A DNA stretch of 64,000 bases from an uncultured Kiritimatiellota bacterium. GTDB lineage: Bacteria > Verrucomicrobiota > Kiritimatiellia > RFP12 > DVOR01. This document shows, piece by piece, positions 1-64,000 of this stretch. Location: positions 81,929 to 145,928 of the forward strand of contig CALXSE010000002.1 of NCBI GenBank assembly GCA_944391085.1. The letters are read 5' to 3'. The notes beneath the pieces are model-generated. The model did not search any database. It was not told where the DNA came from and saw only the letters and a list, made by a program, of their open reading frames with translations. Position numbers and translations under genes: made by a program. Position 1 is the first letter of the stretch, and each line of letters begins with the position of its first letter.

Positions 1-60
1 GTAGGGGTTGAGGAAGTAGAGCCAGAAGTCGAGAGCGAGGCGGGTTTCTTCTGCGTCCAT
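1..60 (-). CDS. 5' end of a gene running off the window (MDAEETRLALDFWLYFLNPY...); possibly signal peptidase I
   Basis: ATG at 60 overlaps the lepA stop (TGATG) and the frame is open to the window edge. The lepB identity is inferred only from common lepA-lepB synteny. Confidence 0.5.
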   Translation of the reverse strand, partial: MDAEETRLALDFWLYFLNPY

Positions 61-1883
61 CAATTGTCCTCCGAGGCGCCTTTGAGCACGGCGATGAAGG
101 CGGATTGGGGCACGTTGACGGTGCCGAACTCTTTCATGCGCTTTTTGCCTTCGGCCTGTTTCTTGAGGAGCTTTTGCTTTCGGGTGACATCGCCGCCGTA
201 GAGCTTTGCGGTGACGTCCTTGCGGAAGGGGCGGATGTCTTCACGGGCGATGATGGTACGGCCGATGCAGGCCTGCACGGGGATTTTGAACATGTGCGGG
301 GGGATGGTCTCGCTGAGGGCCTTGCACATTTGCTTGCCGCGGGCGACGGCTCGGTCGCGGTGAACCATGCAGGAGAAGGCGTCGACAGGCTCGCCGTTGA
401 GGAGGATGTCCAGGCGGACGATGTCGCTGGCCTGATAGCCGTGGGGCTCGTAGTCCATGGAGGCGTAGCCGCGGGAGATGGATTTGAGGGTGTCGTGGAA
501 ATCGATGAGGATTTCGTTGAGGGGGAGAATGCAGGTGAGGATGACGCGCTGGGCGTCGAGCGATTCGGTGGAGTCTACGATGCCGCGGCGCTCCATGACC
601 AGGCGCATGATGTCGCCGATGCAGGCGCTCATGGTGATGACGCGGGCCTTGATCATGGGCTCCTCGATCATCTCGATGCGGGTGGGGTCGGGAAGGAGGA
701 CGGGGTTGTCGATTTCCTGCACGGTGCCGTCTTTGAGGGTGACGCGGTAGACGACTGCGGGGTGGGTGTTGATGATGTCGAGCTGGAACTCGCGGCGGAG
801 GCGCTCTTGGACAACCTCCATGTGCAACAGGCCGAGGAACCCGCAGCGGAAACCAAAGCCGAGCGCGGCGGAGCTTTCGGCGTGGAAGGTGAAGGCTGAG
901 TCGTTGAGATGGAGCTTTTCGAGGCCGGCTCGGACCTTGTTGTATTCGTCGGTGCTGACGGGGTAGATGCCGCAGAAGACGGTGGGATGGATTTCCTTGA
1001 AGCCATGGAGGGGCGTCTGCGCGCCGTCGCGCTGGCTGGTGAGCGTGTCGCCGACCTTGATGTCGGAGGGATCCTTGATGGCGCCGACGATGTAACCGAC
1101 CTGGCCGGGCTCAAGGACGTCGACGGGCTTTTGCGAGGGGGAGAAGATGCCGACCTCCTTGACGGGGGTGGTGAGCCCGGTGGACATGAATTTGAGGGCG
1201 TCGCCCGCGCGGATGGCGCCGTCGACGACGCGGACATAGGTGATGACACCGCGATAGACGTCGAAGACGGAGTCGAAGACAAGCGCACGGAGCGGGCCGG
1301 CAAGGTGCTCGGATTTGGGCGCGGGGACGCGGCGGACGATTTCCTCGAGGACTTCCGGGACCCCGACGCCGGTCTTGGCGGAGATGAGCAGAGGCGGATC
1401 GACGGGGATGCCGAGGACGTCCTCGATTTGGTGGATGACGCCGGGGACGTCGGCGCTGGGGAGGTCGACCTTGTTCAGCACCGGGATGATCTCGAGGTTC
1501 GCGTCAATGGCGAGGTAGGCGTTGGCGACGGTCTGGGCCTCGACGCCCTGGGCGGCGTCGACGACGAGGATGGCGCCCTCGCAGGCGCCCATGGCGCGGC
1601 TGACCTCATAGGCGAAGTCGACGTGGCCGGGGGTGTCGATGAGGTTGAAGCGATAACGCTTGCCGTCTTTGGCGGTATAGGCCATCGTGACGGGGTGGCT
1701 TTTGATGGTGATGCCGCGCTCGCGCTCCAAATCCATCGCGTCGAGCGTCTGCTCTTTCAATTGACGCGGGTCAATGGCCTTCGTCAGCTCCAAAATCCTG
1801 TCCGAAAGCGTCGTTTTGCCGTGGTCGATGTGCGCGATGATGCAGAAGTTGCGCGTCTGTTCCAGCTTTTTGCCATAGTCCAT
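60..1883 (-). CDS. lepA: Translation elongation factor 4 (LepA)
   Basis: RNFCIIAHIDHGKTTL, ERERGITIK, DTPGHVDF, NKVD and C-terminal KLYGGDVTRKQKLL. Start set at MDYGKK (1883), directly downstream of a TGGTAAAAT promoter. Confidence 0.97.
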   Translation of the reverse strand: MDYGKKLEQTRNFCIIAHIDHGKTTLSDRILELTKAIDPRQLKEQTLDAMDLERERGITIKSHPVTMAYTAKDGKRYRFNLIDTPGHVDFAYEVSRAMGACEGAILVVDAAQGVEAQTVANAYLAIDANLEIIPVLNKVDLPSADVPGVIHQIEDVLGIPVDPPLLISAKTGVGVPEVLEEIVRRVPAPKSEHLAGPLRALVFDSVFDVYRGVITYVRVVDGAIRAGDALKFMSTGLTTPVKEVGIFSPSQKPVDVLEPGQVGYIVGAIKDPSDIKVGDTLTSQRDGAQTPLHGFKEIHPTVFCGIYPVSTDEYNKVRAGLEKLHLNDSAFTFHAESSAALGFGFRCGFLGLLHMEVVQERLRREFQLDIINTHPAVVYRVTLKDGTVQEIDNPVLLPDPTRIEMIEEPMIKARVITMSACIGDIMRLVMERRGIVDSTESLDAQRVILTCILPLNEILIDFHDTLKSISRGYASMDYEPHGYQASDIVRLDILLNGEPVDAFSCMVHRDRAVARGKQMCKALSETIPPHMFKIPVQACIGRTIIAREDIRPFRKDVTAKLYGGDVTRKQKLLKKQAEGKKRMKEFGTVNVPQSAFIAVLKGASEDN

Positions 1884-1890
1884 GCGCCTC

Positions 1891-1899
1891 ATTTTACCA
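1891..1899 (-). promoter_or_regulatory. Extended -10 promoter (TGGTAAAAT) for lepA, probably leaderless
   Basis: TGnTAnnnT motif 7 nt before the ATG at 1883. Confidence 0.6.
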
Positions 1900-1959
1900 T
1901 AACTGGACACCCGTCGGGTGCTTTTGATAGACTTACGATAACCAACGAAAAGGAAACGT

Positions 1960-3156
1960 ATGAAAAAGTCTTTGCTCTTCGCCGCACTTTTCGCACTCAC
2001 TGCGCCGCTTGCCGCGCAGCCCGCCCTCGGCCGCGTGCCGGCAGACGCCGACCTTGTGTGCGTCAGCGTCAGCGATCCTGCCCTGGACGCCGCCATTCAG
2101 AAGGCATGGCAGCCGTCCTTTGACAAAGTCGGCCTCACCAAGGACGAGCAGCAAAAGGCACGGGAGGAGCTTTTTGGAAAGTGCCCGCAGCTTGAACCCT
2201 TCCTGAAGGCCGCCTTCGGGTACAACGACGACTTCACCGTGTCCTCCGCAACCGGGTGTCTCGTCAGCGCCAAACTCCCGACATTCGAAGGCGAGACCAA
2301 AACCCCCAGAGATTATTGGATGTACCTCTTTGTCGACAACCCCAAGGCCGACCTCCCGGCGATGGAAAAACTCGCACGCGAGGGAATCGCCGAGCACTTC
2401 TCCGACAAGGTGCGCTTGGAGAAACGCGGCGATTGGTGCGTCCTGAAGCCCATGGGCAACGGACTTGATGACCTCCCCTTCCTTGGGTGGCGCGGCGTCG
2501 AGGGCGGTTGGGTCGTCGCCATTGCGGAGACCCAAGCCAAGGCCGACGCCTTCCTCGCCGGGAAGACGCCAACCCTCCAGGCCGGGGACAAGCTGGCCGA
2601 GGCCTTCAAGGCTCCCGTCCAAGATGCGTACCGGAGCTCCGTCATCGTCAAGGATGTCTCCGGCCTCATCGAGCGTTACCTTGCCGACGAGCCGAACGCG
2701 CGCCAACAGCTTATGATGGCTGCCAACTGGCTCTTCAAGACCTCCGCCCTTCGGTATGATTTCCTCACCACGGCCGACCGTTGTACCTTCGCCCTTACCC
2801 TTGAGGCGCCAGACGCCGAAACCGCCGCGCTCCTGCGCGACCAGCTCGTGACGTTCAAGGTCATGCTCGGCCAGATGATCATCCCCATGGCCCTGCAAAA
2901 AGCCGACTCCGCCTTTGCCAAGCTCATCGGCGCCACCGAGGTCACGCTCACCGGCAACGCCGCCACCGCCACCCTTTCCATCTCGCCTGACCAGTTTGCC
3001 GCCGCCCTCGCCGAAATCAAGGCGTTTCAGGAGCGTCTGCAGGCCGAAACCGCCCAGCAGGCAACGCCCTGGGAGGACGATGCCGAAGAATCGCTCGAGC
3101 CCATGAGCGAGGAAGAGGCCAAGGCCATCCTCGACGGGCTTGAACTCGATGACTGA
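1960..3156 (+). CDS. Hypothetical exported protein (paralog 1)
   Basis: SD-like AAGGA; signal peptide MKKSLLFAALFALTAPLAA; acidic C-terminus; similar to the next gene. Confidence 0.8.
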   Translation: MKKSLLFAALFALTAPLAAQPALGRVPADADLVCVSVSDPALDAAIQKAWQPSFDKVGLTKDEQQKAREELFGKCPQLEPFLKAAFGYNDDFTVSSATGCLVSAKLPTFEGETKTPRDYWMYLFVDNPKADLPAMEKLAREGIAEHFSDKVRLEKRGDWCVLKPMGNGLDDLPFLGWRGVEGGWVVAIAETQAKADAFLAGKTPTLQAGDKLAEAFKAPVQDAYRSSVIVKDVSGLIERYLADEPNARQQLMMAANWLFKTSALRYDFLTTADRCTFALTLEAPDAETAALLRDQLVTFKVMLGQMIIPMALQKADSAFAKLIGATEVTLTGNAATATLSISPDQFAAALAEIKAFQERLQAETAQQATPWEDDAEESLEPMSEEEAKAILDGLELDD

Positions 3157-3171
3157 AAAAGGAACACGCCC

Positions 3172-4296
3172 ATGAAAACCTTTGTCTGTTCCGCCCTGAT
3201 CGCCGCCCTCGCACCGTTCGCCTGGTCTGCGCCCAATCCCCTCCGCGTCCTGCCAAAGACGGAAATCCTCGCGCTCTTTGACCGCACGGACGACCTCGCC
3301 GCCGCGCTCAAAGTCTGGCGCGACGCCTATGAGCAGGCCGGCCTGGTCAGCGGCGCCGATGATCGCCTCGTTGATGACTGCACGGATGAGGTGATGGCGC
3401 TCGTGTTTGGCCTTTCCGAAGACGGCAAAACCATGTCCGCAAAGTCCATCACCTGCGTTCTCACGCTTCCGGAGGATCGCGCCGCCCTCATCTGCTTCGG
3501 CAAGGAGGGCACCAAATGCCCCAAAGGGTTCGGCTGGTACGTCGCCGTGGAGAACCCGAAAGTCGACCTTGCCGCCCTTGAGGCCTTAAGCCGCAAACGG
3601 CTCAAGGCGGACGAGGAGGCCCTTGTCATGGACGGCGAATGGCTCACGATCCAGTCGCCGGCGGATCCCACTTTCGTTGGGTGGCGCGCCATCGACGAAG
3701 GCCTCGGCTTTGCCATTTGCGCAGACCGCGCGGAGGCCGACGCCGCCTTTGCCAACCCCACCGCCCCAAGCGGCCTCCTCGCCGAATCGCTCAAGGCGCC
3801 CAACACGCAAGGCCCCTGGGCCCGCATCGTCTTCCCGGACGTCCAGGCGCTTGTCGACTGTTTCATCCAGACGCCCGAGGATCGCCAACAGCTGGCCATT
3901 CAGGCGCCCGGACTCGACCAGCTCCGCGCCGCCACCCTCACCGCCTCCTTCAAGCCCGACGGTACCTTCCGCCTCGGCATCGCCCTCGAGGCCGCCGACG
4001 CCGAGGCCGCCCAGCTCCTGCGCGACCAGCTCATCGCCCTCAAGACCCTCTACGGCCAGATGATGCTCCCCATGCTCACCGGCCTGCCCGATTCCAAGGC
4101 CGCCGACCTCGTTCGCCGCGTCGCCGTCGGCACCGCGGGCGCCTCCGCCACCCTCGACTTCACCCTCACCCCCGCCGAGGCCATCGCCGCCGCCAAGGAG
4201 CTCCAGGCCGCCCGCCAAAAGGCCAAGCCCGCCCTTTCCGGCACCTCCGGCGACCCCTTTGAGGACGACACCCTCCACTTCGGCGACAAGCCCTGA
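3172..4296 (+). CDS. Hypothetical exported protein (paralog 2)
   Basis: SD-like AAGGA; signal peptide MKTFVCSALIAALAPFAWS; shares NPKxDL, GWR and LLRDQL...GQM blocks with 1960-3156. Confidence 0.8.
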   Translation: MKTFVCSALIAALAPFAWSAPNPLRVLPKTEILALFDRTDDLAAALKVWRDAYEQAGLVSGADDRLVDDCTDEVMALVFGLSEDGKTMSAKSITCVLTLPEDRAALICFGKEGTKCPKGFGWYVAVENPKVDLAALEALSRKRLKADEEALVMDGEWLTIQSPADPTFVGWRAIDEGLGFAICADRAEADAAFANPTAPSGLLAESLKAPNTQGPWARIVFPDVQALVDCFIQTPEDRQQLAIQAPGLDQLRAATLTASFKPDGTFRLGIALEAADAEAAQLLRDQLIALKTLYGQMMLPMLTGLPDSKAADLVRRVAVGTAGASATLDFTLTPAEAIAAAKELQAARQKAKPALSGTSGDPFEDDTLHFGDKP

Positions 4297-4310
4297 ACGA
4301 AGGTGGCACG

Positions 4311-5795
4311 ATGCTCTCCAGGCGCGCATTTTTGGCGACGTGCGGGCTGACGCTGGCGGGGTGTGCCGCCGTGGGGAAGCCGCGCGCGCGGCCCAACCTG
4401 GTGCTCGTCTTCCCAGACCAGATGCGCGCGCAGTCGATGGGCTTCATGGGCGGCGACGCCGTGCGCACGCCGCGCCTGGACGCCTTCGCCGAGCAATCCC
4501 GCGTCTTCACCCAGGCCGTCAGCAATTACCCCGTCTGCAGCCCCTTCCGGGCCATTCTCATGTCCGGCGCGCTCCCGTGGGTCAGCGGCGTCACGGGCAA
4601 CTGTTTCTCCACCGAGGACAGGCGCGGGCCAGAGCTTCGTGCCGACCTGACCTGCTGGTCGGATGTTTTGGCGCGGGCGGGCTATGACCTCTGCTACATC
4701 GGCAAATGGCACCTTGACGCGCCCCATCGCCCCTGGGTGCCGACTGCCAACAACCGCGGCGTCAAGAAATGGAACGAATGGTGCCCGCCCGCGCGGCGCC
4801 ATGGATTCAATCGCTGGTATGCCTATGGCACCTACGACGACCATCTCCGCCCAATGTATTGGGACACCGGGGCTGGGCGCGACGGATTCCGTTACGTCGA
4901 TGCCTGGGGCCCCGAGCATGAGGCCGACCGCGCCATCGCCTTCCTGCGTGAGACGAAGGGGCCCTTCGCCCTTGTCGTCTCCATGAATCCGCCGCACACC
5001 GGCTACGCGCTCGTCCCGGAGCGTTACAAGCGGCATTACGCCGAACTTGACCCAACCGCGCTCGCCTCGGGCGACTATCCGCCTAAGGGCACCCCGATGG
5101 GCGACCATTTCCGTGAAAGCATCGGGCTCTATCTCGCCGCCGTGGAGGGGGTCGACGAGCAGTTCGGCCGCATTCTGGACGCACTCGATGAGGGTGGCCA
5201 TGCCGAGGACACCATCGTCCTCTTCTGCTCAGACCATGGTTGCTGCCTTGGCGCTCACGGACTGCCCGCCAAAAACAACCCCTTCGAGGAATCCATGCGC
5301 ATCCCCTGCCTGATCCGTTGGCCCGGGCACATCGCCCCGGGGCAAGACGCCGGGCTCGTGGACGCCTTTGACCTCGCCCCCACCCTGCTCGGCCTTCTGG
5401 GGCAGCCCATCCCAGCGCACATGGGCGGCCGAAACCTTGCGCCCTATCTGCTTGGACAGCTCGGCGCAGACCTTTCCGAACCCCGCCTTTACTTCTACCT
5501 TACCGCCGGCGCGGCTGTTGACGCGTTCCCCACCCTGCCCGTTCCCCTAGGCCCCGAAGCGCCGCAGGGCGAATTCCCCTCCGGCAAGCGCGGCCTGCGC
5601 GGCGCCGCGATCAAGTCGGCCTTTGTCTACGATGCCGCGACCCGCACCCTCGGCGCCGCGCTCTGGGATCTCGCCGCAGACCCGTACGAGACACGTAACC
5701 TCGCCGCCGAGCGTCCGGACCTCCTGGCCGCCCAACGCGCCGCGCTCAAATCCCGGCTCGCCGCCATCGGCGATCTCTTCGCACGACTGTTGTGA
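4311..5795 (+). CDS. Tat-exported Cys-type sulfatase (possible lipoprotein)
   Basis: SRRAFL Tat motif, LAGC lipobox, PNLVLVFPDQ, CSPFR formylglycine motif, GKWHL, SDHG. Confidence 0.92.
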   Translation: MLSRRAFLATCGLTLAGCAAVGKPRARPNLVLVFPDQMRAQSMGFMGGDAVRTPRLDAFAEQSRVFTQAVSNYPVCSPFRAILMSGALPWVSGVTGNCFSTEDRRGPELRADLTCWSDVLARAGYDLCYIGKWHLDAPHRPWVPTANNRGVKKWNEWCPPARRHGFNRWYAYGTYDDHLRPMYWDTGAGRDGFRYVDAWGPEHEADRAIAFLRETKGPFALVVSMNPPHTGYALVPERYKRHYAELDPTALASGDYPPKGTPMGDHFRESIGLYLAAVEGVDEQFGRILDALDEGGHAEDTIVLFCSDHGCCLGAHGLPAKNNPFEESMRIPCLIRWPGHIAPGQDAGLVDAFDLAPTLLGLLGQPIPAHMGGRNLAPYLLGQLGADLSEPRLYFYLTAGAAVDAFPTLPVPLGPEAPQGEFPSGKRGLRGAAIKSAFVYDAATRTLGAALWDLAADPYETRNLAAERPDLLAAQRAALKSRLAAIGDLFARLL

Positions 5796-5796
5796 T

Positions 5797-6393
5797 ATGA
5801 ACGAAATCCTTCCCAACGTCATCGAGCTCAAAGAGGGCGACCACGTCTTCCCGCTCCGAGACCTTGTCCCAGAAGGCACGCCGCTGGAGATTGAGATCGG
5901 CTGCGGCAGCGGCCGTTTCATCGCCGCAAACGCCGCCAAACGCCCGGAAGTCCGCTTTCTTGCCGTCGAGCGCATGATGGAGCGCCTCCGCCGCTGCTCC
6001 AGGAAGGCCCGGCAAGGCGCGCTCCACAACCTCACCTTTGTCCGCGTCGAAGCCGGGCGTTTCGTGCGCGAGCTTCTGCCAAACGCCTGCTGCCAGGCCC
6101 TTTACCTCTTTTTCCCAGACCCGTGGCCCAAGCGCCGCCACCACAAAAACCGCTTTTTCAGGAAAGAGATGTGCGACGTTCTCGCCCGCATCCTCGTCCC
6201 CGGCGGGGCCTTCTATCTCTCTACCGACCACGAGGATTACTTCCTCGAGGTACGCAACTGGCTCGCCGCCGACCCGCGCTTCGAGCCAATCGCGCCCCTT
6301 GTCCGCCCCGAAGACGAGCAGACGGACTTTGAACGCCTCTTCCTCTCCAAGGGCGACCCCATCCACGACTGCGCCTTCCGCCTCAAGCCATGA
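5797..6393 (+). CDS. trmB: tRNA (guanine-N7)-methyltransferase
   Basis: LEIEIGCGSG, FPDPWPKRRHHKNR, STDHEDY, TDFE. Confidence 0.93.
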   Translation: MNEILPNVIELKEGDHVFPLRDLVPEGTPLEIEIGCGSGRFIAANAAKRPEVRFLAVERMMERLRRCSRKARQGALHNLTFVRVEAGRFVRELLPNACCQALYLFFPDPWPKRRHHKNRFFRKEMCDVLARILVPGGAFYLSTDHEDYFLEVRNWLAADPRFEPIAPLVRPEDEQTDFERLFLSKGDPIHDCAFRLKP

Positions 6394-7217
6394 TCCGCAT
6401 CGATTTCCATGCCCACGCCTTCTCGGCCCACACCGCGCCGAAGGTGCTCTCCGGTCTTGTGGCCCTGGCCCACCGCACCTGCCCCGGCTTTGCCCCGCAT
6501 GGCGACGGCACCGTGGCCGACCTCATCCGCGCCGAACGCGAGGCGGGCTTTGACCGTTTCGCCATCTGCAACATCGCCACCCGCCCGGAACACCATGCCT
6601 ATATGGCCAAGTTCCTTGCCAACCTGCGCGCCGGCGCGATGGGCGAGGAAGCCCGAAGCCGCATTATCCCCTGTGTCTCCCTCCACCCGTACGACCCGGA
6701 CGCCGCCGCGCACCTCAAGGCCCTCATCGCCCTCGGCGCCCGTATGGTCAAGCTCCACCCCTATTCCCAAAACCTTCCCCTCGACGATCCCGCCTTCATC
6801 CGCCTCCTCTCCCTTTGCCGCGACGCAGGGCTCCCCGTCCTCTGCCACACCGGGCACGACATCACCGCGGGAGAGGACGACCTCGCGGGGCCTCGCCTCA
6901 TCGTGCGCGCCCTCGATGCCGTCCCTGGCCTGAAACTCGTCTGCGCGCACTGCGCCGCGTGGCGCCACCCCGAGACGCTCGATCTGCTCCTTGGCCGGCC
7001 CGTCGGCGTCGACCTCGCCTTTCAGCCGGCCACGGGCGTCGAACCCATCATCCGGCGTTTCGCCGCCGAACACCCGCAGGAGCACCTCTATTTCGGTAGC
7101 GATTGGCCATGGGCCTCTCCGGCCGAGCATGCCGCGCGCATCGCTTCCTGGGGGCTTCCCCAGGACAGGCTTGAGGCCATCTTCGGCGGGAACGCCGCCC
7201 GCCTTCTTTCCCTCTGA
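6390..7217 (+). CDS. Amidohydrolase-family (TIM-barrel) metal-dependent hydrolase
   Basis: IDFHAH, KLHP, HTG, AH and FGSDWP motifs; ATGA overlap with trmB. Confidence 0.85.
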   Translation: MIRIDFHAHAFSAHTAPKVLSGLVALAHRTCPGFAPHGDGTVADLIRAEREAGFDRFAICNIATRPEHHAYMAKFLANLRAGAMGEEARSRIIPCVSLHPYDPDAAAHLKALIALGARMVKLHPYSQNLPLDDPAFIRLLSLCRDAGLPVLCHTGHDITAGEDDLAGPRLIVRALDAVPGLKLVCAHCAAWRHPETLDLLLGRPVGVDLAFQPATGVEPIIRRFAAEHPQEHLYFGSDWPWASPAEHAARIASWGLPQDRLEAIFGGNAARLLSL

Positions 7218-7298
7218 CCGGCCCCTCCCCTGCCCGAGCGCCCGAAAAGGCGGCAAAAGGCGAGGTGCGCCTCCTCCCCCTACGCCCGCATGAAGAGC

Positions 7299-8087
7299 TC
7301 AGCGCCCGGCGAGAAAAGCCTCGGCGTTTGCCGAAGTCACCCCGGCCAGTTCGTCGACGGGCATTTGACGGCACTTGGCCAGGGCACGCAGAATAAGGGG
7401 AAGATTGGCGGGGCTGTTGAGAAGGGCGTGATATTGCCCAAGGACCAGCGGCTCCCCGCCGATGGGGAAGAGGTCCGGGGAATCCGTCTCAACCAGAAGA
7501 CGCTCCAGCGGGATGGCGGCGGCGAGGCGCGGAAGCGTCCGCGCACCGGGGGAAAGAAGCGCACCGCCGACGCCAAACCAGACATTGGGACGGCGGAGGA
7601 TGGGATGCGCCAGAAGATCCGGGGAGAAGGAGACGCCATGGAGAAAGATGGCCGGGAGGCGCGCGGCCCACGGCTCCAGCGCCCGAAGGAGGGCGCCCCA
7701 GGCCCGCGCGCCATGGAGGACGACCGGGCGCCCCAGGCGGGCGGCCAGGGCGAGCTGGGCGTCAAGCGCGGCACGCTGGGCGGCGCCGCCATCAAGGGGA
7801 CGGCGGATGCCGTCAAGGCCAATCTCGCCGACGATGGCCGCGGGATCGGCGCGAAGGGCGCCGGTCAGGAACTCAAGCCAATCCGGGCAGGCCGTGGCGA
7901 CGTGCCACGGGTGGAGGCCGAACCCGGTGGCGACGCGCAAGGCACACCGCACTTCCACATTCCACTCCTCCGGGCGCGAGGCGCAGTCGATGCACGCAGT
8001 GACGCCGGCCTCGAGGGCCTCCTTGACAAAGCGGGCGTGGTAAGGCAGAATGCGCGCGTCGCGGAGGTGGAGGTGGGCGTCGAACAT
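7299..8087 (-). CDS. TatD-family hydrolase/deoxyribonuclease
   Basis: FDAHLHL, GLHPW, VGEIGLD, LLVETDSP. Confidence 0.9.
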   Translation of the reverse strand: MFDAHLHLRDARILPYHARFVKEALEAGVTACIDCASRPEEWNVEVRCALRVATGFGLHPWHVATACPDWLEFLTGALRADPAAIVGEIGLDGIRRPLDGGAAQRAALDAQLALAARLGRPVVLHGARAWGALLRALEPWAARLPAIFLHGVSFSPDLLAHPILRRPNVWFGVGGALLSPGARTLPRLAAAIPLERLLVETDSPDLFPIGGEPLVLGQYHALLNSPANLPLILRALAKCRQMPVDELAGVTSANAEAFLAGR

Positions 8088-8108
8088 GAGCGCGGAAGAA
8101 AGCCCCTC

Positions 8109-9269
8109 TTAGGGCCAGAAGACCTTGGGCGCAGGGCTGAGGCGAACATCTTCCGCAGAAGGGAGCGCGGCATAACGCGCGAGCATCTCATCAAGGCTGT
8201 CGCCGCCGAGCTTCTCGGTGAGGGCGGCGGCAAGCTCGATGAGCAGGACGCTCTCGAGGACGACGCAGGCGCGGGGGACGGGGCAGGTGTCGGAGCGCTC
8301 GTAGGCGGTCTGGGCGGCCTCGTGCGTGGCGAGGTCGACGCTCCGTTGGGGGGCCAAGGTGGTGGGGATGGGCTTCATCGCGGCGCGCACGACGAGGGGC
8401 TGGCCAGTGGTGATGCCGCCCTCCAGCCCGCCGGCGCGGTCGGTGGGCCGAAAGATGCGGCCGCCCTCATCGAGGACGATGGGGTCGTGGCAGGCGCTGC
8501 CCTCAAGGGCGGCGTTGGCAAAGGCGTCGGCGAAGGCCACGCCCTTGATGGCATTGACGGAGAGAACCGCCGCGCCGAGGCGGGCGTCGAGGCGGCGCCC
8601 GGGGGTGACGTAGGAGCCGAGACCGACGGGCAGCCCGTCGACGACGCAGACGATGAGCCCGCCGAGAGTCTCACCCTTGGAACGGGCGATGTGGATGGCA
8701 TTGGCGTAGGCATCCTCCTGCGCCTGGGAAGGCGCCCGACTGGGGGAACGCCCGGCGAAGGCAAGCGCCTCGCGCAACGGCGTGACGGCCTCGGGGACGG
8801 CGCCAAGCGCGGCGACGTAAGAGGAGGCAGCGATGCCAAACCGGCCCAGGAAGGCCCGCGCGATGGCACCGACTGCGACGCGACAGGCTGTCTCGCGGGC
8901 GCTGGAACGCTCAAGGGCGGGGCGGATGTCGTCGAAGCCGTATTTGACGCACGCTGCAAGGTCGGCATGGCCGGGGCGGGCGACGGTGTAGGCGGGGACG
9001 GGCTTGCCTTTCCAGGCGGCGTGGTCGCGGTTTGGGATGGAGAGGGCGATGGGCGCGCCGGTGGTGCGCCCCGCCATGACGCCGGCAAGGATGGCGGCGC
9101 GATCGGTCTCGATATCCATGCGGCCGCCGGCGCCGGCCTTGAGCTGGCGCCGGGCGAGGTCGGCGGCAAGAAGGTCTTCGTCAAGGGGAAGCCCGGCGGG
9201 GACGCCCTCGACGATGACGGTGAGGGCGGGCCCGTGGGATTCGCCTGCGGAGAGGTAACGGAAGGCCAT
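8109..9269 (-). CDS. aroC: Chorismate synthase
   Basis: AGESHG, RPGHAD, ERSSARET, GGLEGGITTG, MKPIPT, ERSD. Confidence 0.96.
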   Translation of the reverse strand: MAFRYLSAGESHGPALTVIVEGVPAGLPLDEDLLAADLARRQLKAGAGGRMDIETDRAAILAGVMAGRTTGAPIALSIPNRDHAAWKGKPVPAYTVARPGHADLAACVKYGFDDIRPALERSSARETACRVAVGAIARAFLGRFGIAASSYVAALGAVPEAVTPLREALAFAGRSPSRAPSQAQEDAYANAIHIARSKGETLGGLIVCVVDGLPVGLGSYVTPGRRLDARLGAAVLSVNAIKGVAFADAFANAALEGSACHDPIVLDEGGRIFRPTDRAGGLEGGITTGQPLVVRAAMKPIPTTLAPQRSVDLATHEAAQTAYERSDTCPVPRACVVLESVLLIELAAALTEKLGGDSLDEMLARYAALPSAEDVRLSPAPKVFWP

Positions 9270-9281
9270 TGCGCGGACTCC

Positions 9282-9404
9282 TTAGCGGTGCGCAAGCACG
9301 CCCGCCCAGGCGGCTGCCAGGAGGAGCGTGACAAGCACCCGGATGGCGCGGAGCCGTTCCGGGTCGTGGATTGCGATGAGGTGGGCGTAAAGGTGGCGAA
9401 GCAC
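9282..9404 (-). CDS. Putative 40-aa single-TM small protein
   Basis: GTG start 1 nt after the lpxD stop with GGAGG 9 nt upstream; hydrophobic VLVTLLLAAAWAGVLA; its stop overlaps the aroC SD (TAAGGAG). Confidence 0.55.
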   Translation of the reverse strand: MLRHLYAHLIAIHDPERLRAIRVLVTLLLAAAWAGVLAHR

Positions 9405-9405
9405 C

Positions 9406-10440
9406 TTACTTTGCCTCCAGGGCCTTGACCTTGGCCTCGAGATCGGCCACCTTTTTCTTGAGCTTGTCGACGAGGCGCGGGAGAAGGAGCCCCTCGGCGA
9501 ACTTGCGTTTGGGGATGGCGGGGGTACCGGCGACGTATTCGCCCTCCGGCACGTCCTCCTTGACGCCGGCCTGGGGGGCGACCTGCGCGCGCTCATGGAC
9601 GGTAAGGTGGCCCGAGACGCCGGCCTGCGACCAGATGAGGGCCCCGGACTCGATCTTGGCGCTGCCGGCGATGCCGGCCTGGGCGATGATGCCGACGAAG
9701 GGGGCGATCTGCACGTTGTGGCCGACCTGGACGAGGTTGTCGATCTTCACGCAGTCGCCCACGCGGGTACGGCCGAAGCGGGCGCGGTCGATGCAGGTGT
9801 TGGAGCCGATTTCGACGTCGTTGCCGATTTCGACGATGCCGACCTGCGGCACCTTGGTGATGACGGGGCCCTGCGCGCCGATTTCGACGGTGTAGCCATA
9901 GCCGTCGGTGCCGATCTTCACGCCGGCGTGAAGGATGACCCGGTCGCCGAGCACGCACGATTCGCGGATGTTCACCTGCGGGTAAAGGTGGCACCCTTTG
10001 CCGATGGCGACGTGCTGGGCGATGAAGACGAGGCCGTCGATGACGGTGCCGTCGCCAATCGTCACGCCATCCTCGATGACGGTGTAGGGGCCGATATAAA
10101 CCGCTTTGCCCAGGGTGACGCCCTCGCCGATGACGGCCGTGGCGTGGATGCCGGGTTCACGAACGACGGGCTTGGGGCCGAAGATGGGCGCGAGCGAGGC
10201 AAAGGCCTTGTTCGGCTCGTCCACGCGGATGAGCGTGGCGGGACAGTCGCCCGCGTAGTCGTGCGAGACGAGGACCGCCGTGGCCTTGGTGTCCTTCATC
10301 TGCGCGGCATACTTGGGGTTCGCGAGGAAGGAGACGTCCCCCTCACGGGCCTCCAGGAGGCTCGCCATCGCGGAAATCTCGGCTTCACCGTCGCCGGTGA
10401 ACGTACCATTGACGGCCTTTGCGACTTTACTCAGCTTCAT
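9406..10440 (-). CDS. lpxD: UDP-3-O-acylglucosamine N-acyltransferase
   Basis: SFLANPKY, hexapeptide repeats, IGTDGYGY, VPQVGIVEIGNDVEIGSNTCIDR, KIDNLVQVGHNV; start MKLSKVA. Confidence 0.95.
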   Translation of the reverse strand: MKLSKVAKAVNGTFTGDGEAEISAMASLLEAREGDVSFLANPKYAAQMKDTKATAVLVSHDYAGDCPATLIRVDEPNKAFASLAPIFGPKPVVREPGIHATAVIGEGVTLGKAVYIGPYTVIEDGVTIGDGTVIDGLVFIAQHVAIGKGCHLYPQVNIRESCVLGDRVILHAGVKIGTDGYGYTVEIGAQGPVITKVPQVGIVEIGNDVEIGSNTCIDRARFGRTRVGDCVKIDNLVQVGHNVQIAPFVGIIAQAGIAGSAKIESGALIWSQAGVSGHLTVHERAQVAPQAGVKEDVPEGEYVAGTPAIPKRKFAEGLLLPRLVDKLKKKVADLEAKVKALEAK

Positions 10441-12181
10441 GCGCGGGCTCCTCCGGTTGTGCGGGGGTGGACGCCTCGGCGATGGGCGCAGGGGCCTCGC
10501 CGACGGCCTCAGGAACGGCATCGGGCGTTCCCGCCGGGGCTTGGGGCTCCACGGCAGACTCGGGCTCCACGGTCGGCTCCTCGGCGGCGGGGGCGGCACC
10601 TTGGGTCGGGGGTTCCGTCGCGGGCTCCTCGGCGGCGGGGGAGGCATCTTGGGACGGGGGTTCCGTCGCGGGCTCTTCGGCGGAAGCCTCGGGGTGGGGC
10701 TCGCCTTCCTTGGGCTCGCGCCTCATCTCCTCGGGGAGCTTGCGGAACTTGGGGAAGTCCTCGGGCAGGGCCAGGACGCCGTTGTAGTACTCCACGATAT
10801 GGCCCTTCTGGAAGAGGAAGGCGATCTGGCGCGCGATGACGGCGATGTCCATGTCCGCAAGCTCGGCCTTGAGCGCGGAGAGGAGCTCGGTGCGGGTGCA
10901 GAGCGGATGGGCGGCCACATAATCGAGGGCGGACTTGATTTCGCGCACGGCGTGCTCGGCGGTGAAGGGCGCGAGGGCGACGTTGGCGACGAACTCCGGG
11001 CCGCGCGCGTCGTTCCCGCGGAAGAGCGAGAACTTACGGTGGCGGAAAGCTCCGCGCAGGGCGAAGAAGAGGGAGCGCGGGTAGCGCTGCTCGTCGCGAA
11101 GAGTGTATTTCAGGAGCAGGCGCAACGGCAGGGAGGGCGAGGTCTGCGCGAGCGTGACGGGCAGACAGACATGCTTGGCCGAGCCGATGAGCTTGGGCAG
11201 GATGTCGCGGCGGAAGATGGCCTCGGCCTGGTCGCGGTTGTACGCGGGGGATTGCCCCGCGGGGGCCTCGGCCTCGGGGGGCGGCTCGGACGCGGCCTCA
11301 CCCTCGGCGGGGACGGGCTCGGCGGGCTTCTCCTCGGGGGCGGGGGCGACGGGCTGCACCTTCAGCCGATAGACGGTCTGGGTGGTGACGGATTGCTTCC
11401 AGGCCTCGATCGATTCGGGGTCGGTGTGCATCTCAAGGGTCTTGAGATAGTCGCGCTCAGAGAGCTTGGCACGGGCGGCGAGCTCAGCCACGCGGTGACG
11501 GTAGCTGTGGTGGTTGGGCGCGCCGACCCATTCGCCGGAGAGGGTGCACTTGGCCACGCGCGGGAAGTTGCCGGAAGGCGGGTCGCACGGTTCCTCGGCC
11601 ACGTCGAACCAGTCGCTGAGGTGGCTGGCCAGCAGGTGCTGGGCGATCTCCGCCTCGGAAAGGGCCACGAGCCCGCAGGTCTTGCACGTCCAGAAGCGCA
11701 CGTCGGTCTCGGGCTTGGCCTCGAATCGCACCAGGCAGGCCTGGGGGTTCTCAAGGAAGAGGTTGACGAACTTCTTGACGGGGAAGGCGACGTGGGTGCC
11801 TTGAAGCGTCTTGATGATGACGCCCAGGTTCTTCTGATTGGGAAGGATGCGGATCTCGGCGTCGAGCGGCTTCACGGGCTCGCGGCGCTCGAAAGGACGG
11901 GAACCCTCGCGGCGGGGGCGGCGCTCGCCTTCTGGGCGGTCACGGCGGGGGCCGCGGTCGGCGCGCTCGGGCCGATCGCCGTTGCGGTCGCGGCGGGGCG
12001 GGCGGCGGTCGCCGTCAATCCCGCGGCGCGGCGGGCGATCTCGGCGGGGGCGTTCCTCGCGGCCGGTGCGCTCGTCGTAATTCTTGCCCTGGTAGCGGCT
12101 GACGTAATCCTCGGCGGAACCGCGGGCCCAGGCGGGGGCGAAGTCGAAGCCGAAGGTCTCGGGGGTCTCTGCGTCGCTCAT
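10427..12181 (-). CDS. Hypothetical protein with Arg-rich N-terminus, C2H2-like motif and acidic Pro-rich tail
   Basis: 584-aa ORF with SD (AAGGAG) between the aconitase and lpxD; host-like codon usage. Confidence 0.8.
   Translation of the reverse strand: MSDAETPETFGFDFAPAWARGSAEDYVSRYQGKNYDERTGREERPRRDRPPRRGIDGDRRPPRRDRNGDRPERADRGPRRDRPEGERRPRREGSRPFERREPVKPLDAEIRILPNQKNLGVIIKTLQGTHVAFPVKKFVNLFLENPQACLVRFEAKPETDVRFWTCKTCGLVALSEAEIAQHLLASHLSDWFDVAEEPCDPPSGNFPRVAKCTLSGEWVGAPNHHSYRHRVAELAARAKLSERDYLKTLEMHTDPESIEAWKQSVTTQTVYRLKVQPVAPAPEEKPAEPVPAEGEAASEPPPEAEAPAGQSPAYNRDQAEAIFRRDILPKLIGSAKHVCLPVTLAQTSPSLPLRLLLKYTLRDEQRYPRSLFFALRGAFRHRKFSLFRGNDARGPEFVANVALAPFTAEHAVREIKSALDYVAAHPLCTRTELLSALKAELADMDIAVIARQIAFLFQKGHIVEYYNGVLALPEDFPKFRKLPEEMRREPKEGEPHPEASAEEPATEPPSQDASPAAEEPATEPPTQGAAPAAEEPTVEPESAVEPQAPAGTPDAVPEAVGEAPAPIAEASTPAQPEEPAHEAE
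10575..10683 (-). repeat. 48-nt in-frame tandem repeat (about 2.3 copies) encoding AEEPATEPP...
   Basis: ggctcctcggcggcgggg...gggggttccgtcgcg unit repeated with few substitutions. Confidence 0.75.
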
Positions 12182-12195
12182 CGTGCGTCGCTCCT

Positions 12196-14127
12196 TTAGG
12201 CCTGGCCCTGGGCGACGGCGGCCAAAAGCCCGCCGGCAAGGATCAGGCGTTTCTGACGGTCGGACAGCTCGGTCGTCACGTCGAACGTGTTGTTGTTGGA
12301 AAGGTCTCTCACCGTCGCGCGGCCGGTCTCGACGGCCTGGCGCAAACCCTCGATGACAAGCGCGTCGCCCTGCGAAACACGCTCGTAATCCGCCGGGTCG
12401 GCGAAGACGAAGGGGACGATGCCGAAATTGATGAGGTTGGCGCGATGGATACGCTCAATGGATTTGGCGATGACGGCGCGCACGCCCAAATACATGGGGC
12501 AGAGGGCGGCGTGTTCGCGCGAGGAGCCCTGGCCGTAGCTTTCGCCGGCGACGATGACGTTGGCCTTGCCGGCGTCGCGGTTGGCCGAGGCGGCGGCGTA
12601 GAAGCCCGGGTCGGTGTGCTCGAAGACGTACTTGGCGTATTCGGGGATGTTCGAGCGGTATTTGAGGCGCGCGCCGGCGGGCATGATATGGTCGGTGGTG
12701 ATCTTGTCGCCCACCTTGATGGCGGCCACGCCGTCGAGGCGCTCGGGGAGCGGCCGGCCGGGGGGCACCTGGCCGATGTTGGGGCCGCGCACGATGGGCG
12801 TTCCCGCGACGCCCGCGCCGGCGGTTTCGCGGTAGAGGAACATCCCGTCGTCAATGGTGAAGTGCTCGGGCAGGGACACGGCGGGCACGGCGAGCGCGCG
12901 CGGGTCGGCGAAGGCGCCGGCGAGCGCGGAGGCCGCGGCGGTCTCGGGGGAGACGAGGTAGACCTTGGCCGATTGGGTGCCGGAACGCCCCTCGAAGTTA
13001 CGGTTGCTGGTGCGCAGGCAGACGGCGTCGGTGCTCGGGCTCATGTGCGCGCCGATGCAGAAGCCGCAGGCGTTCTCGAGGATGCGGCAGCCGGCGGCGA
13101 TGAGGTCGCTCAGCAGCCCTTCGTCGGCGAGCATCCGGACGACCTGCTTGGAGCCGCAGGCGATGCCGACCTCGACGTCGGGATGGACCTGCTTGCCCTT
13201 GAGGAGCAGCGCCACGGTCTTGATGTCGCGATACGACGAGTTGGTGCAGGAACCGATCATGATCTGGTTCACGCGCTGGCCCACATGCTCGGCGATGGTC
13301 TCGACGTTGCCGGGGTTGTGCGGCGCGGCGGCGAGGGGCTCGACGGTGGAGAGGTCGAGCGCCCAGGTCTCGTCGTAGGTCTCGTCATCCGCGGTGAGCG
13401 GCGCCCAATCCTGCTCGCGGCCCTGGGCCTTGAGGAAGGCGCGGGTGACGTCGTCGGAGGGGAAGACGGAGGTGGTGACGCCAAGCTCGGCGCCCATGTT
13501 CGCGATGGTCGCGCGGCTGGGCACGTCGAGCGCGGCCAACCCGGGGCCGTAATACTCAAAGACCTTGCCGACGTTGCCCTTGGAGCCAAAGCGGCGGAGC
13601 ACGGCGAGGATGACGTCCTTGGCCGAGACGCCGGGCTGCAGACGGCCCGTCAGGCGGATGCCGACGACTTTCGGCCAGGCGATATAATAGGGCCCGCCGC
13701 CCATCGCCACAGCCACGTCGATGCCGCCCGCGCCGATGGCCACCATGCCGATGCCGCCACCCGTGGGCGTGTGCGAGTCCGAGCCGATGAGCGTCTTGCC
13801 GGGCTTGCCGAAGCGCTCCAGGTGGAGCTGATGGCAGATCCCGTTGCCGGGCTTGGAATAGACGATGCCGAACCGCTTCGCGACGCTCTGGAGATAATCG
13901 TGGTCGTCGGCGTTCTCGAACCCGATCTGCACCGTGTTGTGGTCGACGTAGCTGACGGAAAGCTCGGTCTTCACCCGGTCGATGCCCATGCTCTCAAACT
14001 GCAGGTAGGCCATCGTACCGGTGGCGTCCTGCGTCAGGGTCTGATCGATGCGGATGCCCACCTCATTGCCCACGACGGGCTCGCCGGAAACCAAATGCGC
14101 GCGAAGGATTTTTTCGGTGACGTTCAT
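12196..14127 (-). CDS. Aconitate hydratase (short, about 640-aa single-chain type)
   Basis: QDATG, DHN, GICHQ, DSHT, IGSCTNSS, CGFCIG, RNFEGR, TTDHI, GSSREHAA. Confidence 0.92.
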   Translation of the reverse strand: MNVTEKILRAHLVSGEPVVGNEVGIRIDQTLTQDATGTMAYLQFESMGIDRVKTELSVSYVDHNTVQIGFENADDHDYLQSVAKRFGIVYSKPGNGICHQLHLERFGKPGKTLIGSDSHTPTGGGIGMVAIGAGGIDVAVAMGGGPYYIAWPKVVGIRLTGRLQPGVSAKDVILAVLRRFGSKGNVGKVFEYYGPGLAALDVPSRATIANMGAELGVTTSVFPSDDVTRAFLKAQGREQDWAPLTADDETYDETWALDLSTVEPLAAAPHNPGNVETIAEHVGQRVNQIMIGSCTNSSYRDIKTVALLLKGKQVHPDVEVGIACGSKQVVRMLADEGLLSDLIAAGCRILENACGFCIGAHMSPSTDAVCLRTSNRNFEGRSGTQSAKVYLVSPETAAASALAGAFADPRALAVPAVSLPEHFTIDDGMFLYRETAGAGVAGTPIVRGPNIGQVPPGRPLPERLDGVAAIKVGDKITTDHIMPAGARLKYRSNIPEYAKYVFEHTDPGFYAAASANRDAGKANVIVAGESYGQGSSREHAALCPMYLGVRAVIAKSIERIHRANLINFGIVPFVFADPADYERVSQGDALVIEGLRQAVETGRATVRDLSNNNTFDVTTELSDRQKRLILAGGLLAAVAQGQA

Positions 14128-14143
14128 GCTCGGATGTCTCGGA

Positions 14144-14944
14144 TTAGGCGGCCTGCTTGGCCAACCAACGACGCTTGATGGCGAACCAGAAGGGCGCCAC
14201 GTAGATGAAAAACAGGGTCACGGGAACCAGATAACAGCAGCACACCACCGCCGTCTTAGGCCCAATGAAGAGTCCCAGGAAGGCCAGCACCCCGATGAAC
14301 TGCCCAATCGGCGTGTTCGTCGGCTTCGGGTACTTGAAGGGCGACACCTGCAGGAGCAGGCAGATGACGCAATTCGCGTACATCACCCACGCCAACCACC
14401 CGCCGGCCTGCAGATCCAGCCATGCCGGGGCCACGTCATAGCCCTTCTCCAACGCCTCGATGAGCAGGACGATGCCCGCCAGGCAAAGCGCGTTCACCGT
14501 GATGGGCATCCCCGTGTAGCCGCTCATGCCGTGATCCTCGTCCACCACCTTGAAGCGCGCCAGGCGAATGGCCCCGGAGAGGACGATTGCGATGGACAGG
14601 AGGGCCCCCACCGGATGGAGCGTCGGCGCCGGTGCCGAGAAGTCGTGGAAGAGATAGAAGTACATCAGCATCGCCGGCGCGATGCCGAAGGCCGTGATGT
14701 CCACGAAGGTGTCGAACTCCGCGCCGAAGGCCGTCGAGGCCTTCAGCATCCGTGCCATCGTGCCGTCGATGCCGTCGAGGATCATCGCACCGAGGATGAG
14801 GAGCGCGCCCCAATAAAAGTCGCCCATCGCGGAGCAGAGCACGCTCATCAGACCGCAGACCAAGGCGCCAGAGGTGATGGAGTTCACGAACCCCACGCGG
14901 TTGGCGTGCGCCGAGGGGCGCTTCATCTTCATCATCTTTCTCAT
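14144..14944 (-). CDS. pssA: CDP-diacylglycerol--serine O-phosphatidyltransferase
   Basis: DGIDGTMAR...FGAEFDTFVDITAFGIAPA, RLARF, GMP; adjacent to psd. Confidence 0.88.
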   Translation of the reverse strand: MRKMMKMKRPSAHANRVGFVNSITSGALVCGLMSVLCSAMGDFYWGALLILGAMILDGIDGTMARMLKASTAFGAEFDTFVDITAFGIAPAMLMYFYLFHDFSAPAPTLHPVGALLSIAIVLSGAIRLARFKVVDEDHGMSGYTGMPITVNALCLAGIVLLIEALEKGYDVAPAWLDLQAGGWLAWVMYANCVICLLLQVSPFKYPKPTNTPIGQFIGVLAFLGLFIGPKTAVVCCCYLVPVTLFFIYVAPFWFAIKRRWLAKQAA

Positions 14945-14948
14945 GGCG

Positions 14949-15668
14949 TCACTTCCGCTTCGCGATGACCGTCTCGCCCGCGCGCACCGGGTCGCCCGGC
15001 TTCACGCAGACCTCCACGCGGTCGGCCGGCAGCCAGATGTCCATGCGGCTGCCGAACTTCATCATCCCCAGGATCCCCCCGCGCCTCACCGGCTGCCCCT
15101 CCTCCAGCCAATAGATCACGCGCCGCACGATGGGCCCCGTGATCTGCTTATGCAGGCACCGCAACCCGTCCTTGTCCTCCACCAGGACGATGGAATGCTG
15201 GTTGTAAAGGCTCGAGCGCTCGTCCATCGTCAGCAGATGCTTCCCGTGGCGATACTCGCACCGCTTCACCACCCCCCCGATGGAAAGCCGGTTCACGTGC
15301 ACATGCAGGGGCGAGAGGAAGGTCGAGATCCGCACCGCCCGCTCCCCGGGGAAGAACTCCTTGGCCACCGCGCTCGCCGGCGACCCGTCGTCCTCCGTCA
15401 CGAACTGCACCGAGCGCACCGTCCCCTCCGCGCCCGAGACGATGTTCTCCTCCCCCGCCGGCGGCACACGCCGCGGGTTCCGGAAAAACCACGCCATGAA
15501 CGCCGAGAAGACCACGCACAGCGCCAGCCACGCCGTCGCCACCCACGGCAACCCCAGGACGGGACAAAGGACGCATCCCCCGCCGACGCCCAACACCAAC
15601 GGCGTCAGAATCAACGGCCACCCATTACGGATGATGGCCTCGCCCTCACGTCTCTCATTCTCGTACAT
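14949..15668 (-). CDS. psd: Phosphatidylserine decarboxylase proenzyme
   Basis: FFRNPRR, FLSPLHVHVNR and the GMMKFGSRMD self-cleavage motif; start MYENERR. Confidence 0.92.
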   Translation of the reverse strand: MYENERREGEAIIRNGWPLILTPLVLGVGGGCVLCPVLGLPWVATAWLALCVVFSAFMAWFFRNPRRVPPAGEENIVSGAEGTVRSVQFVTEDDGSPASAVAKEFFPGERAVRISTFLSPLHVHVNRLSIGGVVKRCEYRHGKHLLTMDERSSLYNQHSIVLVEDKDGLRCLHKQITGPIVRRVIYWLEEGQPVRRGGILGMMKFGSRMDIWLPADRVEVCVKPGDPVRAGETVIAKRK

Positions 15669-15712
15669 TGAACAATCCTTCTCTCTCAGGGCACCTCTGC
15701 CCAACAGCCTTC

Positions 15713-15721
15713 ATGATACCA
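15713..15721 (-). promoter_or_regulatory. Extended -10 promoter (TGGTATCAT) for the psd-pssA-aconitase-lpxD-aroC run
   Basis: Same TGnTAnnnT motif as other promoters in the window. Confidence 0.5.
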
Positions 15722-15802
15722 AAACCCGCCCCACTCTGCCAAACAACGTCGGGCTCGCTTGTCGCAAAGTCCCCGACAATCCTCCTAAAACAGGCAGGCG
15801 GG

Positions 15803-15885
15803 AAACCCATAAGGGTCGGCGGCCAACCCTTATAAGGATGCGAGGCAAGACCTTTAAGGGGCGGCACCTGACCCTTCTAGGGCTC
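15803..15885. repeat. Four short quasi-palindromic boxes ACC(C/T)...A(A)GG at about 22-nt period
   Basis: acccataaggg (15805), acccttataagg (15826), acctttaagggg (15850), acccttctaggg (15871). Confidence 0.5.
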
Positions 15886-16048
15886 GCCGGGTTCGCTTAT
15901 GCCCGCTTCGTTTTGCTTTCCCAAGGGTTCTGACTTCCCCATGGCCACCCCGGTAGCGATTCTCCACACGGCCCCTTGCAACACCATCATAAAAAGAGAA
16001 GGCACTCCCGCGCGTGGAACGTTTTATGCGCTTGACACATGCACGGTA

Positions 16049-16057
16049 TGATATAAT
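16049..16057 (+). promoter_or_regulatory. Extended -10 promoter TGATATAAT, leaderless arrangement
   Basis: Perfect TATAAT with TG, 6 nt before the ATG at 16064; no SD. Confidence 0.65.
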
Positions 16058-16063
16058 AAGCGT

Positions 16064-17686
16064 ATGAAAAAGTTCATCGCTTTCTTTCTCTTCTGCGTGG
16101 CAGCATTTTCTGAAGCGGCGCCGATCAAGGTGGCGTGCATTGGAGACTCAATCACGTATGGCACGGGTTTGACAGACCGTGCCTCGGAGGCGTATCCGGC
16201 GCAGTTGCAGACAATCCTAGGTGTGAATTACGAGGTGCGGAACTTTGGCAATCCCGGCCGTGGCGTCTACTTGCACACGATGCGGGGGCAGGAACGGCGA
16301 GGGTTTCGTTTCATGCCTGAGCACCAAGCCGCGCTGGCCTGGCAACCGGACATCGTGATTTGTAACTTGGGCATCAACGATTGCGGCGCCTTCCTGAAAA
16401 CAGAGGCGGAGCGCCCCGGCACCTTCTGTGACGATTATCTCTCCCTGCTCGGCGACTACCAATCCCTGCCGAGCCAGCCGCGCCTCTATTTGTGGGGCAA
16501 ACTTGCGCCACTCGTACCAGGCCAGACCTTCTGGCGCAGTCCGGAACCCTTCCTCATGCAGGCGGCCCTCGCCGAGGTTGCCGCCCGTAGCGGCGCCACG
16601 CCCATCGATATGGAGACGCCTCTTTTATCCCTCTGTCCCAACCATTTCCCAGACAAGATTCATCCTGATGCCACGGCTACACGCGCCATCGCCGAGGCTA
16701 CCGCACGGGCGTTGAACCCGCCTCCGTCCGACACGCAGGCACCCACGCATCGCCCCCATACTGCCTCTGGATGGGCAAAGCCACGCCCCGCACCCCCCGT
16801 TGCGTTTCCGCCCGATATTGCCGGACACTGCGAGACGTGGCTCTGCGCCGGTCAATCCAACATGTTTTGGCCGCTCGCACGGTGTGCGGGGGCAGAGGCC
16901 GAGGCCGCAGAGACCGCCCAGCACGACATCCGCCTGTGGGACTTCGTGACCGGCCAATGGCGCCGCCTCACTCCGGCCAACGCCAAAGAGTGGAGTGCGT
17001 TGGCCGTTTCCTTCGCCAACCGACGCGCACGCGCCTCGGGCAAACCCATCGCCATCCTGTTGGTCGATGTCGGCGGTGCGCCCACCGAGGCTTTCCTCCC
17101 CGCCTGGGAAATGGCGCGCCACCCCACCCTCCTCGCAATCCTGGCCAACCGTGCGCCGCTCGACCGTAACCCGGACTTCCCCGACTCTTGGGTCAAGGCC
17201 GTTTACCGCGAGCGCCTCGGCCACGAAGCCGACGGTTGGCGCCCCGGCGCGCTATGGGACAATGGCATCGCCCGAACCCGCCACCTCCCTCTCACCGGCG
17301 TCCTGTGGTACCAAGGCGAGTCCAACGCCTCCATGGCCATCGACGGCCACCCCGACGCCCCCCTTCCCGAGGCCTACATGGAGGAAACCCTCCGCGCCGC
17401 CATCACCGCCCTCCGCCCTACCCCGGAGACACCTTTTCTGATGATGGGCCTGCCATCGATGAACCGCCCATGGGGCCCCTACCGCGCCCTCCAGCGAAAA
17501 GTCTGCGCCGAGACCGGTGCCACGTACCTAGACACTTTTTCCGCCGGCCTCGGTGACCCCTCGAACGTCCATCCAGCCGACAAGCGCCCCTTTGCGGAGA
17601 TGGCCTCCGACGCCTTCGAACGCGCGCACTCCTTGAAAGGACGCCCCGCCAACGCAACGCTTCGCGGTCATGCCTCGTCTCCTTAA
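16064..17686 (+). CDS. Exported GDSL/SGNH esterase fused to a sialate O-acetylesterase (SASA) domain
   Basis: Signal peptide; IGDSITYG, LGIND, DKIHP (SGNH); second domain AGQSNM, WYQGESNA, NVHP. Confidence 0.88.
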   Translation: MKKFIAFFLFCVAAFSEAAPIKVACIGDSITYGTGLTDRASEAYPAQLQTILGVNYEVRNFGNPGRGVYLHTMRGQERRGFRFMPEHQAALAWQPDIVICNLGINDCGAFLKTEAERPGTFCDDYLSLLGDYQSLPSQPRLYLWGKLAPLVPGQTFWRSPEPFLMQAALAEVAARSGATPIDMETPLLSLCPNHFPDKIHPDATATRAIAEATARALNPPPSDTQAPTHRPHTASGWAKPRPAPPVAFPPDIAGHCETWLCAGQSNMFWPLARCAGAEAEAAETAQHDIRLWDFVTGQWRRLTPANAKEWSALAVSFANRRARASGKPIAILLVDVGGAPTEAFLPAWEMARHPTLLAILANRAPLDRNPDFPDSWVKAVYRERLGHEADGWRPGALWDNGIARTRHLPLTGVLWYQGESNASMAIDGHPDAPLPEAYMEETLRAAITALRPTPETPFLMMGLPSMNRPWGPYRALQRKVCAETGATYLDTFSAGLGDPSNVHPADKRPFAEMASDAFERAHSLKGRPANATLRGHASSP

Positions 17687-17720
17687 CCATTTGACTCGCA
17701 AACGGACGTTGGCGGAGTCC

Positions 17721-17969
17721 TCAAAGATAAGGGGAGAAGTCTTTTGGGAAAGGCGCTTGAAGGTCGAGTGGGTGGCCGGTAATGGGGTGATTGAGGCAAA
17801 GACGCCTGGCATGGAGGAGTTGGCGGGCGGGCGGATAGGGAAGGCGCCGGTCAAGGGCAGGCTTGCCATAAAGTGCATCGCCGACGATGGGGGTGCCAAG
17901 GGAGGCGAGATGAACACGGATTTGGTGGGTGCGCCCGGTCTCAATGTCGCATTCTACACGAGCAACCCC
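17721..17969 (-). pseudogene. C-terminal remnant of an RluA/RluD-family pseudouridine synthase
   Basis: ETGRTHQIRVHLASLGTPIVGDALYG...RQLLHA; N-terminal part, including the catalytic HRLD motif, is absent. Confidence 0.85.
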
Positions 17970-18082
17970 AAGACGGGACAAAGGACGCATCCCCCGCCGA
18001 CGCCCAACACCAGGGGCACCACAATCAGCGCCCACCCGTTGCGGATGATCGCCTCGCTCTCGCGTCTTTCATTCTCGTACAT
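17954..18082 (-). pseudogene. Truncated duplicate of the psd 5' end (42 codons then TAG)
   Basis: 17962-18082 aligns without gaps to 15548-15668 with 14 mismatches in 121 nt; encodes MYENERRESEAIIRNGW... Confidence 0.85.
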
Positions 18083-18235
18083 CGCAGAACCGTCCTTGTC
18101 CTTCGGGCATCGCGCCCAATTCCCTCATATAGTAGCAAAACCTCGCCAACCGTGCAGAACCCCGCAACGGCGAGGCGACCGCCCGCCGTCCCGCTGGCCG
18201 CCACGCCGCGCCCCGGATGCCGCCCTGTCCGCCCC

Positions 18236-19360
18236 CTACCCTTCGATGGCGGCGCGCAGCCAGGCAAGCGATTCCTCACGGAAGGCCCCGAGCCGCTCCG
18301 CATAGCCGCCGGCGGGCTGAGCGAAACGCGCGGGGTCGCCCACGTGGAAATCGTCGGGGATGGGGACAGGGACGGCGTGGCGTTCGGCGCCGACGCGCCG
18401 CAGGAGGGCGCGCAGGCGGGAATCCTTGCGCGGGTCGGCCTCGGTGAGGGCGATGAAGGGCTTGCCGCTGTGGAGGGAGAAGACGGCGCCGTGGAAGGAG
18501 GAGGTCACGATAAAGGACGCGTTGAGGAAGAGGTCGACGAACTCATAGGGCGAGGCGGATTTGTTCACCGTGGCGCGCGGCTTGCCCAAGTCCTGCCTGC
18601 GGCCGTTGAGATAGACGACGTCGAGGTCGAGCGCGCGGGCCACTTCGTCGATGACGCGGTCGGCCTGCGGGTAGGGATTGACCATGTAGGCCATGATGTA
18701 GACGAGGATATAGGGGCGCTTGGGACGGCGCGTGGCCTTTTGCGCCATCGCGGCCCACTGGGCGCGCTCAAGGAGGAGCGTCGGGTCGCAGCACCAGGCG
18801 GCGGTCTGGCCGGTGAGGTCGCGGATGAGCGCGACGCCGCTTTCCTCGCGCACCGAAAGCGCGTCGTAATCCAGAAGCGCCTCACGGTAACGCGGCCGCA
18901 GCGCCTCCGGCAGCGCGGAGACGGCGAAGCTCGAGGCATAGGCGATCTTGCGCACGGCGGGGCGTCTATCCGCGGGGACGAAGGCGAGGAAGTAGGCCGG
19001 GTCCGCGCCGCTCCACTGCGGGTTGAAGGTCTGGTCGGATCCCGTCGCGTAGACATCCGCCGCGGGCGGGTCGGCGGCCAGCTCCGCGAAGGTGGCGTAG
19101 GGGCGCGTCAGGTCGAGCTCCGTGCGCAGGAAGTCGTCGTAGGCGCGGTCGCGGCGCCAATAGACCACGCGCCCAAGGAGATACCGCGCGAGGGCCGCCG
19201 GGCTGCGCGGGAACGTCCGTTCGCCGGCCTGCGCCACATAGTCGACGGTCAGGCAGCGGTGCCCCAACAGGCGCGTGACGGCCGTGTGCAGGGCGTAGGC
19301 CTGAAGCGCGGAGCCATAGTTGATGGTGCGGAACATGGTGATCTGGCAGACGGTTTTCAT
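18236..19360 (-). CDS. Polysaccharide pyruvyl transferase family protein
   Basis: NYGSALQAYAL, GSDQ, YASSF, SVRE, DPTLLL, TSSFHG; SD AAAGGAG before MKTVC. Confidence 0.9.
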   Translation of the reverse strand: MKTVCQITMFRTINYGSALQAYALHTAVTRLLGHRCLTVDYVAQAGERTFPRSPAALARYLLGRVVYWRRDRAYDDFLRTELDLTRPYATFAELAADPPAADVYATGSDQTFNPQWSGADPAYFLAFVPADRRPAVRKIAYASSFAVSALPEALRPRYREALLDYDALSVREESGVALIRDLTGQTAAWCCDPTLLLERAQWAAMAQKATRRPKRPYILVYIMAYMVNPYPQADRVIDEVARALDLDVVYLNGRRQDLGKPRATVNKSASPYEFVDLFLNASFIVTSSFHGAVFSLHSGKPFIALTEADPRKDSRLRALLRRVGAERHAVPVPIPDDFHVGDPARFAQPAGGYAERLGAFREESLAWLRAAIEG

Positions 19361-19371
19361 GGCATCTCCTT

Positions 19372-20532
19372 TCAGCGGCGGACAATCCTGCACAGGCGGG
19401 CCCAGGCGCACCCGATGAGCGACCAGCCATGCGCCAGGGTGAAGCCGGCCGGCCAATCGAGCAGGCGGATGAACGTGGCCCGTCCCCACGCGGGCGGTTC
19501 GGCCTTGGGCGTCTTCGCCTCGACCTCCGCGTTCTCGGCGGGCGTGAGCGGCTCGGTGACGCAGTGCGCGGCGGCCTTGGTCCACACCTCAAGGCCGCGC
19601 GCGGTGAGGGCCTCCACGCGGCTCACGCCCGTGTCGTTCGCCTGGTAACGCTCACCCCAGAAATCGCGCACGCGGATGTCCGCGCCGCTGTGCGTCCCCA
19701 CGAAGGGGCACGCGTAACACGTCAGATTCTGCGCCGTACAGCGAAGGAAATGGCGAAGAAAAGGTTCGTTTCCCGAGGCATATCCCCTATAAAATGTTTG
19801 TCTATCCTCGGAAAGGGTCAATTCATAGGCGTCCTGCCAGCCACGGGTTTTGCCGCGCCACGAGGCCTCGACCCGGCGTGGATCCCGCCCTTTGGCCGCC
19901 CGGCGCAGGAAGGCCGCCCAGAGCTTTTGGGAGGGCACGCCGTGGCAGACGAAGTCCACCAGGACGAACCGCTCCTCGACGCCGCGCGTTTGGATAAGGC
20001 GGCGGAAGGCGGCGATTTGGCAGGGCGTGCCCACGACAAGCCACTTGCCGTCACCCGCCAGGATGTAGCGAAAGGCGGGGACGGTCAGGCTTTGGATGTA
20101 TTTTGACCCCCGTGCCGGCACGAAGGCCTCCGGCGTCTCCGCCAGAAAGTGCTCCGCGCGTTGCCGCTCGGGCACATACCGCACGCCGCAGAAGCCGTAG
20201 CCCTCCCCCGCCAGGGCCGCGACGATGGCGCCGACCGCCCCGCCGGAGGAACTCGCGCGAAGGGAATCAGCGTCCTTCAGCCACGCCGCGTCCCCGCGCA
20301 GCACGCGCTTATGCAACGTCTCCGGCGGGATGGGCGAACGGGTCGGGCACAGGCGCACGCAGAGCCCGCACCCCACGCACGCGGCCGCGTCCACCCGCGG
20401 CACCCAGAACCCCTCGCGCGACTGCGCCATCTCGACGCACCGCCTCGGGCAAACCACGGCACACACACCACACCCGTAGCAAGGGTTCGTCCCCGCCACG
20501 GTCTCTCTTCCATCCACTTTCTCTCGGGCCAT
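19372..20532 (-). CDS. 4Fe-4S / F420 hydrogenase beta-subunit-like protein of polysaccharide loci
   Basis: CYGCGVCAVVCP, CVGCGLCVRLCP, SSSGG, GSKYIQS, GTPCQI, CHGVPS, CYAC; exact start uncertain. Confidence 0.88.
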   Translation of the reverse strand: MAREKVDGRETVAGTNPCYGCGVCAVVCPRRCVEMAQSREGFWVPRVDAAACVGCGLCVRLCPTRSPIPPETLHKRVLRGDAAWLKDADSLRASSSGGAVGAIVAALAGEGYGFCGVRYVPERQRAEHFLAETPEAFVPARGSKYIQSLTVPAFRYILAGDGKWLVVGTPCQIAAFRRLIQTRGVEERFVLVDFVCHGVPSQKLWAAFLRRAAKGRDPRRVEASWRGKTRGWQDAYELTLSEDRQTFYRGYASGNEPFLRHFLRCTAQNLTCYACPFVGTHSGADIRVRDFWGERYQANDTGVSRVEALTARGLEVWTKAAAHCVTEPLTPAENAEVEAKTPKAEPPAWGRATFIRLLDWPAGFTLAHGWSLIGCAWARLCRIVRR

Positions 20533-20740
20533 AAAAAGCACGCCTTTCCTGCTTCTATCTGTAACGAGGCCCTGAGAAAGCCCTACACCGGATAGCAGCG
20601 AAAAGGCGCGCCAGAATGGCGCACCTTGCTGGACTTTTGCCCGGTGCAATGAAATTTCTCAGGTTTCGTTACAGGCAACTGTCGCGCAAAGCGCAGTAAA
20701 ACGATGGCTCATCCCATCGCGTGCCCACATGATAGCAAAC
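20514..20740 (-). ncRNA. Candidate structured cis-regulatory leader RNA, copy A (includes -10 TGCTATCAT at 20729-20737)
   Basis: Homologous to 40033-40260; nested inverted repeats 20560-67/20666-73, 20571-79/20655-63, 20584-91/20641-48, 20605-13/20617-25 and 20538-43/20719-24. Confidence 0.7.
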
Positions 20741-20844
20741 CCCCGCCCCCAAAAGAAAGCCCCTACCCGCCCGTGACAGCCCGCTCCTCCCGATGGTCGG
20801 CAACGTGCCCAACGGGCACGCTACAAGACGACAGCGCGGCAACC

Positions 20845-20877
20845 AAAAAGGCCCCCGAATCAGGGGCCTGCGTGAAG
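20845..20877 (-). terminator. Intrinsic terminator, second of a duplicated pair after the beta-galactosidase gene
   Basis: ggcccc...ggggcc hairpin followed by U5 on the minus strand. Confidence 0.65.
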
Positions 20878-20997
20878 GGTTCGGCAAACGGGCGGCCAGC
20901 GGAGTTTAAGGGGCTGCTTGCTGAGAGTGGCCGCTGTAATCCGGCAAAGCATTTCCAGAAAGGCCGCTGGACGGCTTGTGACGGTGCCGGGGAAACG

Positions 20998-21030
20998 AAA
21001 AAGGCCCCCGGGAGGGGGCCTTGCGTGAAG
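20998..21030 (-). terminator. Intrinsic terminator of the beta-galactosidase gene
   Basis: aaggccccc-ggga-gggggcctt hairpin with a U tract on the minus strand. Confidence 0.75.
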
Positions 21031-21046
21031 AGAGGTGAAACGGGCG

Positions 21047-24000
21047 TCAGCGAAGCTTGAGGGTCAGCTCGCTGAGGGTGGCCCAGATGTGGCCTTTGAT
21101 GGCGGGGGCCTTGGCGGTGAGGCGGAGGTAACGCGCGTCGGTCGGGGCGAAGTCGATGTCGCGCCACTTGCGGTTGCCGGGGTTCCAGCCGGTGTCGCCG
21201 TCGAAGACGGTGGCCCAGGTCTTGCCGTCGGCGCTGAGCTCGATCTTGCATTTGCCGATGAGGCCGTTGAGCTCGTCGGCGCGGGGCAGGAGGCGGACGC
21301 CCACGACGGTCTGCACCTCGCCGAAGTCCAGCTCGAAGCTGTGCGGATAATCGGGGTGGACGTTGCGCCAGTCGGTGTGCCAGTAGGTCTTTGGGTTGCC
21401 GTCGAAGATGTTGGCGACGTTGCCTTCGCCGGGCTCTTCGGAGGAGACGTTCACGACCTTCCAGGCGGTGCGGACGGCCTCCTTGTCGAAGGTCCGGAAA
21501 AGGGGCGGGGTGGGAATCTGACCGCCGTCCGGGATGACGGTGACGGCGACGGTGCCGCTCTCCAGCGCGAAAGGCTTGTCGTAGATGAAGGGCTTTTGGC
21601 CGTTGACGGAGACCTGTACCTTGGCGTCGACGCGGTCAGGGGTGACGGTGACCTGGTTCTTGCCGTCACGCGTCACGAGGGCAAGGCCGGCGGTGGGGCG
21701 GAAAGGCTCCGGCTTGAAGGGCTTGGAGCCGAAGCGCATGGCGAAGCCAAAGGCGAAGGGCTTGTTGTAGACGAGGTGCTCGGCCCAGGGACGGGGGCCG
21801 CAGGAGCCGTTGCCCAGGCCGGTCTGGGCGTAGTCGAGGTGGATCCAGGTCTTGTCGGGCGTGGGCAGGAGGGAGGGGAGGGTGGCGTCGAAGAGGGTGA
21901 CGGCATCCCACTGGTTGACGGAGAAGGCGAAGGTGCGTTCCCAGACGGGAGAGAAGAAGCAGAGGGAGTCCTCGCCGTCCTCAAGGAAGAGCCAGCGGGC
22001 GTTCTCGCGGTTGCCGTATTCCTGGGTCTCGGGATAGGGCACGAAGAAATCCTCGACGGAACAGGTGAAGTGGTCGCGCCAGGTGTGGAACTTGCGGTCG
22101 ACGTAGTTCTCGAAGGGGCCGAGGGCGTCGTAGTGGACGGTGTTGAGATCCTTGCTGACGGCGAGCTCGAAGCCAAGGCGCGGGATGATTTCCTCGGGGG
22201 ACTGCGGATAGAAGACGCCCTCGCAGGTGACGGTGTTCATGAGGACCGTCCAGACGAGGGTGTATTTGTAGGGGACGTTGCCGCCGTCGGTCTCCATCTC
22301 GGCGAAAATCTGGACGGCCTCTTGGTCTCCCTCAATCTTGCGCCATTTCATGGAGAGGCAACGATTGCCCTGGGTCTTGAGAGAGCGCCAGGTGGCGGAG
22401 TCCTTGATGTAACGGTCGTTGTTGATGCGCGCGCGGTACATCGTGAAGCGGGGCGGGGCAGCGAGGAGGTCTTTGCCGTTGTAGCGGACCTGGGAGAGGA
22501 CGCCGTCCTTGAAGATCAGGTAGGAGCCGTCGACGCCCTTGGCGGAGACGCGGAGGGAGCCGTCGGGGTTTTGGGTGACCTCGACGGGGACCTCGGGGAG
22601 GTGATCCATGGATTTGGGCTTGGGGGGCTTGCAACCGGGGGCGGGGATGGCGAACCAGGCGACGCAGTCGGTGACGATGGCCTTGGGGTCAACGCCGGCG
22701 GCGCCGACGAAGACGGGGAAGTCGCAGTCGTAATTCTGGGTGGGCTTGAGCGGGAGCGTTGCGCTTTGGCCGGGCTTGAGCGCGGGAAGGTCGCAGAGGC
22801 GCGCGCCGTCCTGGCCATAGAGGGCGTAACCCTCGGCGGTCTTGTGGAAGAACTTGCTCGTGACGGTGAGGGCCTGCTTGGCGGGATCCCAGGCGAAGGC
22901 GAAGGGCTGCTGGGCCTGCTTGATGGCCCAGAACTGGCCTTTGGGCTTGTGGTCGGCGGTGATGACGCCGTTGTCGCAGAAGTCGCCGAAGTTGGGCCTG
23001 TCGCCGAAGAGGCCGCCGAAGGCGAGGGATTTGCCGGTGAAGGGCTGGAGCTTGAAGAGGCCGGTCTTGGGGTCTTTGGTGGCGCGGAGGCCCTGGTCGA
23101 TGAAGTCCCAGACGAAGCCGCCGATCATGCGGGGATACTGCTCGTAGATTTTGATGTATTCGTCGAACATGCCGCAGGCGTTGCCCATGGAATGGGCGTA
23201 CTCGACGTGGACGTAGGGGCGGTGGGTGTGGCGCTTGGCGACGGCGCGGAGCTGGTCGTGAGGGCGATACATGGAGGAATCCATGTCGTTGTGGGGGGAG
23301 TTCTCGGGGAAGTCGCAGTAGTGGACCAGGCGGGAGGGGTCGTTCTGCTTGAGCCAGTCGCCCTGGTCGGCGAGGTTTTTGCCGGGGCCGGTCTCGTTGC
23401 CGAGGGACCACATGATGATGGAGGGGTGGTTCTTGTCGCGCTGGAACATGTTTTGGACGCGGAAGGCGTAGGCGGCGTGCCAGGAGGGGACGTCGTTGAG
23501 GCACTGGCGGGTACCGCGGATCTGGTGGGCCTCGATGTTGGCCTCGTCCATGACGTAGATGCCGAGGCGGTCGCAGAGTTCGTACCAGCGCGGGTCGTTG
23601 GGGTAGTGGGCGGTGCGGACGGCGTTGAAGTTGCCCTTTTGGAGCCACTTGGCGTCGGCCTCCATCTTTTCCATGGTCATGGCACGGCCGCGGTCGGGAT
23701 CCATCTCGTGGCGGTTGACGCCCCACAGCTTGGTGGAGACGCCGTTGATGAGGAGCTCGCCCTGCTTGCCGACCTCGACGCGGCGGAAGCCGGTCTGGAA
23801 GGCGCGGGCGTCGCCGTTGGGGAGGGCGACGGTGACGGCGTAGAGGTTCGGCGTCTCGGCCGTCCAGCGGGCGACGTTGGGGACGGTGCCGGCGGGGAGG
23901 GGGAGCTTGACCTCCTCTCCGGCCTTGAGTGCGGGGACGGGGAGCTTGGCGGCGTAGACGTCGCCGATGGCGATGGAGACCTCGCTGGGGGAGGTGGGCT

Positions 24001-24778
24001 CGGCACCGGCGTTGCGGACCCAGACGTCGCCGGCGACGGTGCCGGTGGCGTAGTCGTCGGCAAGGCTCGGGCGCACCCAGACGTCGCGGATCTGGAGGGC
24101 GGGCGTGGAGAAGAGGCGGACGTCGCGGAAGATGCCGGAGAGGCGCCAGAAGTCCTGATCCTCGAGGTAGGAGCCGTCGCTCCAGCGGTAGACCTCGACC
24201 GAGAGGGTGTTCTCGCCGGGCTTGAGGGCCTTGGTGATGTCATACTCGCCGGCGGTGAAGGAGTCTTCGCCGTAGCCGATGTAGGTGTCGTTGACCCAGA
24301 GGTAGTAGGCGGATTCGACGCCGTCGAAGCGGACGTAGACCTTGCCTTTGTAGAAGTTTTCCGGCAGAGTGAAGGTGGTGCGGTAGGAGCCGACGGAGGG
24401 GCGCTCCGTGAAGCTGACCCAATCTTTGGGCGGCGTGGAGGTGACGCGCGGCGGGTCGATCTTGAAGGGATAGATCTCGTTGGAATAGATCGGGGTGCCG
24501 TAGCCGCCCATCTGCCAGCTCATCGGCACGTCAATCAAATCCCATTGCGAGACGTCGTAGGAGGTCTTCCAGAAGTCCTGCGGGCGCTCGGCGGGCGTGT
24601 TGGAAAAGCGGAAGCGCCACTTGCCGTTGAGGGAGATCACGCTGCTGGGCGCGGTGGGCATCAGGGCGGCGCGCGCCGGCTCGCGGTTCACCTGGAAGAC
24701 GGTCTCGTCCTCCCACTCCGGCGCGGCGAGCAGAGACCCCGCGCAAATGGCGGCCAACAGGGCAAAGCGTTTCCTCAT
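21047..24778 (-). CDS. lacZ: Exported GH2 beta-galactosidase (LacZ type) with C-terminal F5/8 type C (CBM32-like) domain
   Basis: Signal peptide; LEDQDFWRLSGIFRDV, GVNRHE, NAVRTAHYP, WSLGNE, EYAHSMGN, GGFVWDFIDQ; C-terminal FDGNPKTYWHT. Confidence 0.92.
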   Translation of the reverse strand: MRKRFALLAAICAGSLLAAPEWEDETVFQVNREPARAALMPTAPSSVISLNGKWRFRFSNTPAERPQDFWKTSYDVSQWDLIDVPMSWQMGGYGTPIYSNEIYPFKIDPPRVTSTPPKDWVSFTERPSVGSYRTTFTLPENFYKGKVYVRFDGVESAYYLWVNDTYIGYGEDSFTAGEYDITKALKPGENTLSVEVYRWSDGSYLEDQDFWRLSGIFRDVRLFSTPALQIRDVWVRPSLADDYATGTVAGDVWVRNAGAEPTSPSEVSIAIGDVYAAKLPVPALKAGEEVKLPLPAGTVPNVARWTAETPNLYAVTVALPNGDARAFQTGFRRVEVGKQGELLINGVSTKLWGVNRHEMDPDRGRAMTMEKMEADAKWLQKGNFNAVRTAHYPNDPRWYELCDRLGIYVMDEANIEAHQIRGTRQCLNDVPSWHAAYAFRVQNMFQRDKNHPSIIMWSLGNETGPGKNLADQGDWLKQNDPSRLVHYCDFPENSPHNDMDSSMYRPHDQLRAVAKRHTHRPYVHVEYAHSMGNACGMFDEYIKIYEQYPRMIGGFVWDFIDQGLRATKDPKTGLFKLQPFTGKSLAFGGLFGDRPNFGDFCDNGVITADHKPKGQFWAIKQAQQPFAFAWDPAKQALTVTSKFFHKTAEGYALYGQDGARLCDLPALKPGQSATLPLKPTQNYDCDFPVFVGAAGVDPKAIVTDCVAWFAIPAPGCKPPKPKSMDHLPEVPVEVTQNPDGSLRVSAKGVDGSYLIFKDGVLSQVRYNGKDLLAAPPRFTMYRARINNDRYIKDSATWRSLKTQGNRCLSMKWRKIEGDQEAVQIFAEMETDGGNVPYKYTLVWTVLMNTVTCEGVFYPQSPEEIIPRLGFELAVSKDLNTVHYDALGPFENYVDRKFHTWRDHFTCSVEDFFVPYPETQEYGNRENARWLFLEDGEDSLCFFSPVWERTFAFSVNQWDAVTLFDATLPSLLPTPDKTWIHLDYAQTGLGNGSCGPRPWAEHLVYNKPFAFGFAMRFGSKPFKPEPFRPTAGLALVTRDGKNQVTVTPDRVDAKVQVSVNGQKPFIYDKPFALESGTVAVTVIPDGGQIPTPPLFRTFDKEAVRTAWKVVNVSSEEPGEGNVANIFDGNPKTYWHTDWRNVHPDYPHSFELDFGEVQTVVGVRLLPRADELNGLIGKCKIELSADGKTWATVFDGDTGWNPGNRKWRDIDFAPTDARYLRLTAKAPAIKGHIWATLSELTLKLR

Positions 24779-24899
24779 GGTATGCTCCTTAATTACAGGC
24801 ATAAGATAACACAACCGCGCCTGCGGCGCCACCCCGGCCCCTCCCGGCGCGTACCGCAGGACGCACCCGTGCCCGAACCGTGAAGCGTGCCCGGAAGTG

Positions 24900-24908
24900 T
24901 GGTACAAT
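24900..24908 (+). promoter_or_regulatory. Extended -10 promoter TGGTACAAT, leaderless arrangement
   Basis: 6 nt before the ATG at 24915; no SD. Confidence 0.6.
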
Positions 24909-24914
24909 CGGGCC

Positions 24915-27071
24915 ATGAAGAAGGGAACGTTGCTCATCGTGGGCGCGCTGTGCGCCTCAACGCTGTTCGCCGCCGGCGCGGGGGGGGGCTCCGCGAGCCT
25001 GACGCACCGCATGATGACGCTGGCCATCCAGCTGGGCATCATCCTTTTCGCGGCGCGGATGGGCAACATCCTCTTCACGTGGTTGCGCCTGCCCAGCGTG
25101 CTGGGCGAGCTGTGCGCGGGCATCGTCATCGGCCCTTACGCCATGGGCGCGCTGTGGCCCGGGTGGGTCTTCCAGGTCTTTGAGCTGGCGCCCGGCGTGG
25201 CCTCGCCGGTCGGCGTCTCGCCGGAGCTCTACGGCCTCTGTTCGGTGGCCTCGATCGTCCTGCTCTTCCTCGTCGGCGCGGAGACGGATCTGCGGATGTT
25301 CATGCGCTATTCGGCCGTCGGGTCGCTCGTGGGCGTGGGCGGCGTGCTCTTCTCCTACCTGGCCGGCGCGACGATCGGCGTCTGGCTGCTGGGGCTCTCG
25401 TGGAGCGACCCCACGACCATCCTGCTGGGGGTGATGTGCACGGCCACCTCCGTCTCCATCACCGCGCGCATCCTCTCGGACAAGCGCAAGCTCGATTCCC
25501 AGGAAGGCGTCACCATCCTCGCCGGCGCGGTCATCGACGACGTGCTGGGCATCATCCTGCTGGCCATCGGCATGGGCCTGATCAACGCCCAGCAGAGCGG
25601 CGAGACCTTCTCATGGGCCGGCATCCTCGGCATCACCGCCAAATGTTTCGGCATCTGGCTGGGCGCGACGGTGGTGGGCATCCTCGTCTCGCGGCGCGTG
25701 GCCTGGCTCCTGCGCTTCTGCGGCTCGCACGGCGAGGTGGCCATCCTCACCCTGGGGGTGGCGCTCCTGGTGGGCGGGCTCTTTGAGCAGGCCAGCCTGG
25801 CGATGATCATCGGCGCCTACGTCACGGGCCTCTCCTTCTCGCGCACGGACATGGGCGTGATGATTCAGGAGAAACTCCACGGCGTCTACCAATTCCTCGT
25901 CCCGGTCTTCTTCGTCGTCATGGGCATGATGGTCAACGTCACCGAGTTCGCCAAGGAGGGCGTCCTCTTCGCCGGCCTCGTCTACACCGCCGTCGCCGTC
26001 CTGGCCAAGGTCATCGGCTGCGGCCTGCCCACCCTGTTCTTCGGGTTTACCCCCGTGGGCGCCCTGCGCGTGGGCCTGGGCATGGTGCCGCGCGGCGAGG
26101 TGGCCCTGATCATCGCCGGCATCGCCGCCGCCCACGGCCACGTCGAGATCCTGGGCGTCGCCGTCCTCATGACGATGCTCACCACCCTCGTCTCCCCCAC
26201 CCTCCTCCTCGCGGCCTTCCGCATCAAGGCCCCCGGCCACCGGAAGACCGCCGACGGCGAGGGCCTCCCGGCCGCCGTCTACACCTTCCCCAACCACGCC
26301 ATCACCAACGCCGTCATGGGCAACATCCTGCGCAACCTCTCCAAGGAAGGCTTCTTCACCCACCAGATCGACCCCACCCAGGGCCTCTACCAGGCCCGCC
26401 GCGACGACACCACCCTCAACATCGTCTGCGGCGACCTCACCGTCTCCTTCACCGCCGCCCATGAGGCCCTTCCCTTCGTGCGCATCGTCATGGCCGAATC
26501 CCTCGCCGAGTTCGAAAGCGTCCTCGAGGCCCTGCGCAAACCCATCGCCGAAAGCGCCCACATCGGCATCGCCGCCACCGCCACGCCAAAGCCCCCGGCC
26601 AAGACCCCAGGCCGCCTCGACATCCTCGCCCGCCACATCCGCGAGGACGCGATCGTCCACCGCCTCCAGGCCACCGACCGGGACGCCATCATCCACGAGC
26701 TCATCCTCCGCCTCCGCGACCTCGGCGCCATCTCCGACGTCGACTCCGCCGAACGCGAGGTTCTCCAACGCGAGCGCGTCATGTCCACCGGCGTCGGCTT
26801 CGGCGTCGCCTGCCCCCACGCCCGCACCAACGCCGTCAACGCCCTCGTCTGCGCCATCGGCGTCACGCAACGCCCCGTCGACTTTTCCGCCGACGAGGAG
26901 GGCCGCGCCTGCCGCATCGTCATCCTCACCCTCACCCCAGACACCGTCAACAGCCCCTACATGACCTTCATCACCGCCGTCCTCACCGCCCTGCGCGCCC
27001 CCGCCAAACGCGAGGCCCTCCTCCAGGCGCCGGACGCCGCCGCCATCCGCAAGGCCCTTCTCACCCCATGA
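24915..27071 (+). CDS. CPA2 cation:proton antiporter fused to a C-terminal PTS EIIA (Ntr/Fru-type) domain
   Basis: ATSVSIT, GAVIDDVLG, GMVPRGEVAL; C-terminal RERVMSTGVGFGVACPHAR. Confidence 0.9.
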   Translation: MKKGTLLIVGALCASTLFAAGAGGGSASLTHRMMTLAIQLGIILFAARMGNILFTWLRLPSVLGELCAGIVIGPYAMGALWPGWVFQVFELAPGVASPVGVSPELYGLCSVASIVLLFLVGAETDLRMFMRYSAVGSLVGVGGVLFSYLAGATIGVWLLGLSWSDPTTILLGVMCTATSVSITARILSDKRKLDSQEGVTILAGAVIDDVLGIILLAIGMGLINAQQSGETFSWAGILGITAKCFGIWLGATVVGILVSRRVAWLLRFCGSHGEVAILTLGVALLVGGLFEQASLAMIIGAYVTGLSFSRTDMGVMIQEKLHGVYQFLVPVFFVVMGMMVNVTEFAKEGVLFAGLVYTAVAVLAKVIGCGLPTLFFGFTPVGALRVGLGMVPRGEVALIIAGIAAAHGHVEILGVAVLMTMLTTLVSPTLLLAAFRIKAPGHRKTADGEGLPAAVYTFPNHAITNAVMGNILRNLSKEGFFTHQIDPTQGLYQARRDDTTLNIVCGDLTVSFTAAHEALPFVRIVMAESLAEFESVLEALRKPIAESAHIGIAATATPKPPAKTPGRLDILARHIREDAIVHRLQATDRDAIIHELILRLRDLGAISDVDSAEREVLQRERVMSTGVGFGVACPHARTNAVNALVCAIGVTQRPVDFSADEEGRACRIVILTLTPDTVNSPYMTFITAVLTALRAPAKREALLQAPDAAAIRKALLTP

Positions 27072-28039
27072 GCATAAGTGCCAAGCATCTCCTCGCCCAC
27101 GCCGCACTCGCCCTCCTCCTCGCCCCAGCCTGGGCCGCGGAAGGCCGTGGCCGCTATCAGCCCATCATCGACGCCGAACCCTTCGGCCCCCTGTCCGCGG
27201 CCCCCCTCGGCACGGAGGCCGGGCAGCTCCCCGCCGCCACGCCGGAGGAAATCCGCGAGGAATCCAACAAGATCCAGCTGTGCGCCATGACCGTCACCCC
27301 GGACGGGCGCACAGCCGTCGGGCTCATCGACAACGGCGTCACCCCCCCCGCCTACATCACCCTCTTCGACGGCGACCAGGCCAACGGCCTCGAACTCCTC
27401 CTCTCCGACCTTGACCGGGAGTATGCCACCTTCCGCCGCGACGGCATCACCTTCACCCTCGGCCTCGGCCTCGGCCTGCTCGAGACCATTACCCCGGATC
27501 TTCTCGCCCAACGCGAGGCACAGGCCGCCGAAGAGGAGGCCGCCCAGGCCGAACGCCAACGCAAGGCCGCCAACTCCCTTGCCGAGCAGCTCATCGCCAT
27601 GCAGCTGAGCCTCCCCCCGGACGTCGAGGCCCCCCCGCTCCCCATCCCCACCGGGGACGCCGCCTCCTTCACCCGGAAGTTCGACCCGGACAAAGCACGT
27701 CCCGCGCCGGAGACCGACACCGAGGCCCTCATCCAGGCCGGCGTCGATGAACTCAACGAGGCCGTCGCCGCAGGCGAAAGCCCGCAGGATTACCTCAAAC
27801 GCCTCGTCGAATCCCGCCAGCGCGAAGTCGAACGCCAGCAGGCCGAGAAGCAGGCCGCGCAGGCCGCCCTTGACCAGGAGCTCGCCGTCGGCGGGCTTTC
27901 CGAATCCGCCGCCGACTATCTCCGCCGGCGCACCAACATCGAGCTCATGAAAAAAGGCGTCGTCCCCCTCACCCCCGTCAACGACCTCTCCGACGCCGAG
28001 CGCGCCGAGATCGACGCCGCCCTCCAATCCCTCGATTGA
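27068..28039 (+). CDS. Hypothetical exported protein with coiled-coil segments
   Basis: Signal peptide ending AWA; ATGA overlap with the upstream gene; host codon usage. Confidence 0.75.
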   Translation: MSISAKHLLAHAALALLLAPAWAAEGRGRYQPIIDAEPFGPLSAAPLGTEAGQLPAATPEEIREESNKIQLCAMTVTPDGRTAVGLIDNGVTPPAYITLFDGDQANGLELLLSDLDREYATFRRDGITFTLGLGLGLLETITPDLLAQREAQAAEEEAAQAERQRKAANSLAEQLIAMQLSLPPDVEAPPLPIPTGDAASFTRKFDPDKARPAPETDTEALIQAGVDELNEAVAAGESPQDYLKRLVESRQREVERQQAEKQAAQAALDQELAVGGLSESAADYLRRRTNIELMKKGVVPLTPVNDLSDAERAEIDAALQSLD

Positions 28040-28055
28040 CGCCTCGCCCGCCGCC

Positions 28056-28712
28056 ATGCCCGCCACCCTCCGCCGTATCCCCAAGACCGTTTGGCTCCTG
28101 CTGGCCGTGGGCGCGCTCATCCTTGTTCCCTTCGTCCTCTTCGGCGAGCCCATCGAAGCCTGGTTCAACGCCATCTCGGCCCCGGAAGCCGGCACCCGGC
28201 GCGCCCTGCTGGGCTGGGCCCTCTTCGGCCTGCTTGCCCTCGACGTCCTCCTCCCCATCCCCAGCAGCCTCGCCAGCACCCTCTGCGGCATCGTCTTCGG
28301 CCTCTGGGGCGGCTTCTGGATTTCCTTCGCCGCCATGACCGTCAGCGCCGCGCTGGGGTACGCGCTCGGAGTGCTCTGCGCCGACTGGGCCAGGCGCGCC
28401 ATCGGCGAACGCGAGAACGCGCTCCTCCACGCCTTCCTCCAACGCTACGGCACGCCGGTTCTTATCGCCCTGCGCACCGTCCCCGTCCTTGCCGAGGCCT
28501 CCACCCTCTTCGCCGGCATCGGGCGCCTTTCCCCCTGCCGCGCCGCCTGGCCCCTGCTTCTCGGCAACGCCGTCGTCTCGCTCATCTACGCCTGGGTCGG
28601 GGCCCTCGGGCACTCCGCCGACGCGATGATCCCGGCCTTCCTCGGCTCCCTGGCGCTCTCCGCCCTCCTGCTCCTCGCCGCGCGGCTCCTCCGCCCCCGC
28701 CCCGCCCCCTGA
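28056..28712 (+). CDS. DedA/VTT (SNARE-associated) membrane protein
   Basis: LPIPSS...[18 protein letters not shown]; multiple TM segments. Confidence 0.82.
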
Positions 28713-28842
28713 GCCTTCCCCAAAGCAAACGGCCCGGCGCTTCCCGGGCGGGTTCGCCGCGAGAGCCTTCGAGGACGTGCGCGGGGCGCCGGGATGTGCT
28801 ATACTACCAATGCTTTCAACCCACAACAGGGAAGGACTGAAG

Positions 28843-30093
28843 ATGAACAAGAAGACATTGCGTGACGTGGACCTCGCCGGCAAGCGCGTGGTCATGCGCG
28901 TGGATTTCAACGTGCCCATGAAGGACGGCGTGATCAAGGACGACACCCGCATCCAGGGCGCCCTCGGTTCCATCAAGTACGTGCTCGACAACGGCGGCTC
29001 CCTCGTCCTCATGAGCCACCTGGGCCGCCCGAAGGGCAAGGGATACGAGCCCGAGTTCTCGCTCAAGCCCGTGGCCGAGTATCTTGCCAAGTGCCTGGGC
29101 AAGCCCGTCGCCTTCGCGCCAGACTGCCTCAAGGCCGCCGAGCAGGCCGCCGCGCTCAAGCCCGGCGAAGTGCTCATGCTTGAGAACACCCGCTTCTACA
29201 AGGAAGAGACCGCCAAGGTCAAGAAGACCGACGACATGACCGATGAGCAGTACAAGGCCGCCAAGGCCGAGCTCAAGGCCAAGTGCGAGGAAATGGCCAA
29301 GGTGCTCGCCTCCTACGGCGACATTTACTGCAACGACGCCTTCGGCGCCGCCCACCGCGCCCACGCCTCCACCGCCGTCATCGCCAAGTACGCCCCCGTC
29401 GCCGTCTCCGGCTTCCTGCTGGAGAAGGAGATCCAGTACCTTGGCTCCGCGGTCGAGAACCCCGTGCGCCCCTTCGTCGCCATCCTCGGCGGCGCCAAGG
29501 TCTCCGACAAGCTGGCCGTGGTCAAGAACCTGCTCACCAAGGTCGACACGCTCATCATCGGCGGCGGCATGGCCTACACCTTCCTCAAGGCGCAGGGCAA
29601 GCACATCGGCAACTCCCTCTGCGAAGACGACCAGCTGGGATATGCCAACGACATGCTCGCCCTGGCCAAGGAGCGCGGCGTGAAGTTCCTCCTGCCCGTG
29701 GACAACGTCGCGGCCGACAAGTTCGATCCCGAGGCCAACACCCAGATCGTCACCGAGATCCCCGAGGGCTGGATGGGCCTGGACATCGGCCCCGCCTCCG
29801 TCAAGTGCTTCACCGAGGCCCTCCAGGGCGCCAAGACCGTCGTCTGGAACGGCCCCATGGGCTGCTTCGAGATGCCCGCCTTCTCCAAGGGCACCTTCGG
29901 CGTCTGCGAGGCCGTCGCCCAGGTCAAGGCCAACGGCGGCATCTCCATCATCGGCGGCGGTGACTCCGTCAGCGCCGTGAAGAAATCCGGCCTGGCCGAC
30001 AAGATGAGCCACATCTCCACCGGCGGCGGCGCCTCCCTCGAATACCTCGAAGGCAAGGTGCTTCCCGGCGTCGCGGCGCTCTCCGACAAGTAA
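28843..30093 (+). CDS. pgk: Phosphoglycerate kinase
   Basis: [51 protein letters not shown]; -10 TGCTATACT at 28797-28805. Confidence 0.98.
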
Positions 30094-30107
30094 GCGCCAC
30101 CCGCGCA

Positions 30108-30145
30108 AAGACGAAGGCCCCGGCAACCGCCGGGGCCTTCGTCTT
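30108..30145. terminator. Hairpin terminator between convergent pgk and the HTH gene
   Basis: 17-bp perfect inverted repeat aagacgaaggccccggc/gccggggccttcgtctt. Confidence 0.75.
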
Positions 30146-30161
30146 GCCGTTGGCGAACCGC

Positions 30162-31184
30162 TCATTTCCCAAAGTAAGGCGCATCCAACGGGGCGACCGG
30201 GCGCGGCTCGAAAGTCTCGGCGGCAAGGGGCGCCTCCGGCTCGGCCTCCGCAGAGAGGCGGAAGACATAACGGAAGACCAGCACCAAGAGCGTCAGGGCG
30301 ACAAGCGCGCTGGCCACGGCCAACATTTGCAGGATGGCCTGCTTGGAGAGAAGCGGCTCGGAAGCGCCCCCGCCCATGCGCCGGACCTTGGGCAACGTCA
30401 GACGCTTGAAGAGTGCCGCAAGGCCGGAGACGAGGGAGGTCGCGGCCTCCTTGAGCGAGCTCAGCTGAGGGCTGGGCGGGTCGGGCACGGGATGCTGCGG
30501 GCCAAAGATGGCGCGCTCGGTGGCGGACCGCAGCGGCATAGGCCGCGTAAGGGGGGACGAGCCAAGATCCGCAAGGGCCGCACGCCCGGTGACGTTGATG
30601 CGTTTCTTGCGCGAAACGGGAGGCTCCTCGTCCACCTGCCTGGGCGAAGGGGGCGGAGGCGGTTCGGGAAGGTCGTCGCCGGAAAGGGTAAAGGGTGGCT
30701 CGTCGGGCGGCTCAGTGGGCGGGGTGCGCTCGACGGCATCGGCGCGGGTGGGGGCGACGCCGGGGAGCACCTCGGGCTTGGGAACGGCGGTGAAAGTGGC
30801 CTCCGCGGGCTCAACGAGCTTGTGGACGGAAGGGGCGCGCGGCGCGGCGTCCGGGTCAGGCGGAAGCGTCCTGCGGCCGCCGGTATGGATGGGCTCCGGG
30901 GGGCGGGCGGGGAGATCGTGGACGGCGGGGCGGGTGACGGCGGGACGGGTCTTGCCCGCGCAGATGGCGTCGTACTCGTCGAGGAGGGGCTGGGGGTCAA
31001 GCTCAAGGAGGGCGCAATATTGGCGGATGAAGCCGCGGCCATAGACAGGGGCGGGGATGCGCTTGAAGTTCTCGGTCTCGAGGGCCTCGATGACACGGGT
31101 CATAAGGTGGGTGCGCTCGGCGACGTACTGCATGGTCCAGCCGTGCGCGAGGCGCTTTTGCTTGAGAATCTCACCGAGTGCCAT
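30162..31184 (-). CDS. RodZ-like XRE HTH protein with C-terminal TM helix
   Basis: LGEILKQKR...IEALE...PVYGRGFIRQYC; Pro-rich linker; late TM helix; follows ftsK. Confidence 0.8.
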   Translation of the reverse strand: MALGEILKQKRLAHGWTMQYVAERTHLMTRVIEALETENFKRIPAPVYGRGFIRQYCALLELDPQPLLDEYDAICAGKTRPAVTRPAVHDLPARPPEPIHTGGRRTLPPDPDAAPRAPSVHKLVEPAEATFTAVPKPEVLPGVAPTRADAVERTPPTEPPDEPPFTLSGDDLPEPPPPPSPRQVDEEPPVSRKKRINVTGRAALADLGSSPLTRPMPLRSATERAIFGPQHPVPDPPSPQLSSLKEAATSLVSGLAALFKRLTLPKVRRMGGGASEPLLSKQAILQMLAVASALVALTLLVLVFRYVFRLSAEAEPEAPLAAETFEPRPVAPLDAPYFGK

Positions 31185-33903
31185 TTTGGTCCTCGTGGGT
31201 TGGGGGGTGGATGATGTCGGGCATGTCGAGCGACGCGGGGTCGAGGTCGCCAAGGTCGAAATCCTCGGGCTGGCCGTCTGCGGGAACTTCTTCGGCGGCT
31301 TCTGGCGCGGCCTGGTTCTGTTCGGTGCGGGTGTCGAAGGCGGCGGCCTCGCCGTCGGTGCCGGCGAGCGCCTGGCGGGCCATCTCATTGAGGTCGACGA
31401 GGATTTCGCGGGAACCGCCGGCCTTGCCGCCGGGGCCGATGATGCCGCGTTCCTCGAGCAGGTCGGTGATGCGGCCGGCTTTGTTGTAACCGATCTTGAG
31501 ACGACGTTGGAGGGCGGAGGTGGAAAAACGGCCGGTCTGGCGGATGTACTCGAGCGCCTTCTGGTAAAGCCCCTCGTCGGAGGTGTCGTCGATTTCCCCG
31601 AGGTCTACGCCCGCGTCGTCGGCGGCGGGCTCGGGGGCGACGAACTCGGTGATGAGGGAGTGGACGTCGTCGGCGGGTTTGTCTTCTTTGATGCGGTCCA
31701 TGGAGCCGGCCAGCAGATTGTCGAAGGCGGGGCCGGACTGCGCCTTGATGAAGTCGCAGACACGGCTGATCTCGTCGTCGCTGAGCCAGGCGGATTGGGC
31801 GCGGACGATGTTCTCGCCGCCGAATGAGAAAAGCATGTCGCCCTTTCCGATGAGCTTTTCGGCGCCGACGTGGTCAAGGATGGTGCGCGAGTCGTTGGAC
31901 TGCGAGACGCGCAGGGCCAGGCGGGCGGGGATGTTGGCCTTGATGGTGCCGGTGATGATGTCCGTGGTCGGGCGCTGGGTGGCGATGATAAGGTGGATGC
32001 CGGCGGCACGGGCCTTTTGGGTGAGGGAGGTGATGGGCGGCTCGATGTCGGCCTTGACGGTAAGCATGAGCTCGGCGAGCTCGTCGATGACAACGACGAT
32101 GTAGGGCAGCTTGGCGGGCGGGTTGTCACGGCCCTGGATGGGGCGATCCACGCGACGGTTGAGGTCGGCGATGTTACGCACGCCGTATTTTTGCAGGAGC
32201 TTGTAGCGGCGGTTCATCTCCACCACGGCCCACCGCAGGGAGAAGAGCACCTTCTTGGGTTCGACCACGACGGGATTGAGCAGATGCGGCAGGTCGTCGT
32301 ACGCGGTGAACTCCACACGCTTGGGATCCACCATCAGCAGCCGCAGCTGGTCGGGCTTGCGGCACATGAGCAGGCCCACGAGCATGTCGTTGACGGTGAC
32401 GGACTTGCCCGAGCCGGTGCCGCCGGCCACGAGCAGGTGCGGGCTGTCCGCGAGGTCGACGACCAGGTCACCGCCGGTCGCAAGCTTGCCGATGGCCAGC
32501 GGCAGGGCCATCCGGGCCTCGGCCCGACGCCAGACCTCGCCCTCCAGGATCTCGCGCAGGGTAACGGACTGGCGGACGGTGTTGGGCACCTCGATGCCAA
32601 CGACGTCGCGCCCCAGGATCGGCGCCTGGATGCGAATGCTGGCGGCGCGCAAGGCCATGAGCAGGTTGCGCTCGTAAGCCCGGAACTTCTCAAGCTTCAC
32701 CTTCGGGCCGGGCTCAATCTCGTACTGCGTGAGCACGGGGCCGCGGACGTGGTTCACCACGTGCGCGTCGATGCCGAACTGCTGGAAGACGCTCTCCATC
32801 GCGGCGATGGCGGTAGGGATGTCGTCGGCATCGCCCTTGCGCGGCGGCACGGGATCAAGCAAGTCGATGGGCGGCAGATTGTAGGGGTCAAAGGCCGGCG
32901 CGGGCCCCTCATCGTTGTCGTTGGCTGCGGGCATAGGCGCGGTAACGGACTTCTCCGGTGAGACGGGGCGCAAATGGCCGGCGGGCTCGGCGGCCAATGT
33001 GAACGGCTCGGGTTCCGGTGCAGGCACGGGCGCGGCCCGCTCGAAAAGCGGCTCAGGCTCGGACTTCGGGTTGGGCGGGGACCATTCGCTTTGCGGGACG
33101 GGACGGGGCTTGGCCGCGCGAGCCTCGGCGAGCAGGTCGCGGATGTCCGTCTGCCGGACGGCCTCTTCCTCACGCTTCCGGAAGAGGCGCGCGAAGAAAC
33201 CTTCGCCCGAGGCGGGCGTTGGGGCCTCGCGGCGCGGCGGCGGCACGGAGCGCGCCTCCTCGTAGGGGCGCGGCGCCCTGGCGGAGGCCATCCGCACGAA
33301 GAGCAGCACGCAATTGCGCACACCGACGACCAACAGCAACAGGAAAAGCGCCAACGGCCAAAGTAGCAACAGCAACCCAACGTCGCCCAGCCAGCCGCGC
33401 AGATAGCCCGTGACGATCCATTGGCCGACCGCGCCGCCGGCGTTGGGCAGGAGCTTAAGGTCGGCCAAAAGCGGCAAGGCCGCGCCGTCATCGCCGCCGT
33501 AGGCCTGAAACAGGCACGCCACCACCAAATAGAAACACAGGAGCCAAAGCGTGCGCAGGCGGAAGCAGCGTACGCGCCCATGCAGCAGGAAAAGGCCGAA
33601 GACCGTCAGGCAGGGGATGGCGAAGTAACGATAGGCCAGCCCCGCGAAGCCGTAGCCGAAGAACGTCAGCCACGCGCCAAGCAAGCCGATGCGGTTCACG
33701 GGCCGCCCATCCGGCGGAGAGGGGGGATTGCACAGCCAGGAGATGTCATGCCAATCATAGGTGGCCAGCGCGATCAACGCGACGACGACATAGAGGCAAA
33801 CCACCACGCCCAGCGCACGGCGCCGGGAAACGAGCGCTGGCGGCAACGCGGGCGCCTCGGTCTGGCGCTGGGCGGCGGCGTTGGCGGGGGAAGGCTTCGG
33901 CAT
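31171..33903 (-). CDS. ftsK: DNA translocase FtsK/SpoIIIE
   Basis: N-terminal TMs; PHLLVAGGTGSGKS, MVDPKRVE, IDELAELM, ATQRP, LIGKGDML; gamma domain STSALQRRLKIGYNKA. Confidence 0.96.
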   Translation of the reverse strand: MPKPSPANAAAQRQTEAPALPPALVSRRRALGVVVCLYVVVALIALATYDWHDISWLCNPPSPPDGRPVNRIGLLGAWLTFFGYGFAGLAYRYFAIPCLTVFGLFLLHGRVRCFRLRTLWLLCFYLVVACLFQAYGGDDGAALPLLADLKLLPNAGGAVGQWIVTGYLRGWLGDVGLLLLLWPLALFLLLLVVGVRNCVLLFVRMASARAPRPYEEARSVPPPRREAPTPASGEGFFARLFRKREEEAVRQTDIRDLLAEARAAKPRPVPQSEWSPPNPKSEPEPLFERAAPVPAPEPEPFTLAAEPAGHLRPVSPEKSVTAPMPAANDNDEGPAPAFDPYNLPPIDLLDPVPPRKGDADDIPTAIAAMESVFQQFGIDAHVVNHVRGPVLTQYEIEPGPKVKLEKFRAYERNLLMALRAASIRIQAPILGRDVVGIEVPNTVRQSVTLREILEGEVWRRAEARMALPLAIGKLATGGDLVVDLADSPHLLVAGGTGSGKSVTVNDMLVGLLMCRKPDQLRLLMVDPKRVEFTAYDDLPHLLNPVVVEPKKVLFSLRWAVVEMNRRYKLLQKYGVRNIADLNRRVDRPIQGRDNPPAKLPYIVVVIDELAELMLTVKADIEPPITSLTQKARAAGIHLIIATQRPTTDIITGTIKANIPARLALRVSQSNDSRTILDHVGAEKLIGKGDMLFSFGGENIVRAQSAWLSDDEISRVCDFIKAQSGPAFDNLLAGSMDRIKEDKPADDVHSLITEFVAPEPAADDAGVDLGEIDDTSDEGLYQKALEYIRQTGRFSTSALQRRLKIGYNKAGRITDLLEERGIIGPGGKAGGSREILVDLNEMARQALAGTDGEAAAFDTRTEQNQAAPEAAEEVPADGQPEDFDLGDLDPASLDMPDIIHPPTHEDQNGTR

Positions 33904-33906
33904 GGG

Positions 33907-34326
33907 TCACTCGCTTTCGGTGACGAGGGAGAACTTGGCGAGCCCGGCATGGCGGAGGATGCGGATGACCTCCATGATCTTGCCATAGCTTTGCGCCTCG
34001 TCGCCACGGATATGGGCGGCGGCGTTCGGGTCCGCGGCGACGCGGGCGCGGACGCGCTCGGCCAACGTGGACTCGTCCACCGGATCATCGTCCAAAAAGA
34101 CGGCGCCGTCCGCCCGGATGGTCACGGCGATGGGCTCGACGGTCGGGAGCGGGTCGCCAGAGGCGGTGGGCAAACGCACGGCCACGCCGTTCTGCAACGC
34201 GGGGAAGGTGATGATGAAGGCGATCAGAAGCAGGAAGGTCATGTCGAGAATCGGCGTCATGTCGATGTTCCCGTTGAGCTTCCTGCGGGCGCGCGCCCTG
34301 GAACGGTTGAGCCTCCGGCGCAGCAC
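33907..34326 (-). CDS. ExbD/TolR family protein
   Basis: IDMTPILDMTFLLLIAFIIT, IRGD. Confidence 0.9.
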   Translation of the reverse strand: MLRRRLNRSRARARRKLNGNIDMTPILDMTFLLLIAFIITFPALQNGVAVRLPTASGDPLPTVEPIAVTIRADGAVFLDDDPVDESTLAERVRARVAADPNAAAHIRGDEAQSYGKIMEVIRILRHAGLAKFSLVTESE

Positions 34327-34329
34327 CCC

Positions 34330-35061
34330 TCAGCCCTCCGTTGAACGATATTGCAGCGTCAGCTTGCCCATGAGCTCCTCGGCGAAGCCCTCCATCTGGA
34401 CGGTGTAGGCCTCGACCTTGGATTGCAGGACGTTGTAGAAGATGGTGGAGGGGATCGCCACCACCAGCCCCACCACCGTCGTCAGCAAGGCCGACGAGAT
34501 GCCCGGGGCAAGCTCGGCGATGTTGGCGCTGCCGCTGGCGGCCATGGCCTGGAAGGCCAACATGACCCCCCACACCGTGCCGAACAGCCCCAGGAGCGGC
34601 GCGGACGAGGTGATGACCGCGAGCGCCGTCATCCCCCGGCCCAGCCCGACCGTCTCCTCGTCGGTCGCGTGGGCGCAGGTGCTCTCCACCAGCTCCATCC
34701 GCGCGGCGTCAAGGCGCAACGGCGTGCTCGGGTCGCTGCGCAGGAGCACGCGCAGACGTTCGGGGATCAGGTCGGCCAGGCGCGCGCAGGTCTTGACGTA
34801 CACATTCTCCATCGGTGTGTCGGTGAACGGATAGCGGTCGTAGTAAAGCGCCAGCGGGTCGTCCTTCCGCACGAAGTCGTCCACGAAGCGCGCCGAGCGC
34901 CGCACCAGGTCGCGCAGATGGAGCACGCGCCCGGCCATCACCGCCCATGACGCCACGCTCATCCCGATCTGCACCAGCACAATCAGCTGGCCGCAGAGGT
35001 CGGAGTCGAAGAAGGCCTTGATCGGCCCGGTGGTCATCGCCGCCAAGAACAGCCCGTCCAT
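34330..35061 (-). CDS. MotA/TolQ/ExbB proton channel family protein
   Basis: APLLGLFGTVWGVM, APGISSALLTTVVGLVVAIPS; ATG overlaps the argS stop. Confidence 0.92.
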   Translation of the reverse strand: MDGLFLAAMTTGPIKAFFDSDLCGQLIVLVQIGMSVASWAVMAGRVLHLRDLVRRSARFVDDFVRKDDPLALYYDRYPFTDTPMENVYVKTCARLADLIPERLRVLLRSDPSTPLRLDAARMELVESTCAHATDEETVGLGRGMTALAVITSSAPLLGLFGTVWGVMLAFQAMAASGSANIAELAPGISSALLTTVVGLVVAIPSTIFYNVLQSKVEAYTVQMEGFAEELMGKLTLQYRSTEG

Positions 35062-36770
35062 CACAGCCTCTCCGGCGTGGGGATCCCCAGCAGCGCCAAA
35101 CCGCCGCGCAAGACCTTCGAGACCGCATCGCACAGGCGGATGCGCGCATCGCGCACCGCGGGCTCGGCCTTGAGCACAGGCGAGCTCTGGTAGAAGCTGC
35201 TGTACAGCTGGCACAGCTGATACAGGTAATCGGCCAACACGCTGGGCTTGCACAGCTCGCCGGCGCGCGCCACCGCATTCGGATACTGCAAGACATGCAG
35301 GGCCAGCGCCTTCTCCGTGGGCGACCCGACCGTCAGCGGCTGCGCCGCGGGCTCCTTCCCCACCGCCTCGCGATACTTCTGCAGGAGGGAGTTCAGCCGC
35401 GCGTTGGCGTATTGCAGATACGGCCCGCTGTTGCCGTCCAGCGCCAACGCCTTCTCCCACGTGAAGACAATCATCGTGGCGGGGTCATGCGACAGATCCG
35501 CGTACTTGATGGCGCCGATGCCAATGGCCTCCGCGAGCGCGGCCCGCTCCGCCTCCGGCCAATCCGGGTGGCTCTCGTCCACGATTGCGCGCGCACGCGC
35601 CGCCGCCTCGTCCAGCAGCGTCTCCAGCTTGATCACGTTGCCCTGGCGCGTCGAGAACGTCGCGTCCGGCAGGCGCATCAGGCCGAACCAGACGTGCTGC
35701 AGCCGCGCTTTCCCGCACAATCCCAACGCCCCGCAGATGTGGAAGAACTGCTTGAAGTGCAGCTGCTGGCGCTCATCCGTCACGTAGATGATGCGCGCGG
35801 GGTCGAACTCCTCCACGCGGCTGCGCACCGTCGCGATGTCGGTCGTCGTGTAGTTGAAGCCCCCGTCGCGCTTCTGCACGATGGCCACCTCCAACCCCTG
35901 CTCCTTCAGGTCGACGATCCACGCGCCCTCGCTCTGCGTGGCCAACCCTTTTTCCTTGAGCAAGGCCACCGTCGGGCCGAGCATCGGCTGATAGAAACTC
36001 TCTCCCCGCCACAAATCAAACTTCACGCCCAAGCGGTCGTAAATCCGCCCAAACTCCTTCATCGAGATCTCGATGAACCGCTTCCACACCGCCAGGCACG
36101 CCTCATCCCCCGCCTGGAGGCGCACCAACGCCGCCCGGCACTGTTCCAGCCACGCCGGGTCATCCTTCGTGCGCCCATAGCTCTGCACGTAGACCCGCTC
36201 CAGCAGCTCCACCGTCAGGTGCTCCCGCTCCTCGTCCGTCAGGAACGTCCGATACCCCATGATCAGGATGCCGAACTGCGTCCCCCAATCGCCCAAGTGG
36301 TTGTCCGCGATGACCGCATATCCCAACGCCCGCAAGATCCGGTCGATGGCGTTCCCGATCACCGTGCTCCGGATATGCCCGATGTGCATCGGCTTGGCCA
36401 CGTTCGGCGAGGAATAGTCAATCACCACCCGTTCCCCGGCCCCAACCTGCGCCACCCCCAGCCGCGCGTCTGCGGCCAAAGCCTCCACCCCCGCCGCCAC
36501 GGCCTTCCCCGAAAGCGTCAGGTTGATGAAGCCCGGCCCCGCCACCTCCGCCTTCTCCAGGATATCCGGCAACGGCAACGCCCCCACCACCGCCTGCGCC
36601 AGCTCCCGCGGGTTCTTTCCCGCCCGCTTCGCCACCCCCATCGCGTCATTGCACTGCCAATCCCCGAACCGCGCGTCCTTTGAAGGCACCACCTTGCCGG
36701 CGCCGCACCCCGGCGCCACCGTCTCGAACGCCGCCGCCAGCCACTGCCGCGCGATTTCTTCGCAATCCAT
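35061..36770 (-). CDS. argS: Arginine--tRNA ligase
   Basis: GPGFIN, DYSSPNVAKPMHIGHIRS, NHLGDWGTQFG, GNSGPYLQYA; SD AAGGAG; -10 TGGTACAAT at 36808-36816. Confidence 0.97.
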   Translation of the reverse strand: MDCEEIARQWLAAAFETVAPGCGAGKVVPSKDARFGDWQCNDAMGVAKRAGKNPRELAQAVVGALPLPDILEKAEVAGPGFINLTLSGKAVAAGVEALAADARLGVAQVGAGERVVIDYSSPNVAKPMHIGHIRSTVIGNAIDRILRALGYAVIADNHLGDWGTQFGILIMGYRTFLTDEEREHLTVELLERVYVQSYGRTKDDPAWLEQCRAALVRLQAGDEACLAVWKRFIEISMKEFGRIYDRLGVKFDLWRGESFYQPMLGPTVALLKEKGLATQSEGAWIVDLKEQGLEVAIVQKRDGGFNYTTTDIATVRSRVEEFDPARIIYVTDERQQLHFKQFFHICGALGLCGKARLQHVWFGLMRLPDATFSTRQGNVIKLETLLDEAAARARAIVDESHPDWPEAERAALAEAIGIGAIKYADLSHDPATMIVFTWEKALALDGNSGPYLQYANARLNSLLQKYREAVGKEPAAQPLTVGSPTEKALALHVLQYPNAVARAGELCKPSVLADYLYQLCQLYSSFYQSSPVLKAEPAVRDARIRLCDAVSKVLRGGLALLGIPTPERL

Positions 36771-36897
36771 CGGAAGACTCCTTGCTCTAGCTCCAAACTG
36801 CCCCAAAATTGTACCACAATCTCCCCCACCCCGCGCCAAAGCGTTTGAAGCAGGGAGGCCCGCCATGGGGCGAAGCTGGAAAGCCCCTGGCGAGGCG

Positions 36898-38631
36898 TTA
36901 CTCTTCAGACACCTGGATATCGGCGATGGATTCGCGCGGGATGTTGCGGTTATGCCTCAGGATCAGGTAACGCCCATGTGGGGTCGGCAACACATAGCCG
37001 GTGAGCGGTGAGCCTTGCTGCATCTCCTGTTCCGGAGAGATCAACGAAAAGCTCGCCCATCCCTCACGAAGGATACGCTTGCGAAGCCGTGCGACGACGG
37101 AGAGCGGCGGCGGGACGTCCGCATATGTCGGTTTGCCGCTCACACGCGTGCCGGGCCTCAGCATGGACCCCTCCGGCAACGGCAGTGCCAGCACATCAGC
37201 ATCCGCCCTGGCGTACCACCCGCAGGGCAACCGGTTCTGCGGCACGCACAGCGTATCCCTCAGATAAAGCCCCTCCCAGACGGCAGGCTCGGCCAAGATG
37301 AAAAAGGGTTTCCCGTAAAACCGCGCGACGCCCGGATTCGTCCACGGCTCCCCCATCCCCCACCCGACCAACGTCCGCAACTCCCACGAGCGGTCAAGCC
37401 AAGATTCCGCGCACACCTTCCGCACCTCCGGGGACACCGCCACATGCTGCGGATTGTCCCGCCACGCGCGAATGACGGCGTCCGCCGCGCGAGACATGGC
37501 CATATTGTTCGCCGCCGTGACACCCACCACGGCCACCGCCAAAAGCGAAACCGCCAACGTCACCGGCACGCGCCACCGCATCCATGCCCACGGCGCCAGG
37601 TGCCGGGCAAGCACCACCGCCATCGCCAACGCGCACACGGACGCCGGCCACGCCGTCCTGTCCCCCCCAGCCGAAAGCGCACACGTGACGACGACCACGA
37701 GCCAGCCGACAAGGAGCACCCACCATGCCCGCTCGGGCAACGAAAAGCGCCTGCGCCAGACGACGACTGCCACGGTGCCCGCCGTGACGGCAAACAACAG
37801 CGGGTTGGCCATGCCGCAACGCAAATACGCCATCCCCTTCCGCGCGATCGAATAAAGCAACTGCGCGTCAGGCGCGAAAAACGCGGCGCCCCCGGCACGG
37901 GTCAACGTCCCCGGCGCGAAGACCACGGCCAAGGCCCCCAATCCCAGCCCAACCGTCAGAAGCAGCCTCCCGTTTACGGCGAAACGTCCCTTCGCGATCT
38001 CGCGAAGCCAGTAAACCGTCAACGCCAGGCACGCCGACACGGACAGCAACTCATGCCCACCCGCCGCGACGAACCCCAACGGCAGCAACGCCGCCATCCA
38101 CGCATTGCGCCACGCAAAGACGCTCTCCCCTAATCTCGGGCGCACAAACAAAAGCGCCGCGGCAACCATCCACGCCATCGGCCACAGATAATTGCACGCA
38201 CCGGAAAGCCAGAGGCAGGCATCCTGCGTCAAGGCGAAGGCGAACGCCGCCGCAAAGACCGCCGGCCGCCAGCCGCGCGGCACCGCCAGCAAACGGCAAA
38301 AAGCCGCCCACAACGCCACCCACACCGACGCATTGAACGCCGCGAAAAGCCAGTGCGGCATCCCGGCCGTCAGACGCAGCAGGAAAGCCGCCGCGAACCG
38401 TCCATTTTCGTGGTTCCAATGAGTCCAGACCAGCTCAAGCAGATTCCACGCCGCGCCCGGCACCGAGACGAACGTGCGCAACGTTGGGAACTGCCCCGGC
38501 TCAAGCGGCGCTTGCCGATAATACCCAAACACGTTGCCAAAATCATCGGCATAAATCGGCGTCAGGAACGTGAGCGCAAAAAACGCGAGCCAGGCCAGCA
38601 GATGCGGCACCACAGGATACAGGCGCTTCAT
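36898..38631 (-). CDS. Multi-TM GT-C-type glycosyltransferase (GtrC/DUF6056-like)
   Basis: TPIYADDF after TM1, NGR, WLSGACNYLWP, HE, APG; about 11 TMs; downstream of GtrA/GtrB. Confidence 0.75.
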   Translation of the reverse strand: MKRLYPVVPHLLAWLAFFALTFLTPIYADDFGNVFGYYRQAPLEPGQFPTLRTFVSVPGAAWNLLELVWTHWNHENGRFAAAFLLRLTAGMPHWLFAAFNASVWVALWAAFCRLLAVPRGWRPAVFAAAFAFALTQDACLWLSGACNYLWPMAWMVAAALLFVRPRLGESVFAWRNAWMAALLPLGFVAAGGHELLSVSACLALTVYWLREIAKGRFAVNGRLLLTVGLGLGALAVVFAPGTLTRAGGAAFFAPDAQLLYSIARKGMAYLRCGMANPLLFAVTAGTVAVVVWRRRFSLPERAWWVLLVGWLVVVVTCALSAGGDRTAWPASVCALAMAVVLARHLAPWAWMRWRVPVTLAVSLLAVAVVGVTAANNMAMSRAADAVIRAWRDNPQHVAVSPEVRKVCAESWLDRSWELRTLVGWGMGEPWTNPGVARFYGKPFFILAEPAVWEGLYLRDTLCVPQNRLPCGWYARADADVLALPLPEGSMLRPGTRVSGKPTYADVPPPLSVVARLRKRILREGWASFSLISPEQEMQQGSPLTGYVLPTPHGRYLILRHNRNIPRESIADIQVSEE

Positions 38632-39546
38632 TTACTTTTCCTCCTTGACGAGATAAAGGGGACGATGTTTGCTCTCCAAATAGGTCTTGGCAAGGTAAGT
38701 TCCCAAGATGCCGATGACAAAAAGTTGAAAGCCTCCCAAAAAGAGGATGAGGCAGATTTGAGTGGGATATCCCGAGACCGGTTCACCCACGACAAGCGTC
38801 TTGAAGATGACATACACCAGATAAACCAGTGCCGCCACACAGGCCGTTATCCCTGAGACGGAGGCCAGTTGCAGGGGAGCCGTAGAGAAAGCGGAGAGGC
38901 CTTGGACACTGTAGCGCACCAGTCCCCAAAAAGACCATTTCGTCTCACCTGCCGCACGCGCGACGTTCTCAAACTCCAACCACTTTGTCCGGAAGCCGAC
39001 CCAGGCATAAATACCCTTGGTGAAGCGATTGACCTCCGGCAAAGCAAGCACCGCCTCCACGACCTGCCGCTTCATCATGCGATAATCCGTCTCCCCGCCG
39101 CGCATACGCACCTCGGAGAATCGGTTAAGCACGCCGTAAAAGGCCTTGGCGCATTGGCTTCGCAACCATGGCTCGCCCTTGCGGTTCGTGCGTCGCGCCG
39201 CCACACAATCCCACTCGCCGAATTGCAGCAAGCGCACCATTTCGGGCAACAGCGCCACAGGGTGCTGCAAATCCACGTCCAACGTCACCACAAGATCGCC
39301 CGTCGTCTTGCGCAAACCGGCCAAAAGGGCGGACTCTTTGCCAAAGTTGCGGGAGAAGGAGACATAGTGAACGGTTGCATCCTCTCGTGCCAACTCTCGC
39401 AATGCCGCCAATGTCCCATCCGACGAGCCATCGTCCACAAAGATGAACTCCAGCCCAAGAGGCAGGCCAAGAGCCTGAACCGCCTCCCAAAAACGGCGTA
39501 CACACAGCGATTCGTTAAAACACGGCACAACCAACGACAACGTCAT
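38632..39546 (-). CDS. GT2 polyprenol-phosphate glycosyltransferase (GtrB-like)
   Basis: VVPCFNE, VDDGSSD, SRNFGKE, DVDLQHP, RFTKG; two C-terminal TMs. Confidence 0.92.
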   Translation of the reverse strand: MTLSLVVPCFNESLCVRRFWEAVQALGLPLGLEFIFVDDGSSDGTLAALRELAREDATVHYVSFSRNFGKESALLAGLRKTTGDLVVTLDVDLQHPVALLPEMVRLLQFGEWDCVAARRTNRKGEPWLRSQCAKAFYGVLNRFSEVRMRGGETDYRMMKRQVVEAVLALPEVNRFTKGIYAWVGFRTKWLEFENVARAAGETKWSFWGLVRYSVQGLSAFSTAPLQLASVSGITACVAALVYLVYVIFKTLVVGEPVSGYPTQICLILFLGGFQLFVIGILGTYLAKTYLESKHRPLYLVKEEK

Positions 39547-40049
39547 AACGCCTCCTTCCGATCGCGAAAGATCAACCATTTGCTGATTAAGTAGTTGAGA
39601 ACCACAACAATCACCCCAACCACAACCTTCATCGCCAGCTCATCCCACCGAGCCACGTCCACCGTCACCCAAATAAGCGCCACATCCGCCATCCCCGTGG
39701 CAAGACGCGACCCAGTGAAGGCCATCAGCTCCTTCCACAACTTCCACACGCCTATCCCTTGCTGGGCATGGAAGACCCACACCCGATTAGTCCACCAGGC
39801 GAACACCACCGAGGGCCACCACGCCAACGTGTTTGACAACCATCCCGAAAGGCCCAACACATGGAAGCAGACAAGGAACAGCACAACGTTCAGGACCGTC
39901 GTGCATCCTCCAAAAAAGCAATAAAGCCCGATTGGCGAAAAGCAGAACGTCAAGCCTCGCCGCCATGTTTTCCGAAACAACCTTGCCCCACGTCCACCCC
40001 ATGTTTGGGACGGCGCCTCCGACGACACACAACCACTTTCCACGGCCAT
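39543..40049 (-). CDS. GtrA family flippase-like protein
   Basis: YCFFGGCTTVLN, FAWWTNRVWVF, LNYLISKWLIF; ATGA overlap with the GT2 gene; start uncertain. Confidence 0.85.
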   Translation of the reverse strand: MAVESGCVSSEAPSQTWGGRGARLFRKTWRRGLTFCFSPIGLYCFFGGCTTVLNVVLFLVCFHVLGLSGWLSNTLAWWPSVVFAWWTNRVWVFHAQQGIGVWKLWKELMAFTGSRLATGMADVALIWVTVDVARWDELAMKVVVGVIVVVLNYLISKWLIFRDRKEAL

Positions 40050-40260
40050 AAAAAGCACGCTTCCTTTCACGTATTCCAAACGAGGCCCTAGGATGTGCCC
40101 TGAACGACTACGTGCAAGAAAGCGCGCCAATACCGGCGCGCCCCGCTCAACACGTTGCTCGTTCATGAAGTTTCCTAGGTTTCGTTTGGAGCAACCTGTT
40201 GCGCAAAAGCGCAAACATTGCAAAGGCTCTTCCCTTCGCGTGCCCACCATGATAACAAAA
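40033..40260 (-). ncRNA. Candidate structured cis-regulatory leader RNA, copy B (includes -10 TGTTATCAT at 40249-40257)
   Basis: Homologous to 20514-20740; stems 40075-83/40182-90, 40087-93/40173-79, 40101-07/40159-65, 40110-14/40151-55 and 40122-28/40135-41 with compensatory changes. Confidence 0.7.
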
Positions 40261-40418
40261 CACCGCTCAAAAGGGAATCCTCCACACCCTGTCGCCAGCC
40301 GTCCCGGCATGCCCCCCCCCGCGCGTTTCCCTTCAGCGGATGGCGAGCGGCCAAGCCTGAGGGGCATGAAAGGCGTGCCGAAATTATGGTATAGTGAAAG
40401 GAAAAGGGAGATTGGAAC

Positions 40419-40991
40419 ATGGACGCAGAGACGCGCACTCGGTTGACGGCCAGCCAAGAAGATTACCTGGAGGCCATCAAGAAATTGATGGATGAGACGG
40501 CCCATGGCCATGCCCACACCAGCGACATCGCGCGGCGGCTCCAAGTCAAGATGCCTTCCGTGACGAACGCGCTGGGTGTGCTCCGGGAGCACGGCCTGAT
40601 CCACTATGACACGAACAAACCGGTGACGCTCACGGAGAAGGGCGAACGCGAAGCCCTGCGCGTGATCCGCCGCCATCTGGTGCTGACGCGCTTCCTGCGC
40701 GAGATCCTCCGGCTGGACGACGAGGCGGCCTCGCAGACCGCCTGCCGCGTGGAGCACGTCATCGACGACCGCCTGGTCTCCCGCCTGGCCGTGCTCACCG
40801 ACGCGCTCACCGCTCCCGGCCGCTGCCACGCCCTGCGCAAGGCCCTGCGCCGCCATTACGACGCGCTGGATGCCGGCGAGCTGGATGTGCTGGCCGCCGT
40901 CTACACTCCGCCCCCGCGGCCACTCGAACAGCCCAAACCAAAACGCCGCCGCGCAAAGCCGGCGCAAGAGGAGGTTTCCCATGACGCATGA
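40419..40991 (+). CDS. DtxR/MntR family metal-dependent repressor
   Basis: SQEDYLEAI, DIARRLQVKMPSVT, RRH, ACRVEHVI; -10 TGGTATAGT at 40387-40395. Confidence 0.92.
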   Translation: MDAETRTRLTASQEDYLEAIKKLMDETAHGHAHTSDIARRLQVKMPSVTNALGVLREHGLIHYDTNKPVTLTEKGEREALRVIRRHLVLTRFLREILRLDDEAASQTACRVEHVIDDRLVSRLAVLTDALTAPGRCHALRKALRRHYDALDAGELDVLAAVYTPPPRPLEQPKPKRRRAKPAQEEVSHDA

Positions 40992-41964
40992 TGCTATGTT
41001 GGCCCGCGCACACGAGACGATCGAGACGGAAATCGCCGGCCTCAGGCGCGCCGACGCGGCGCTCTCGCCCGTCTTCTGCGACATTGTCGAGGCGATGCTC
41101 GAGGCCCTCGGCCGCGGCGGCAAGATCGTCGTCACCGGCATCGGCAAGAACATCCACGTGGGCGAGAAAATCGCCGCCACCATGGCCAGCACCGGCTCCA
41201 CCGCCATGCTCCTCAACCCCGTGCAGGCCATGCATGGCGACCTGGGCATGGTCACCGCCGCCGACATCGTCCTGGCCATCAGCTACTCCGGCGAATCCGA
41301 CGAGGTCATCCGCCTCATCCCCTCCCTGCGCCGCATCGGCGTGAAGATCGTCGGCATGACGGGCAAGGCCGATTCCTCCCTCGCCAAGAACAGCGACTGG
41401 GTCTACCTCATCGACTGCGGCCGCGAGGCCTGCCCCTTCAATATGGCCCCCACCACCTCCACCACCGCCACCCTGGCCCTCGGGGACGCGTTGGCGATGG
41501 TCTTGCTTGAGGCGCGCGGCTTCAAGAAGGAAAACTTCGCCCTCCTCCATCCCGCGGGCGCCATCGGCCGGGCCCTGCTCTTCCACGTCAAGGACATCAT
41601 GCGCACGGGCGAACGCCTCGTGGCGCTCGACGAGAAGGCGACGGTGCGCGACGCCGTGCTCGCCATGACCGAGGCAAAGTCCGGCTGCGCCTGCGTCACC
41701 GCGCCGGACGGCACGCTCCTGGGCATCTTCACGGACGGCGACCTGCGCCGCCTGCTCACCGGCGCGGGCGGCGACCCGATGGGGCGGCCCATCGCCGAGG
41801 TCATGATCCACCACCCCGTCTCCGTCCCGCTCGACGCCCTGGCGGTGCAGGTGCTCAACATCTTCGAAAGCCACAAGCTCGACGACCTGCCCGTGGTCGA
41901 CGCGGCCGGAAAGCTCGTCGGCACCATCGACATCCAGGATCTGCCGCGCATGAAGATCCTCTGA
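40981..41964 (+). CDS. kdsD: KpsF/GutQ arabinose-5-phosphate isomerase (SIS plus two CBS domains)
   Basis: GIGK, HGDLG, SYSGES, APTTST, HPAGAIG, GIFTDGDLRR. Confidence 0.92.
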   Translation: MTHDAMLARAHETIETEIAGLRRADAALSPVFCDIVEAMLEALGRGGKIVVTGIGKNIHVGEKIAATMASTGSTAMLLNPVQAMHGDLGMVTAADIVLAISYSGESDEVIRLIPSLRRIGVKIVGMTGKADSSLAKNSDWVYLIDCGREACPFNMAPTTSTTATLALGDALAMVLLEARGFKKENFALLHPAGAIGRALLFHVKDIMRTGERLVALDEKATVRDAVLAMTEAKSGCACVTAPDGTLLGIFTDGDLRRLLTGAGGDPMGRPIAEVMIHHPVSVPLDALAVQVLNIFESHKLDDLPVVDAAGKLVGTIDIQDLPRMKIL

Positions 41965-43031
41965 TGGTTCACCTCTTCCTCGGGCCGGACGATTATCTGA
42001 AAAGCGATGGGGCCAAGCGCCTCATCGGCAAACTCGTCGCGCCAGAGGATCGGGACTTCGGCCTGGAGGTCATCGACGGCGCGTGCGACAAGGCCGACGA
42101 CGTAATCCAGGCCTGCGACCGCACGGCGGAGGCGCTCTACACCGCCAGCTTCCTCGGCGGCGGCAAGGTGGTGTGGCTGCGCGACGCGAACTTCCTCCCC
42201 GGCGCAAAGGGGCGCGCGGTGGAGGCCCAGGCCGCCAAGGACGCCGCCGCGGCCTTCTTCGAAGGCCTGCAAAAGGACGCCCCGCCGGAAGGACACCACC
42301 TCATCGTCACCGCCTCGACGTGCGCCAAGGTCTCGCGCTTCTACAAATGGGTGGAAAAGCACGGCAAAATCACCGTCTGCGGCGAAGAGGTGAAAAGTTA
42401 CCAGCTTGGCAAGGCCGCGCAAGAACGCCTGGAGGCGCTCCTGCCGCAAAGCGGCGTCAAGATGGCGCCGGCCGTGCGCGCCGCTTTCGCCCAGCGCGTC
42501 GGCGCGGACACCCGCACCCTCGTTTCCGAGCTTGAGAAACTCCGCGCCTACCTGGGCCGGGACGGCGCCGAAGCCACCCTCGCAGACGTCGAGGCCGTCA
42601 CCTCCACCGCAGTCGGCGCCGAGCCCTTCGCCCTTGCCGAGGCCATCCTTCAGCGCTCCCCCACCCTCGCGGCAAAGACCATCGAGCAACTGCGCGCCGA
42701 CAAGAACGCGGCCTTCCCCGCCGCAGTCTCCATCCTCAACGCGCTCAACGATCTGTGCGCCCTCCGCGACGCGCTTGACCGGGGGTGGCTCGCCGGCAAC
42801 CGTTGGGTTCTCCCGGCCGAGCGCCTGCCCGCCCGCCTGGCCCGGCTCAACGGCTGGTTCCTCGGCAAACAGGTCGAGGCCGCCAAACGGTACACGCTCA
42901 ACGAGTTGCGCGCGGGCCGGCACTATGCCGTCGAGATGCGCTTCAAGCTCGTGGACACCACCGCGCAAGACCCATGGGCCATCATCGAGGCCACGCTCCT
43001 GCGCATCGTCATGCGGAAGGCCAAGCCATGA
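41964..43031 (+). CDS. holA: DNA polymerase III subunit delta
   Basis: VHLFLGPDDY, TASFLGGGKVVWLRDA, VGADTRTLVSELEKL. Confidence 0.8.
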   Translation: MVHLFLGPDDYLKSDGAKRLIGKLVAPEDRDFGLEVIDGACDKADDVIQACDRTAEALYTASFLGGGKVVWLRDANFLPGAKGRAVEAQAAKDAAAAFFEGLQKDAPPEGHHLIVTASTCAKVSRFYKWVEKHGKITVCGEEVKSYQLGKAAQERLEALLPQSGVKMAPAVRAAFAQRVGADTRTLVSELEKLRAYLGRDGAEATLADVEAVTSTAVGAEPFALAEAILQRSPTLAAKTIEQLRADKNAAFPAAVSILNALNDLCALRDALDRGWLAGNRWVLPAERLPARLARLNGWFLGKQVEAAKRYTLNELRAGRHYAVEMRFKLVDTTAQDPWAIIEATLLRIVMRKAKP

Positions 43032-43609
43032 GCGGCCCCGCGCTTCCCGCCCCGGACAGCCTGCAGGCCATCATCGGCGCCATGCTCTTCGCCGCGCCGG
43101 AACCGCTCACGCCGGAGGCCCTGCGCAAGGCCCTTCAGGCAGCCGCCCAGGACGCCGGGCCGGGGACTCCCGCAGCCGCCTTCGCCGAGGCCACCCCGGC
43201 CCAGATCAAGGGCTATCTCGCCGACATCGCCGCCACCCTTGCGCGTTCGGACTTGGGGCTTGCCCTCTGCGAGGAGGGCGGGCGCTTCTCCTTCCGCTCC
43301 GTGCCGGCCGCGGGGCCGTGGGTGCGTGCGCTCGTCAAGGCCGCCCCGCCCCAGCGCCTCTCCCGCGCCGCGCTCGAGACGCTCGCCATCGTCGCCTATC
43401 GCCAGCCCATCAGCCGCGCCGAGATCGAATCCGTGCGCGGCGTTTCGGCCGACCATACGGTCCGCGCGTTGTTGGAGCTGGATCTCATCCGCGCCGTGGG
43501 CCGCAGCGAGCTTCCCGGGCGCCCGTTCCTCTATGGCACCACCGCCAGTTTCCTGGAGCACTTCGGCCTGCGCAGCCTCAAAGACCTTGATCCCGTGCCG
43601 GAGGCATGA
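43028..43609 (+). CDS. scpB: SMC-Scp complex subunit ScpB
   Basis: LSRAALETLAIVAYRQPISRAEIESVRGV, PGRPFLYGTT..FLEHFGL. Confidence 0.95.
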   Translation: MSGPALPAPDSLQAIIGAMLFAAPEPLTPEALRKALQAAAQDAGPGTPAAAFAEATPAQIKGYLADIAATLARSDLGLALCEEGGRFSFRSVPAAGPWVRALVKAAPPQRLSRAALETLAIVAYRQPISRAEIESVRGVSADHTVRALLELDLIRAVGRSELPGRPFLYGTTASFLEHFGLRSLKDLDPVPEA

Positions 43610-44667
43610 GCGCCGCCCCAAAACACCTCTACCTCCACGTCCCGTTCTGCACGGGGCGATGCGCCTATTGTGCCTTTGTCTCCGGCCCGCCGTCGGCAAA
43701 CCCCGCCGACTACGTCGAAACCCTCCTGTGCGAGGCCGCGGCCCGGGGCTTCCCATCGCTCGGCCCGCTGGAGACGCTGTATTGCGGCGGCGGGACGCCC
43801 GCGTTGCTCGGGGAGCACGGGTTCGTCCGGCTCCGGGAGTCCGGCCTCTTGTCGCTCGCGGATGACGCGGAATGGACGGTGGAGCTCCACCCCGCCGCCG
43901 TCACCGCCCCCCTCGTCCGTACCCTGGCCTCACTCGGCGTCACCCGCCTGAGCCTCGGCGTGCAGGCCTTTGACGATGCCACCCTCATCCGCTGCAACCG
44001 CCGCCACACCGTCCGCCAGGCGCTCGAGGCCATCGAAATCGCCCGCGCGGCCGTCCCGGACACCGGCATCGACCTTATCGCCGGCCTCCCCGGCGTTTCC
44101 CCGGACGAATGGACGCGAACCCTGCGCCGCACCGTCGCCCTTGGCCTGCCGCATGTCTCCGTCTATGCGCTCTCCATCGAACCGGAAAGCGCGTGGGGAC
44201 GCTCCGGGATGGCCCCGCCAGACCCGGACCGCCTCTGCGACGCCGTGGCCGAGGCCGCCGACACGCTTCCCGCGGCGGGGCTCCGCCGTTACGAGACCTC
44301 CAACTACGCCCGCCCCGGCTTGGAATGCCGCCATAACCTCAACACCTGGCGCGGCGGCGACTACCTCGGCCTTGGGCGCGGCGCGGCCAGCCGCTTGGGA
44401 CTCCTTCGCCGCCATGGGGATGGAACCGAAGAGCTCCTTTCGCCGGAAGAGGATGCGCTTGAACGCGCCCTCACCCGACTCCGCCTTGCCGAGGGTTTCG
44501 ACCTTGACGCCACACTCGCCCGCTTTCCCATCCTCGCCCCCTATCGCGGGCGTTGGGCCAGCCGCCTTGCCGACTTTCGCGCCCATGGCCTTCTTGCCGC
44601 GGACAATGCCCCCACGCTCCGGGGTTACGAGGTCCTCGACGCCATGGAGCGGGAACTGTTGCGTTGA
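43606..44667 (+). CDS. hemW: Radical SAM heme chaperone / HemN-like protein
   Basis: LYLHVPFCTGRCAYCAF, GGGTP, RLSLGVQ, YETSNYA, HN, YLGLG. Confidence 0.85.
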   Translation: MSAAPKHLYLHVPFCTGRCAYCAFVSGPPSANPADYVETLLCEAAARGFPSLGPLETLYCGGGTPALLGEHGFVRLRESGLLSLADDAEWTVELHPAAVTAPLVRTLASLGVTRLSLGVQAFDDATLIRCNRRHTVRQALEAIEIARAAVPDTGIDLIAGLPGVSPDEWTRTLRRTVALGLPHVSVYALSIEPESAWGRSGMAPPDPDRLCDAVAEAADTLPAAGLRRYETSNYARPGLECRHNLNTWRGGDYLGLGRGAASRLGLLRRHGDGTEELLSPEEDALERALTRLRLAEGFDLDATLARFPILAPYRGRWASRLADFRAHGLLAADNAPTLRGYEVLDAMERELLR

Positions 44668-44682
44668 GGGGCGCGCTCGGGC

Positions 44683-45482
44683 TCAGTCGGTGAGCCACTT
44701 TGGCAGACGGCGCTGGAGGGTGGTCGAGACGAGGCGTTCAAGGCGGGGCGGGTCAATGGCGAAATCCCCCGTGAACAAATCGCGCTCCATCACGACGCAG
44801 TCGCCTGTCGGCAGGTCGGCGTCTGGCTCGAGGAGCCCGCCTTCCGCCACCTGGCAGTGCCATCGGGCGGCCGGAAGGCGCAGGAGCCGGTGCGCCGTGA
44901 AAGGGCGCGTCTCGCGCGGCGCGACATCGACGTAAAGGTAGCGCCGCTCGACGCCATCGCGGCGGATGATGAGCGCGCCGTTGTCATAGCCGATGCGGAT
45001 CCGCGCCTTGCCCATGGCGCGGAGGAGGGCGAAGTAGGCGTCGTCCAGGTTTTCCCCGGGCAGGACGGCGCGGACCAGGCACCGATGCGCGGGGACGGAG
45101 ACCTCGCGGACAGTCCCGGCGGCGACGGCCTCGCCTTGGCGTTGCTGGGCCTGCGCGGCCTGGACTTCGCGCAACAGTGCGCGGGCTCGGGCAATCGTGG
45201 CGCGAAGGCTTTCGCTCGCCCCGCCGAGAAGCCGGTCGTAACGGATGATGCCCTCGCCGGCACACCCTTGAAGCGAGGCGAACGCCTCCAGGGAACCCCT
45301 GCCCGAACGCAAAGCTGGATGGCCTCGACGATGCGCAGCTGAGACAGGGAATAATGGCGGTAGCCGGTCAAACGGTCGACGCGCGTAGGCCTGAGGATCC
45401 CGAGTTTCTCGTAGTACAGCAGGGAGTTGACGTGGACGCCGGTGAGCTTGGAGAAATCGCCGATGGTGAACGTCCTGGCCAT
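44683..45482 (-). pseudogene. MerR (BmrR-like) transcriptional regulator with a 1-nt frameshift near 45291-45293
   Basis: MARTFTIGDFSKLTGV...YYEKLG...TGYRHY in one frame continues as LEAFASL... in another. The span is 800 nt; one extra C gives 267 codons. Confidence 0.8.
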
Positions 45483-45496
45483 TACTATTTTTTCAC

Positions 45497-45527
45497 TTGA
45501 GTCCGCCATAATGGTGGAGTGTATCAT
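45497..45527 (+). promoter_or_regulatory. MerR-type promoter/operator for the MATE gene
   Basis: -35 TTGAGT (45497-502), 19-bp spacer, -10 TATCAT (45522-527); dyad tccgccat-a-atggtgga (45502-518). Confidence 0.8.
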
Positions 45528-45562
45528 ACCGCCGCCTATTTTGGAACGAAAGGTAAGACTCT

Positions 45563-46924
45563 ATGAAAAGACAACGTCCTCACCGCCCAGCCGACCCCCT
45601 GCTGTATGGCCCCCTGCGCGGCCATTGGCGCACCTACCTTGTCCCGGCGCTTGGCGGCGCGGCGGTAACCTCCGTGTACAGCATCGTCGACACCATCGCC
45701 ATTGGATACGGCGTAGGCCCCTCCGGTGCGGCGGCCGCCGCCGTCCTCATCCCCAGTTTTGGATTGATGGCCTTCCTTGGGACGCTCCTGGGCATGGGCG
45801 GGGCCATCCTGCTGGCGACGGCCCGCGGGCGCGGCGACCGGCGCGAGGGCGACGCATGGTTCACGCTCACCTTTCTGCTCTGCGCGGCGGTCGGCGTGGC
45901 CGTGGCCGCCGCCGTCCTGCTCGCCGGGGACGCCTTCTGGCGATTCTGCGGCGCGGACGACGCCCTGGCGCCGTTGGCGAGCGAATATGGCTTCTGGGTC
46001 GTCCTCACCTGGCCGGGGGCGATGCTCTCGTTGGCGCTGGCCTGCCTGATCCGCAATGACGGCGCGCCGGGGTATGCGCTGGCGGCCATCGTCGCCGGCG
46101 GGGTGCTCAACATCCTTGGCGACTGGCTCCTGGTCTTTCCCTTCAGGATCGGCACGGGCATGGCCGGCGCCGGTATCGCCACCGCCGCGGGCTGCGCCTT
46201 GCAGACGCTCCTGCTTGTGGGTTATCTCTTCCGGCGGCGAAGCACGCTGCGCTTCGCGCCGCCGAGTCTCTGGCCGCGGCGTGCCATCCGGCGCCTGTGC
46301 GCCGTCGGGCTCGCGCCGGCCCTGCCAAACGCCGCCGTCGCCGTCGTCGTCACGCTCGCCAACCATCAGGCCATGCGCCATGGCGGCGTGGCGGCGCTCT
46401 CCATCCTCGGCATCATGCTCACCCTCACCACGCTCTACCAGCAGCTCTTCAACGGCGTGGCCCAGGCCCTTCAACCCATCGTGTCGGTCAATTTCGGCGC
46501 GGGTGGGCGCACTCGGATCCGTCGCGCCTTTTGGATGGGGGTGCGGGTGTCGTTCATGTTGGGGCTGGCCTGCTCGCTCCTCAGCCTGTTCTTCCCGATT
46601 GGGACGCTCCGCCTGTTCATGAACCCGACGCCGGAGGTCATCGCGTTGGCGCCGCCCCTGGTGCGCGGCATCGCGGCCTCTTTTCTGCCGATGGCGCTCT
46701 GCATCCTGGCGTGCGGCTACCTGCAGGCCCTCCTGCGCACCCTGCCCGCGGCGACGCTGGCCCTGCTGCGCAGCGTTGGGTTCAGCGCGGCGTTCCTGAT
46801 TGCCCTTCCGCCGCTCCTGGGGCTCAATGGGGTGTGGCTGGCCCTTACCGCGACGGAGTGGCTGACGCTGCTCCTGGCCCTGCTGCCGCTTCTCCGACTC
46901 TGGGGACGCGAAATCCCACGCTGA
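45563..46924 (+). CDS. MATE family efflux transporter
   Basis: YSIVDTIAIG, LIRNDGAP, NILGDWLL, GAGIAT, QPIVSVNFGAG; 12 TMs. Confidence 0.92.
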   Translation: MKRQRPHRPADPLLYGPLRGHWRTYLVPALGGAAVTSVYSIVDTIAIGYGVGPSGAAAAAVLIPSFGLMAFLGTLLGMGGAILLATARGRGDRREGDAWFTLTFLLCAAVGVAVAAAVLLAGDAFWRFCGADDALAPLASEYGFWVVLTWPGAMLSLALACLIRNDGAPGYALAAIVAGGVLNILGDWLLVFPFRIGTGMAGAGIATAAGCALQTLLLVGYLFRRRSTLRFAPPSLWPRRAIRRLCAVGLAPALPNAAVAVVVTLANHQAMRHGGVAALSILGIMLTLTTLYQQLFNGVAQALQPIVSVNFGAGGRTRIRRAFWMGVRVSFMLGLACSLLSLFFPIGTLRLFMNPTPEVIALAPPLVRGIAASFLPMALCILACGYLQALLRTLPAATLALLRSVGFSAAFLIALPPLLGLNGVWLALTATEWLTLLLALLPLLRLWGREIPR

Positions 46925-46938
46925 CCCTCCAAACCATG

Positions 46939-46975
46939 AAGGGCCCCCGGTTCCCGCCGGGGGCCCTTTTGCTTT
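46939..46975 (+). terminator. Intrinsic terminator after the MATE gene
   Basis: aagggcccccgg/ccgggggccctt hairpin followed by a T-rich tail. Confidence 0.75.
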
Positions 46976-46994
46976 GAACCTTGCGGGAATGGAC

Positions 46995-48533
46995 TCAGGG
47001 GCGCGTGCGTCCATCCCGGATGGCCTTCAGCAAGGTCGCGTACATGGCCTTGGCGCGGTCGGGATGCTGCTTGATGACGTTGTTCCGCTCGGAGGGATCC
47101 GCGGAAAGGTCGTAAAGCTCGCCGTTGAGCGGGTCGTTCTTGGGGCCTGGGGCATTGCCGGCGGGGCCCGGCACGATGTATTTCCAGTCGCCTTCGCGCA
47201 GGTTCAGGCGATAGTCCTGGCAAATGAGGCTTGTGCGCGCGGAGGGCGCGGAGGGGTCAAGGAAGGTCGCGCTTTGGTCAAAGGAGTCCGGCAACGCCGC
47301 CTGGGGCACGGGCACGCCGCGCAGGGCCGCGAAGGTCGCGCCCAAGTCGACCAGCGACACAAGCGCGTCGTTGGTCCCGGCTGGGATGGCGCCATCCCAG
47401 CGGACGATGAACGGCAGGCGGTGGCCGCCCTCGTAGGGCTGGTATTTGTGGCCGCGCCAATCCCCGGAGGGCTTGTGGTCGCCAAGGCGCTCGACGGCCT
47501 GGTCTTTGTAGCCGTCGTTCACCATCGGGCCGTTGTCGGAGGTGATGACGACGAGGGTGTCTTGCTCCAAGCCCAGCTCCCGGAGCTTCTCGATGACGCG
47601 GCGGACGCTGTCGTCGAACTGCACGGTGACGTCCCCGCGCGGGCCGAAGGGGGTCTTGCCGACGAAACGCGGGTGCGGCACGCGGGGCACGTGGATGTCG
47701 TTCGTGCCGAGGTAGAGGAAGAAGGGGCGGTCTTTGTTGGCCTCCATGAAGGCGCAGGCCTTTTCGACAAAGACGTCCGCCATCTCCTCGTCCACCCAAC
47801 GCGCCTTCTTCCCGCCCTTCATATAGCCGATGCGGCCAATGCCGTTGACGACGGCCTGGTTGTGGCCGAAGTCCCAATCCATCTTGAGGGAAGCGCGGTC
47901 ACGCTTGCCGTCGGGCTCCCCGGGGTAGTTGTGCCGGTAGTTGACCTCGATGGGATCGTTGGGGTCAAGGCCGACGACGAGGCCGTTCTCGACGTAGACG
48001 CATGGCGTGCGGTCGGCCGTCGCGGCCATGAGGAAGGTATAGTCGAAGCCGACGTCGTTGCCCGAGGGCTTGATAGGTTTGTTCCAATCGGTCTTGCCCG
48101 GCCCCGGCCCCATGCCCAGGTGCCATTTGCCGACGGCGCCCGTGACCATGCCGGACTGTTTCATCAGCTTGGGGAGCGTGGCGATGTCGGTGTCGATGAG
48201 CAGGGCCGAATCGCCGGGGGCGATTCCAGTGCCGGGCTTGCGCCAGGCGTATTGCCCGGTGAAGATGGCATAACGCGTGGGCGTGCAGGTGGAAGCGGGG
48301 GAATGGGCGTCGGTGAAGCGCACACCGCCTTTCGCGTAGTCGTCCAGGAAGGGCGTGAGGCCGGGCGTCGCGCCGTAGCAGCTGACATCTCCCCAGCCGA
48401 GGTCGTCGGCCAGGATGAAGAGGATATTGCGGGGCCGCCGAGGCGGCGTCCCCCCCGCGGGGAACGCCCACCGCGGCGCGGCGAACGCCGCCGCGCCAAA
48501 GCCCATCGCCCTCAGAAAATCGCGCCTTCTCAT
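46995..48533 (-). CDS. Tat-exported Cys-type arylsulfatase
   Basis: MRRRDFL Tat motif, NILFILADDLGWGD, CTPTR, GKWHLG, TSDNG, YEGGHR; SD AAGGAGG; -10 TGTTAAAAT at 48560-48568. Confidence 0.93.
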   Translation of the reverse strand: MRRRDFLRAMGFGAAAFAAPRWAFPAGGTPPRRPRNILFILADDLGWGDVSCYGATPGLTPFLDDYAKGGVRFTDAHSPASTCTPTRYAIFTGQYAWRKPGTGIAPGDSALLIDTDIATLPKLMKQSGMVTGAVGKWHLGMGPGPGKTDWNKPIKPSGNDVGFDYTFLMAATADRTPCVYVENGLVVGLDPNDPIEVNYRHNYPGEPDGKRDRASLKMDWDFGHNQAVVNGIGRIGYMKGGKKARWVDEEMADVFVEKACAFMEANKDRPFFLYLGTNDIHVPRVPHPRFVGKTPFGPRGDVTVQFDDSVRRVIEKLRELGLEQDTLVVITSDNGPMVNDGYKDQAVERLGDHKPSGDWRGHKYQPYEGGHRLPFIVRWDGAIPAGTNDALVSLVDLGATFAALRGVPVPQAALPDSFDQSATFLDPSAPSARTSLICQDYRLNLREGDWKYIVPGPAGNAPGPKNDPLNGELYDLSADPSERNNVIKQHPDRAKAMYATLLKAIRDGRTRP

Positions 48534-48634
48534 GCCGCCTCCTTGACGTTGTTGCCGCCATTTTAACAAAATCCACGCCAATTGTCAGAAAGTGTGTTAT
48601 AATTAGTCTCGTTTAGTCATCGATTGGATCCGCC

Positions 48635-49816
48635 ATGAGCAAGCTTTTCGCCAGACACGTCTATACCTCGGAATCCGTCTCCGAAGGGCATCCCGACAAG
48701 GTGGCAGACGCCATCTCCGACGCCATCCTCGACGCCTGCCTCGCGCTTGACCCCCATGCCCACGTTGCCTGCGAGACGGCCTGCGGCATGAACCTGGTCG
48801 CCAATCTGGGCGAGGTTACCTGCGCCGGCTTCGAGCGCCTCAACACCAAGGCCATCGCCCAGGACGTCATCCGCAAGATTGGCTACGACCGCCCCGAGGA
48901 GGGCTTCTGCTGGCAAGATTTCACTTACATCAACAACCTTCACGCCCAATCGCCCGACATCAACCAGGGCGTCTCCCGCGCCGACCCCGAGGAGCAGGGC
49001 GCAGGCGACCAGGGCATGATGTTCGGCTACGCGACGAACGAGACGCCCGAGTACCTCCCCCTCCCCCTCGTCTGCTCCAACCGCATCCTCCGCCGCCTGG
49101 CCGAGCTCCGCCACAACGGCGACATCCCCTGGCTCCGCCCCGACGCCAAGGCCCAGGTCTCCGTCCTCTACGACGGCGGCAAACCCCAGGCCATCACCGA
49201 CGTTGTCTGCTCCCACCAAACCACCGCCGACGTGGACGAAGCGGCTATCCACGCGGCCATCGGCGCCGTCATCCGCGAGGTGCTCGCCCCCACCGGGCTC
49301 CTGACCGCAGACACGGCCTTCCACATCAATCCAACCGGCCGCTTCGTCATCGGCGGCCCTGCGGGCGACTCCGGCATCACCGGGCGCAAGATCATCGTCG
49401 ACACCTACGGCGGCGTCGGCTCCCACGGCGGCGGCGCCTTCAGCGGCAAAGACCCCTCCAAGGTCGACCGTTCCGCGGCCTATTATGCCCGTTACGTCGC
49501 CCGCAACATCGTCGCCGCGGGCCTTGCCGACAAGTGCGAGATCCAGGTCGCCTACGCCATCGGCCTGGCCCGCCCCATGAGCATCAACGTCTCCACCTAT
49601 GGCACCGGCAAGGTCGACGAGGCCAAAATCGCCGACTTCCTCCTGCGCGGAGCCCTCTTCGACTTTCGCCCCGCCGCCATCATCCGCGACCTCGGCCTGC
49701 TCACCCCAACCGGCTGGGGTTACGCCGACAATTGCGTCTACGGCCATTTCGGCCGCCCCGGCGTCCCCTGGGAGCGCGAGGATCGCGCCGAAGCCCTCCG
49801 CGCCGCCCTCCTTTGA
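48635..49816 (+). CDS. metK: S-adenosylmethionine synthetase
   Basis: [44 protein letters not shown]; -10 TGTTATAAT at 48595-48603. Confidence 0.98.
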
Positions 49817-49836
49817 GCCGCCGCGCGCCGCGCGCC

Positions 49837-49870
49837 AAGGCCGCCCCACCCCGCGGGCGGCCTTTCTTTT
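49837..49870 (+). terminator. Intrinsic terminator after metK
   Basis: aaggccgccc/gggcggcctt hairpin followed by tctttt. Confidence 0.65.
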
Positions 49871-49968
49871 CCCTGCCGACGGCCGAACCCACCCTACCCC
49901 ATCCCTCCGGCGCCCCTGCCCGCGCCCGCGAATTATGCTAAAATAACGCTTCACAAAAGGAGAATGGC

Positions 49969-50685
49969 ATGAACCCCATGATGGATCCCGATCTGTTGGC
50001 CGTCCGCAGCGAAAGCCGCGCCGCCGGCCTCAACCGCGTCTACAACTTCGTCTACGGCTGGATGGCTGTGGGCCTGGCCCTCTCGGGCCTCGTCGCCTGG
50101 CTGGTGGCCGACGCCGCCCTCTCTGGCGCCTTCACGCTCACCCCCGGCACGCTCATCTTCTGCGCCGTCGTCGAGGTCGTGCTGGTCCTCGTCCTTTCCA
50201 TGGCCATCCACAAGCTGGCCCCCGCGGCCGCGGCCGGGCTCTTCCTAGCCTACGCGGCGCTCAACGGCGTGACGCTCTCCGTCCTCCTCCTCGTCTACGC
50301 CGCCTCGACCATCCAGACGGCCTTCTTCGCGGCGGCGGGCACCTTCGCGGCGATGGCGCTCTTCGGCACGCTGACGCGGCGCGACCTCTCGACCCTCGGG
50401 CGGGTCTGCTCCATGGCCCTCATCGGCCTTGTCATCGCCACGCTCATCAACCTCTTCCTGCGCAACAGCGGGCTCGACGCCATCCTTTGCTACCTCGGCG
50501 TGGCCGTCTTCGTGGGCCTGACGGCCTATGACGCGCAGAAGGTGCGCCACCTGGCCGACGCCGCCGGCGAACTCGACCGGCCCACCGTCAGCCGCCTGGG
50601 CATCCTCTGCGCCCTCTCGCTCTACCTCGACTTCATCAACCTCTTCATCTACCTCCTCCAAATCTTCGGAAGGAACCGCGAGTGA
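49969..50685 (+). CDS. Bax inhibitor-1/YccA family membrane protein
   Basis: VYGWMAVGL, YAALNGVTLS, TAYDAQK, ALSLYLDFINLF; -10 TGCTAAAAT at 49936-49944. Confidence 0.92.
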   Translation: MNPMMDPDLLAVRSESRAAGLNRVYNFVYGWMAVGLALSGLVAWLVADAALSGAFTLTPGTLIFCAVVEVVLVLVLSMAIHKLAPAAAAGLFLAYAALNGVTLSVLLLVYAASTIQTAFFAAAGTFAAMALFGTLTRRDLSTLGRVCSMALIGLVIATLINLFLRNSGLDAILCYLGVAVFVGLTAYDAQKVRHLADAAGELDRPTVSRLGILCALSLYLDFINLFIYLLQIFGRNRE

Positions 50686-51404
50686 TGAAAGCCCTCCTCT
50701 TTCTGGCCGCCGCTTGCGCCGCCCTCACGGCGCGCGCGGAGACCTACGTCGGCGTCCGCCTCTTCGACATGTACAAGGTCGAGGCCGTCTCGGTGATGAC
50801 CTCCGAGGACTTCCGCGAGCTCCGCGCCGAGCTGGCCGAGGAAAAGCGCGTCTTCAACAAGGCCCTCCAGACCGTCAAGCGCGATTGGACGAAGCAATAC
50901 AACGACGCCCGCAAGGCCGGCGACAAGGATTTCCCCAAATACCCAACCAAAGCCTTCATCTGGCCCCGCTCCGTCAAGACCCGCAACCTCTCCTCCAAAG
51001 AGGCGGCCGACGAGTGGCTCGCCAAACAGCAGGCCCGCGTCGACGCCGACCATGCCGCCATCGCCGCCGCACAATCCGCCGCGGCCAAAGCCTCGAAAGG
51101 CTCCGTCACCGCCGGTTACGGCAGCCGTGACGACAAGAAGGCCCGCCGGCAGGCCGAAAAGAATCAGCTCGACGAAGCCCTCAAGGAGAAGCTCGGCGAG
51201 GCCGTCGAGCTTCAGATGATGGCGCTGCTCAAATACAATCGTCCTGTGCCGCGCCATTACGTCGTCGATCCCATCGCCGGGGCGACCACCGCCAGCGGGA
51301 TCTCCGCCATCGGCAAAAAAATCGCCAGGCAGGAAGAAGCCATCAAAGCCTATAAACAACGCAAAGCCGAGGCCGAGGCCTCCGGCGACGCCAAACAGCC
51401 CTGA
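50685..51404 (+). CDS. Hypothetical exported helical protein
   Basis: Signal peptide ending ARA; TGATG coupling with the upstream gene; Lys/Ala-rich. Confidence 0.75.
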   Translation: MKALLFLAAACAALTARAETYVGVRLFDMYKVEAVSVMTSEDFRELRAELAEEKRVFNKALQTVKRDWTKQYNDARKAGDKDFPKYPTKAFIWPRSVKTRNLSSKEAADEWLAKQQARVDADHAAIAAAQSAAAKASKGSVTAGYGSRDDKKARRQAEKNQLDEALKEKLGEAVELQMMALLKYNRPVPRHYVVDPIAGATTASGISAIGKKIARQEEAIKAYKQRKAEAEASGDAKQP

Positions 51405-52712
51405 ATGACCATGGATTTCCAGATTCCCATCCTCGATTGGTCCCCCGCCTCCCCCACCCCGCAGGTCGAGGCCTTCCTCCGACGCCCCCCCTTCGATGAG
51501 CGCGCCGAGGCCGCCGCCGCCAAATGCCTGGCCGACATCCGTGCCCGCGGCCTCGACGCCGTGCTCGACGCCTGCCGCGCCTTCGATCACGCCGACCTCA
51601 CGCCCGAAACCATCCGGGTCACCGAAGCCGAGCTCGACGCCGCCGACGCGGCCTGCGATGAGACCGTGAAGGAGGCCATCCGCCTGGCCGCCACCCGCGT
51701 CATGGGCTTCGCCAAGGCCGGCCTCCGCGACGATTGGGACATCCACACCTTCAACGGCGGCCGCCTGGGCGAACGCTTCCACCCGATGGACCGCGTGGGC
51801 GTCTACATCCCCGGCGGCACCGCCCCCCTGGCCTCCACCGCCATCATGACCGTCGTCCTGGCCAAGGCCGCCGGCGTCCCCGAGATCGTCGCCTGCACCC
51901 CCGCCCGCGACGGCACGGCCGTCTCCGCCCCCCTCCTGCATGCCCTGCGCGTAGCCGGCGCCACCGAGGTTTACCGCGTCGGCGGCATCCAATCCATCGG
52001 CATGATGGCCTACGGCGCCGGTATTCGGCCCGTCGAGCTCATCGCCGGGCCGGGCAACGCCTACGTCACCGCCGCGAAGCGCCAGGTCTACGGCACTGTC
52101 GCCATTGACCAGGTGGCCGGCCCCTCGGAGATCTGCGTCCTGGCCGACCGCGCCGGCAACCCCAAGTGGATCGCCGCGGATCTCCTCTCCCAGGCCGAAC
52201 ACGGCAGCGGCCTTGAGAAAAGCCTGCTCGTCACCGACTCGCGCGACTTCGCCGAGGCCGTCCACGCGCAAGTGCTCGAACAGCTTGCCCGCCGCGGCCG
52301 CCGCGCCATCATTGAGCGCATGCTCGCCAACGGCGGGATGCTCATGGCCGTCGTGCCGGACCTCGACGACGGCGTTCGCCTCTGCAACCGTTTCGCCGCC
52401 GAGCATCTTGAGCTCCAGGTGGCCGACGCAGAGGCCGTCCTGCCCAAAATCACCTGCGCCGGCGCGGTCTTCGTCGGGTACTGGACGCCCGAGAGCGCGG
52501 GGGACTTCGTGGCCGGCCCCAGCCACGTCCTGCCCACGGGCGGCGCGGCGCGGATGTTCAGCGGCCTCACCGCCGAGACCTTCCGCCGCCGCAGCTCCTT
52601 CGTCGAGTTCACCCAGAACGACCTCGCCGAGACGCGCAAGGCCATCGAGACCTTCGGTGCGCTCGAGGGCCTCGACGGCCACGCCTACGCCGCCACCGCC
52701 CGTTTTGAGTGA
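51405..52712 (+). CDS. hisD: Histidinol dehydrogenase
   Basis: GVYIPGG, GGIQSI, GPGNAYV, AGPSE, DLLSQAEH, EHLE, GPSHVLPT. Confidence 0.96.
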   Translation: MTMDFQIPILDWSPASPTPQVEAFLRRPPFDERAEAAAAKCLADIRARGLDAVLDACRAFDHADLTPETIRVTEAELDAADAACDETVKEAIRLAATRVMGFAKAGLRDDWDIHTFNGGRLGERFHPMDRVGVYIPGGTAPLASTAIMTVVLAKAAGVPEIVACTPARDGTAVSAPLLHALRVAGATEVYRVGGIQSIGMMAYGAGIRPVELIAGPGNAYVTAAKRQVYGTVAIDQVAGPSEICVLADRAGNPKWIAADLLSQAEHGSGLEKSLLVTDSRDFAEAVHAQVLEQLARRGRRAIIERMLANGGMLMAVVPDLDDGVRLCNRFAAEHLELQVADAEAVLPKITCAGAVFVGYWTPESAGDFVAGPSHVLPTGGAARMFSGLTAETFRRRSSFVEFTQNDLAETRKAIETFGALEGLDGHAYAATARFE

Positions 52713-52731
52713 CCCCTGCCCGCACCCTTTC

Positions 52732-52757
52732 GGCCCCGGCCTGGCCCGGGGCTTTTT
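52732..52757 (+). terminator. Intrinsic terminator after hisD
   Basis: gccccgg/ccggggc hairpin followed by T5. Confidence 0.65.
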
Positions 52758-52780
52758 GATGACCGCCGGAGAGCTCGCGC

Positions 52781-53761
52781 ATGGCCGGACGCAGACGTAA
52801 ACGCCCCACGGGGCTTCGGGACTGGCTGGCACGCCACCGGGGGCGGGCCTTCGCGGCCGTCGCCCTCGCCGCGGCCCTTGTCCTCGGCAACTGGTTCGCG
52901 CACCTCCCCACCGAGACCCGCGCGCTCGCCGGCCCGGCCGAGCTCACCCTCGAAGCCCTCGGCGCCGTCACCGCAGACGCCACCGACGCCATCGGCCTCA
53001 CCGGTCACGACGCCTGGGTCGACTACGCCAAGCAACCCGCGCTCGGCCCGCTTCCCTTCGGCGTGCCACGCGTGGCCGACCCAAGCAAGGCGCCGGACGA
53101 CCTCATCCTCCTCAAGCGTAAAGGGTATTGGGTCGGCTACTCCCCCAGCCTCCGCCGCCCCGTCTGGGCCGCCTACGCCGTCCCCGAGGCACGCGTTTTG
53201 CGGCAATTGCCTGACCGCCCCCCCTTCGAGCGCGACCCCGAGGTGCGCGATTCCCCCGTCACCGGCTCCTACACCGGCAGCGGTTACGACCGCGGCCACC
53301 TGGCCCCGAACTACGCCATCGCCATGTGCTATGGCCGCGCGGCCCAATGCGAGACCTTCCTCATGACGAACATCGCCCCGCAGGCGCCCGAACTCAATCG
53401 CGGGCCCTGGCGCATCCTTGAGGCGATCGTCGCCGACGACCTGCCGTCGCGCGCCGGCACCGTCTGGGCCATCGTCTGCCTGACGCCCGGGGGCAGGACG
53501 CTCAAGGAAGGCGGCATCGACATTCCGGCGGGCTTCGGCCTGGTGTTGGCCTCCTGGCAGGCGGGGCGGCTCCGCGCCATCGGCCTCTACATGCCCCAGG
53601 AGACCGCCGACACCAAGCGCCCGCGCTACTGTTTCCGTTCCATCCGCTGGCTTGAGGAACAGACGGGGCTCGACTTCTTCCCGGCCCTCTCGCAAGCGCG
53701 CCAAGACGCCCTCGAAACCGTCGAGGTCAATCGCTTCTGGCCCAAATGGGAGCTCCTCTGA
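52781..53761 (+). CDS. Membrane-anchored DNA/RNA non-specific endonuclease
   Basis: YTGSGYDRGHLAP, TFLMTNIAPQ, LNRGPW, LEEQTGLDFF; N-terminal TM. Confidence 0.9.
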   Translation: MAGRRRKRPTGLRDWLARHRGRAFAAVALAAALVLGNWFAHLPTETRALAGPAELTLEALGAVTADATDAIGLTGHDAWVDYAKQPALGPLPFGVPRVADPSKAPDDLILLKRKGYWVGYSPSLRRPVWAAYAVPEARVLRQLPDRPPFERDPEVRDSPVTGSYTGSGYDRGHLAPNYAIAMCYGRAAQCETFLMTNIAPQAPELNRGPWRILEAIVADDLPSRAGTVWAIVCLTPGGRTLKEGGIDIPAGFGLVLASWQAGRLRAIGLYMPQETADTKRPRYCFRSIRWLEEQTGLDFFPALSQARQDALETVEVNRFWPKWELL

Positions 53762-54271
53762 ATGCCCCGGGACCGCGTCGCCATCGGGTTTGACACCTCC
53801 CTGCGCTCCACCGGCATCGGCGTCGTCCGCGCCGAGGGCAACGTCCGCCGCGCGCTCTACTACGCCCCCGTCCGCGTCCCCGACAAGCTCCCGCTCTCCG
53901 CCGCGCTCGTCCGGATCGATGAGGCCGTGAACCACGTCCTGGACGCTTACGCGCCCACCGAAGCCGCCCTCGAGGGCGTGTTCTATGCCAAGAACGCCCG
54001 CACCGCGATGATCCTCTGCCACGCCCGTGGGGTCGTCATCGCCGCCTGCGCCAAGCGCGGCATCCCCATCTGCGAGTATTCCCCCGCCGAGGTCAAGCGC
54101 GCCGTCACCGGCGTCGGCTCCGCCGAAAAGCCCCAGGTGCAGGCCATGGTCGCGCGCATCCTCTCCCTTCCCCCGCCCCTCCAAAACGACGCCGCCGACG
54201 CCCTCGCCATCGCCCTGGCCCACCTCAACCGCGCCACCTCACTGCTCTCCTCCACCCCGAAAACCCTCTGA
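53762..54271 (+). CDS. ruvC: Holliday junction resolvase
   Basis: IGFDTSL, ALEGVF, EVKRAVTGVGSAEK, DAADALAIA. Confidence 0.93.
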   Translation: MPRDRVAIGFDTSLRSTGIGVVRAEGNVRRALYYAPVRVPDKLPLSAALVRIDEAVNHVLDAYAPTEAALEGVFYAKNARTAMILCHARGVVIAACAKRGIPICEYSPAEVKRAVTGVGSAEKPQVQAMVARILSLPPPLQNDAADALAIALAHLNRATSLLSSTPKTL

Positions 54272-54272
54272 C

Positions 54273-55172
54273 ATGCCCCGCCTCACCCCTCTCTTCCTTC
54301 TCCCCCTGCTGATCCTCTTCGGCTGTGCCCGCCCTTACGAGCGCACCGCCGAGGCCCTTGGCCTCCCCAAGGACGCCGTTACCGTCGCCGGGGAACGCGT
54401 CGTCCTCGAAGGCGGCGGCCACCGTTTCGAGTTCCCGCCCGGCATCCGCGTCGCCACCGTCGACGGCGCGCGCTATTACCTCAACCATGCCGCCGGCCCG
54501 GATGACCTGGCCCCCGCCGACGCCTCGCTCCTGCGCGCGGCAGTGGTCGCCCCCGCACCGCTCTGCCCCCGCCCCGCCATCCTCCTTGACCCAGGCCACG
54601 GCGGGAAAGACATCGGCTGCTCCGTCGGCAAAGATGCCGAGCATGCCATCGCCCACGACATCGCCCTGGCCGCCCAGGAACTCCTTCACGCCGCCGGGTG
54701 CGACGTCCGCCTCACCCGTACCGCCGAGCAGGGGCCCACCCTGCAGGAGCGCGTCGACCTTGCCGCCGCCAACCCGCCGGACGCCTACGTCAGCATCCAC
54801 GTGAACGCCGCCGCCAATCCCGAGGCCCGCGGCGTCGAGGTCTATACGCTCCCGCTCCCCGGATGCGACGGCACGAACGCCAACGCCAAAGCCTGGGAGA
54901 CGCCCCTGCCCGGCCAGGCCCACCTGCCGCAGGCCACGCGCCTGGCCCTCTGCGTCCAGCGTGCCCTCCTGCGCACCCCGGGGCATACTGAGGACCGCGG
55001 CGTGCGCCACGCCCATTTCAAGGTCTTGCGCGACGTTCCCGCCCCCGCCATCCTTATCGAGACCGGGTTCGTCACCAACGCCGACGACCGGGCCCGACTG
55101 GCTTCCCCCGAGGGCCGCCGCGCCATTGGTTTCGCCATTGCCCTCGGCATCCTCGAGGCCTTCCGCCGCTGA
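54273..55172 (+). CDS. N-acetylmuramoyl-L-alanine amidase (Amidase_3), lipoprotein
   Basis: LFGC lipobox; LDPGHGG, VSIHVNA, ILIETGF. Confidence 0.9.
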   Translation: MPRLTPLFLLPLLILFGCARPYERTAEALGLPKDAVTVAGERVVLEGGGHRFEFPPGIRVATVDGARYYLNHAAGPDDLAPADASLLRAAVVAPAPLCPRPAILLDPGHGGKDIGCSVGKDAEHAIAHDIALAAQELLHAAGCDVRLTRTAEQGPTLQERVDLAAANPPDAYVSIHVNAAANPEARGVEVYTLPLPGCDGTNANAKAWETPLPGQAHLPQATRLALCVQRALLRTPGHTEDRGVRHAHFKVLRDVPAPAILIETGFVTNADDRARLASPEGRRAIGFAIALGILEAFRR

Positions 55173-55290
55173 CCGTGCGCCGCTTTCCTTCCCAAGTGTC
55201 GCGAGACGATTCGGGCGTTGTGCCCGAATGCGTGTGAGGCGGGACGGCGCAGGTTGGGGGAAAGGAGGCAAATATGGTATACTTTGCAAC

Positions 55291-55938
55291 ATGTGGTTTG
55301 GCTCTTCAAAGGTGAGCGCTTTTGGGCGCGTTGGCGCCGCGGTGGCGTTGTTGGCGTTGGCGGTGGCGTCCGCGGCGTTGGCGTTCCCTCGGGTGCAGGG
55401 GGTGCTGGGATCGGCGTGGACGAACGCGCTTCTCTGGGGCTTGCTGCTGGTGTGTGCGGGGATGGGCCTGGCGGCGCTGGCGCGGCGGCGTTGGCTGAGC
55501 GCGGTGTTCCATGCGGGTGCGGCGGTCGTAATCGTTGGCGGGGGGATGACTGCCGGCTACGCGAAATCCTGGCAGGTGGCGTTGGTAGATTCACCGCTGG
55601 CGCCGCCGGAGTATCGCCAGCGCCTGGTGGAAGGGGAGCTGGTGTCGCTGAGCAAGTTTGAGATTGAGACCTATGCGGACGGGATGCCGAAACAGTTCCG
55701 CACGACGCTGGCGTTCCCGGATGGAGAGCGGACGTTGTCGGTGAACAAGCCGCTGAGGCGCAAGGGGATCACCTATTATCAGATGTCCTATTCGCAGGCG
55801 ACCGATCCCTATGGGCGCGCCTGGTGGGTGACGCACTTGACGTTGCGGCGGGATCCGGGGGCGGCGGTGACGTTCGCGGGATACGGCTTGCTCGCCCTTG
55901 CGGCCTTGGGGGCGGCCATCCGGGAGACTGCGCGATGA
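55291..55938 (+). CDS. Short ResB/Ccs1-like cytochrome c biogenesis protein
   Basis: Three TMs with conserved His (FHAG), SVNKPL, YQMSY, DPG; upstream of ccsA; -10 TGGTATACT at 55275-55283. Confidence 0.75.
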   Translation: MWFGSSKVSAFGRVGAAVALLALAVASAALAFPRVQGVLGSAWTNALLWGLLLVCAGMGLAALARRRWLSAVFHAGAAVVIVGGGMTAGYAKSWQVALVDSPLAPPEYRQRLVEGELVSLSKFEIETYADGMPKQFRTTLAFPDGERTLSVNKPLRRKGITYYQMSYSQATDPYGRAWWVTHLTLRRDPGAAVTFAGYGLLALAALGAAIRETAR

Positions 55939-56663
55939 CGGTGAAGACCGATTTGCTGGGGTGGCTGCTGAACGCCCAGGTCGCGCTCGCGTTGCTCGGG
56001 GTGATCGTGCCCAAGCGTCTGGGGCGCTGGATATGGGGGGCGGTTCTGCCGATGGGCATGGCGGCGATCGCGGTGCGTTGGGGGGCGGTGGGGCACCCGC
56101 CCATGCGCAACCTCTTCGAGGCGTTTCTCTGGCTGCCGGCGATCTTGTCCGTGGCCACGTTGCTGACGCGGTGGCGCGACGGGATTTGGACGGTGCGTCT
56201 GGACGCGCTGCTGGGGTTTGTCGTGGCCTTCCCGCTGGCGTTCGTCTTCTCCGCCGAGGAAGGGAGATTGCCGCCGGCCTTGCAAAGCCCGCTTTTTGTG
56301 CCGCACGTCTTGGGGTATATGCTCGCCTACGCCTTTCTGGCGCGGGCATTCGCGCTGGAGTGCGCGGGCCGTACGGACGCCGCGCGGCGAAGCTTCGCGT
56401 GGGGGTTCTTCCTGATGACGCTGGCCCTGGCGCTCGGCTCGGTGTGGGGCAACGAGGCATGGGGCGCCTATTGGCAGTGGGATCCGAAGGAGCAGTGGTC
56501 GCTCGCCACCTGGCTGGCCTACGCCGCGTTATGGCATGTGCGGGGCTCGCGTCCGTGGCGTTTGACGCTGCTCGGGGTGGGCCTGCTCGCCATCGTCCTG
56601 ACGGTGACGTGGATCAACCTTTCCAAACTGTTCCCGGGGCTGCACAGCTATGCCGGCCTCTGA
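55935..56663 (+). CDS. ccsA: Cytochrome c biogenesis protein CcsA/ResC
   Basis: GHPP, PALQS...HV, WGNEAWGAYWQWDPKE (WWD domain), GLHSYA. Confidence 0.92.
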   Translation: MTVKTDLLGWLLNAQVALALLGVIVPKRLGRWIWGAVLPMGMAAIAVRWGAVGHPPMRNLFEAFLWLPAILSVATLLTRWRDGIWTVRLDALLGFVVAFPLAFVFSAEEGRLPPALQSPLFVPHVLGYMLAYAFLARAFALECAGRTDAARRSFAWGFFLMTLALALGSVWGNEAWGAYWQWDPKEQWSLATWLAYAALWHVRGSRPWRLTLLGVGLLAIVLTVTWINLSKLFPGLHSYAGL

Positions 56664-57450
56664 CCCAGCGGGACACCCCTTTGTCCAAGCGCTCGACGAG
56701 ACCATCGCCGCGCTCACCTTCCTGCGTGAGGGCGGCGTGAAGACCCTGCCTGTCGAACCCGCCACATGGCGCGCCTTAACGGCCCCCACCCCGGCCCAGG
56801 CAATGCCGCGCGTTCCCCCGCCCGCGCAAGCCGCGCATCCGCCCGCGGAGGGACGCCCAGCCGACACACCGGCGGCCCGCGAGGCCGCTCTCGCGGCGTT
56901 CAACGCCCAAATCCCGGCCTGCCGCGGATGCGAACTCGCCGCCAAGGAAGGCCGCCTGAAAGGCGTGGGGGCATGTTACAATCCCGCCGTGGCCGTCGTC
57001 AACGGCGCGCAGCTCCCCGGGGACGACCCCATCGCCATCGGCTCGCGCCTGGAGGGCGAGGCCGGGGCGCTTCTCGACAAAATGTTCGGCGCCATCGGCC
57101 TGTCCCGCACGTCGCTTTATGTCACCCCCGCGCTCAAGTGCCCTGCCGCTGGGCGCCCCACGGCCGCGGCCCTGCGCGCCTGCGCGGCCCATCTGCGCGC
57201 CGAGCTGACGCTGGTCAACCCCCGCGCCATCGTCCTGCTCGGCCCGGTCGCCGCACGGACGCTCCACCCCACGGGCGTGGCCGCGACGGGCAAGGTGGGG
57301 CAATGGAGCCTGCTGGGGCGGATCCCCACCATCACCCTTCACCATCCCATGCGCCTGATCCTGGCCGGGAAGAGCCTGGCCGACCCCCTGAAACGGGAAA
57401 ACTGGGCGGCCCTCAAGGCCCTTCAGGCGCGTTTGCGAAACGCCCTCTGA
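56650..57450 (+). CDS. Uracil-DNA glycosylase family 4-like protein (diverged)
   Basis: CRGC, GALLDKM, LKCP, C..HL, PRAIVLLG, HHP. Confidence 0.75.
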   Translation: MPASDPAGHPFVQALDETIAALTFLREGGVKTLPVEPATWRALTAPTPAQAMPRVPPPAQAAHPPAEGRPADTPAAREAALAAFNAQIPACRGCELAAKEGRLKGVGACYNPAVAVVNGAQLPGDDPIAIGSRLEGEAGALLDKMFGAIGLSRTSLYVTPALKCPAAGRPTAAALRACAAHLRAELTLVNPRAIVLLGPVAARTLHPTGVAATGKVGQWSLLGRIPTITLHHPMRLILAGKSLADPLKRENWAALKALQARLRNAL

Positions 57451-57454
57451 CGAC

Positions 57455-58756
57455 ATGTCCAAACTCATCATCCGCGGCGGCAAACCCCTTTCCGGCCACC
57501 ATGTGGTGCCCGGGAACAAGAACGCCGCCCTGCCCATGCTCGCCGCCACCCTGCTGGCCGACGCGCCCGTCACCCTCACCAACCTCCCCGACATCGCCGA
57601 CGTCCGCGTCATGGCCGAAGGCCTGAAGGCCCTGGGCGCGAAAGTCTCCGGCTCGTTGGCCGAGCATACGCTGACCATCGATGCCCGGCGGCTCCGTGCG
57701 GACCCAATTCTCCCGGCGGAGATTTGCACGCGCATCCGCACCTCGTTTCTCTTTGTCGGGCCGATGGTGGCGCGCAGGGGCCGCCTGCGCCTGCGCGGCG
57801 CGCCGGGCGGAGACAGCATTGGGCGGCGACGGCTGGACACCCATGTGGACGGCTTGGCGGCGCTCGGGGCGAAGGTGACGGTTCGCAAGACCGGCTCGGC
57901 CGCCGCGACCGCGCCGAAGGGCGGCCTCGCCGGTACGGACTTCATGCTCGACGAGGCCTCCGTGATGGCCACCGAAAACCTCGTCATGGCCGCCGTGCTC
58001 GCCAAGGGGAGAACCCAACTTTACAACACCGCCTGCGAACCCCACGTGCAGAACCTATGCCGGATGCTCGTCGAGATGGGCGCGAAGATCGAGGGCATCG
58101 GCACGAATCGCCTGACCATCGAGGGCGTCCAGCGCCTGGGCGGCGGCACCTTCCGCGTCTGCGGCGACGCCATCGAGGCGGCTTCCTACCTCATCGCGGC
58201 GGCGGCCACGCGCGGCTCGCTCACACTCGAAGGCGTCTCTCAGGACGACATGGCGGTGCTCCGGCCGGCCTTCCGCAAGTTCGGCGTCCGCTGGACGTGG
58301 GAAGGCGAGAATCTCCTCCGCCTGCCGCCGCGCCAACGCCTCCGCACGGCCTATGACCTGGGGGCGGCCATCCCGAAAATCGAGGACGGGCCGTGGCCGA
58401 TGACCCCCTCGGATCTGCTCAGCCCGCTCATCGTCCTGGCCACGCAGACCAGGGGCACGGAGCTCTTCTTTGAGAAGATGTTCGAGAGCCGCCTTTACTT
58501 CGTCGACCATCTCATCGGCATGGGCGCGAAGATCGTCCAGTGCGACCCGCACCGCGCCGTCGTCACCGGCCCCACCGCGCTTCAGGGCGCGACGGTCTCG
58601 AGCCCGGACATCCGCGCCGGCATGGCGCTCATCATCGCGGCCCTCTGCGCCAAGGGCCGCACCGTCATCCACAACGCCGAATCCATCGACCGCGGCTACG
58701 AGGCCATCGAGGCCAACCTGCGGGCCCTGGGCGCCGACATCGTCCGCGAACCCTGA
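57455..58756 (+). CDS. murA: UDP-N-acetylglucosamine 1-carboxyvinyltransferase
   Basis: GNKNAALP, PGGDSIGRR, SVMATEN, EPHV, FESR, PDIRAG, IDRGY. Confidence 0.95.
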   Translation: MSKLIIRGGKPLSGHHVVPGNKNAALPMLAATLLADAPVTLTNLPDIADVRVMAEGLKALGAKVSGSLAEHTLTIDARRLRADPILPAEICTRIRTSFLFVGPMVARRGRLRLRGAPGGDSIGRRRLDTHVDGLAALGAKVTVRKTGSAAATAPKGGLAGTDFMLDEASVMATENLVMAAVLAKGRTQLYNTACEPHVQNLCRMLVEMGAKIEGIGTNRLTIEGVQRLGGGTFRVCGDAIEAASYLIAAAATRGSLTLEGVSQDDMAVLRPAFRKFGVRWTWEGENLLRLPPRQRLRTAYDLGAAIPKIEDGPWPMTPSDLLSPLIVLATQTRGTELFFEKMFESRLYFVDHLIGMGAKIVQCDPHRAVVTGPTALQGATVSSPDIRAGMALIIAALCAKGRTVIHNAESIDRGYEAIEANLRALGADIVREP

Positions 58757-58772
58757 TCGGAACGAGGGAAAC

Positions 58773-58805
58773 AAAAACGGGGGCGGCCGGTCGGCCGCCC
58801 CCGTT
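58773..58805 (-). terminator. Intrinsic terminator of the P-type ATPase gene (possibly bidirectional)
   Basis: aacgggggcggccg/cggccgcccccgtt hairpin with a U tract on the minus strand. Confidence 0.7.
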
Positions 58806-58809
58806 CCGC

Positions 58810-61404
58810 TCAAGCGCGCGTTCGCGGCAAAAGCGCCGCCAGGATGGGCACGCACGCCGCCACAAGGAGGATGCGCCCCCACGTCTCCGCACCAAGCGCC
58901 ACGGTGCCGAAGGCGCCGCCGCCGTAGGTGACGATGACCCACTGAAGCGCGGCGGCGATGAGCAGGGCGCACAGGAGCGCAGGATTGCCCAACAGCCCGC
59001 CGAAGGGATTGCCGCCCTCGGGTCGCCGCGCCGCCAGGGCGTTGGCGAGCTGACAGAAGACAAAGAGCGTGAAGACCGCCGTGCTCAAGGCCGCCGCGCT
59101 GCCGGCATCCGCAACGCCCAGAAAGTCCACCACGCCCTTGAGCTGCAACAGGCAGACCGCCGCGATGAGCCCGCCGATGAGGCCCATGCGCATCACCATG
59201 CCCCGGCTGACGAGCGGCGCGTCACGCCGGATCGGCTTGCGGTTCAGCAGGTCGTCGCTCATCCGTTCAAGGCCCAGGCAGAGGGCGGGCGGGCCATCCA
59301 TGATGATGTTGATCCAGAGCAGCTCAAGCGGCGAGAAGGGCGGCGGCTCATCCAGGATCACGGCCACGAGCACCACCAGCACGGCCGAGACATTGACGGT
59401 GAGCTGGAAGAGGATGAAGCGCTTGAAGTTGTCCGTGATGCCGCGCCCCCAGCGGATGGCGCGCACGATGGTGGCGAAGGCGTCGTCGAGCAGGAGGATG
59501 TCGCACGCCTCCTTCGTCACCTCGGTGCCGGTGATGCCCATGGCCACGCCCACGTCGGCCTCCTTGATGGCCGGGGCGTCGTTGATGCCGTCGCCCGTCA
59601 CGGCGACGGATTCACCCTGCGCCTTGAGCGTGCGCACCACGCGGAGCTTCACCGAAGGCGTCGAACGGGCGATGACGCGCACCGTCTTCAGCGCCTCGGC
59701 GAAGGCCGCGTCGTCCAGCGTCTCGAGTTCGGCGGCGGTGACGGCGCGGTGGCCGCCTTCAAGCATCCCCAGCGAGCGGGCGATGGCGGTGGCGGTGATG
59801 AGGTTGTCGCCCGTGAGCATCATGACGGAGATGCCCGCCGTGCGGCAGGCGTCGATGGCCGGCGGCACGTCTTCGCGCACCGGGTCGGCGATGGCCGCGA
59901 AGCCGTCATAGACGAACGGCCCCTCTCCCTCGGCATGGGCAAAGGCCAGCACGCGGCAGGCCTGTTCCTGCCAGGAGGCCATCGCGGCCTCCGCCGCGCC
60001 CCTGGCCTCCCCGGCGAGTCCGCAGGCGGCAAGGACGGCCTCGGGGCTGCCCTTCATGAGCCTGAGGGCCCGTGCGCCGCCAAGGGTGGTGACCATGCGC
60101 TTGGTGTCCGAGGAGAAGGGCTCGACGGCGACGATGTCCGCCTCCGCGCGGAGTTTGGCAGGGTCATGCCCCACCTTTGCCGCGGCCACGAGCAGGGCGC
60201 CCTCGGTGGGATTGCCAACGAAGCCCTTGCCGCCCGAGGCAAGATCCGCGGTGGCGTTGACGCACATGTTCACAAGCAAATCGCCCTTCGGTTCGGTGCG
60301 CTCGCCGTCCGGGCCGACGAGGGCGATGAGGGTCATGCGGTTCTCCGTCAGCGTGCCGGTCTTGTCCGAGCAGATGAAGGTGACGCAGCCGATGGTCTCG
60401 CACGCGATGAGCTTCTTGACGAGCGCGTTCTGCTTGGCCATCTTGAGCACATTGATGGCCAGCGACATCGCCACGATCGTCGGCAACCCTTCGGGCACGC
60501 ACGCCACGATGAGGACGATGGCGGAAATGAAGGCCTCGCCCACCGCAGTCCACGTGATCGCGCCGTGATGGAACCAGTCTTGCCCCAACTGTACCGCGAA
60601 GACGAGCACCGCCGCCAGGATGCCCGCGAGCGTCACCCACTTACCGAGCCGCGTCAGGCGCTCCTGAAGCGGCGTTTTGCCCGTGTTCTGATCCGCCAGC
60701 GCCGCGGCGATGCGGCCAAACTCCGTGTGCATCCCCACGGCGGTGACGACCATCAGGCCCGTGCCCGCGGTGACGTAGCTGCCCGCGTAAAGCATCGTCG
60801 GGCGCTCAGCCACCGGCGCGGTCTCGGCTACCTTGGCCTCCGCGTGCTTCTCGACGGGGGCGGATTCGCCCGTGAGGGCCGATTCATCGGCCACCAGGCC
60901 GCTGGACTCGATGAGCCGCCCGTCGGCCGTCAGCTTGTCGCCCGTGCCGACGAACATCACATCGCCCACCACCAGCTCGGACTGCGGGATACGGAGGCTC
61001 TTGCCGTCGCGCAGCACACGCGGGCGGACATCCGCGCCCATCCCGCGCAACGCCTCAAAGGCCTTGGCGCTACGCCCCTCCATCCCCACCGAGATACCCA
61101 CCGAGAGCAGGATGGCCAACGCCACGCCCACACATTCGGCAAACTCCGTGTGGCCGTCCGTGAGCAGATGCGCCACGTTCACGCCAACCATGATGAGGAG
61201 CGCCAGCACCAGGAGCAAAATCATCGGCTCCTTGAACGCCTCGACGATCCGCTCCAGCCACCCAATCTGCCGTGGCCGCGCCAATTCGTTCGCGCCGTGC
61301 GCCTGCCGGCTCGCCTGCACGGCTTCTTCGCCAAGCCCCCGATGCCTGTCTGCGCCGAGCTGCCGGAGCACCTCTTCCGCGGGGGTTGTGTATGCCTTGT
61401 CCAT
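58810..61404 (-). CDS. P2-type cation-transporting ATPase (Ca2+/Mn2+; YoaB-like)
   Basis: LTGES, PEGL, DKTGTLT, KGSPE, TGDN, GDGINDAPA, LWINIIMDG. Confidence 0.93.
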   Translation of the reverse strand: MDKAYTTPAEEVLRQLGADRHRGLGEEAVQASRQAHGANELARPRQIGWLERIVEAFKEPMILLLVLALLIMVGVNVAHLLTDGHTEFAECVGVALAILLSVGISVGMEGRSAKAFEALRGMGADVRPRVLRDGKSLRIPQSELVVGDVMFVGTGDKLTADGRLIESSGLVADESALTGESAPVEKHAEAKVAETAPVAERPTMLYAGSYVTAGTGLMVVTAVGMHTEFGRIAAALADQNTGKTPLQERLTRLGKWVTLAGILAAVLVFAVQLGQDWFHHGAITWTAVGEAFISAIVLIVACVPEGLPTIVAMSLAINVLKMAKQNALVKKLIACETIGCVTFICSDKTGTLTENRMTLIALVGPDGERTEPKGDLLVNMCVNATADLASGGKGFVGNPTEGALLVAAAKVGHDPAKLRAEADIVAVEPFSSDTKRMVTTLGGARALRLMKGSPEAVLAACGLAGEARGAAEAAMASWQEQACRVLAFAHAEGEGPFVYDGFAAIADPVREDVPPAIDACRTAGISVMMLTGDNLITATAIARSLGMLEGGHRAVTAAELETLDDAAFAEALKTVRVIARSTPSVKLRVVRTLKAQGESVAVTGDGINDAPAIKEADVGVAMGITGTEVTKEACDILLLDDAFATIVRAIRWGRGITDNFKRFILFQLTVNVSAVLVVLVAVILDEPPPFSPLELLWINIIMDGPPALCLGLERMSDDLLNRKPIRRDAPLVSRGMVMRMGLIGGLIAAVCLLQLKGVVDFLGVADAGSAAALSTAVFTLFVFCQLANALAARRPEGGNPFGGLLGNPALLCALLIAAALQWVIVTYGGGAFGTVALGAETWGRILLVAACVPILAALLPRTRA

Positions 61405-61432
61405 CTCTCTCTCCGCTTGGTGGGTTCACCAC

Positions 61433-61466
61433 AAACAAAAGCCCGCGGCCACCGGCCACGGGCTTT
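61433..61466 (-). terminator. Riboswitch expression-platform terminator
   Basis: aaagcccguggcc/ggccgcgggcuuu hairpin followed by uguuu, between the aptamer and the ATPase start. Confidence 0.75.
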
Positions 61467-61504
61467 GCTTTCGGAGACAAAAGACCCGTGCGCGGCGGCG
61501 TGCC

Positions 61505-61596
61505 GCACATGAGTCTCGCCATTTCAGGCAGGCCAGGCGTTCCCGCCGAGACTGTTGGCCTGCCGCGCATCCCTGCGCCGGCTACTCCCTCAATGC
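61505..61596 (-). ncRNA. yybP-ykoY manganese riboswitch
   Basis: UGAGGGAGUAGC...GCAGGCCAACAG...CCUGGCCUGC...GGCGAGACUCA matches the family hallmarks; upstream of a P-type ATPase; -10 TGGTATAGT at 61604-61612. Confidence 0.85.
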
Positions 61597-61693
61597 GCCG
61601 TGTACTATACCAAATCCAATCCCAAAAGGGAAGCCCAGCCCAAGGGCAATCGAAAAAGGCTGGCCTTGTGGGAAAAGTTTCGTTGTCGCCCGG

Positions 61694-63679
61694 TCAAAGC
61701 TCTGGAATGCCTAAAGAGCGAAGATAGTCATATGTCCCATTGTAGTAGCGTGGGTGACGTGTTTGGTCGGCGGACGATCCTTTTGGAAGAAACAAGACCA
61801 TCCCCTGCCGAGCCCTGGTCAAAAGTACGCGGTAAGCGTTCTTGCGATAGCGGAAGTGTTCCACGCCATCGTGCTTAATCCATTTATTGCCACGAAATTG
61901 GCAGGACTTCCAGGCACCTGCGTGATAACGAAAGTCCGCATCCCAGGCAACAAGCGCAAAATCAAGTTCAAGTCCCTGAACATCGAATTCCGTCGCCACA
62001 TCTTCGAGCTGATGGCTTGAACGGACATCCCCGCTGGGATTGAGAAACCAATTCGCCACATTGATTTCATTTTTGACGAAAAGGCCCTCGGCTTTTAGGC
62101 GCAATGCGCCACTACTTGCCAACACACCACAACGTATGGTTCCACGACAACGTTCGCGAAGCCAATTTTTGGCAACTGAGAGGTCGCGCGTGATGACGAT
62201 TGGATAAAGGGAGGCGATTTCACGCCAATAGTACCTCGCGACCGTGACATCGAGGGTGAGGAGCGCATCGACGAATGCTGCAAGTTTCGGGGTTCGAAAC
62301 GAACGAACTGATGTCGCTAAATGCAAGGAGGCAAGCTCCGTGACACAAAGGCCGCCAAGAAGTTCTTCCCTCGTGAGATTACGCGTATAAACCTCATCAT
62401 TGATTTGCGGGGAAATATAGACATGCCAATCCGGGAATGAACGACGGAGCGCCTCAAACCACTCTGGCAACCCCGCCTCGCCATCATTGATCTCTTGCCC
62501 GCCACCGACAAGACAAACAACGACCGCCCAATCTTCATGGCGGGACATCGTCTGAATGAGAAACTCTGGCTCGCTATAAGTAAAGTCTGAAATACCTTTC
62601 TTGGTCCGCATGAACTTCGCAATCTGGGCATGCGTCCAGGCGCGTTGGGCCTCATCAAAAATGACGACATGTTCCGGGGGAGGTTGTGCATCTTTGAGAT
62701 AGGCGTCCCGATATTTATGGATGATCTGAATAAATGCAGAGACTCGCCTCAAAATATCCTTTTTATTGGCTTTGCCCCCTTCTTCTTTAAGCTGTATCAG
62801 CTTATCACGCACGAGCGCCTCTTGCAAAACAGTCACAAGCGGATAATTCCCAGAGAGGAAAGCCGCCGGCTCGCGCTCATCAGGACGAGCATGTTGGATG
62901 GCCAAATTGAGGCCAACAAGCGTCTTCCCCGCACCAGGAACCCCTGTCACGAAACAAATGGCTTTTTCACGCCGCTCTCGGCTTCTGGCGATTATTTCAT
63001 TGATGGCTGTCGTTGTTTTGGTCAGATTCTCTGCGCCTGCATCACTGCGCGTGATCTCCTCCACACCATGTCCAAGGTAAAGCGCCTGAGCAGCCTCCAC
63101 GATCGTCGGCGTTGGGCAGTACTCCCCATTTTCCCATCGCACATAGTCAAAAGGGGCTTCCGAGGAAAAGGCATCGCAAACGCTTTCAATTGATCGGGCG
63201 ATCGTTTGTGCATTGCAACCAATAGGCTCCAAGACATTCTCTAGGCGATGAAGGACAAACCGTTGCTCCATCGCCCGCGTTGGCACCATTATCGGCACAA
63301 TCAACTTGTCATGGCTTTCTTTCTGGAAACAATGCAAATCAAGGGCATAATCATAGACCTGATCAAACGTTGAGGACGAATACGAATCGTCCCCACACTT
63401 GAACTCCAACAAGAAAATAATATTCCTATACAATAAGACAACATCTACCCGCTTCCCACGGCGAGGAATAACATACTCGAAAAGGATACGACCGTCTCTG
63501 GAGGAAAGCTCCAAAAGAGCAGTCTGAAGAATGTTAATTTCGTCTTTCCAAGCGGATTGCTGTTGAACCGTTACTTCTGCATTAGTGCTATTTCCACAGA
63601 TCTCACCGAATATTGCTACAGGATCTTGCCCCAAGAACACTTCTAACGGCGCAGAGTAATAACACCTCAGATTCTTCAT
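61694..63679 (-). CDS. DUF2075 family protein (N-terminal PD-(D/E)XK-like domain plus Schlafen group 3-like helicase/ATPase)
   Basis: KRVDVVLL...LLEFK; GVPGAGKT; IFDEAQR; QGLELD; NAYRVLLTRARQG; visibly lower GC than the flanks; SD GAGGGG. Confidence 0.85.
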   Translation of the reverse strand: MKNLRCYYSAPLEVFLGQDPVAIFGEICGNSTNAEVTVQQQSAWKDEINILQTALLELSSRDGRILFEYVIPRRGKRVDVVLLYRNIIFLLEFKCGDDSYSSSTFDQVYDYALDLHCFQKESHDKLIVPIMVPTRAMEQRFVLHRLENVLEPIGCNAQTIARSIESVCDAFSSEAPFDYVRWENGEYCPTPTIVEAAQALYLGHGVEEITRSDAGAENLTKTTTAINEIIARSRERREKAICFVTGVPGAGKTLVGLNLAIQHARPDEREPAAFLSGNYPLVTVLQEALVRDKLIQLKEEGGKANKKDILRRVSAFIQIIHKYRDAYLKDAQPPPEHVVIFDEAQRAWTHAQIAKFMRTKKGISDFTYSEPEFLIQTMSRHEDWAVVVCLVGGGQEINDGEAGLPEWFEALRRSFPDWHVYISPQINDEVYTRNLTREELLGGLCVTELASLHLATSVRSFRTPKLAAFVDALLTLDVTVARYYWREIASLYPIVITRDLSVAKNWLRERCRGTIRCGVLASSGALRLKAEGLFVKNEINVANWFLNPSGDVRSSHQLEDVATEFDVQGLELDFALVAWDADFRYHAGAWKSCQFRGNKWIKHDGVEHFRYRKNAYRVLLTRARQGMVLFLPKGSSADQTRHPRYYNGTYDYLRSLGIPEL

Positions 63680-64000
63680 GCTCCCCCTCACTTACGGCGG
63701 CAGGTCAAAATATATCACAACATGACATTCCGTTTCATAGATCCAATCTAAATATCTCCTTTCTTCGTGGTTTCCCTTGCGCCGTCGTCCAGGTGTCTCT
63801 CGGGGCGATGCCTGGGGCCGCCTCGGGGTTCCCCGGCCATGCGCATGGGCGTGCACCCTTGCCGAAGATCTGTCATCGGCCACCGGCGCAGGCTGCGCAA
63901 GGCTCGCACCAGATGGCAACGCATCCGCCAGACCTGTCATCGGCGGATAGACGCGGCAGGCCGGGGCATGCCTTTGCTTGGCGCAGCGTGCGCTTTCGGG

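Follow-up and report, generated by a model that had tools for sequence, protein, structure and literature searches.

Attenuators of the trp type, together with the pyr attenuators controlled by PyrR, place four RNA strands with mutually exclusive pairings between a promoter and its first gene: the 3:4 helix is G+C-rich and followed by a U-tract, 2:3 pairing precludes 3:4, and 1:2 pairing precludes 2:3. A cis-acting terminator/antiterminator platform is likewise found in the c-di-GMP-I (GEMM) and T-box leaders, both of which occur in many copies per genome—with GEMM controlling surface and extracellular functions. The leaders of glycan or accessory operons, i.e., EAR, JUMPstart/ops-RfaH and the LoaP/UpxY group, act on elongation or termination. 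At the DNA level, the invertible promoters of gut Bacteroides, and of gut Bacteroidota at large, precede genes for surface proteins, glycan modification and restriction-modification, and Correia, ERIC and REP/BIME sequences as well as MITEs are dispersed between genes as long hairpins, some of them with promoters.

The locus described here shares the layout of the first of these groups. The window, i.e., the whole 64-kb stretch of DNA that was analysed, belongs to a Kiritimatiellaeota MAG of 1.73 Mb (88.9% complete) and carries two copies, A and B, of one element on its minus strand. Our main reading, to which we assign a probability of roughly 0.7, is that each element is a promoter-proximal, cis-acting 5' mRNA leader that works as a four-strand terminator/antiterminator attenuation switch. 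In fold A, strands 2 and 3 would form P7, the apical end of a long rod that has P4-P5-P6 as its lower portion; the 3' tail would then stay unpaired, with no terminator formed and the Shine-Dalgarno (SD) sequence open. In fold B, strand 1 would pair with strand 2 and strand 3 would take the tail (strand 4) as P8. This P8, a G+C-rich helix of 16-20 bp, would act as a terminator together with the U-tract that follows immediately; in the subgroup to which copies A and B belong, it would also hide the SD just ahead of the AUG. The 1:2 helix would form first during transcription and the rod would have to displace it before the tail is synthesised, so that read-through or termination would depend on whether the rod forms in time. 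Unlike the trp-type and pyr attenuators, the element shows neither a leader peptide nor a start codon on strand 1, its 2:3 pairing caps a 25-bp rod (P4-P6), the strands of which serve as the loops of 1:2 and 3:4, and it occurs in up to 34 copies per genome (the maximum in a covariance-model search), ahead of unrelated genes and with no similarity to any leader in Rfam.

The leader family and the genes behind it

The features of copy A and its surroundings are as follows.

20849..20869, minus strand: terminator-like hairpin and T-run at the end of the upstream unit (9-pair stem, 7 G-C, TTTTT)
20729..20737, minus strand: extended -10, TGCTATCAT, with a TANNNT hexamer
20701..20720, minus strand: P2 hairpin GCGAUGG / CCAUCGU with loop GAUGAG (covariation)
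20675..20695, minus strand: strand 1, P3 hairpin GCGC-UUU-GCGC plus GACAGUUGC, partner of strand 2 in fold B
20641..20674, minus strand: 5' strands of P4 CUGUAACGA, P5 CCUGAGAAA and P6 UGCACCGG (covariation)
20618..20640, minus strand: strand 2, GCAAAAGUCCAGCAAGGUGCGCC, partner of strand 3 (fold A, P7) or of strand 1 (fold B)
20593..20612, minus strand: strand 3, GGCGCGCCUUUUCGCUGCUA, 3' strand of P7 and pyrimidine-rich anti-SD, partner of strand 2 (fold A) or of the 3' tail (P8, fold B)
20559..20591, minus strand: 3' strands of P6 CCGGUGUA, P5 UUUCUCAGG and P4 UCGUUACAG (covariation)
20538..20558, minus strand: strand 4 (3' tail), AUAGAAGCAGGAAAGGCGUGC, 3' strand of the terminator-like P8
20543-20550, minus strand: SD AGGAAAGG, within strand 4
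20533..20537, minus strand: U-tract UUUUU between P8 and the start codon, adjoining both
18236..20532, minus strand: cargo as a whole (Pfam)
ATG 20530-20532, stop at 19372, minus strand: cargo gene 1, FrhB/FdhB-like 4Fe-4S protein (Pfam)
18236-19585, minus strand: cargo gene 2, polysaccharide pyruvyl transferase (Pfam)

Near-invariant GAAA and UUU(C) lie between the 5' strands of P4, P5 and P6 in copy A, and near-invariant GG and CC between the 3' strands of P6, P5 and P4. The corresponding features of copy B are these.

40249..40257, minus strand: extended -10, TGTTATCAT, with a TANNNT hexamer
40220..40239, minus strand: P2 hairpin GCGAAGG / CCUUUGC (two-sequence consensus, fold, covariation)
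40191..40213, minus strand: strand 1, P3 hairpin GCGC-UUUU-GCGC plus AACAGGUUGC
40159..40190, minus strand: 5' strands of P4 UCCAAACGA, P5 CCUAGGA and P6 UGAACGA
40135..40158, minus strand: strand 2, GCAACGUGUUGAGCGGGGCGCGCC
40109..40128, minus strand: strand 3, GGCGCGCUUUCUUGCACGUA, 3' strand of P7 and anti-SD
40075..40107, minus strand: 3' strands of P6 UCGUUCA, P5 UCCUAGG and P4 UCGUUUGGA
40050..40073, minus strand: strand 4, UACGUGAAAGGAAGCGUGC, followed by the U-tract at 40050-40054; SD at 40060-40067
36898..40049, minus strand: cargo as a whole (Pfam)
ATG 40047-40049, stop at 39543, minus strand: cargo gene 1, GtrA-like protein (Pfam)
38632-39579, minus strand: cargo gene 2, GT2 glycosyltransferase (Pfam)
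36898-38631, minus strand: cargo gene 3, DUF6056 membrane protein (Pfam)

Copies A and B align with a mean column identity of 81% over 287 columns, flanks included, which confirms the homology of two minus-strand elements reported in a preliminary description of this DNA. Single-base indels separate the copies, and the aligned stretch is for this reason non-coding. Both carry the extended -10 and the ending GCGUGCUUUUU-AUG as previously described, and Pfam agrees with the genes named behind them—an FrhB-like protein and a pyruvyl transferase for A, and GtrA, GT2 and DUF6056 for B. The count of two copies has to be revised: searches with nhmmer and a covariance model (E <= 2.2e-24) recovered 29 full-length copies in the MAG, scattered over 20 contigs and in many cases within a few hundred bases of a contig end. 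The leader measures some 185-200 nt, and the best IUPAC DNA patterns for its core motif recover only 13-17 of the 29 copies. Among relatives, the covariance model matched 99 of the 151 genomes sampled from the same order, 46 of the 151 sampled from the same class and 12 genomes from other classes of the phylum. The RNA family is widespread in gut Kiritimatiellia and their relatives, and reaches at least one further Verrucomicrobiota class.

A -10-like TANNNT hexamer lies 2-3 nt ahead of the model start in 28 of the 29 copies, with the TG extension in 25; a simple promoter scan missed the promoters of A and B, whose -35 is weak. Transcription is predicted to start around 20722-20726 in copy A and around 40242-40246 in copy B. 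The terminator-like hairpin at 20849..20869 closes the upstream unit, and leader A therefore opens a new transcription unit. Counting only hits in DNA with GC < 0.60, the longer open frame downstream runs on the same strand as the element in 51 of 55 cases, and upstream neighbours are mixed (32 on the same strand and 20 on the opposite one).

The preliminary description had cast the element as a regulatory leader of glycan-decoration genes. The location between promoter and gene and the terminator/antiterminator folds speak for the regulatory part of this proposal, but specificity for glycan genes did not hold up: within the MAG, only 7 of the 29 copies precede glycan loci, as compared with 14 ahead of PEP-CTERM genes (12 with a Pfam match), 3 at restriction-modification loci and 5 at others. 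Cargo genes in relatives encode secreted repeat proteins, DNA methylases or restriction enzymes, with open frames of over 800 aa among the long repeat proteins. The regulated set thus appears to be the variable cell surface and defence repertoire, i.e., exosortase cargo, secreted repeat proteins, and glycan-modifying and restriction-modification enzymes.

The rod and pairing at the RNA level

Copies A and B fold with energies of -92.9 kcal/mol (z = -5.7) and -93.9 kcal/mol (z = -6.3), respectively, values equalled by none of 200 shuffles in either case. Their two-sequence consensus comprises 51 pairs, 9 of which are changed on both sides. Across 100 sequences, 93.2% of the fold-A cells are paired (64.5% in shuffles), 43 of 43 pairs have changes on both sides, and the covariation score is 0.724 as against 0.216 in shuffles (0 of 500 as high)—figures that overstate independence, the sequences being kin and many of them paralogues of one genome. 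Sliding the partners lowers the score to 0.07-0.14. In an alignment-free comparison, the cognate duplex of the rod was better than the non-cognate mean in 104 of 104 copies. The nested rod with compensatory changes proposed from the two copies alone is therefore borne out in the larger alignment, and so is its pattern of stems that covary with conserved bases between them. The P2 helix is paired in 95.5% of cells with double changes in 7 of its 7 pairs; it is peripheral, and variable or missing in distant members.

G.U exceeds A.C in the fold-A helices by 104:41 in a MAFFT alignment (A3), and by 92:11 and 128:54 in two model-fitted alignments (A4 and A5, respectively). With strand-specific pairing and G.U far above A.C, the element acts as RNA and not as DNA. 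A handful of nucleotides are at least 90% invariant, all of them outside the fold-A helices; in 92-97% of sequences, GAAA and UUUC pair as the 4-bp stem of a hairpin that has the P5 strand as its loop.

These observations bear on whether the family is a DNA-level repeat, be it a mobile element of the MITE kind or a segment that inverts in phase variation. Several features fit such a repeat: the copies are many and dispersed, their arms form a long inverted repeat, the cargo (surface, glycan and restriction-modification genes) is the classic phase-variable set, and assemblies break or turn chimeric at the copies—as seen at contig ends and in a public contig that fuses leader A with the tail of another copy, with a loose end at 20566. 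However, the pairing is strand-specific, the stems vary by compensation while the intervening bases stay fixed, and orientation toward the gene is constant (51/55). The promoter sits 5' of every inverted-repeat pair, outside the segment that could invert, so that inversion could not switch it, in contrast to the invertible promoters of gut Bacteroidota. Public runs from gut metagenomes of chicken and other birds (three RNA and one DNA, compared over 20400-40399 of the window) are assembled contigs with even cover across all genes and hence uninformative on starts, ends, termination and inversion; no strand-changing joint occurs among the 15 joints listed of 55 in contigs of these four runs. 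The element matches nothing in plasmid and phage collections, and it is retained at an orthologous site, ahead of an 83%-identical FrhB-like gene, in a Kiritimatiellaeota MAG of another species. Where Correia, ERIC, REP and MITE sequences are concerned, the family differs in its fixed orientation and distance to the gene start, its covarying stems and conserved intervening bases, its alternative folds, its conservation at orthologous sites and its phylum-level range. A DNA-level repeat is already largely refuted and, in our view, extremely improbable; a MITE, one of the alternatives raised in the preliminary description, does not fit the element.

The only candidate for a terminal inverted repeat is the stem suggested earlier to close the whole element (P1, 5' GGCACGC / 3' GCGUGC). 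This GCACGC/GCGUGC helix can be drawn in both A and B, but shows no covariation: cognate and non-cognate pairings average -5.8 and -5.3 kcal/mol, respectively, and the cognate one is better in 65 of 103 copies. The partner with which the 3' GCGUGC does covary is the 3' strand of the apical hairpin, where the cognate duplex is the better one in 103 of 104 copies, and P8 is preferred over P1. A second candidate, a GACAGGUUGC:GCAACGUGU 'pseudoknot' considered as a tertiary contact of the rod, is now assigned to the alternative 1:2 helix, since such a contact would have to join both ends of one strand of the 25-bp rod.

The alternative fold and the terminator-like helix

The alignment-free test on 104 distinct copies recovered each of the pairings expected of a four-strand switch. 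Cognate duplexes surpassed the non-cognate mean for 1:2 in 98, for 2:3 in 97 and for 3:4 in 103 of 104 copies; for the control pairings 1:4, 1:3 and 2:4, the cognate duplex was better in 43, 50 and 60, respectively. On an alignment not fitted to fold B (A6), with fold-B columns picked by pairing frequency, the 25 pairs of this fold contain 241 double-change cells (100 in shuffles) and score 0.366 versus 0.270, a value reached by 0 of 500 shuffles. Folds A and B are mutually exclusive on paper and both are backed by covariation. Exclusive, covarying 1:2, 2:3 and 3:4 helices in the position of a leader make a regulatory role likely.

P8 is a G+C-rich duplex of 11-20 pairs with a mean energy of -26 kcal/mol (-26.8 kcal/mol in copy A and -28.3 kcal/mol in copy B, with 19 pairs each), and 90 of 100 family members have at least 4 T among the 8 nt that come after its 3' strand. 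With some 35-45 nt enclosed, it departs from the usual form of an intrinsic terminator, and a simple terminator scan calls neither copy end. From the sequence we infer termination and SD occlusion in vivo, as well as the transcription start. In 13 of the 29 copies, the start codon lies at most about 5 nt from the U-tract and the SD is inside P8. The 14 PEP-CTERM copies of the MAG have their open frame roughly 55-235 nt past the U-tract and still keep P8 and the U-tract; members from other classes have a U run of 6-8 in most copies and the next open frame 34-270 nt onward, with its own SD where visible.

In minimum-energy folds of the nascent RNA, 26 of the 29 copies have the 1:2 helix (at least 8 bp) before strand 3 has been made, and 29 of 29 have the rod ahead of strand 4. 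The nascent transcript of copy B holds 18 pairs of the 1:2 helix, which also appears when P8 is forced. When P8 is imposed on the fold, the mean penalty is 7.5 kcal/mol, and 6 of the 29 copies pay none. As the nearest-neighbour model prefers fold A in 23 of the 29 full-length copies, fold B may be only transient, or dependent on a factor.

A free-standing small RNA gene that acts in trans, and that lies upstream of genes by chance, would likewise begin with a promoter and finish with a terminator-like helix plus U-tract. The distance of 34-270 nt to the next open frame in other-class members, the comparable spacing in the PEP-CTERM subgroup and a copy on contig C9 (62934-63125), where the usual cargo is absent and infA comes next, would suit such a gene. 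Yet 51 of 55 informative hits face the gene downstream of them, the start codon nearly adjoins the U-tract in 13 of 29 copies with the SD as part of P8, and two exclusive covarying folds are typical of attenuators. A trans-acting RNA with 29 diverged paralogues in a genome of 1.7 Mb would, to our knowledge, be unprecedented. We regard this explanation as very unlikely, while noting that a terminated leader could also serve as a small RNA.

Processive antitermination of the EAR or phage put kind, where the leader stays on the polymerase and allows read-through of terminators or Rho sites, appears unlikely as well. The accessory nature of the cargo (repeat-protein genes of > 800 aa, glycan operons and restriction-modification systems) and the location directly past the promoter would agree with it, as would the lack of a NusG-paralogue partner; but a covarying alternative fold with a terminator inside the element is neither needed nor explained by it, and the EAR and JUMPstart models do not match. 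With respect to EAR, JUMPstart, LoaP and UpxY leaders in general, the family differs in having its own terminator alternative next to a single NusG-family gene in the genome, and in standing also ahead of single genes, e.g., those for PEP-CTERM proteins and DNA methylases.

Candidate inputs and relation to described RNAs

Rfam 15 gave no match in the 64-kb window at the gathering threshold of its covariance models, in agreement with the earlier claim that this structured leader is absent from Rfam. The best sub-threshold match on copy A was a microRNA model (E = 0.53), and a tRNA was the sole match among 12 loci from across the phylum. The c-di-GMP-I/II, c-di-AMP, cobalamin, T-box, EAR, JUMPstart and Acido-Lenti-1 models did not reach their gathering thresholds. 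Motifs from two surveys by Weinberg et al. have reportedly entered Rfam, which holds no match for the leader. The portions of the literature covered on RNAs of Kiritimatiellia, Lentisphaerae and Verrucomicrobia, on PEP-CTERM/exosortase systems and on restriction-modification riboswitches describe no such RNA, and the family is apparently undescribed so far.

Within the attenuation switch proposed here, some input probably sets the balance between the folds. Candidates for it are a small molecule, an RNA-binding protein, the speed of RNA polymerase and temperature. A true riboswitch would be a special case of the switch and not an alternative to it: a small molecule or ion would bind one fold, e.g., at the GAAA / UUU / GG / CC segments around P5, and thereby set termination. 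This special case is possible, if doubtful. It is in keeping with a complex fold conserved through the class and beyond, with a handful of at least 90% invariant nucleotides outside the fold-A helices, with an expression platform that varies (SD inside P8 in one subgroup, a separate SD 34-270 nt downstream elsewhere) and with up to 34 copies per genome matching no Rfam class. Nevertheless, no metabolite is common to the cargo of PEP-CTERM and repeat proteins, glycan enzymes and restriction-modification systems, and no transporter or biosynthesis gene was found behind the 29 + 78 + 12 copies examined. The invariance of these bases, moreover, can be accounted for without a ligand, since each fold requires a different pairing of them (GAAA:UUUC pairs in 92-97%). 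c-di-GMP would be the natural messenger for surface and biofilm functions, but PF00990 (GGDEF) had no match in the 88.9%-complete genome, with a positive control in 8 of 14 genomes, making this ligand unlikely here. The family thus parts from GEMM and T-box leaders in its lack of an Rfam match, in the absence of a GGDEF enzyme from the domain search and in its architecture of rod, 1:2 and 3:4.

A dedicated RNA-binding protein is a comparably tentative candidate. By stabilising the 1:2 helix or the rod—in the manner of PyrR at anti-antiterminators, or of Bgl/Sac-type and ANTAR proteins at antiterminators—it would join the dispersed genes into one regulon. Strands 1-4 are arranged as in protein-controlled attenuators, what unites the regulon is cell biology and not metabolism, and the GAAA:UUUC hairpin with the P5 strand as its loop makes a plausible protein site. 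Set against this, no candidate protein emerged. PF02357 gave one match only in the 88.9%-complete genome, i.e., a single NusG and hence no RfaH/LoaP/UpxY-type paralogue; PF02599 (CsrA) gave none, with the control positive in 3 genomes; and no conserved regulator gene was seen next to the MAG's own copies, spread as they are over 20 contigs. Domain searches in this genome therefore do not support c-di-GMP, a NusG paralogue or CsrA as inputs. An ANTAR search was uninformative, its control being as silent everywhere as the search itself.

On a broader and more speculative level, the family might constitute an unrecognised class of RNA switch with a regulon of up to about 30 units per 2-Mb genome, coupling one cellular signal to the variable outer face of the cell and to DNA defence. 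Either a ligand or a cue to which the kinetically controlled, bistable fold itself responds would provide this signal. If so, exosortase cargo and restriction-modification genes would have their first riboswitch-like controller. Exosortase cargo, glycan decoration and restriction-modification determine how a cell appears to phages, hosts and neighbours, and one RNA element marks about 29 promoters for them and other genes in a 1.7-Mb genome. Kiritimatiellia are common in gut and sediment but barely studied, with gene regulation almost unexplored, and the input, once found, would open up regulation in the phylum. Large, well-covarying orphan switches with a clear 1:2 / 2:3 / 3:4 mechanism are rare among candidate structured RNAs.

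The covariance model provides a practical marker that shows where transcription units for surface and defence functions begin in MAGs, and the element explains both the assembly breaks at its copies and the false long open frames drawn across it by gene callers. Public contigs carry strain-level single-base indels in leader A, and the U-tract of copy B differs in length by one base.

A widespread family of leader RNAs

The earlier observation of two related elements in the window was confirmed and greatly extended: the leader forms a new family among terminator/antiterminator leaders, a known kind of element whose termination step is here predicted by the model; it has an unusual architecture, occurs widely in Verrucomicrobiota and precedes a striking set of genes. 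The two copies lie on the strand and at the places first described, and Pfam agreed with the genes named behind them:

Copy A: about 20514-20740, minus strand, ahead of genes for an FrhB-like protein and a polysaccharide pyruvyl transferase
Copy B: about 40033-40260, minus strand, ahead of GtrA, GT2 and DUF6056 genes
Terminator-like hairpin: 20849-20869, ending the transcription unit upstream of copy A

As proposed, both copies are homologous, with 81% mean column identity (flanks included) and single-base indels that argue against coding sequence. Their predicted folds reach -92.9 kcal/mol for copy A (z = -5.7) and -93.9 kcal/mol for copy B (z = -6.3), equalled by 0 of 200 dinucleotide shuffles in either case, and the compensatory changes reported between them reappeared in a two-sequence consensus of 51 pairs, 9 of which had changed on both sides.

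Searching the bacterium's own assembly (1.73 Mb in 30 contigs, 88.9% complete, 69% G+C) with copy A by BLAST returned about 20 places, and iterated nhmmer raised this to 29 full-length copies and one fragment. A covariance model, R1, built from the alignment of these 29 copies (A3; six nested helices, 193 positions, 43 pairs), recovered exactly the same 29 at E <= 2.2e-24. Beyond this genome, the leader was found as follows.

Occurrence of the leader in sampled genomes
Near relatives: 29 of 41 genomes (E <= 1e-3)
Order sample: 99 of 151 genomes, 26 of 42 genera (E <= 1e-3)
Class sample: 46 of 151 genomes, 27 of 88 genera (E <= 1e-3)
Phylum sample: 38 of 151 genomes (E <= 1e-4)

Since genomes were sampled and many are incomplete, misses do not equal absences. 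Within the genus, 22 of 24 genomes carried the leader, with up to 34 copies per genome in the near-relative sample; at the other extreme, 12 leader-bearing genomes of the phylum sample are labelled as other classes (8/24 in family f57, 3/14 in f64 and 1/15 in f63). Rfam 15 gave no match at gathering thresholds over the whole window, in line with the novelty first suggested; in permissive mode the best hit for copy A had E = 0.53, and a search of 12 leader loci from across the taxonomic range returned only a tRNA. Plasmid and phage collections held no leader match, and the full-text literature, as far as it was accessible, yielded nothing on such an RNA.

By a protein scan, the bacterium's kin is an uncultured Kiritimatiellaeota bacterium. 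Public runs containing the window stretch come from gut metagenomes of chickens or other birds, in which leader A shows strain-level single-base insertions or deletions at 20667, 20673, 20677 and 20700; in one DNA run, the copy B U-tract is longer by a single base (40049). Public assemblies break or turn chimeric at leader copies, e.g., at 20566, where one RNA-run contig fuses leader A with the tail of another own-genome copy (C1:64770). Contigs also end within a few hundred bases of many copies (C24:131 and C6:178 in the own genome, C30:127 in genome G023, C90:80 in G008).

Two predicted, mutually exclusive folds

Four successive segments of the leader, strands 1 to 4 (strand 4 being the 3' tail), take part in two alternative structures. 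Fold A is a rod of helices P4-P5-P6-P7, in which P7 pairs strands 2 and 3. On A6—an alignment of 100 sequences to R1, and hence fitted to fold A, which favours that fold—the six fold-A helices were paired in 93.2% of cells (shuffles, 64.5%), both sides had changed in all 43 of 43 pairs, and the covariation score was 0.724 against 0.216 in shuffles (0/500; slid controls, 0.07-0.14). With A3 aligned by MAFFT, double changes occurred in 25 of 31 RNAalifold pairs. Within helices, G.U was commoner than A.C (104:41 on A3; 92:11 and 128:54 on fitted alignments), which places the pairing on the leader strand, i.e., in RNA.

Fold B combines 1:2 with 3:4, the latter helix being termed P8. Scanning A3 for helices revealed one of 14 columns, between the P7 3' strand with the next pyrimidine stretch and the 3' tail, and another of 10 columns between the P3 region and the P7 5' strand. 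In an alignment-free test over 104 distinct copies, each of the four strands and each half of the rod was paired by RNAduplex with its own partner and with partners from other copies, and the energies were compared.

Pairing with own versus other copies' partners (cases in which the own partner was better; mean energies, own vs other)
1:2: 98/104; -18.9 vs -13.9 kcal/mol
2:3: 97/104; -22.2 vs -16.2 kcal/mol
3:4: 103/104; -26.2 vs -17.0 kcal/mol
Rod: 104/104; -31.7 vs -12.4 kcal/mol
Controls: 1:4, 43/104; 1:3, 50/104; 2:4, 60/104

The GCACGC/GCGUGC stem previously thought to close the element, pairing its 5' end with the 3' tail, behaved like these controls (65/103; -5.8 vs -5.3 kcal/mol) and was dropped. 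A6 is not fitted to fold B; in it, 25 pairs of this fold were paired in 80.4% of cells against 74.3% in shuffles—a percentage inflated by picking columns for pairing frequency—and held 241 double-change cells against 100, with a score of 0.366 versus 0.270 (0/500; slid controls, 0.09-0.13). Strand 2 can have 1 or 3 as its partner, never both, and strand 3 can have 2 or 4, never both. The loops of 1:2 and 3:4 are themselves rod strands, and on steric grounds the full rod should be incompatible with either helix.

Between the helices, the bases with an invariance of 90% or more over the class are GAAA after P4, UUU after P5, and GG before and CC after P5'. These could form a pocket. Double duty explains the invariance as well: in 92-97% of sequences the GAAA is complementary to UUUC, one of these pairs undergoing A-U to G-C exchange, and in fold B this pairing would make a small hairpin with the P5 strand as its loop.

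Promoter, predicted terminator and proposed switch

In 28 of 29 own-genome copies, a TANNNT hexamer stands 2-3 nt ahead of the model start, with a TG extension in 25/29 and a -35 element matching at least 4/6 positions in 10/29. Its fixed spacing indicates that the promoter belongs to the conserved unit, and the RNA should start within the first few model positions. For 107 hits with enough flank, the longer downstream open frame shared the leader's strand in 77 and ran opposite to it in 25, with 5 ties; where DNA was below 0.60 G+C, a subset chosen because frame length is informative there, the ratio was 51 to 4 (55 hits). Upstream neighbours were mixed (32 same strand, 20 opposite). In another MAG, the leader also precedes the 83%-identical FrhB-like gene, and no leader stands before a homologue of 34% identity from an Oscillospiraceae MAG.

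These data bear on two other readings of such a dispersed repeat. Against a MITE or an invertible segment, both of them unlikely readings, stand the strand-specific G.U pairing, the compensatory stems, a promoter lying outside all repeats, the conservation at an orthologous site and the lack of any strand change among 15 of the 55 joints in four runs of assembled contigs. A trans-acting small RNA is likewise improbable: the orientation is fixed, many copies include the Shine-Dalgarno sequence (SD) and the AUG, and diverged paralogues are numerous.

At least four T residues follow within 8 nt of the P8 3' strand in 90 of 100 members, and most copies from other classes have a U run of 6-8; P8 has a loop of about 35-45 nt and receives no call in a simple terminator scan. 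An EAR- or put-like processive antiterminator would have no need of a built-in, covarying terminator. For copies A and B and the subgroup they belong to, the SD is the tail's purine stretch, and the AUG comes within about 5 nt of the U-tract, so that P8 would both terminate and occlude. In a second subgroup, which precedes PEP-CTERM genes, the signal-peptide start lies about 55-235 nt downstream and P8 with its U-tract is still present—a retention that, at the sequence level, points to termination as the general output.

Behind the U-tract, members of the PEP-CTERM subgroup carry a second conserved piece, about 110-150 nt long, which ends in a hairpin pairing CCCGCCCC with GGGGCGGGAAGGAG, the SD of the PEP-CTERM gene. 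In the own genome, nhmmer found it solely behind leaders:

Second piece: C19:30430, C10:56163, C24:131, C1:38322, C20:6229, C11:29669 and C9:62934
Its 3' half: C4:84884, C12:10335, C13:59838 and C7:23385

Folding energetics of the 29 own copies (ViennaRNA) suggest an order of events. In minimum-energy folds of the nascent RNA, a 1:2 helix of 8 pairs or more (usually 15-19) was present in 26/29 before strand 3 and the rod in 29/29 before strand 4, indicating that 1:2 should form first; at full length, 23 adopted the rod and 5 fold B, with 10 or more P8 pairs. The mean cost of forcing P8 was 7.5 kcal/mol, with no cost at all in 6 copies. The 1:2 helix would thus form early and be displaced while strand 3 and the 3' half of the rod are made; were it to survive until the tail emerges, 3:4 would form at the U-tract. 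Such a kinetic switch would offer a point of action for a ligand, a protein or polymerase speed. Within this model, a riboswitch is possible, if on the unlikely side, and a protein-dependent leader is a comparably tentative reading. The own genome, at 88.9% completeness, showed no GGDEF domain, no CsrA and only one NusG-family gene.

Genes behind the leader

Genes behind the 29 own-genome copies
PEP-CTERM proteins: 14 copies, 12 above the Pfam PEP-CTERM cut-off, one truncated by a contig end and one matched solely in the genome-wide scan
Glycan loci: 7 copies (GtrA+GT2; GtrA/GT2/DUF6056; FrhB+pyruvyl transferase; two Acyl_transf_3; GT8; GT4)
Restriction-modification loci: 3 copies (EcoRI-type methylase with GmrSD/HNH; Eco57I/MmeI-like methylase; Type ISP enzyme)
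Paralogous membrane proteins with a common FGGRCxAW motif: 3 copies
Protein of 419 aa, unknown: 1 copy
No usual cargo, then infA: 1 copy

The genome has 30 PEP-CTERM motif matches, of which 13 lie 595-916 nt downstream of a same-strand leader, and one exosortase. In relatives, 87 ORFs behind 78 leader hits included secreted repeat proteins (PEP-CTERM, LRR_5, Flg_new, TSP3_bac, RCC1, lectin-like/peptidase C1/fn3, BACON, F5/8 type C), glycan enzymes (GT4, GT2, GtrA, DUF6056, MBOAT, FGE-sulfatase) and DNA methylases or restriction enzymes (EcoRI-type, HsdM-type, Eco57I, Mrr/ResIII, C5 and D12 methylases, GmrSD); the other classes added Sel1-repeat proteins, GmrSD, an M48 peptidase and a DUF1559 protein. 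Given this spectrum, the link to glycan genes is real but partial, with only 7 own copies in such loci, and the common denominator is a variable surface and defence repertoire. The preliminary description, which had proposed an undescribed regulatory leader, was right in kind, with too narrow a regulon and a wrong closing stem.

The Type ISP enzyme (L038, C6 downstream of 21445) is a 1592-codon frame starting 36 nt after its leader; the family search, covering 1321 aa, identified Mrr_cat_2, ResIII, helicase C, ISP coupler, Eco57I methylase and ISP C-terminal domains. The three membrane-protein paralogues (L030, C9:17005; L039, C6:178; L051, C26:2638) share the N-terminal motif FGGRC(S/A)AW and have no significant Pfam or NCBIfam family; the one on C9 is split into 63 + 543 codons. 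An orphan leader at C9:62934-63125 (L044) has the second piece and lacks the PEP-CTERM ORF; judged by eye from its peptide, a gene about 250 nt beyond begins like translation initiation factor IF-1. At C7:61821-62009 (L041), the Acyl_transf_3 gene shifts frame about 20 codons past its AUG relative to the paralogue behind C1:83091-83285, through gene disruption or misassembly.

Finally, two observations concern copy B. A 578-codon minus-strand frame at 39543-41279 crosses the leader and its promoter; open frames of this sort are spurious in a 69% G+C genome, and gene callers may annotate them and mask the leader; the actual GtrA gene begins with the ATG at 40047-40049. A nine-base homopolymer at 40312-40320 (G9 on the minus strand, C9 on the plus strand), which could act as a slippage-prone tract, lies between the divergent genes some 55 nt upstream of the copy B -10, near a plus-strand promoter-like site at 40366-40395.
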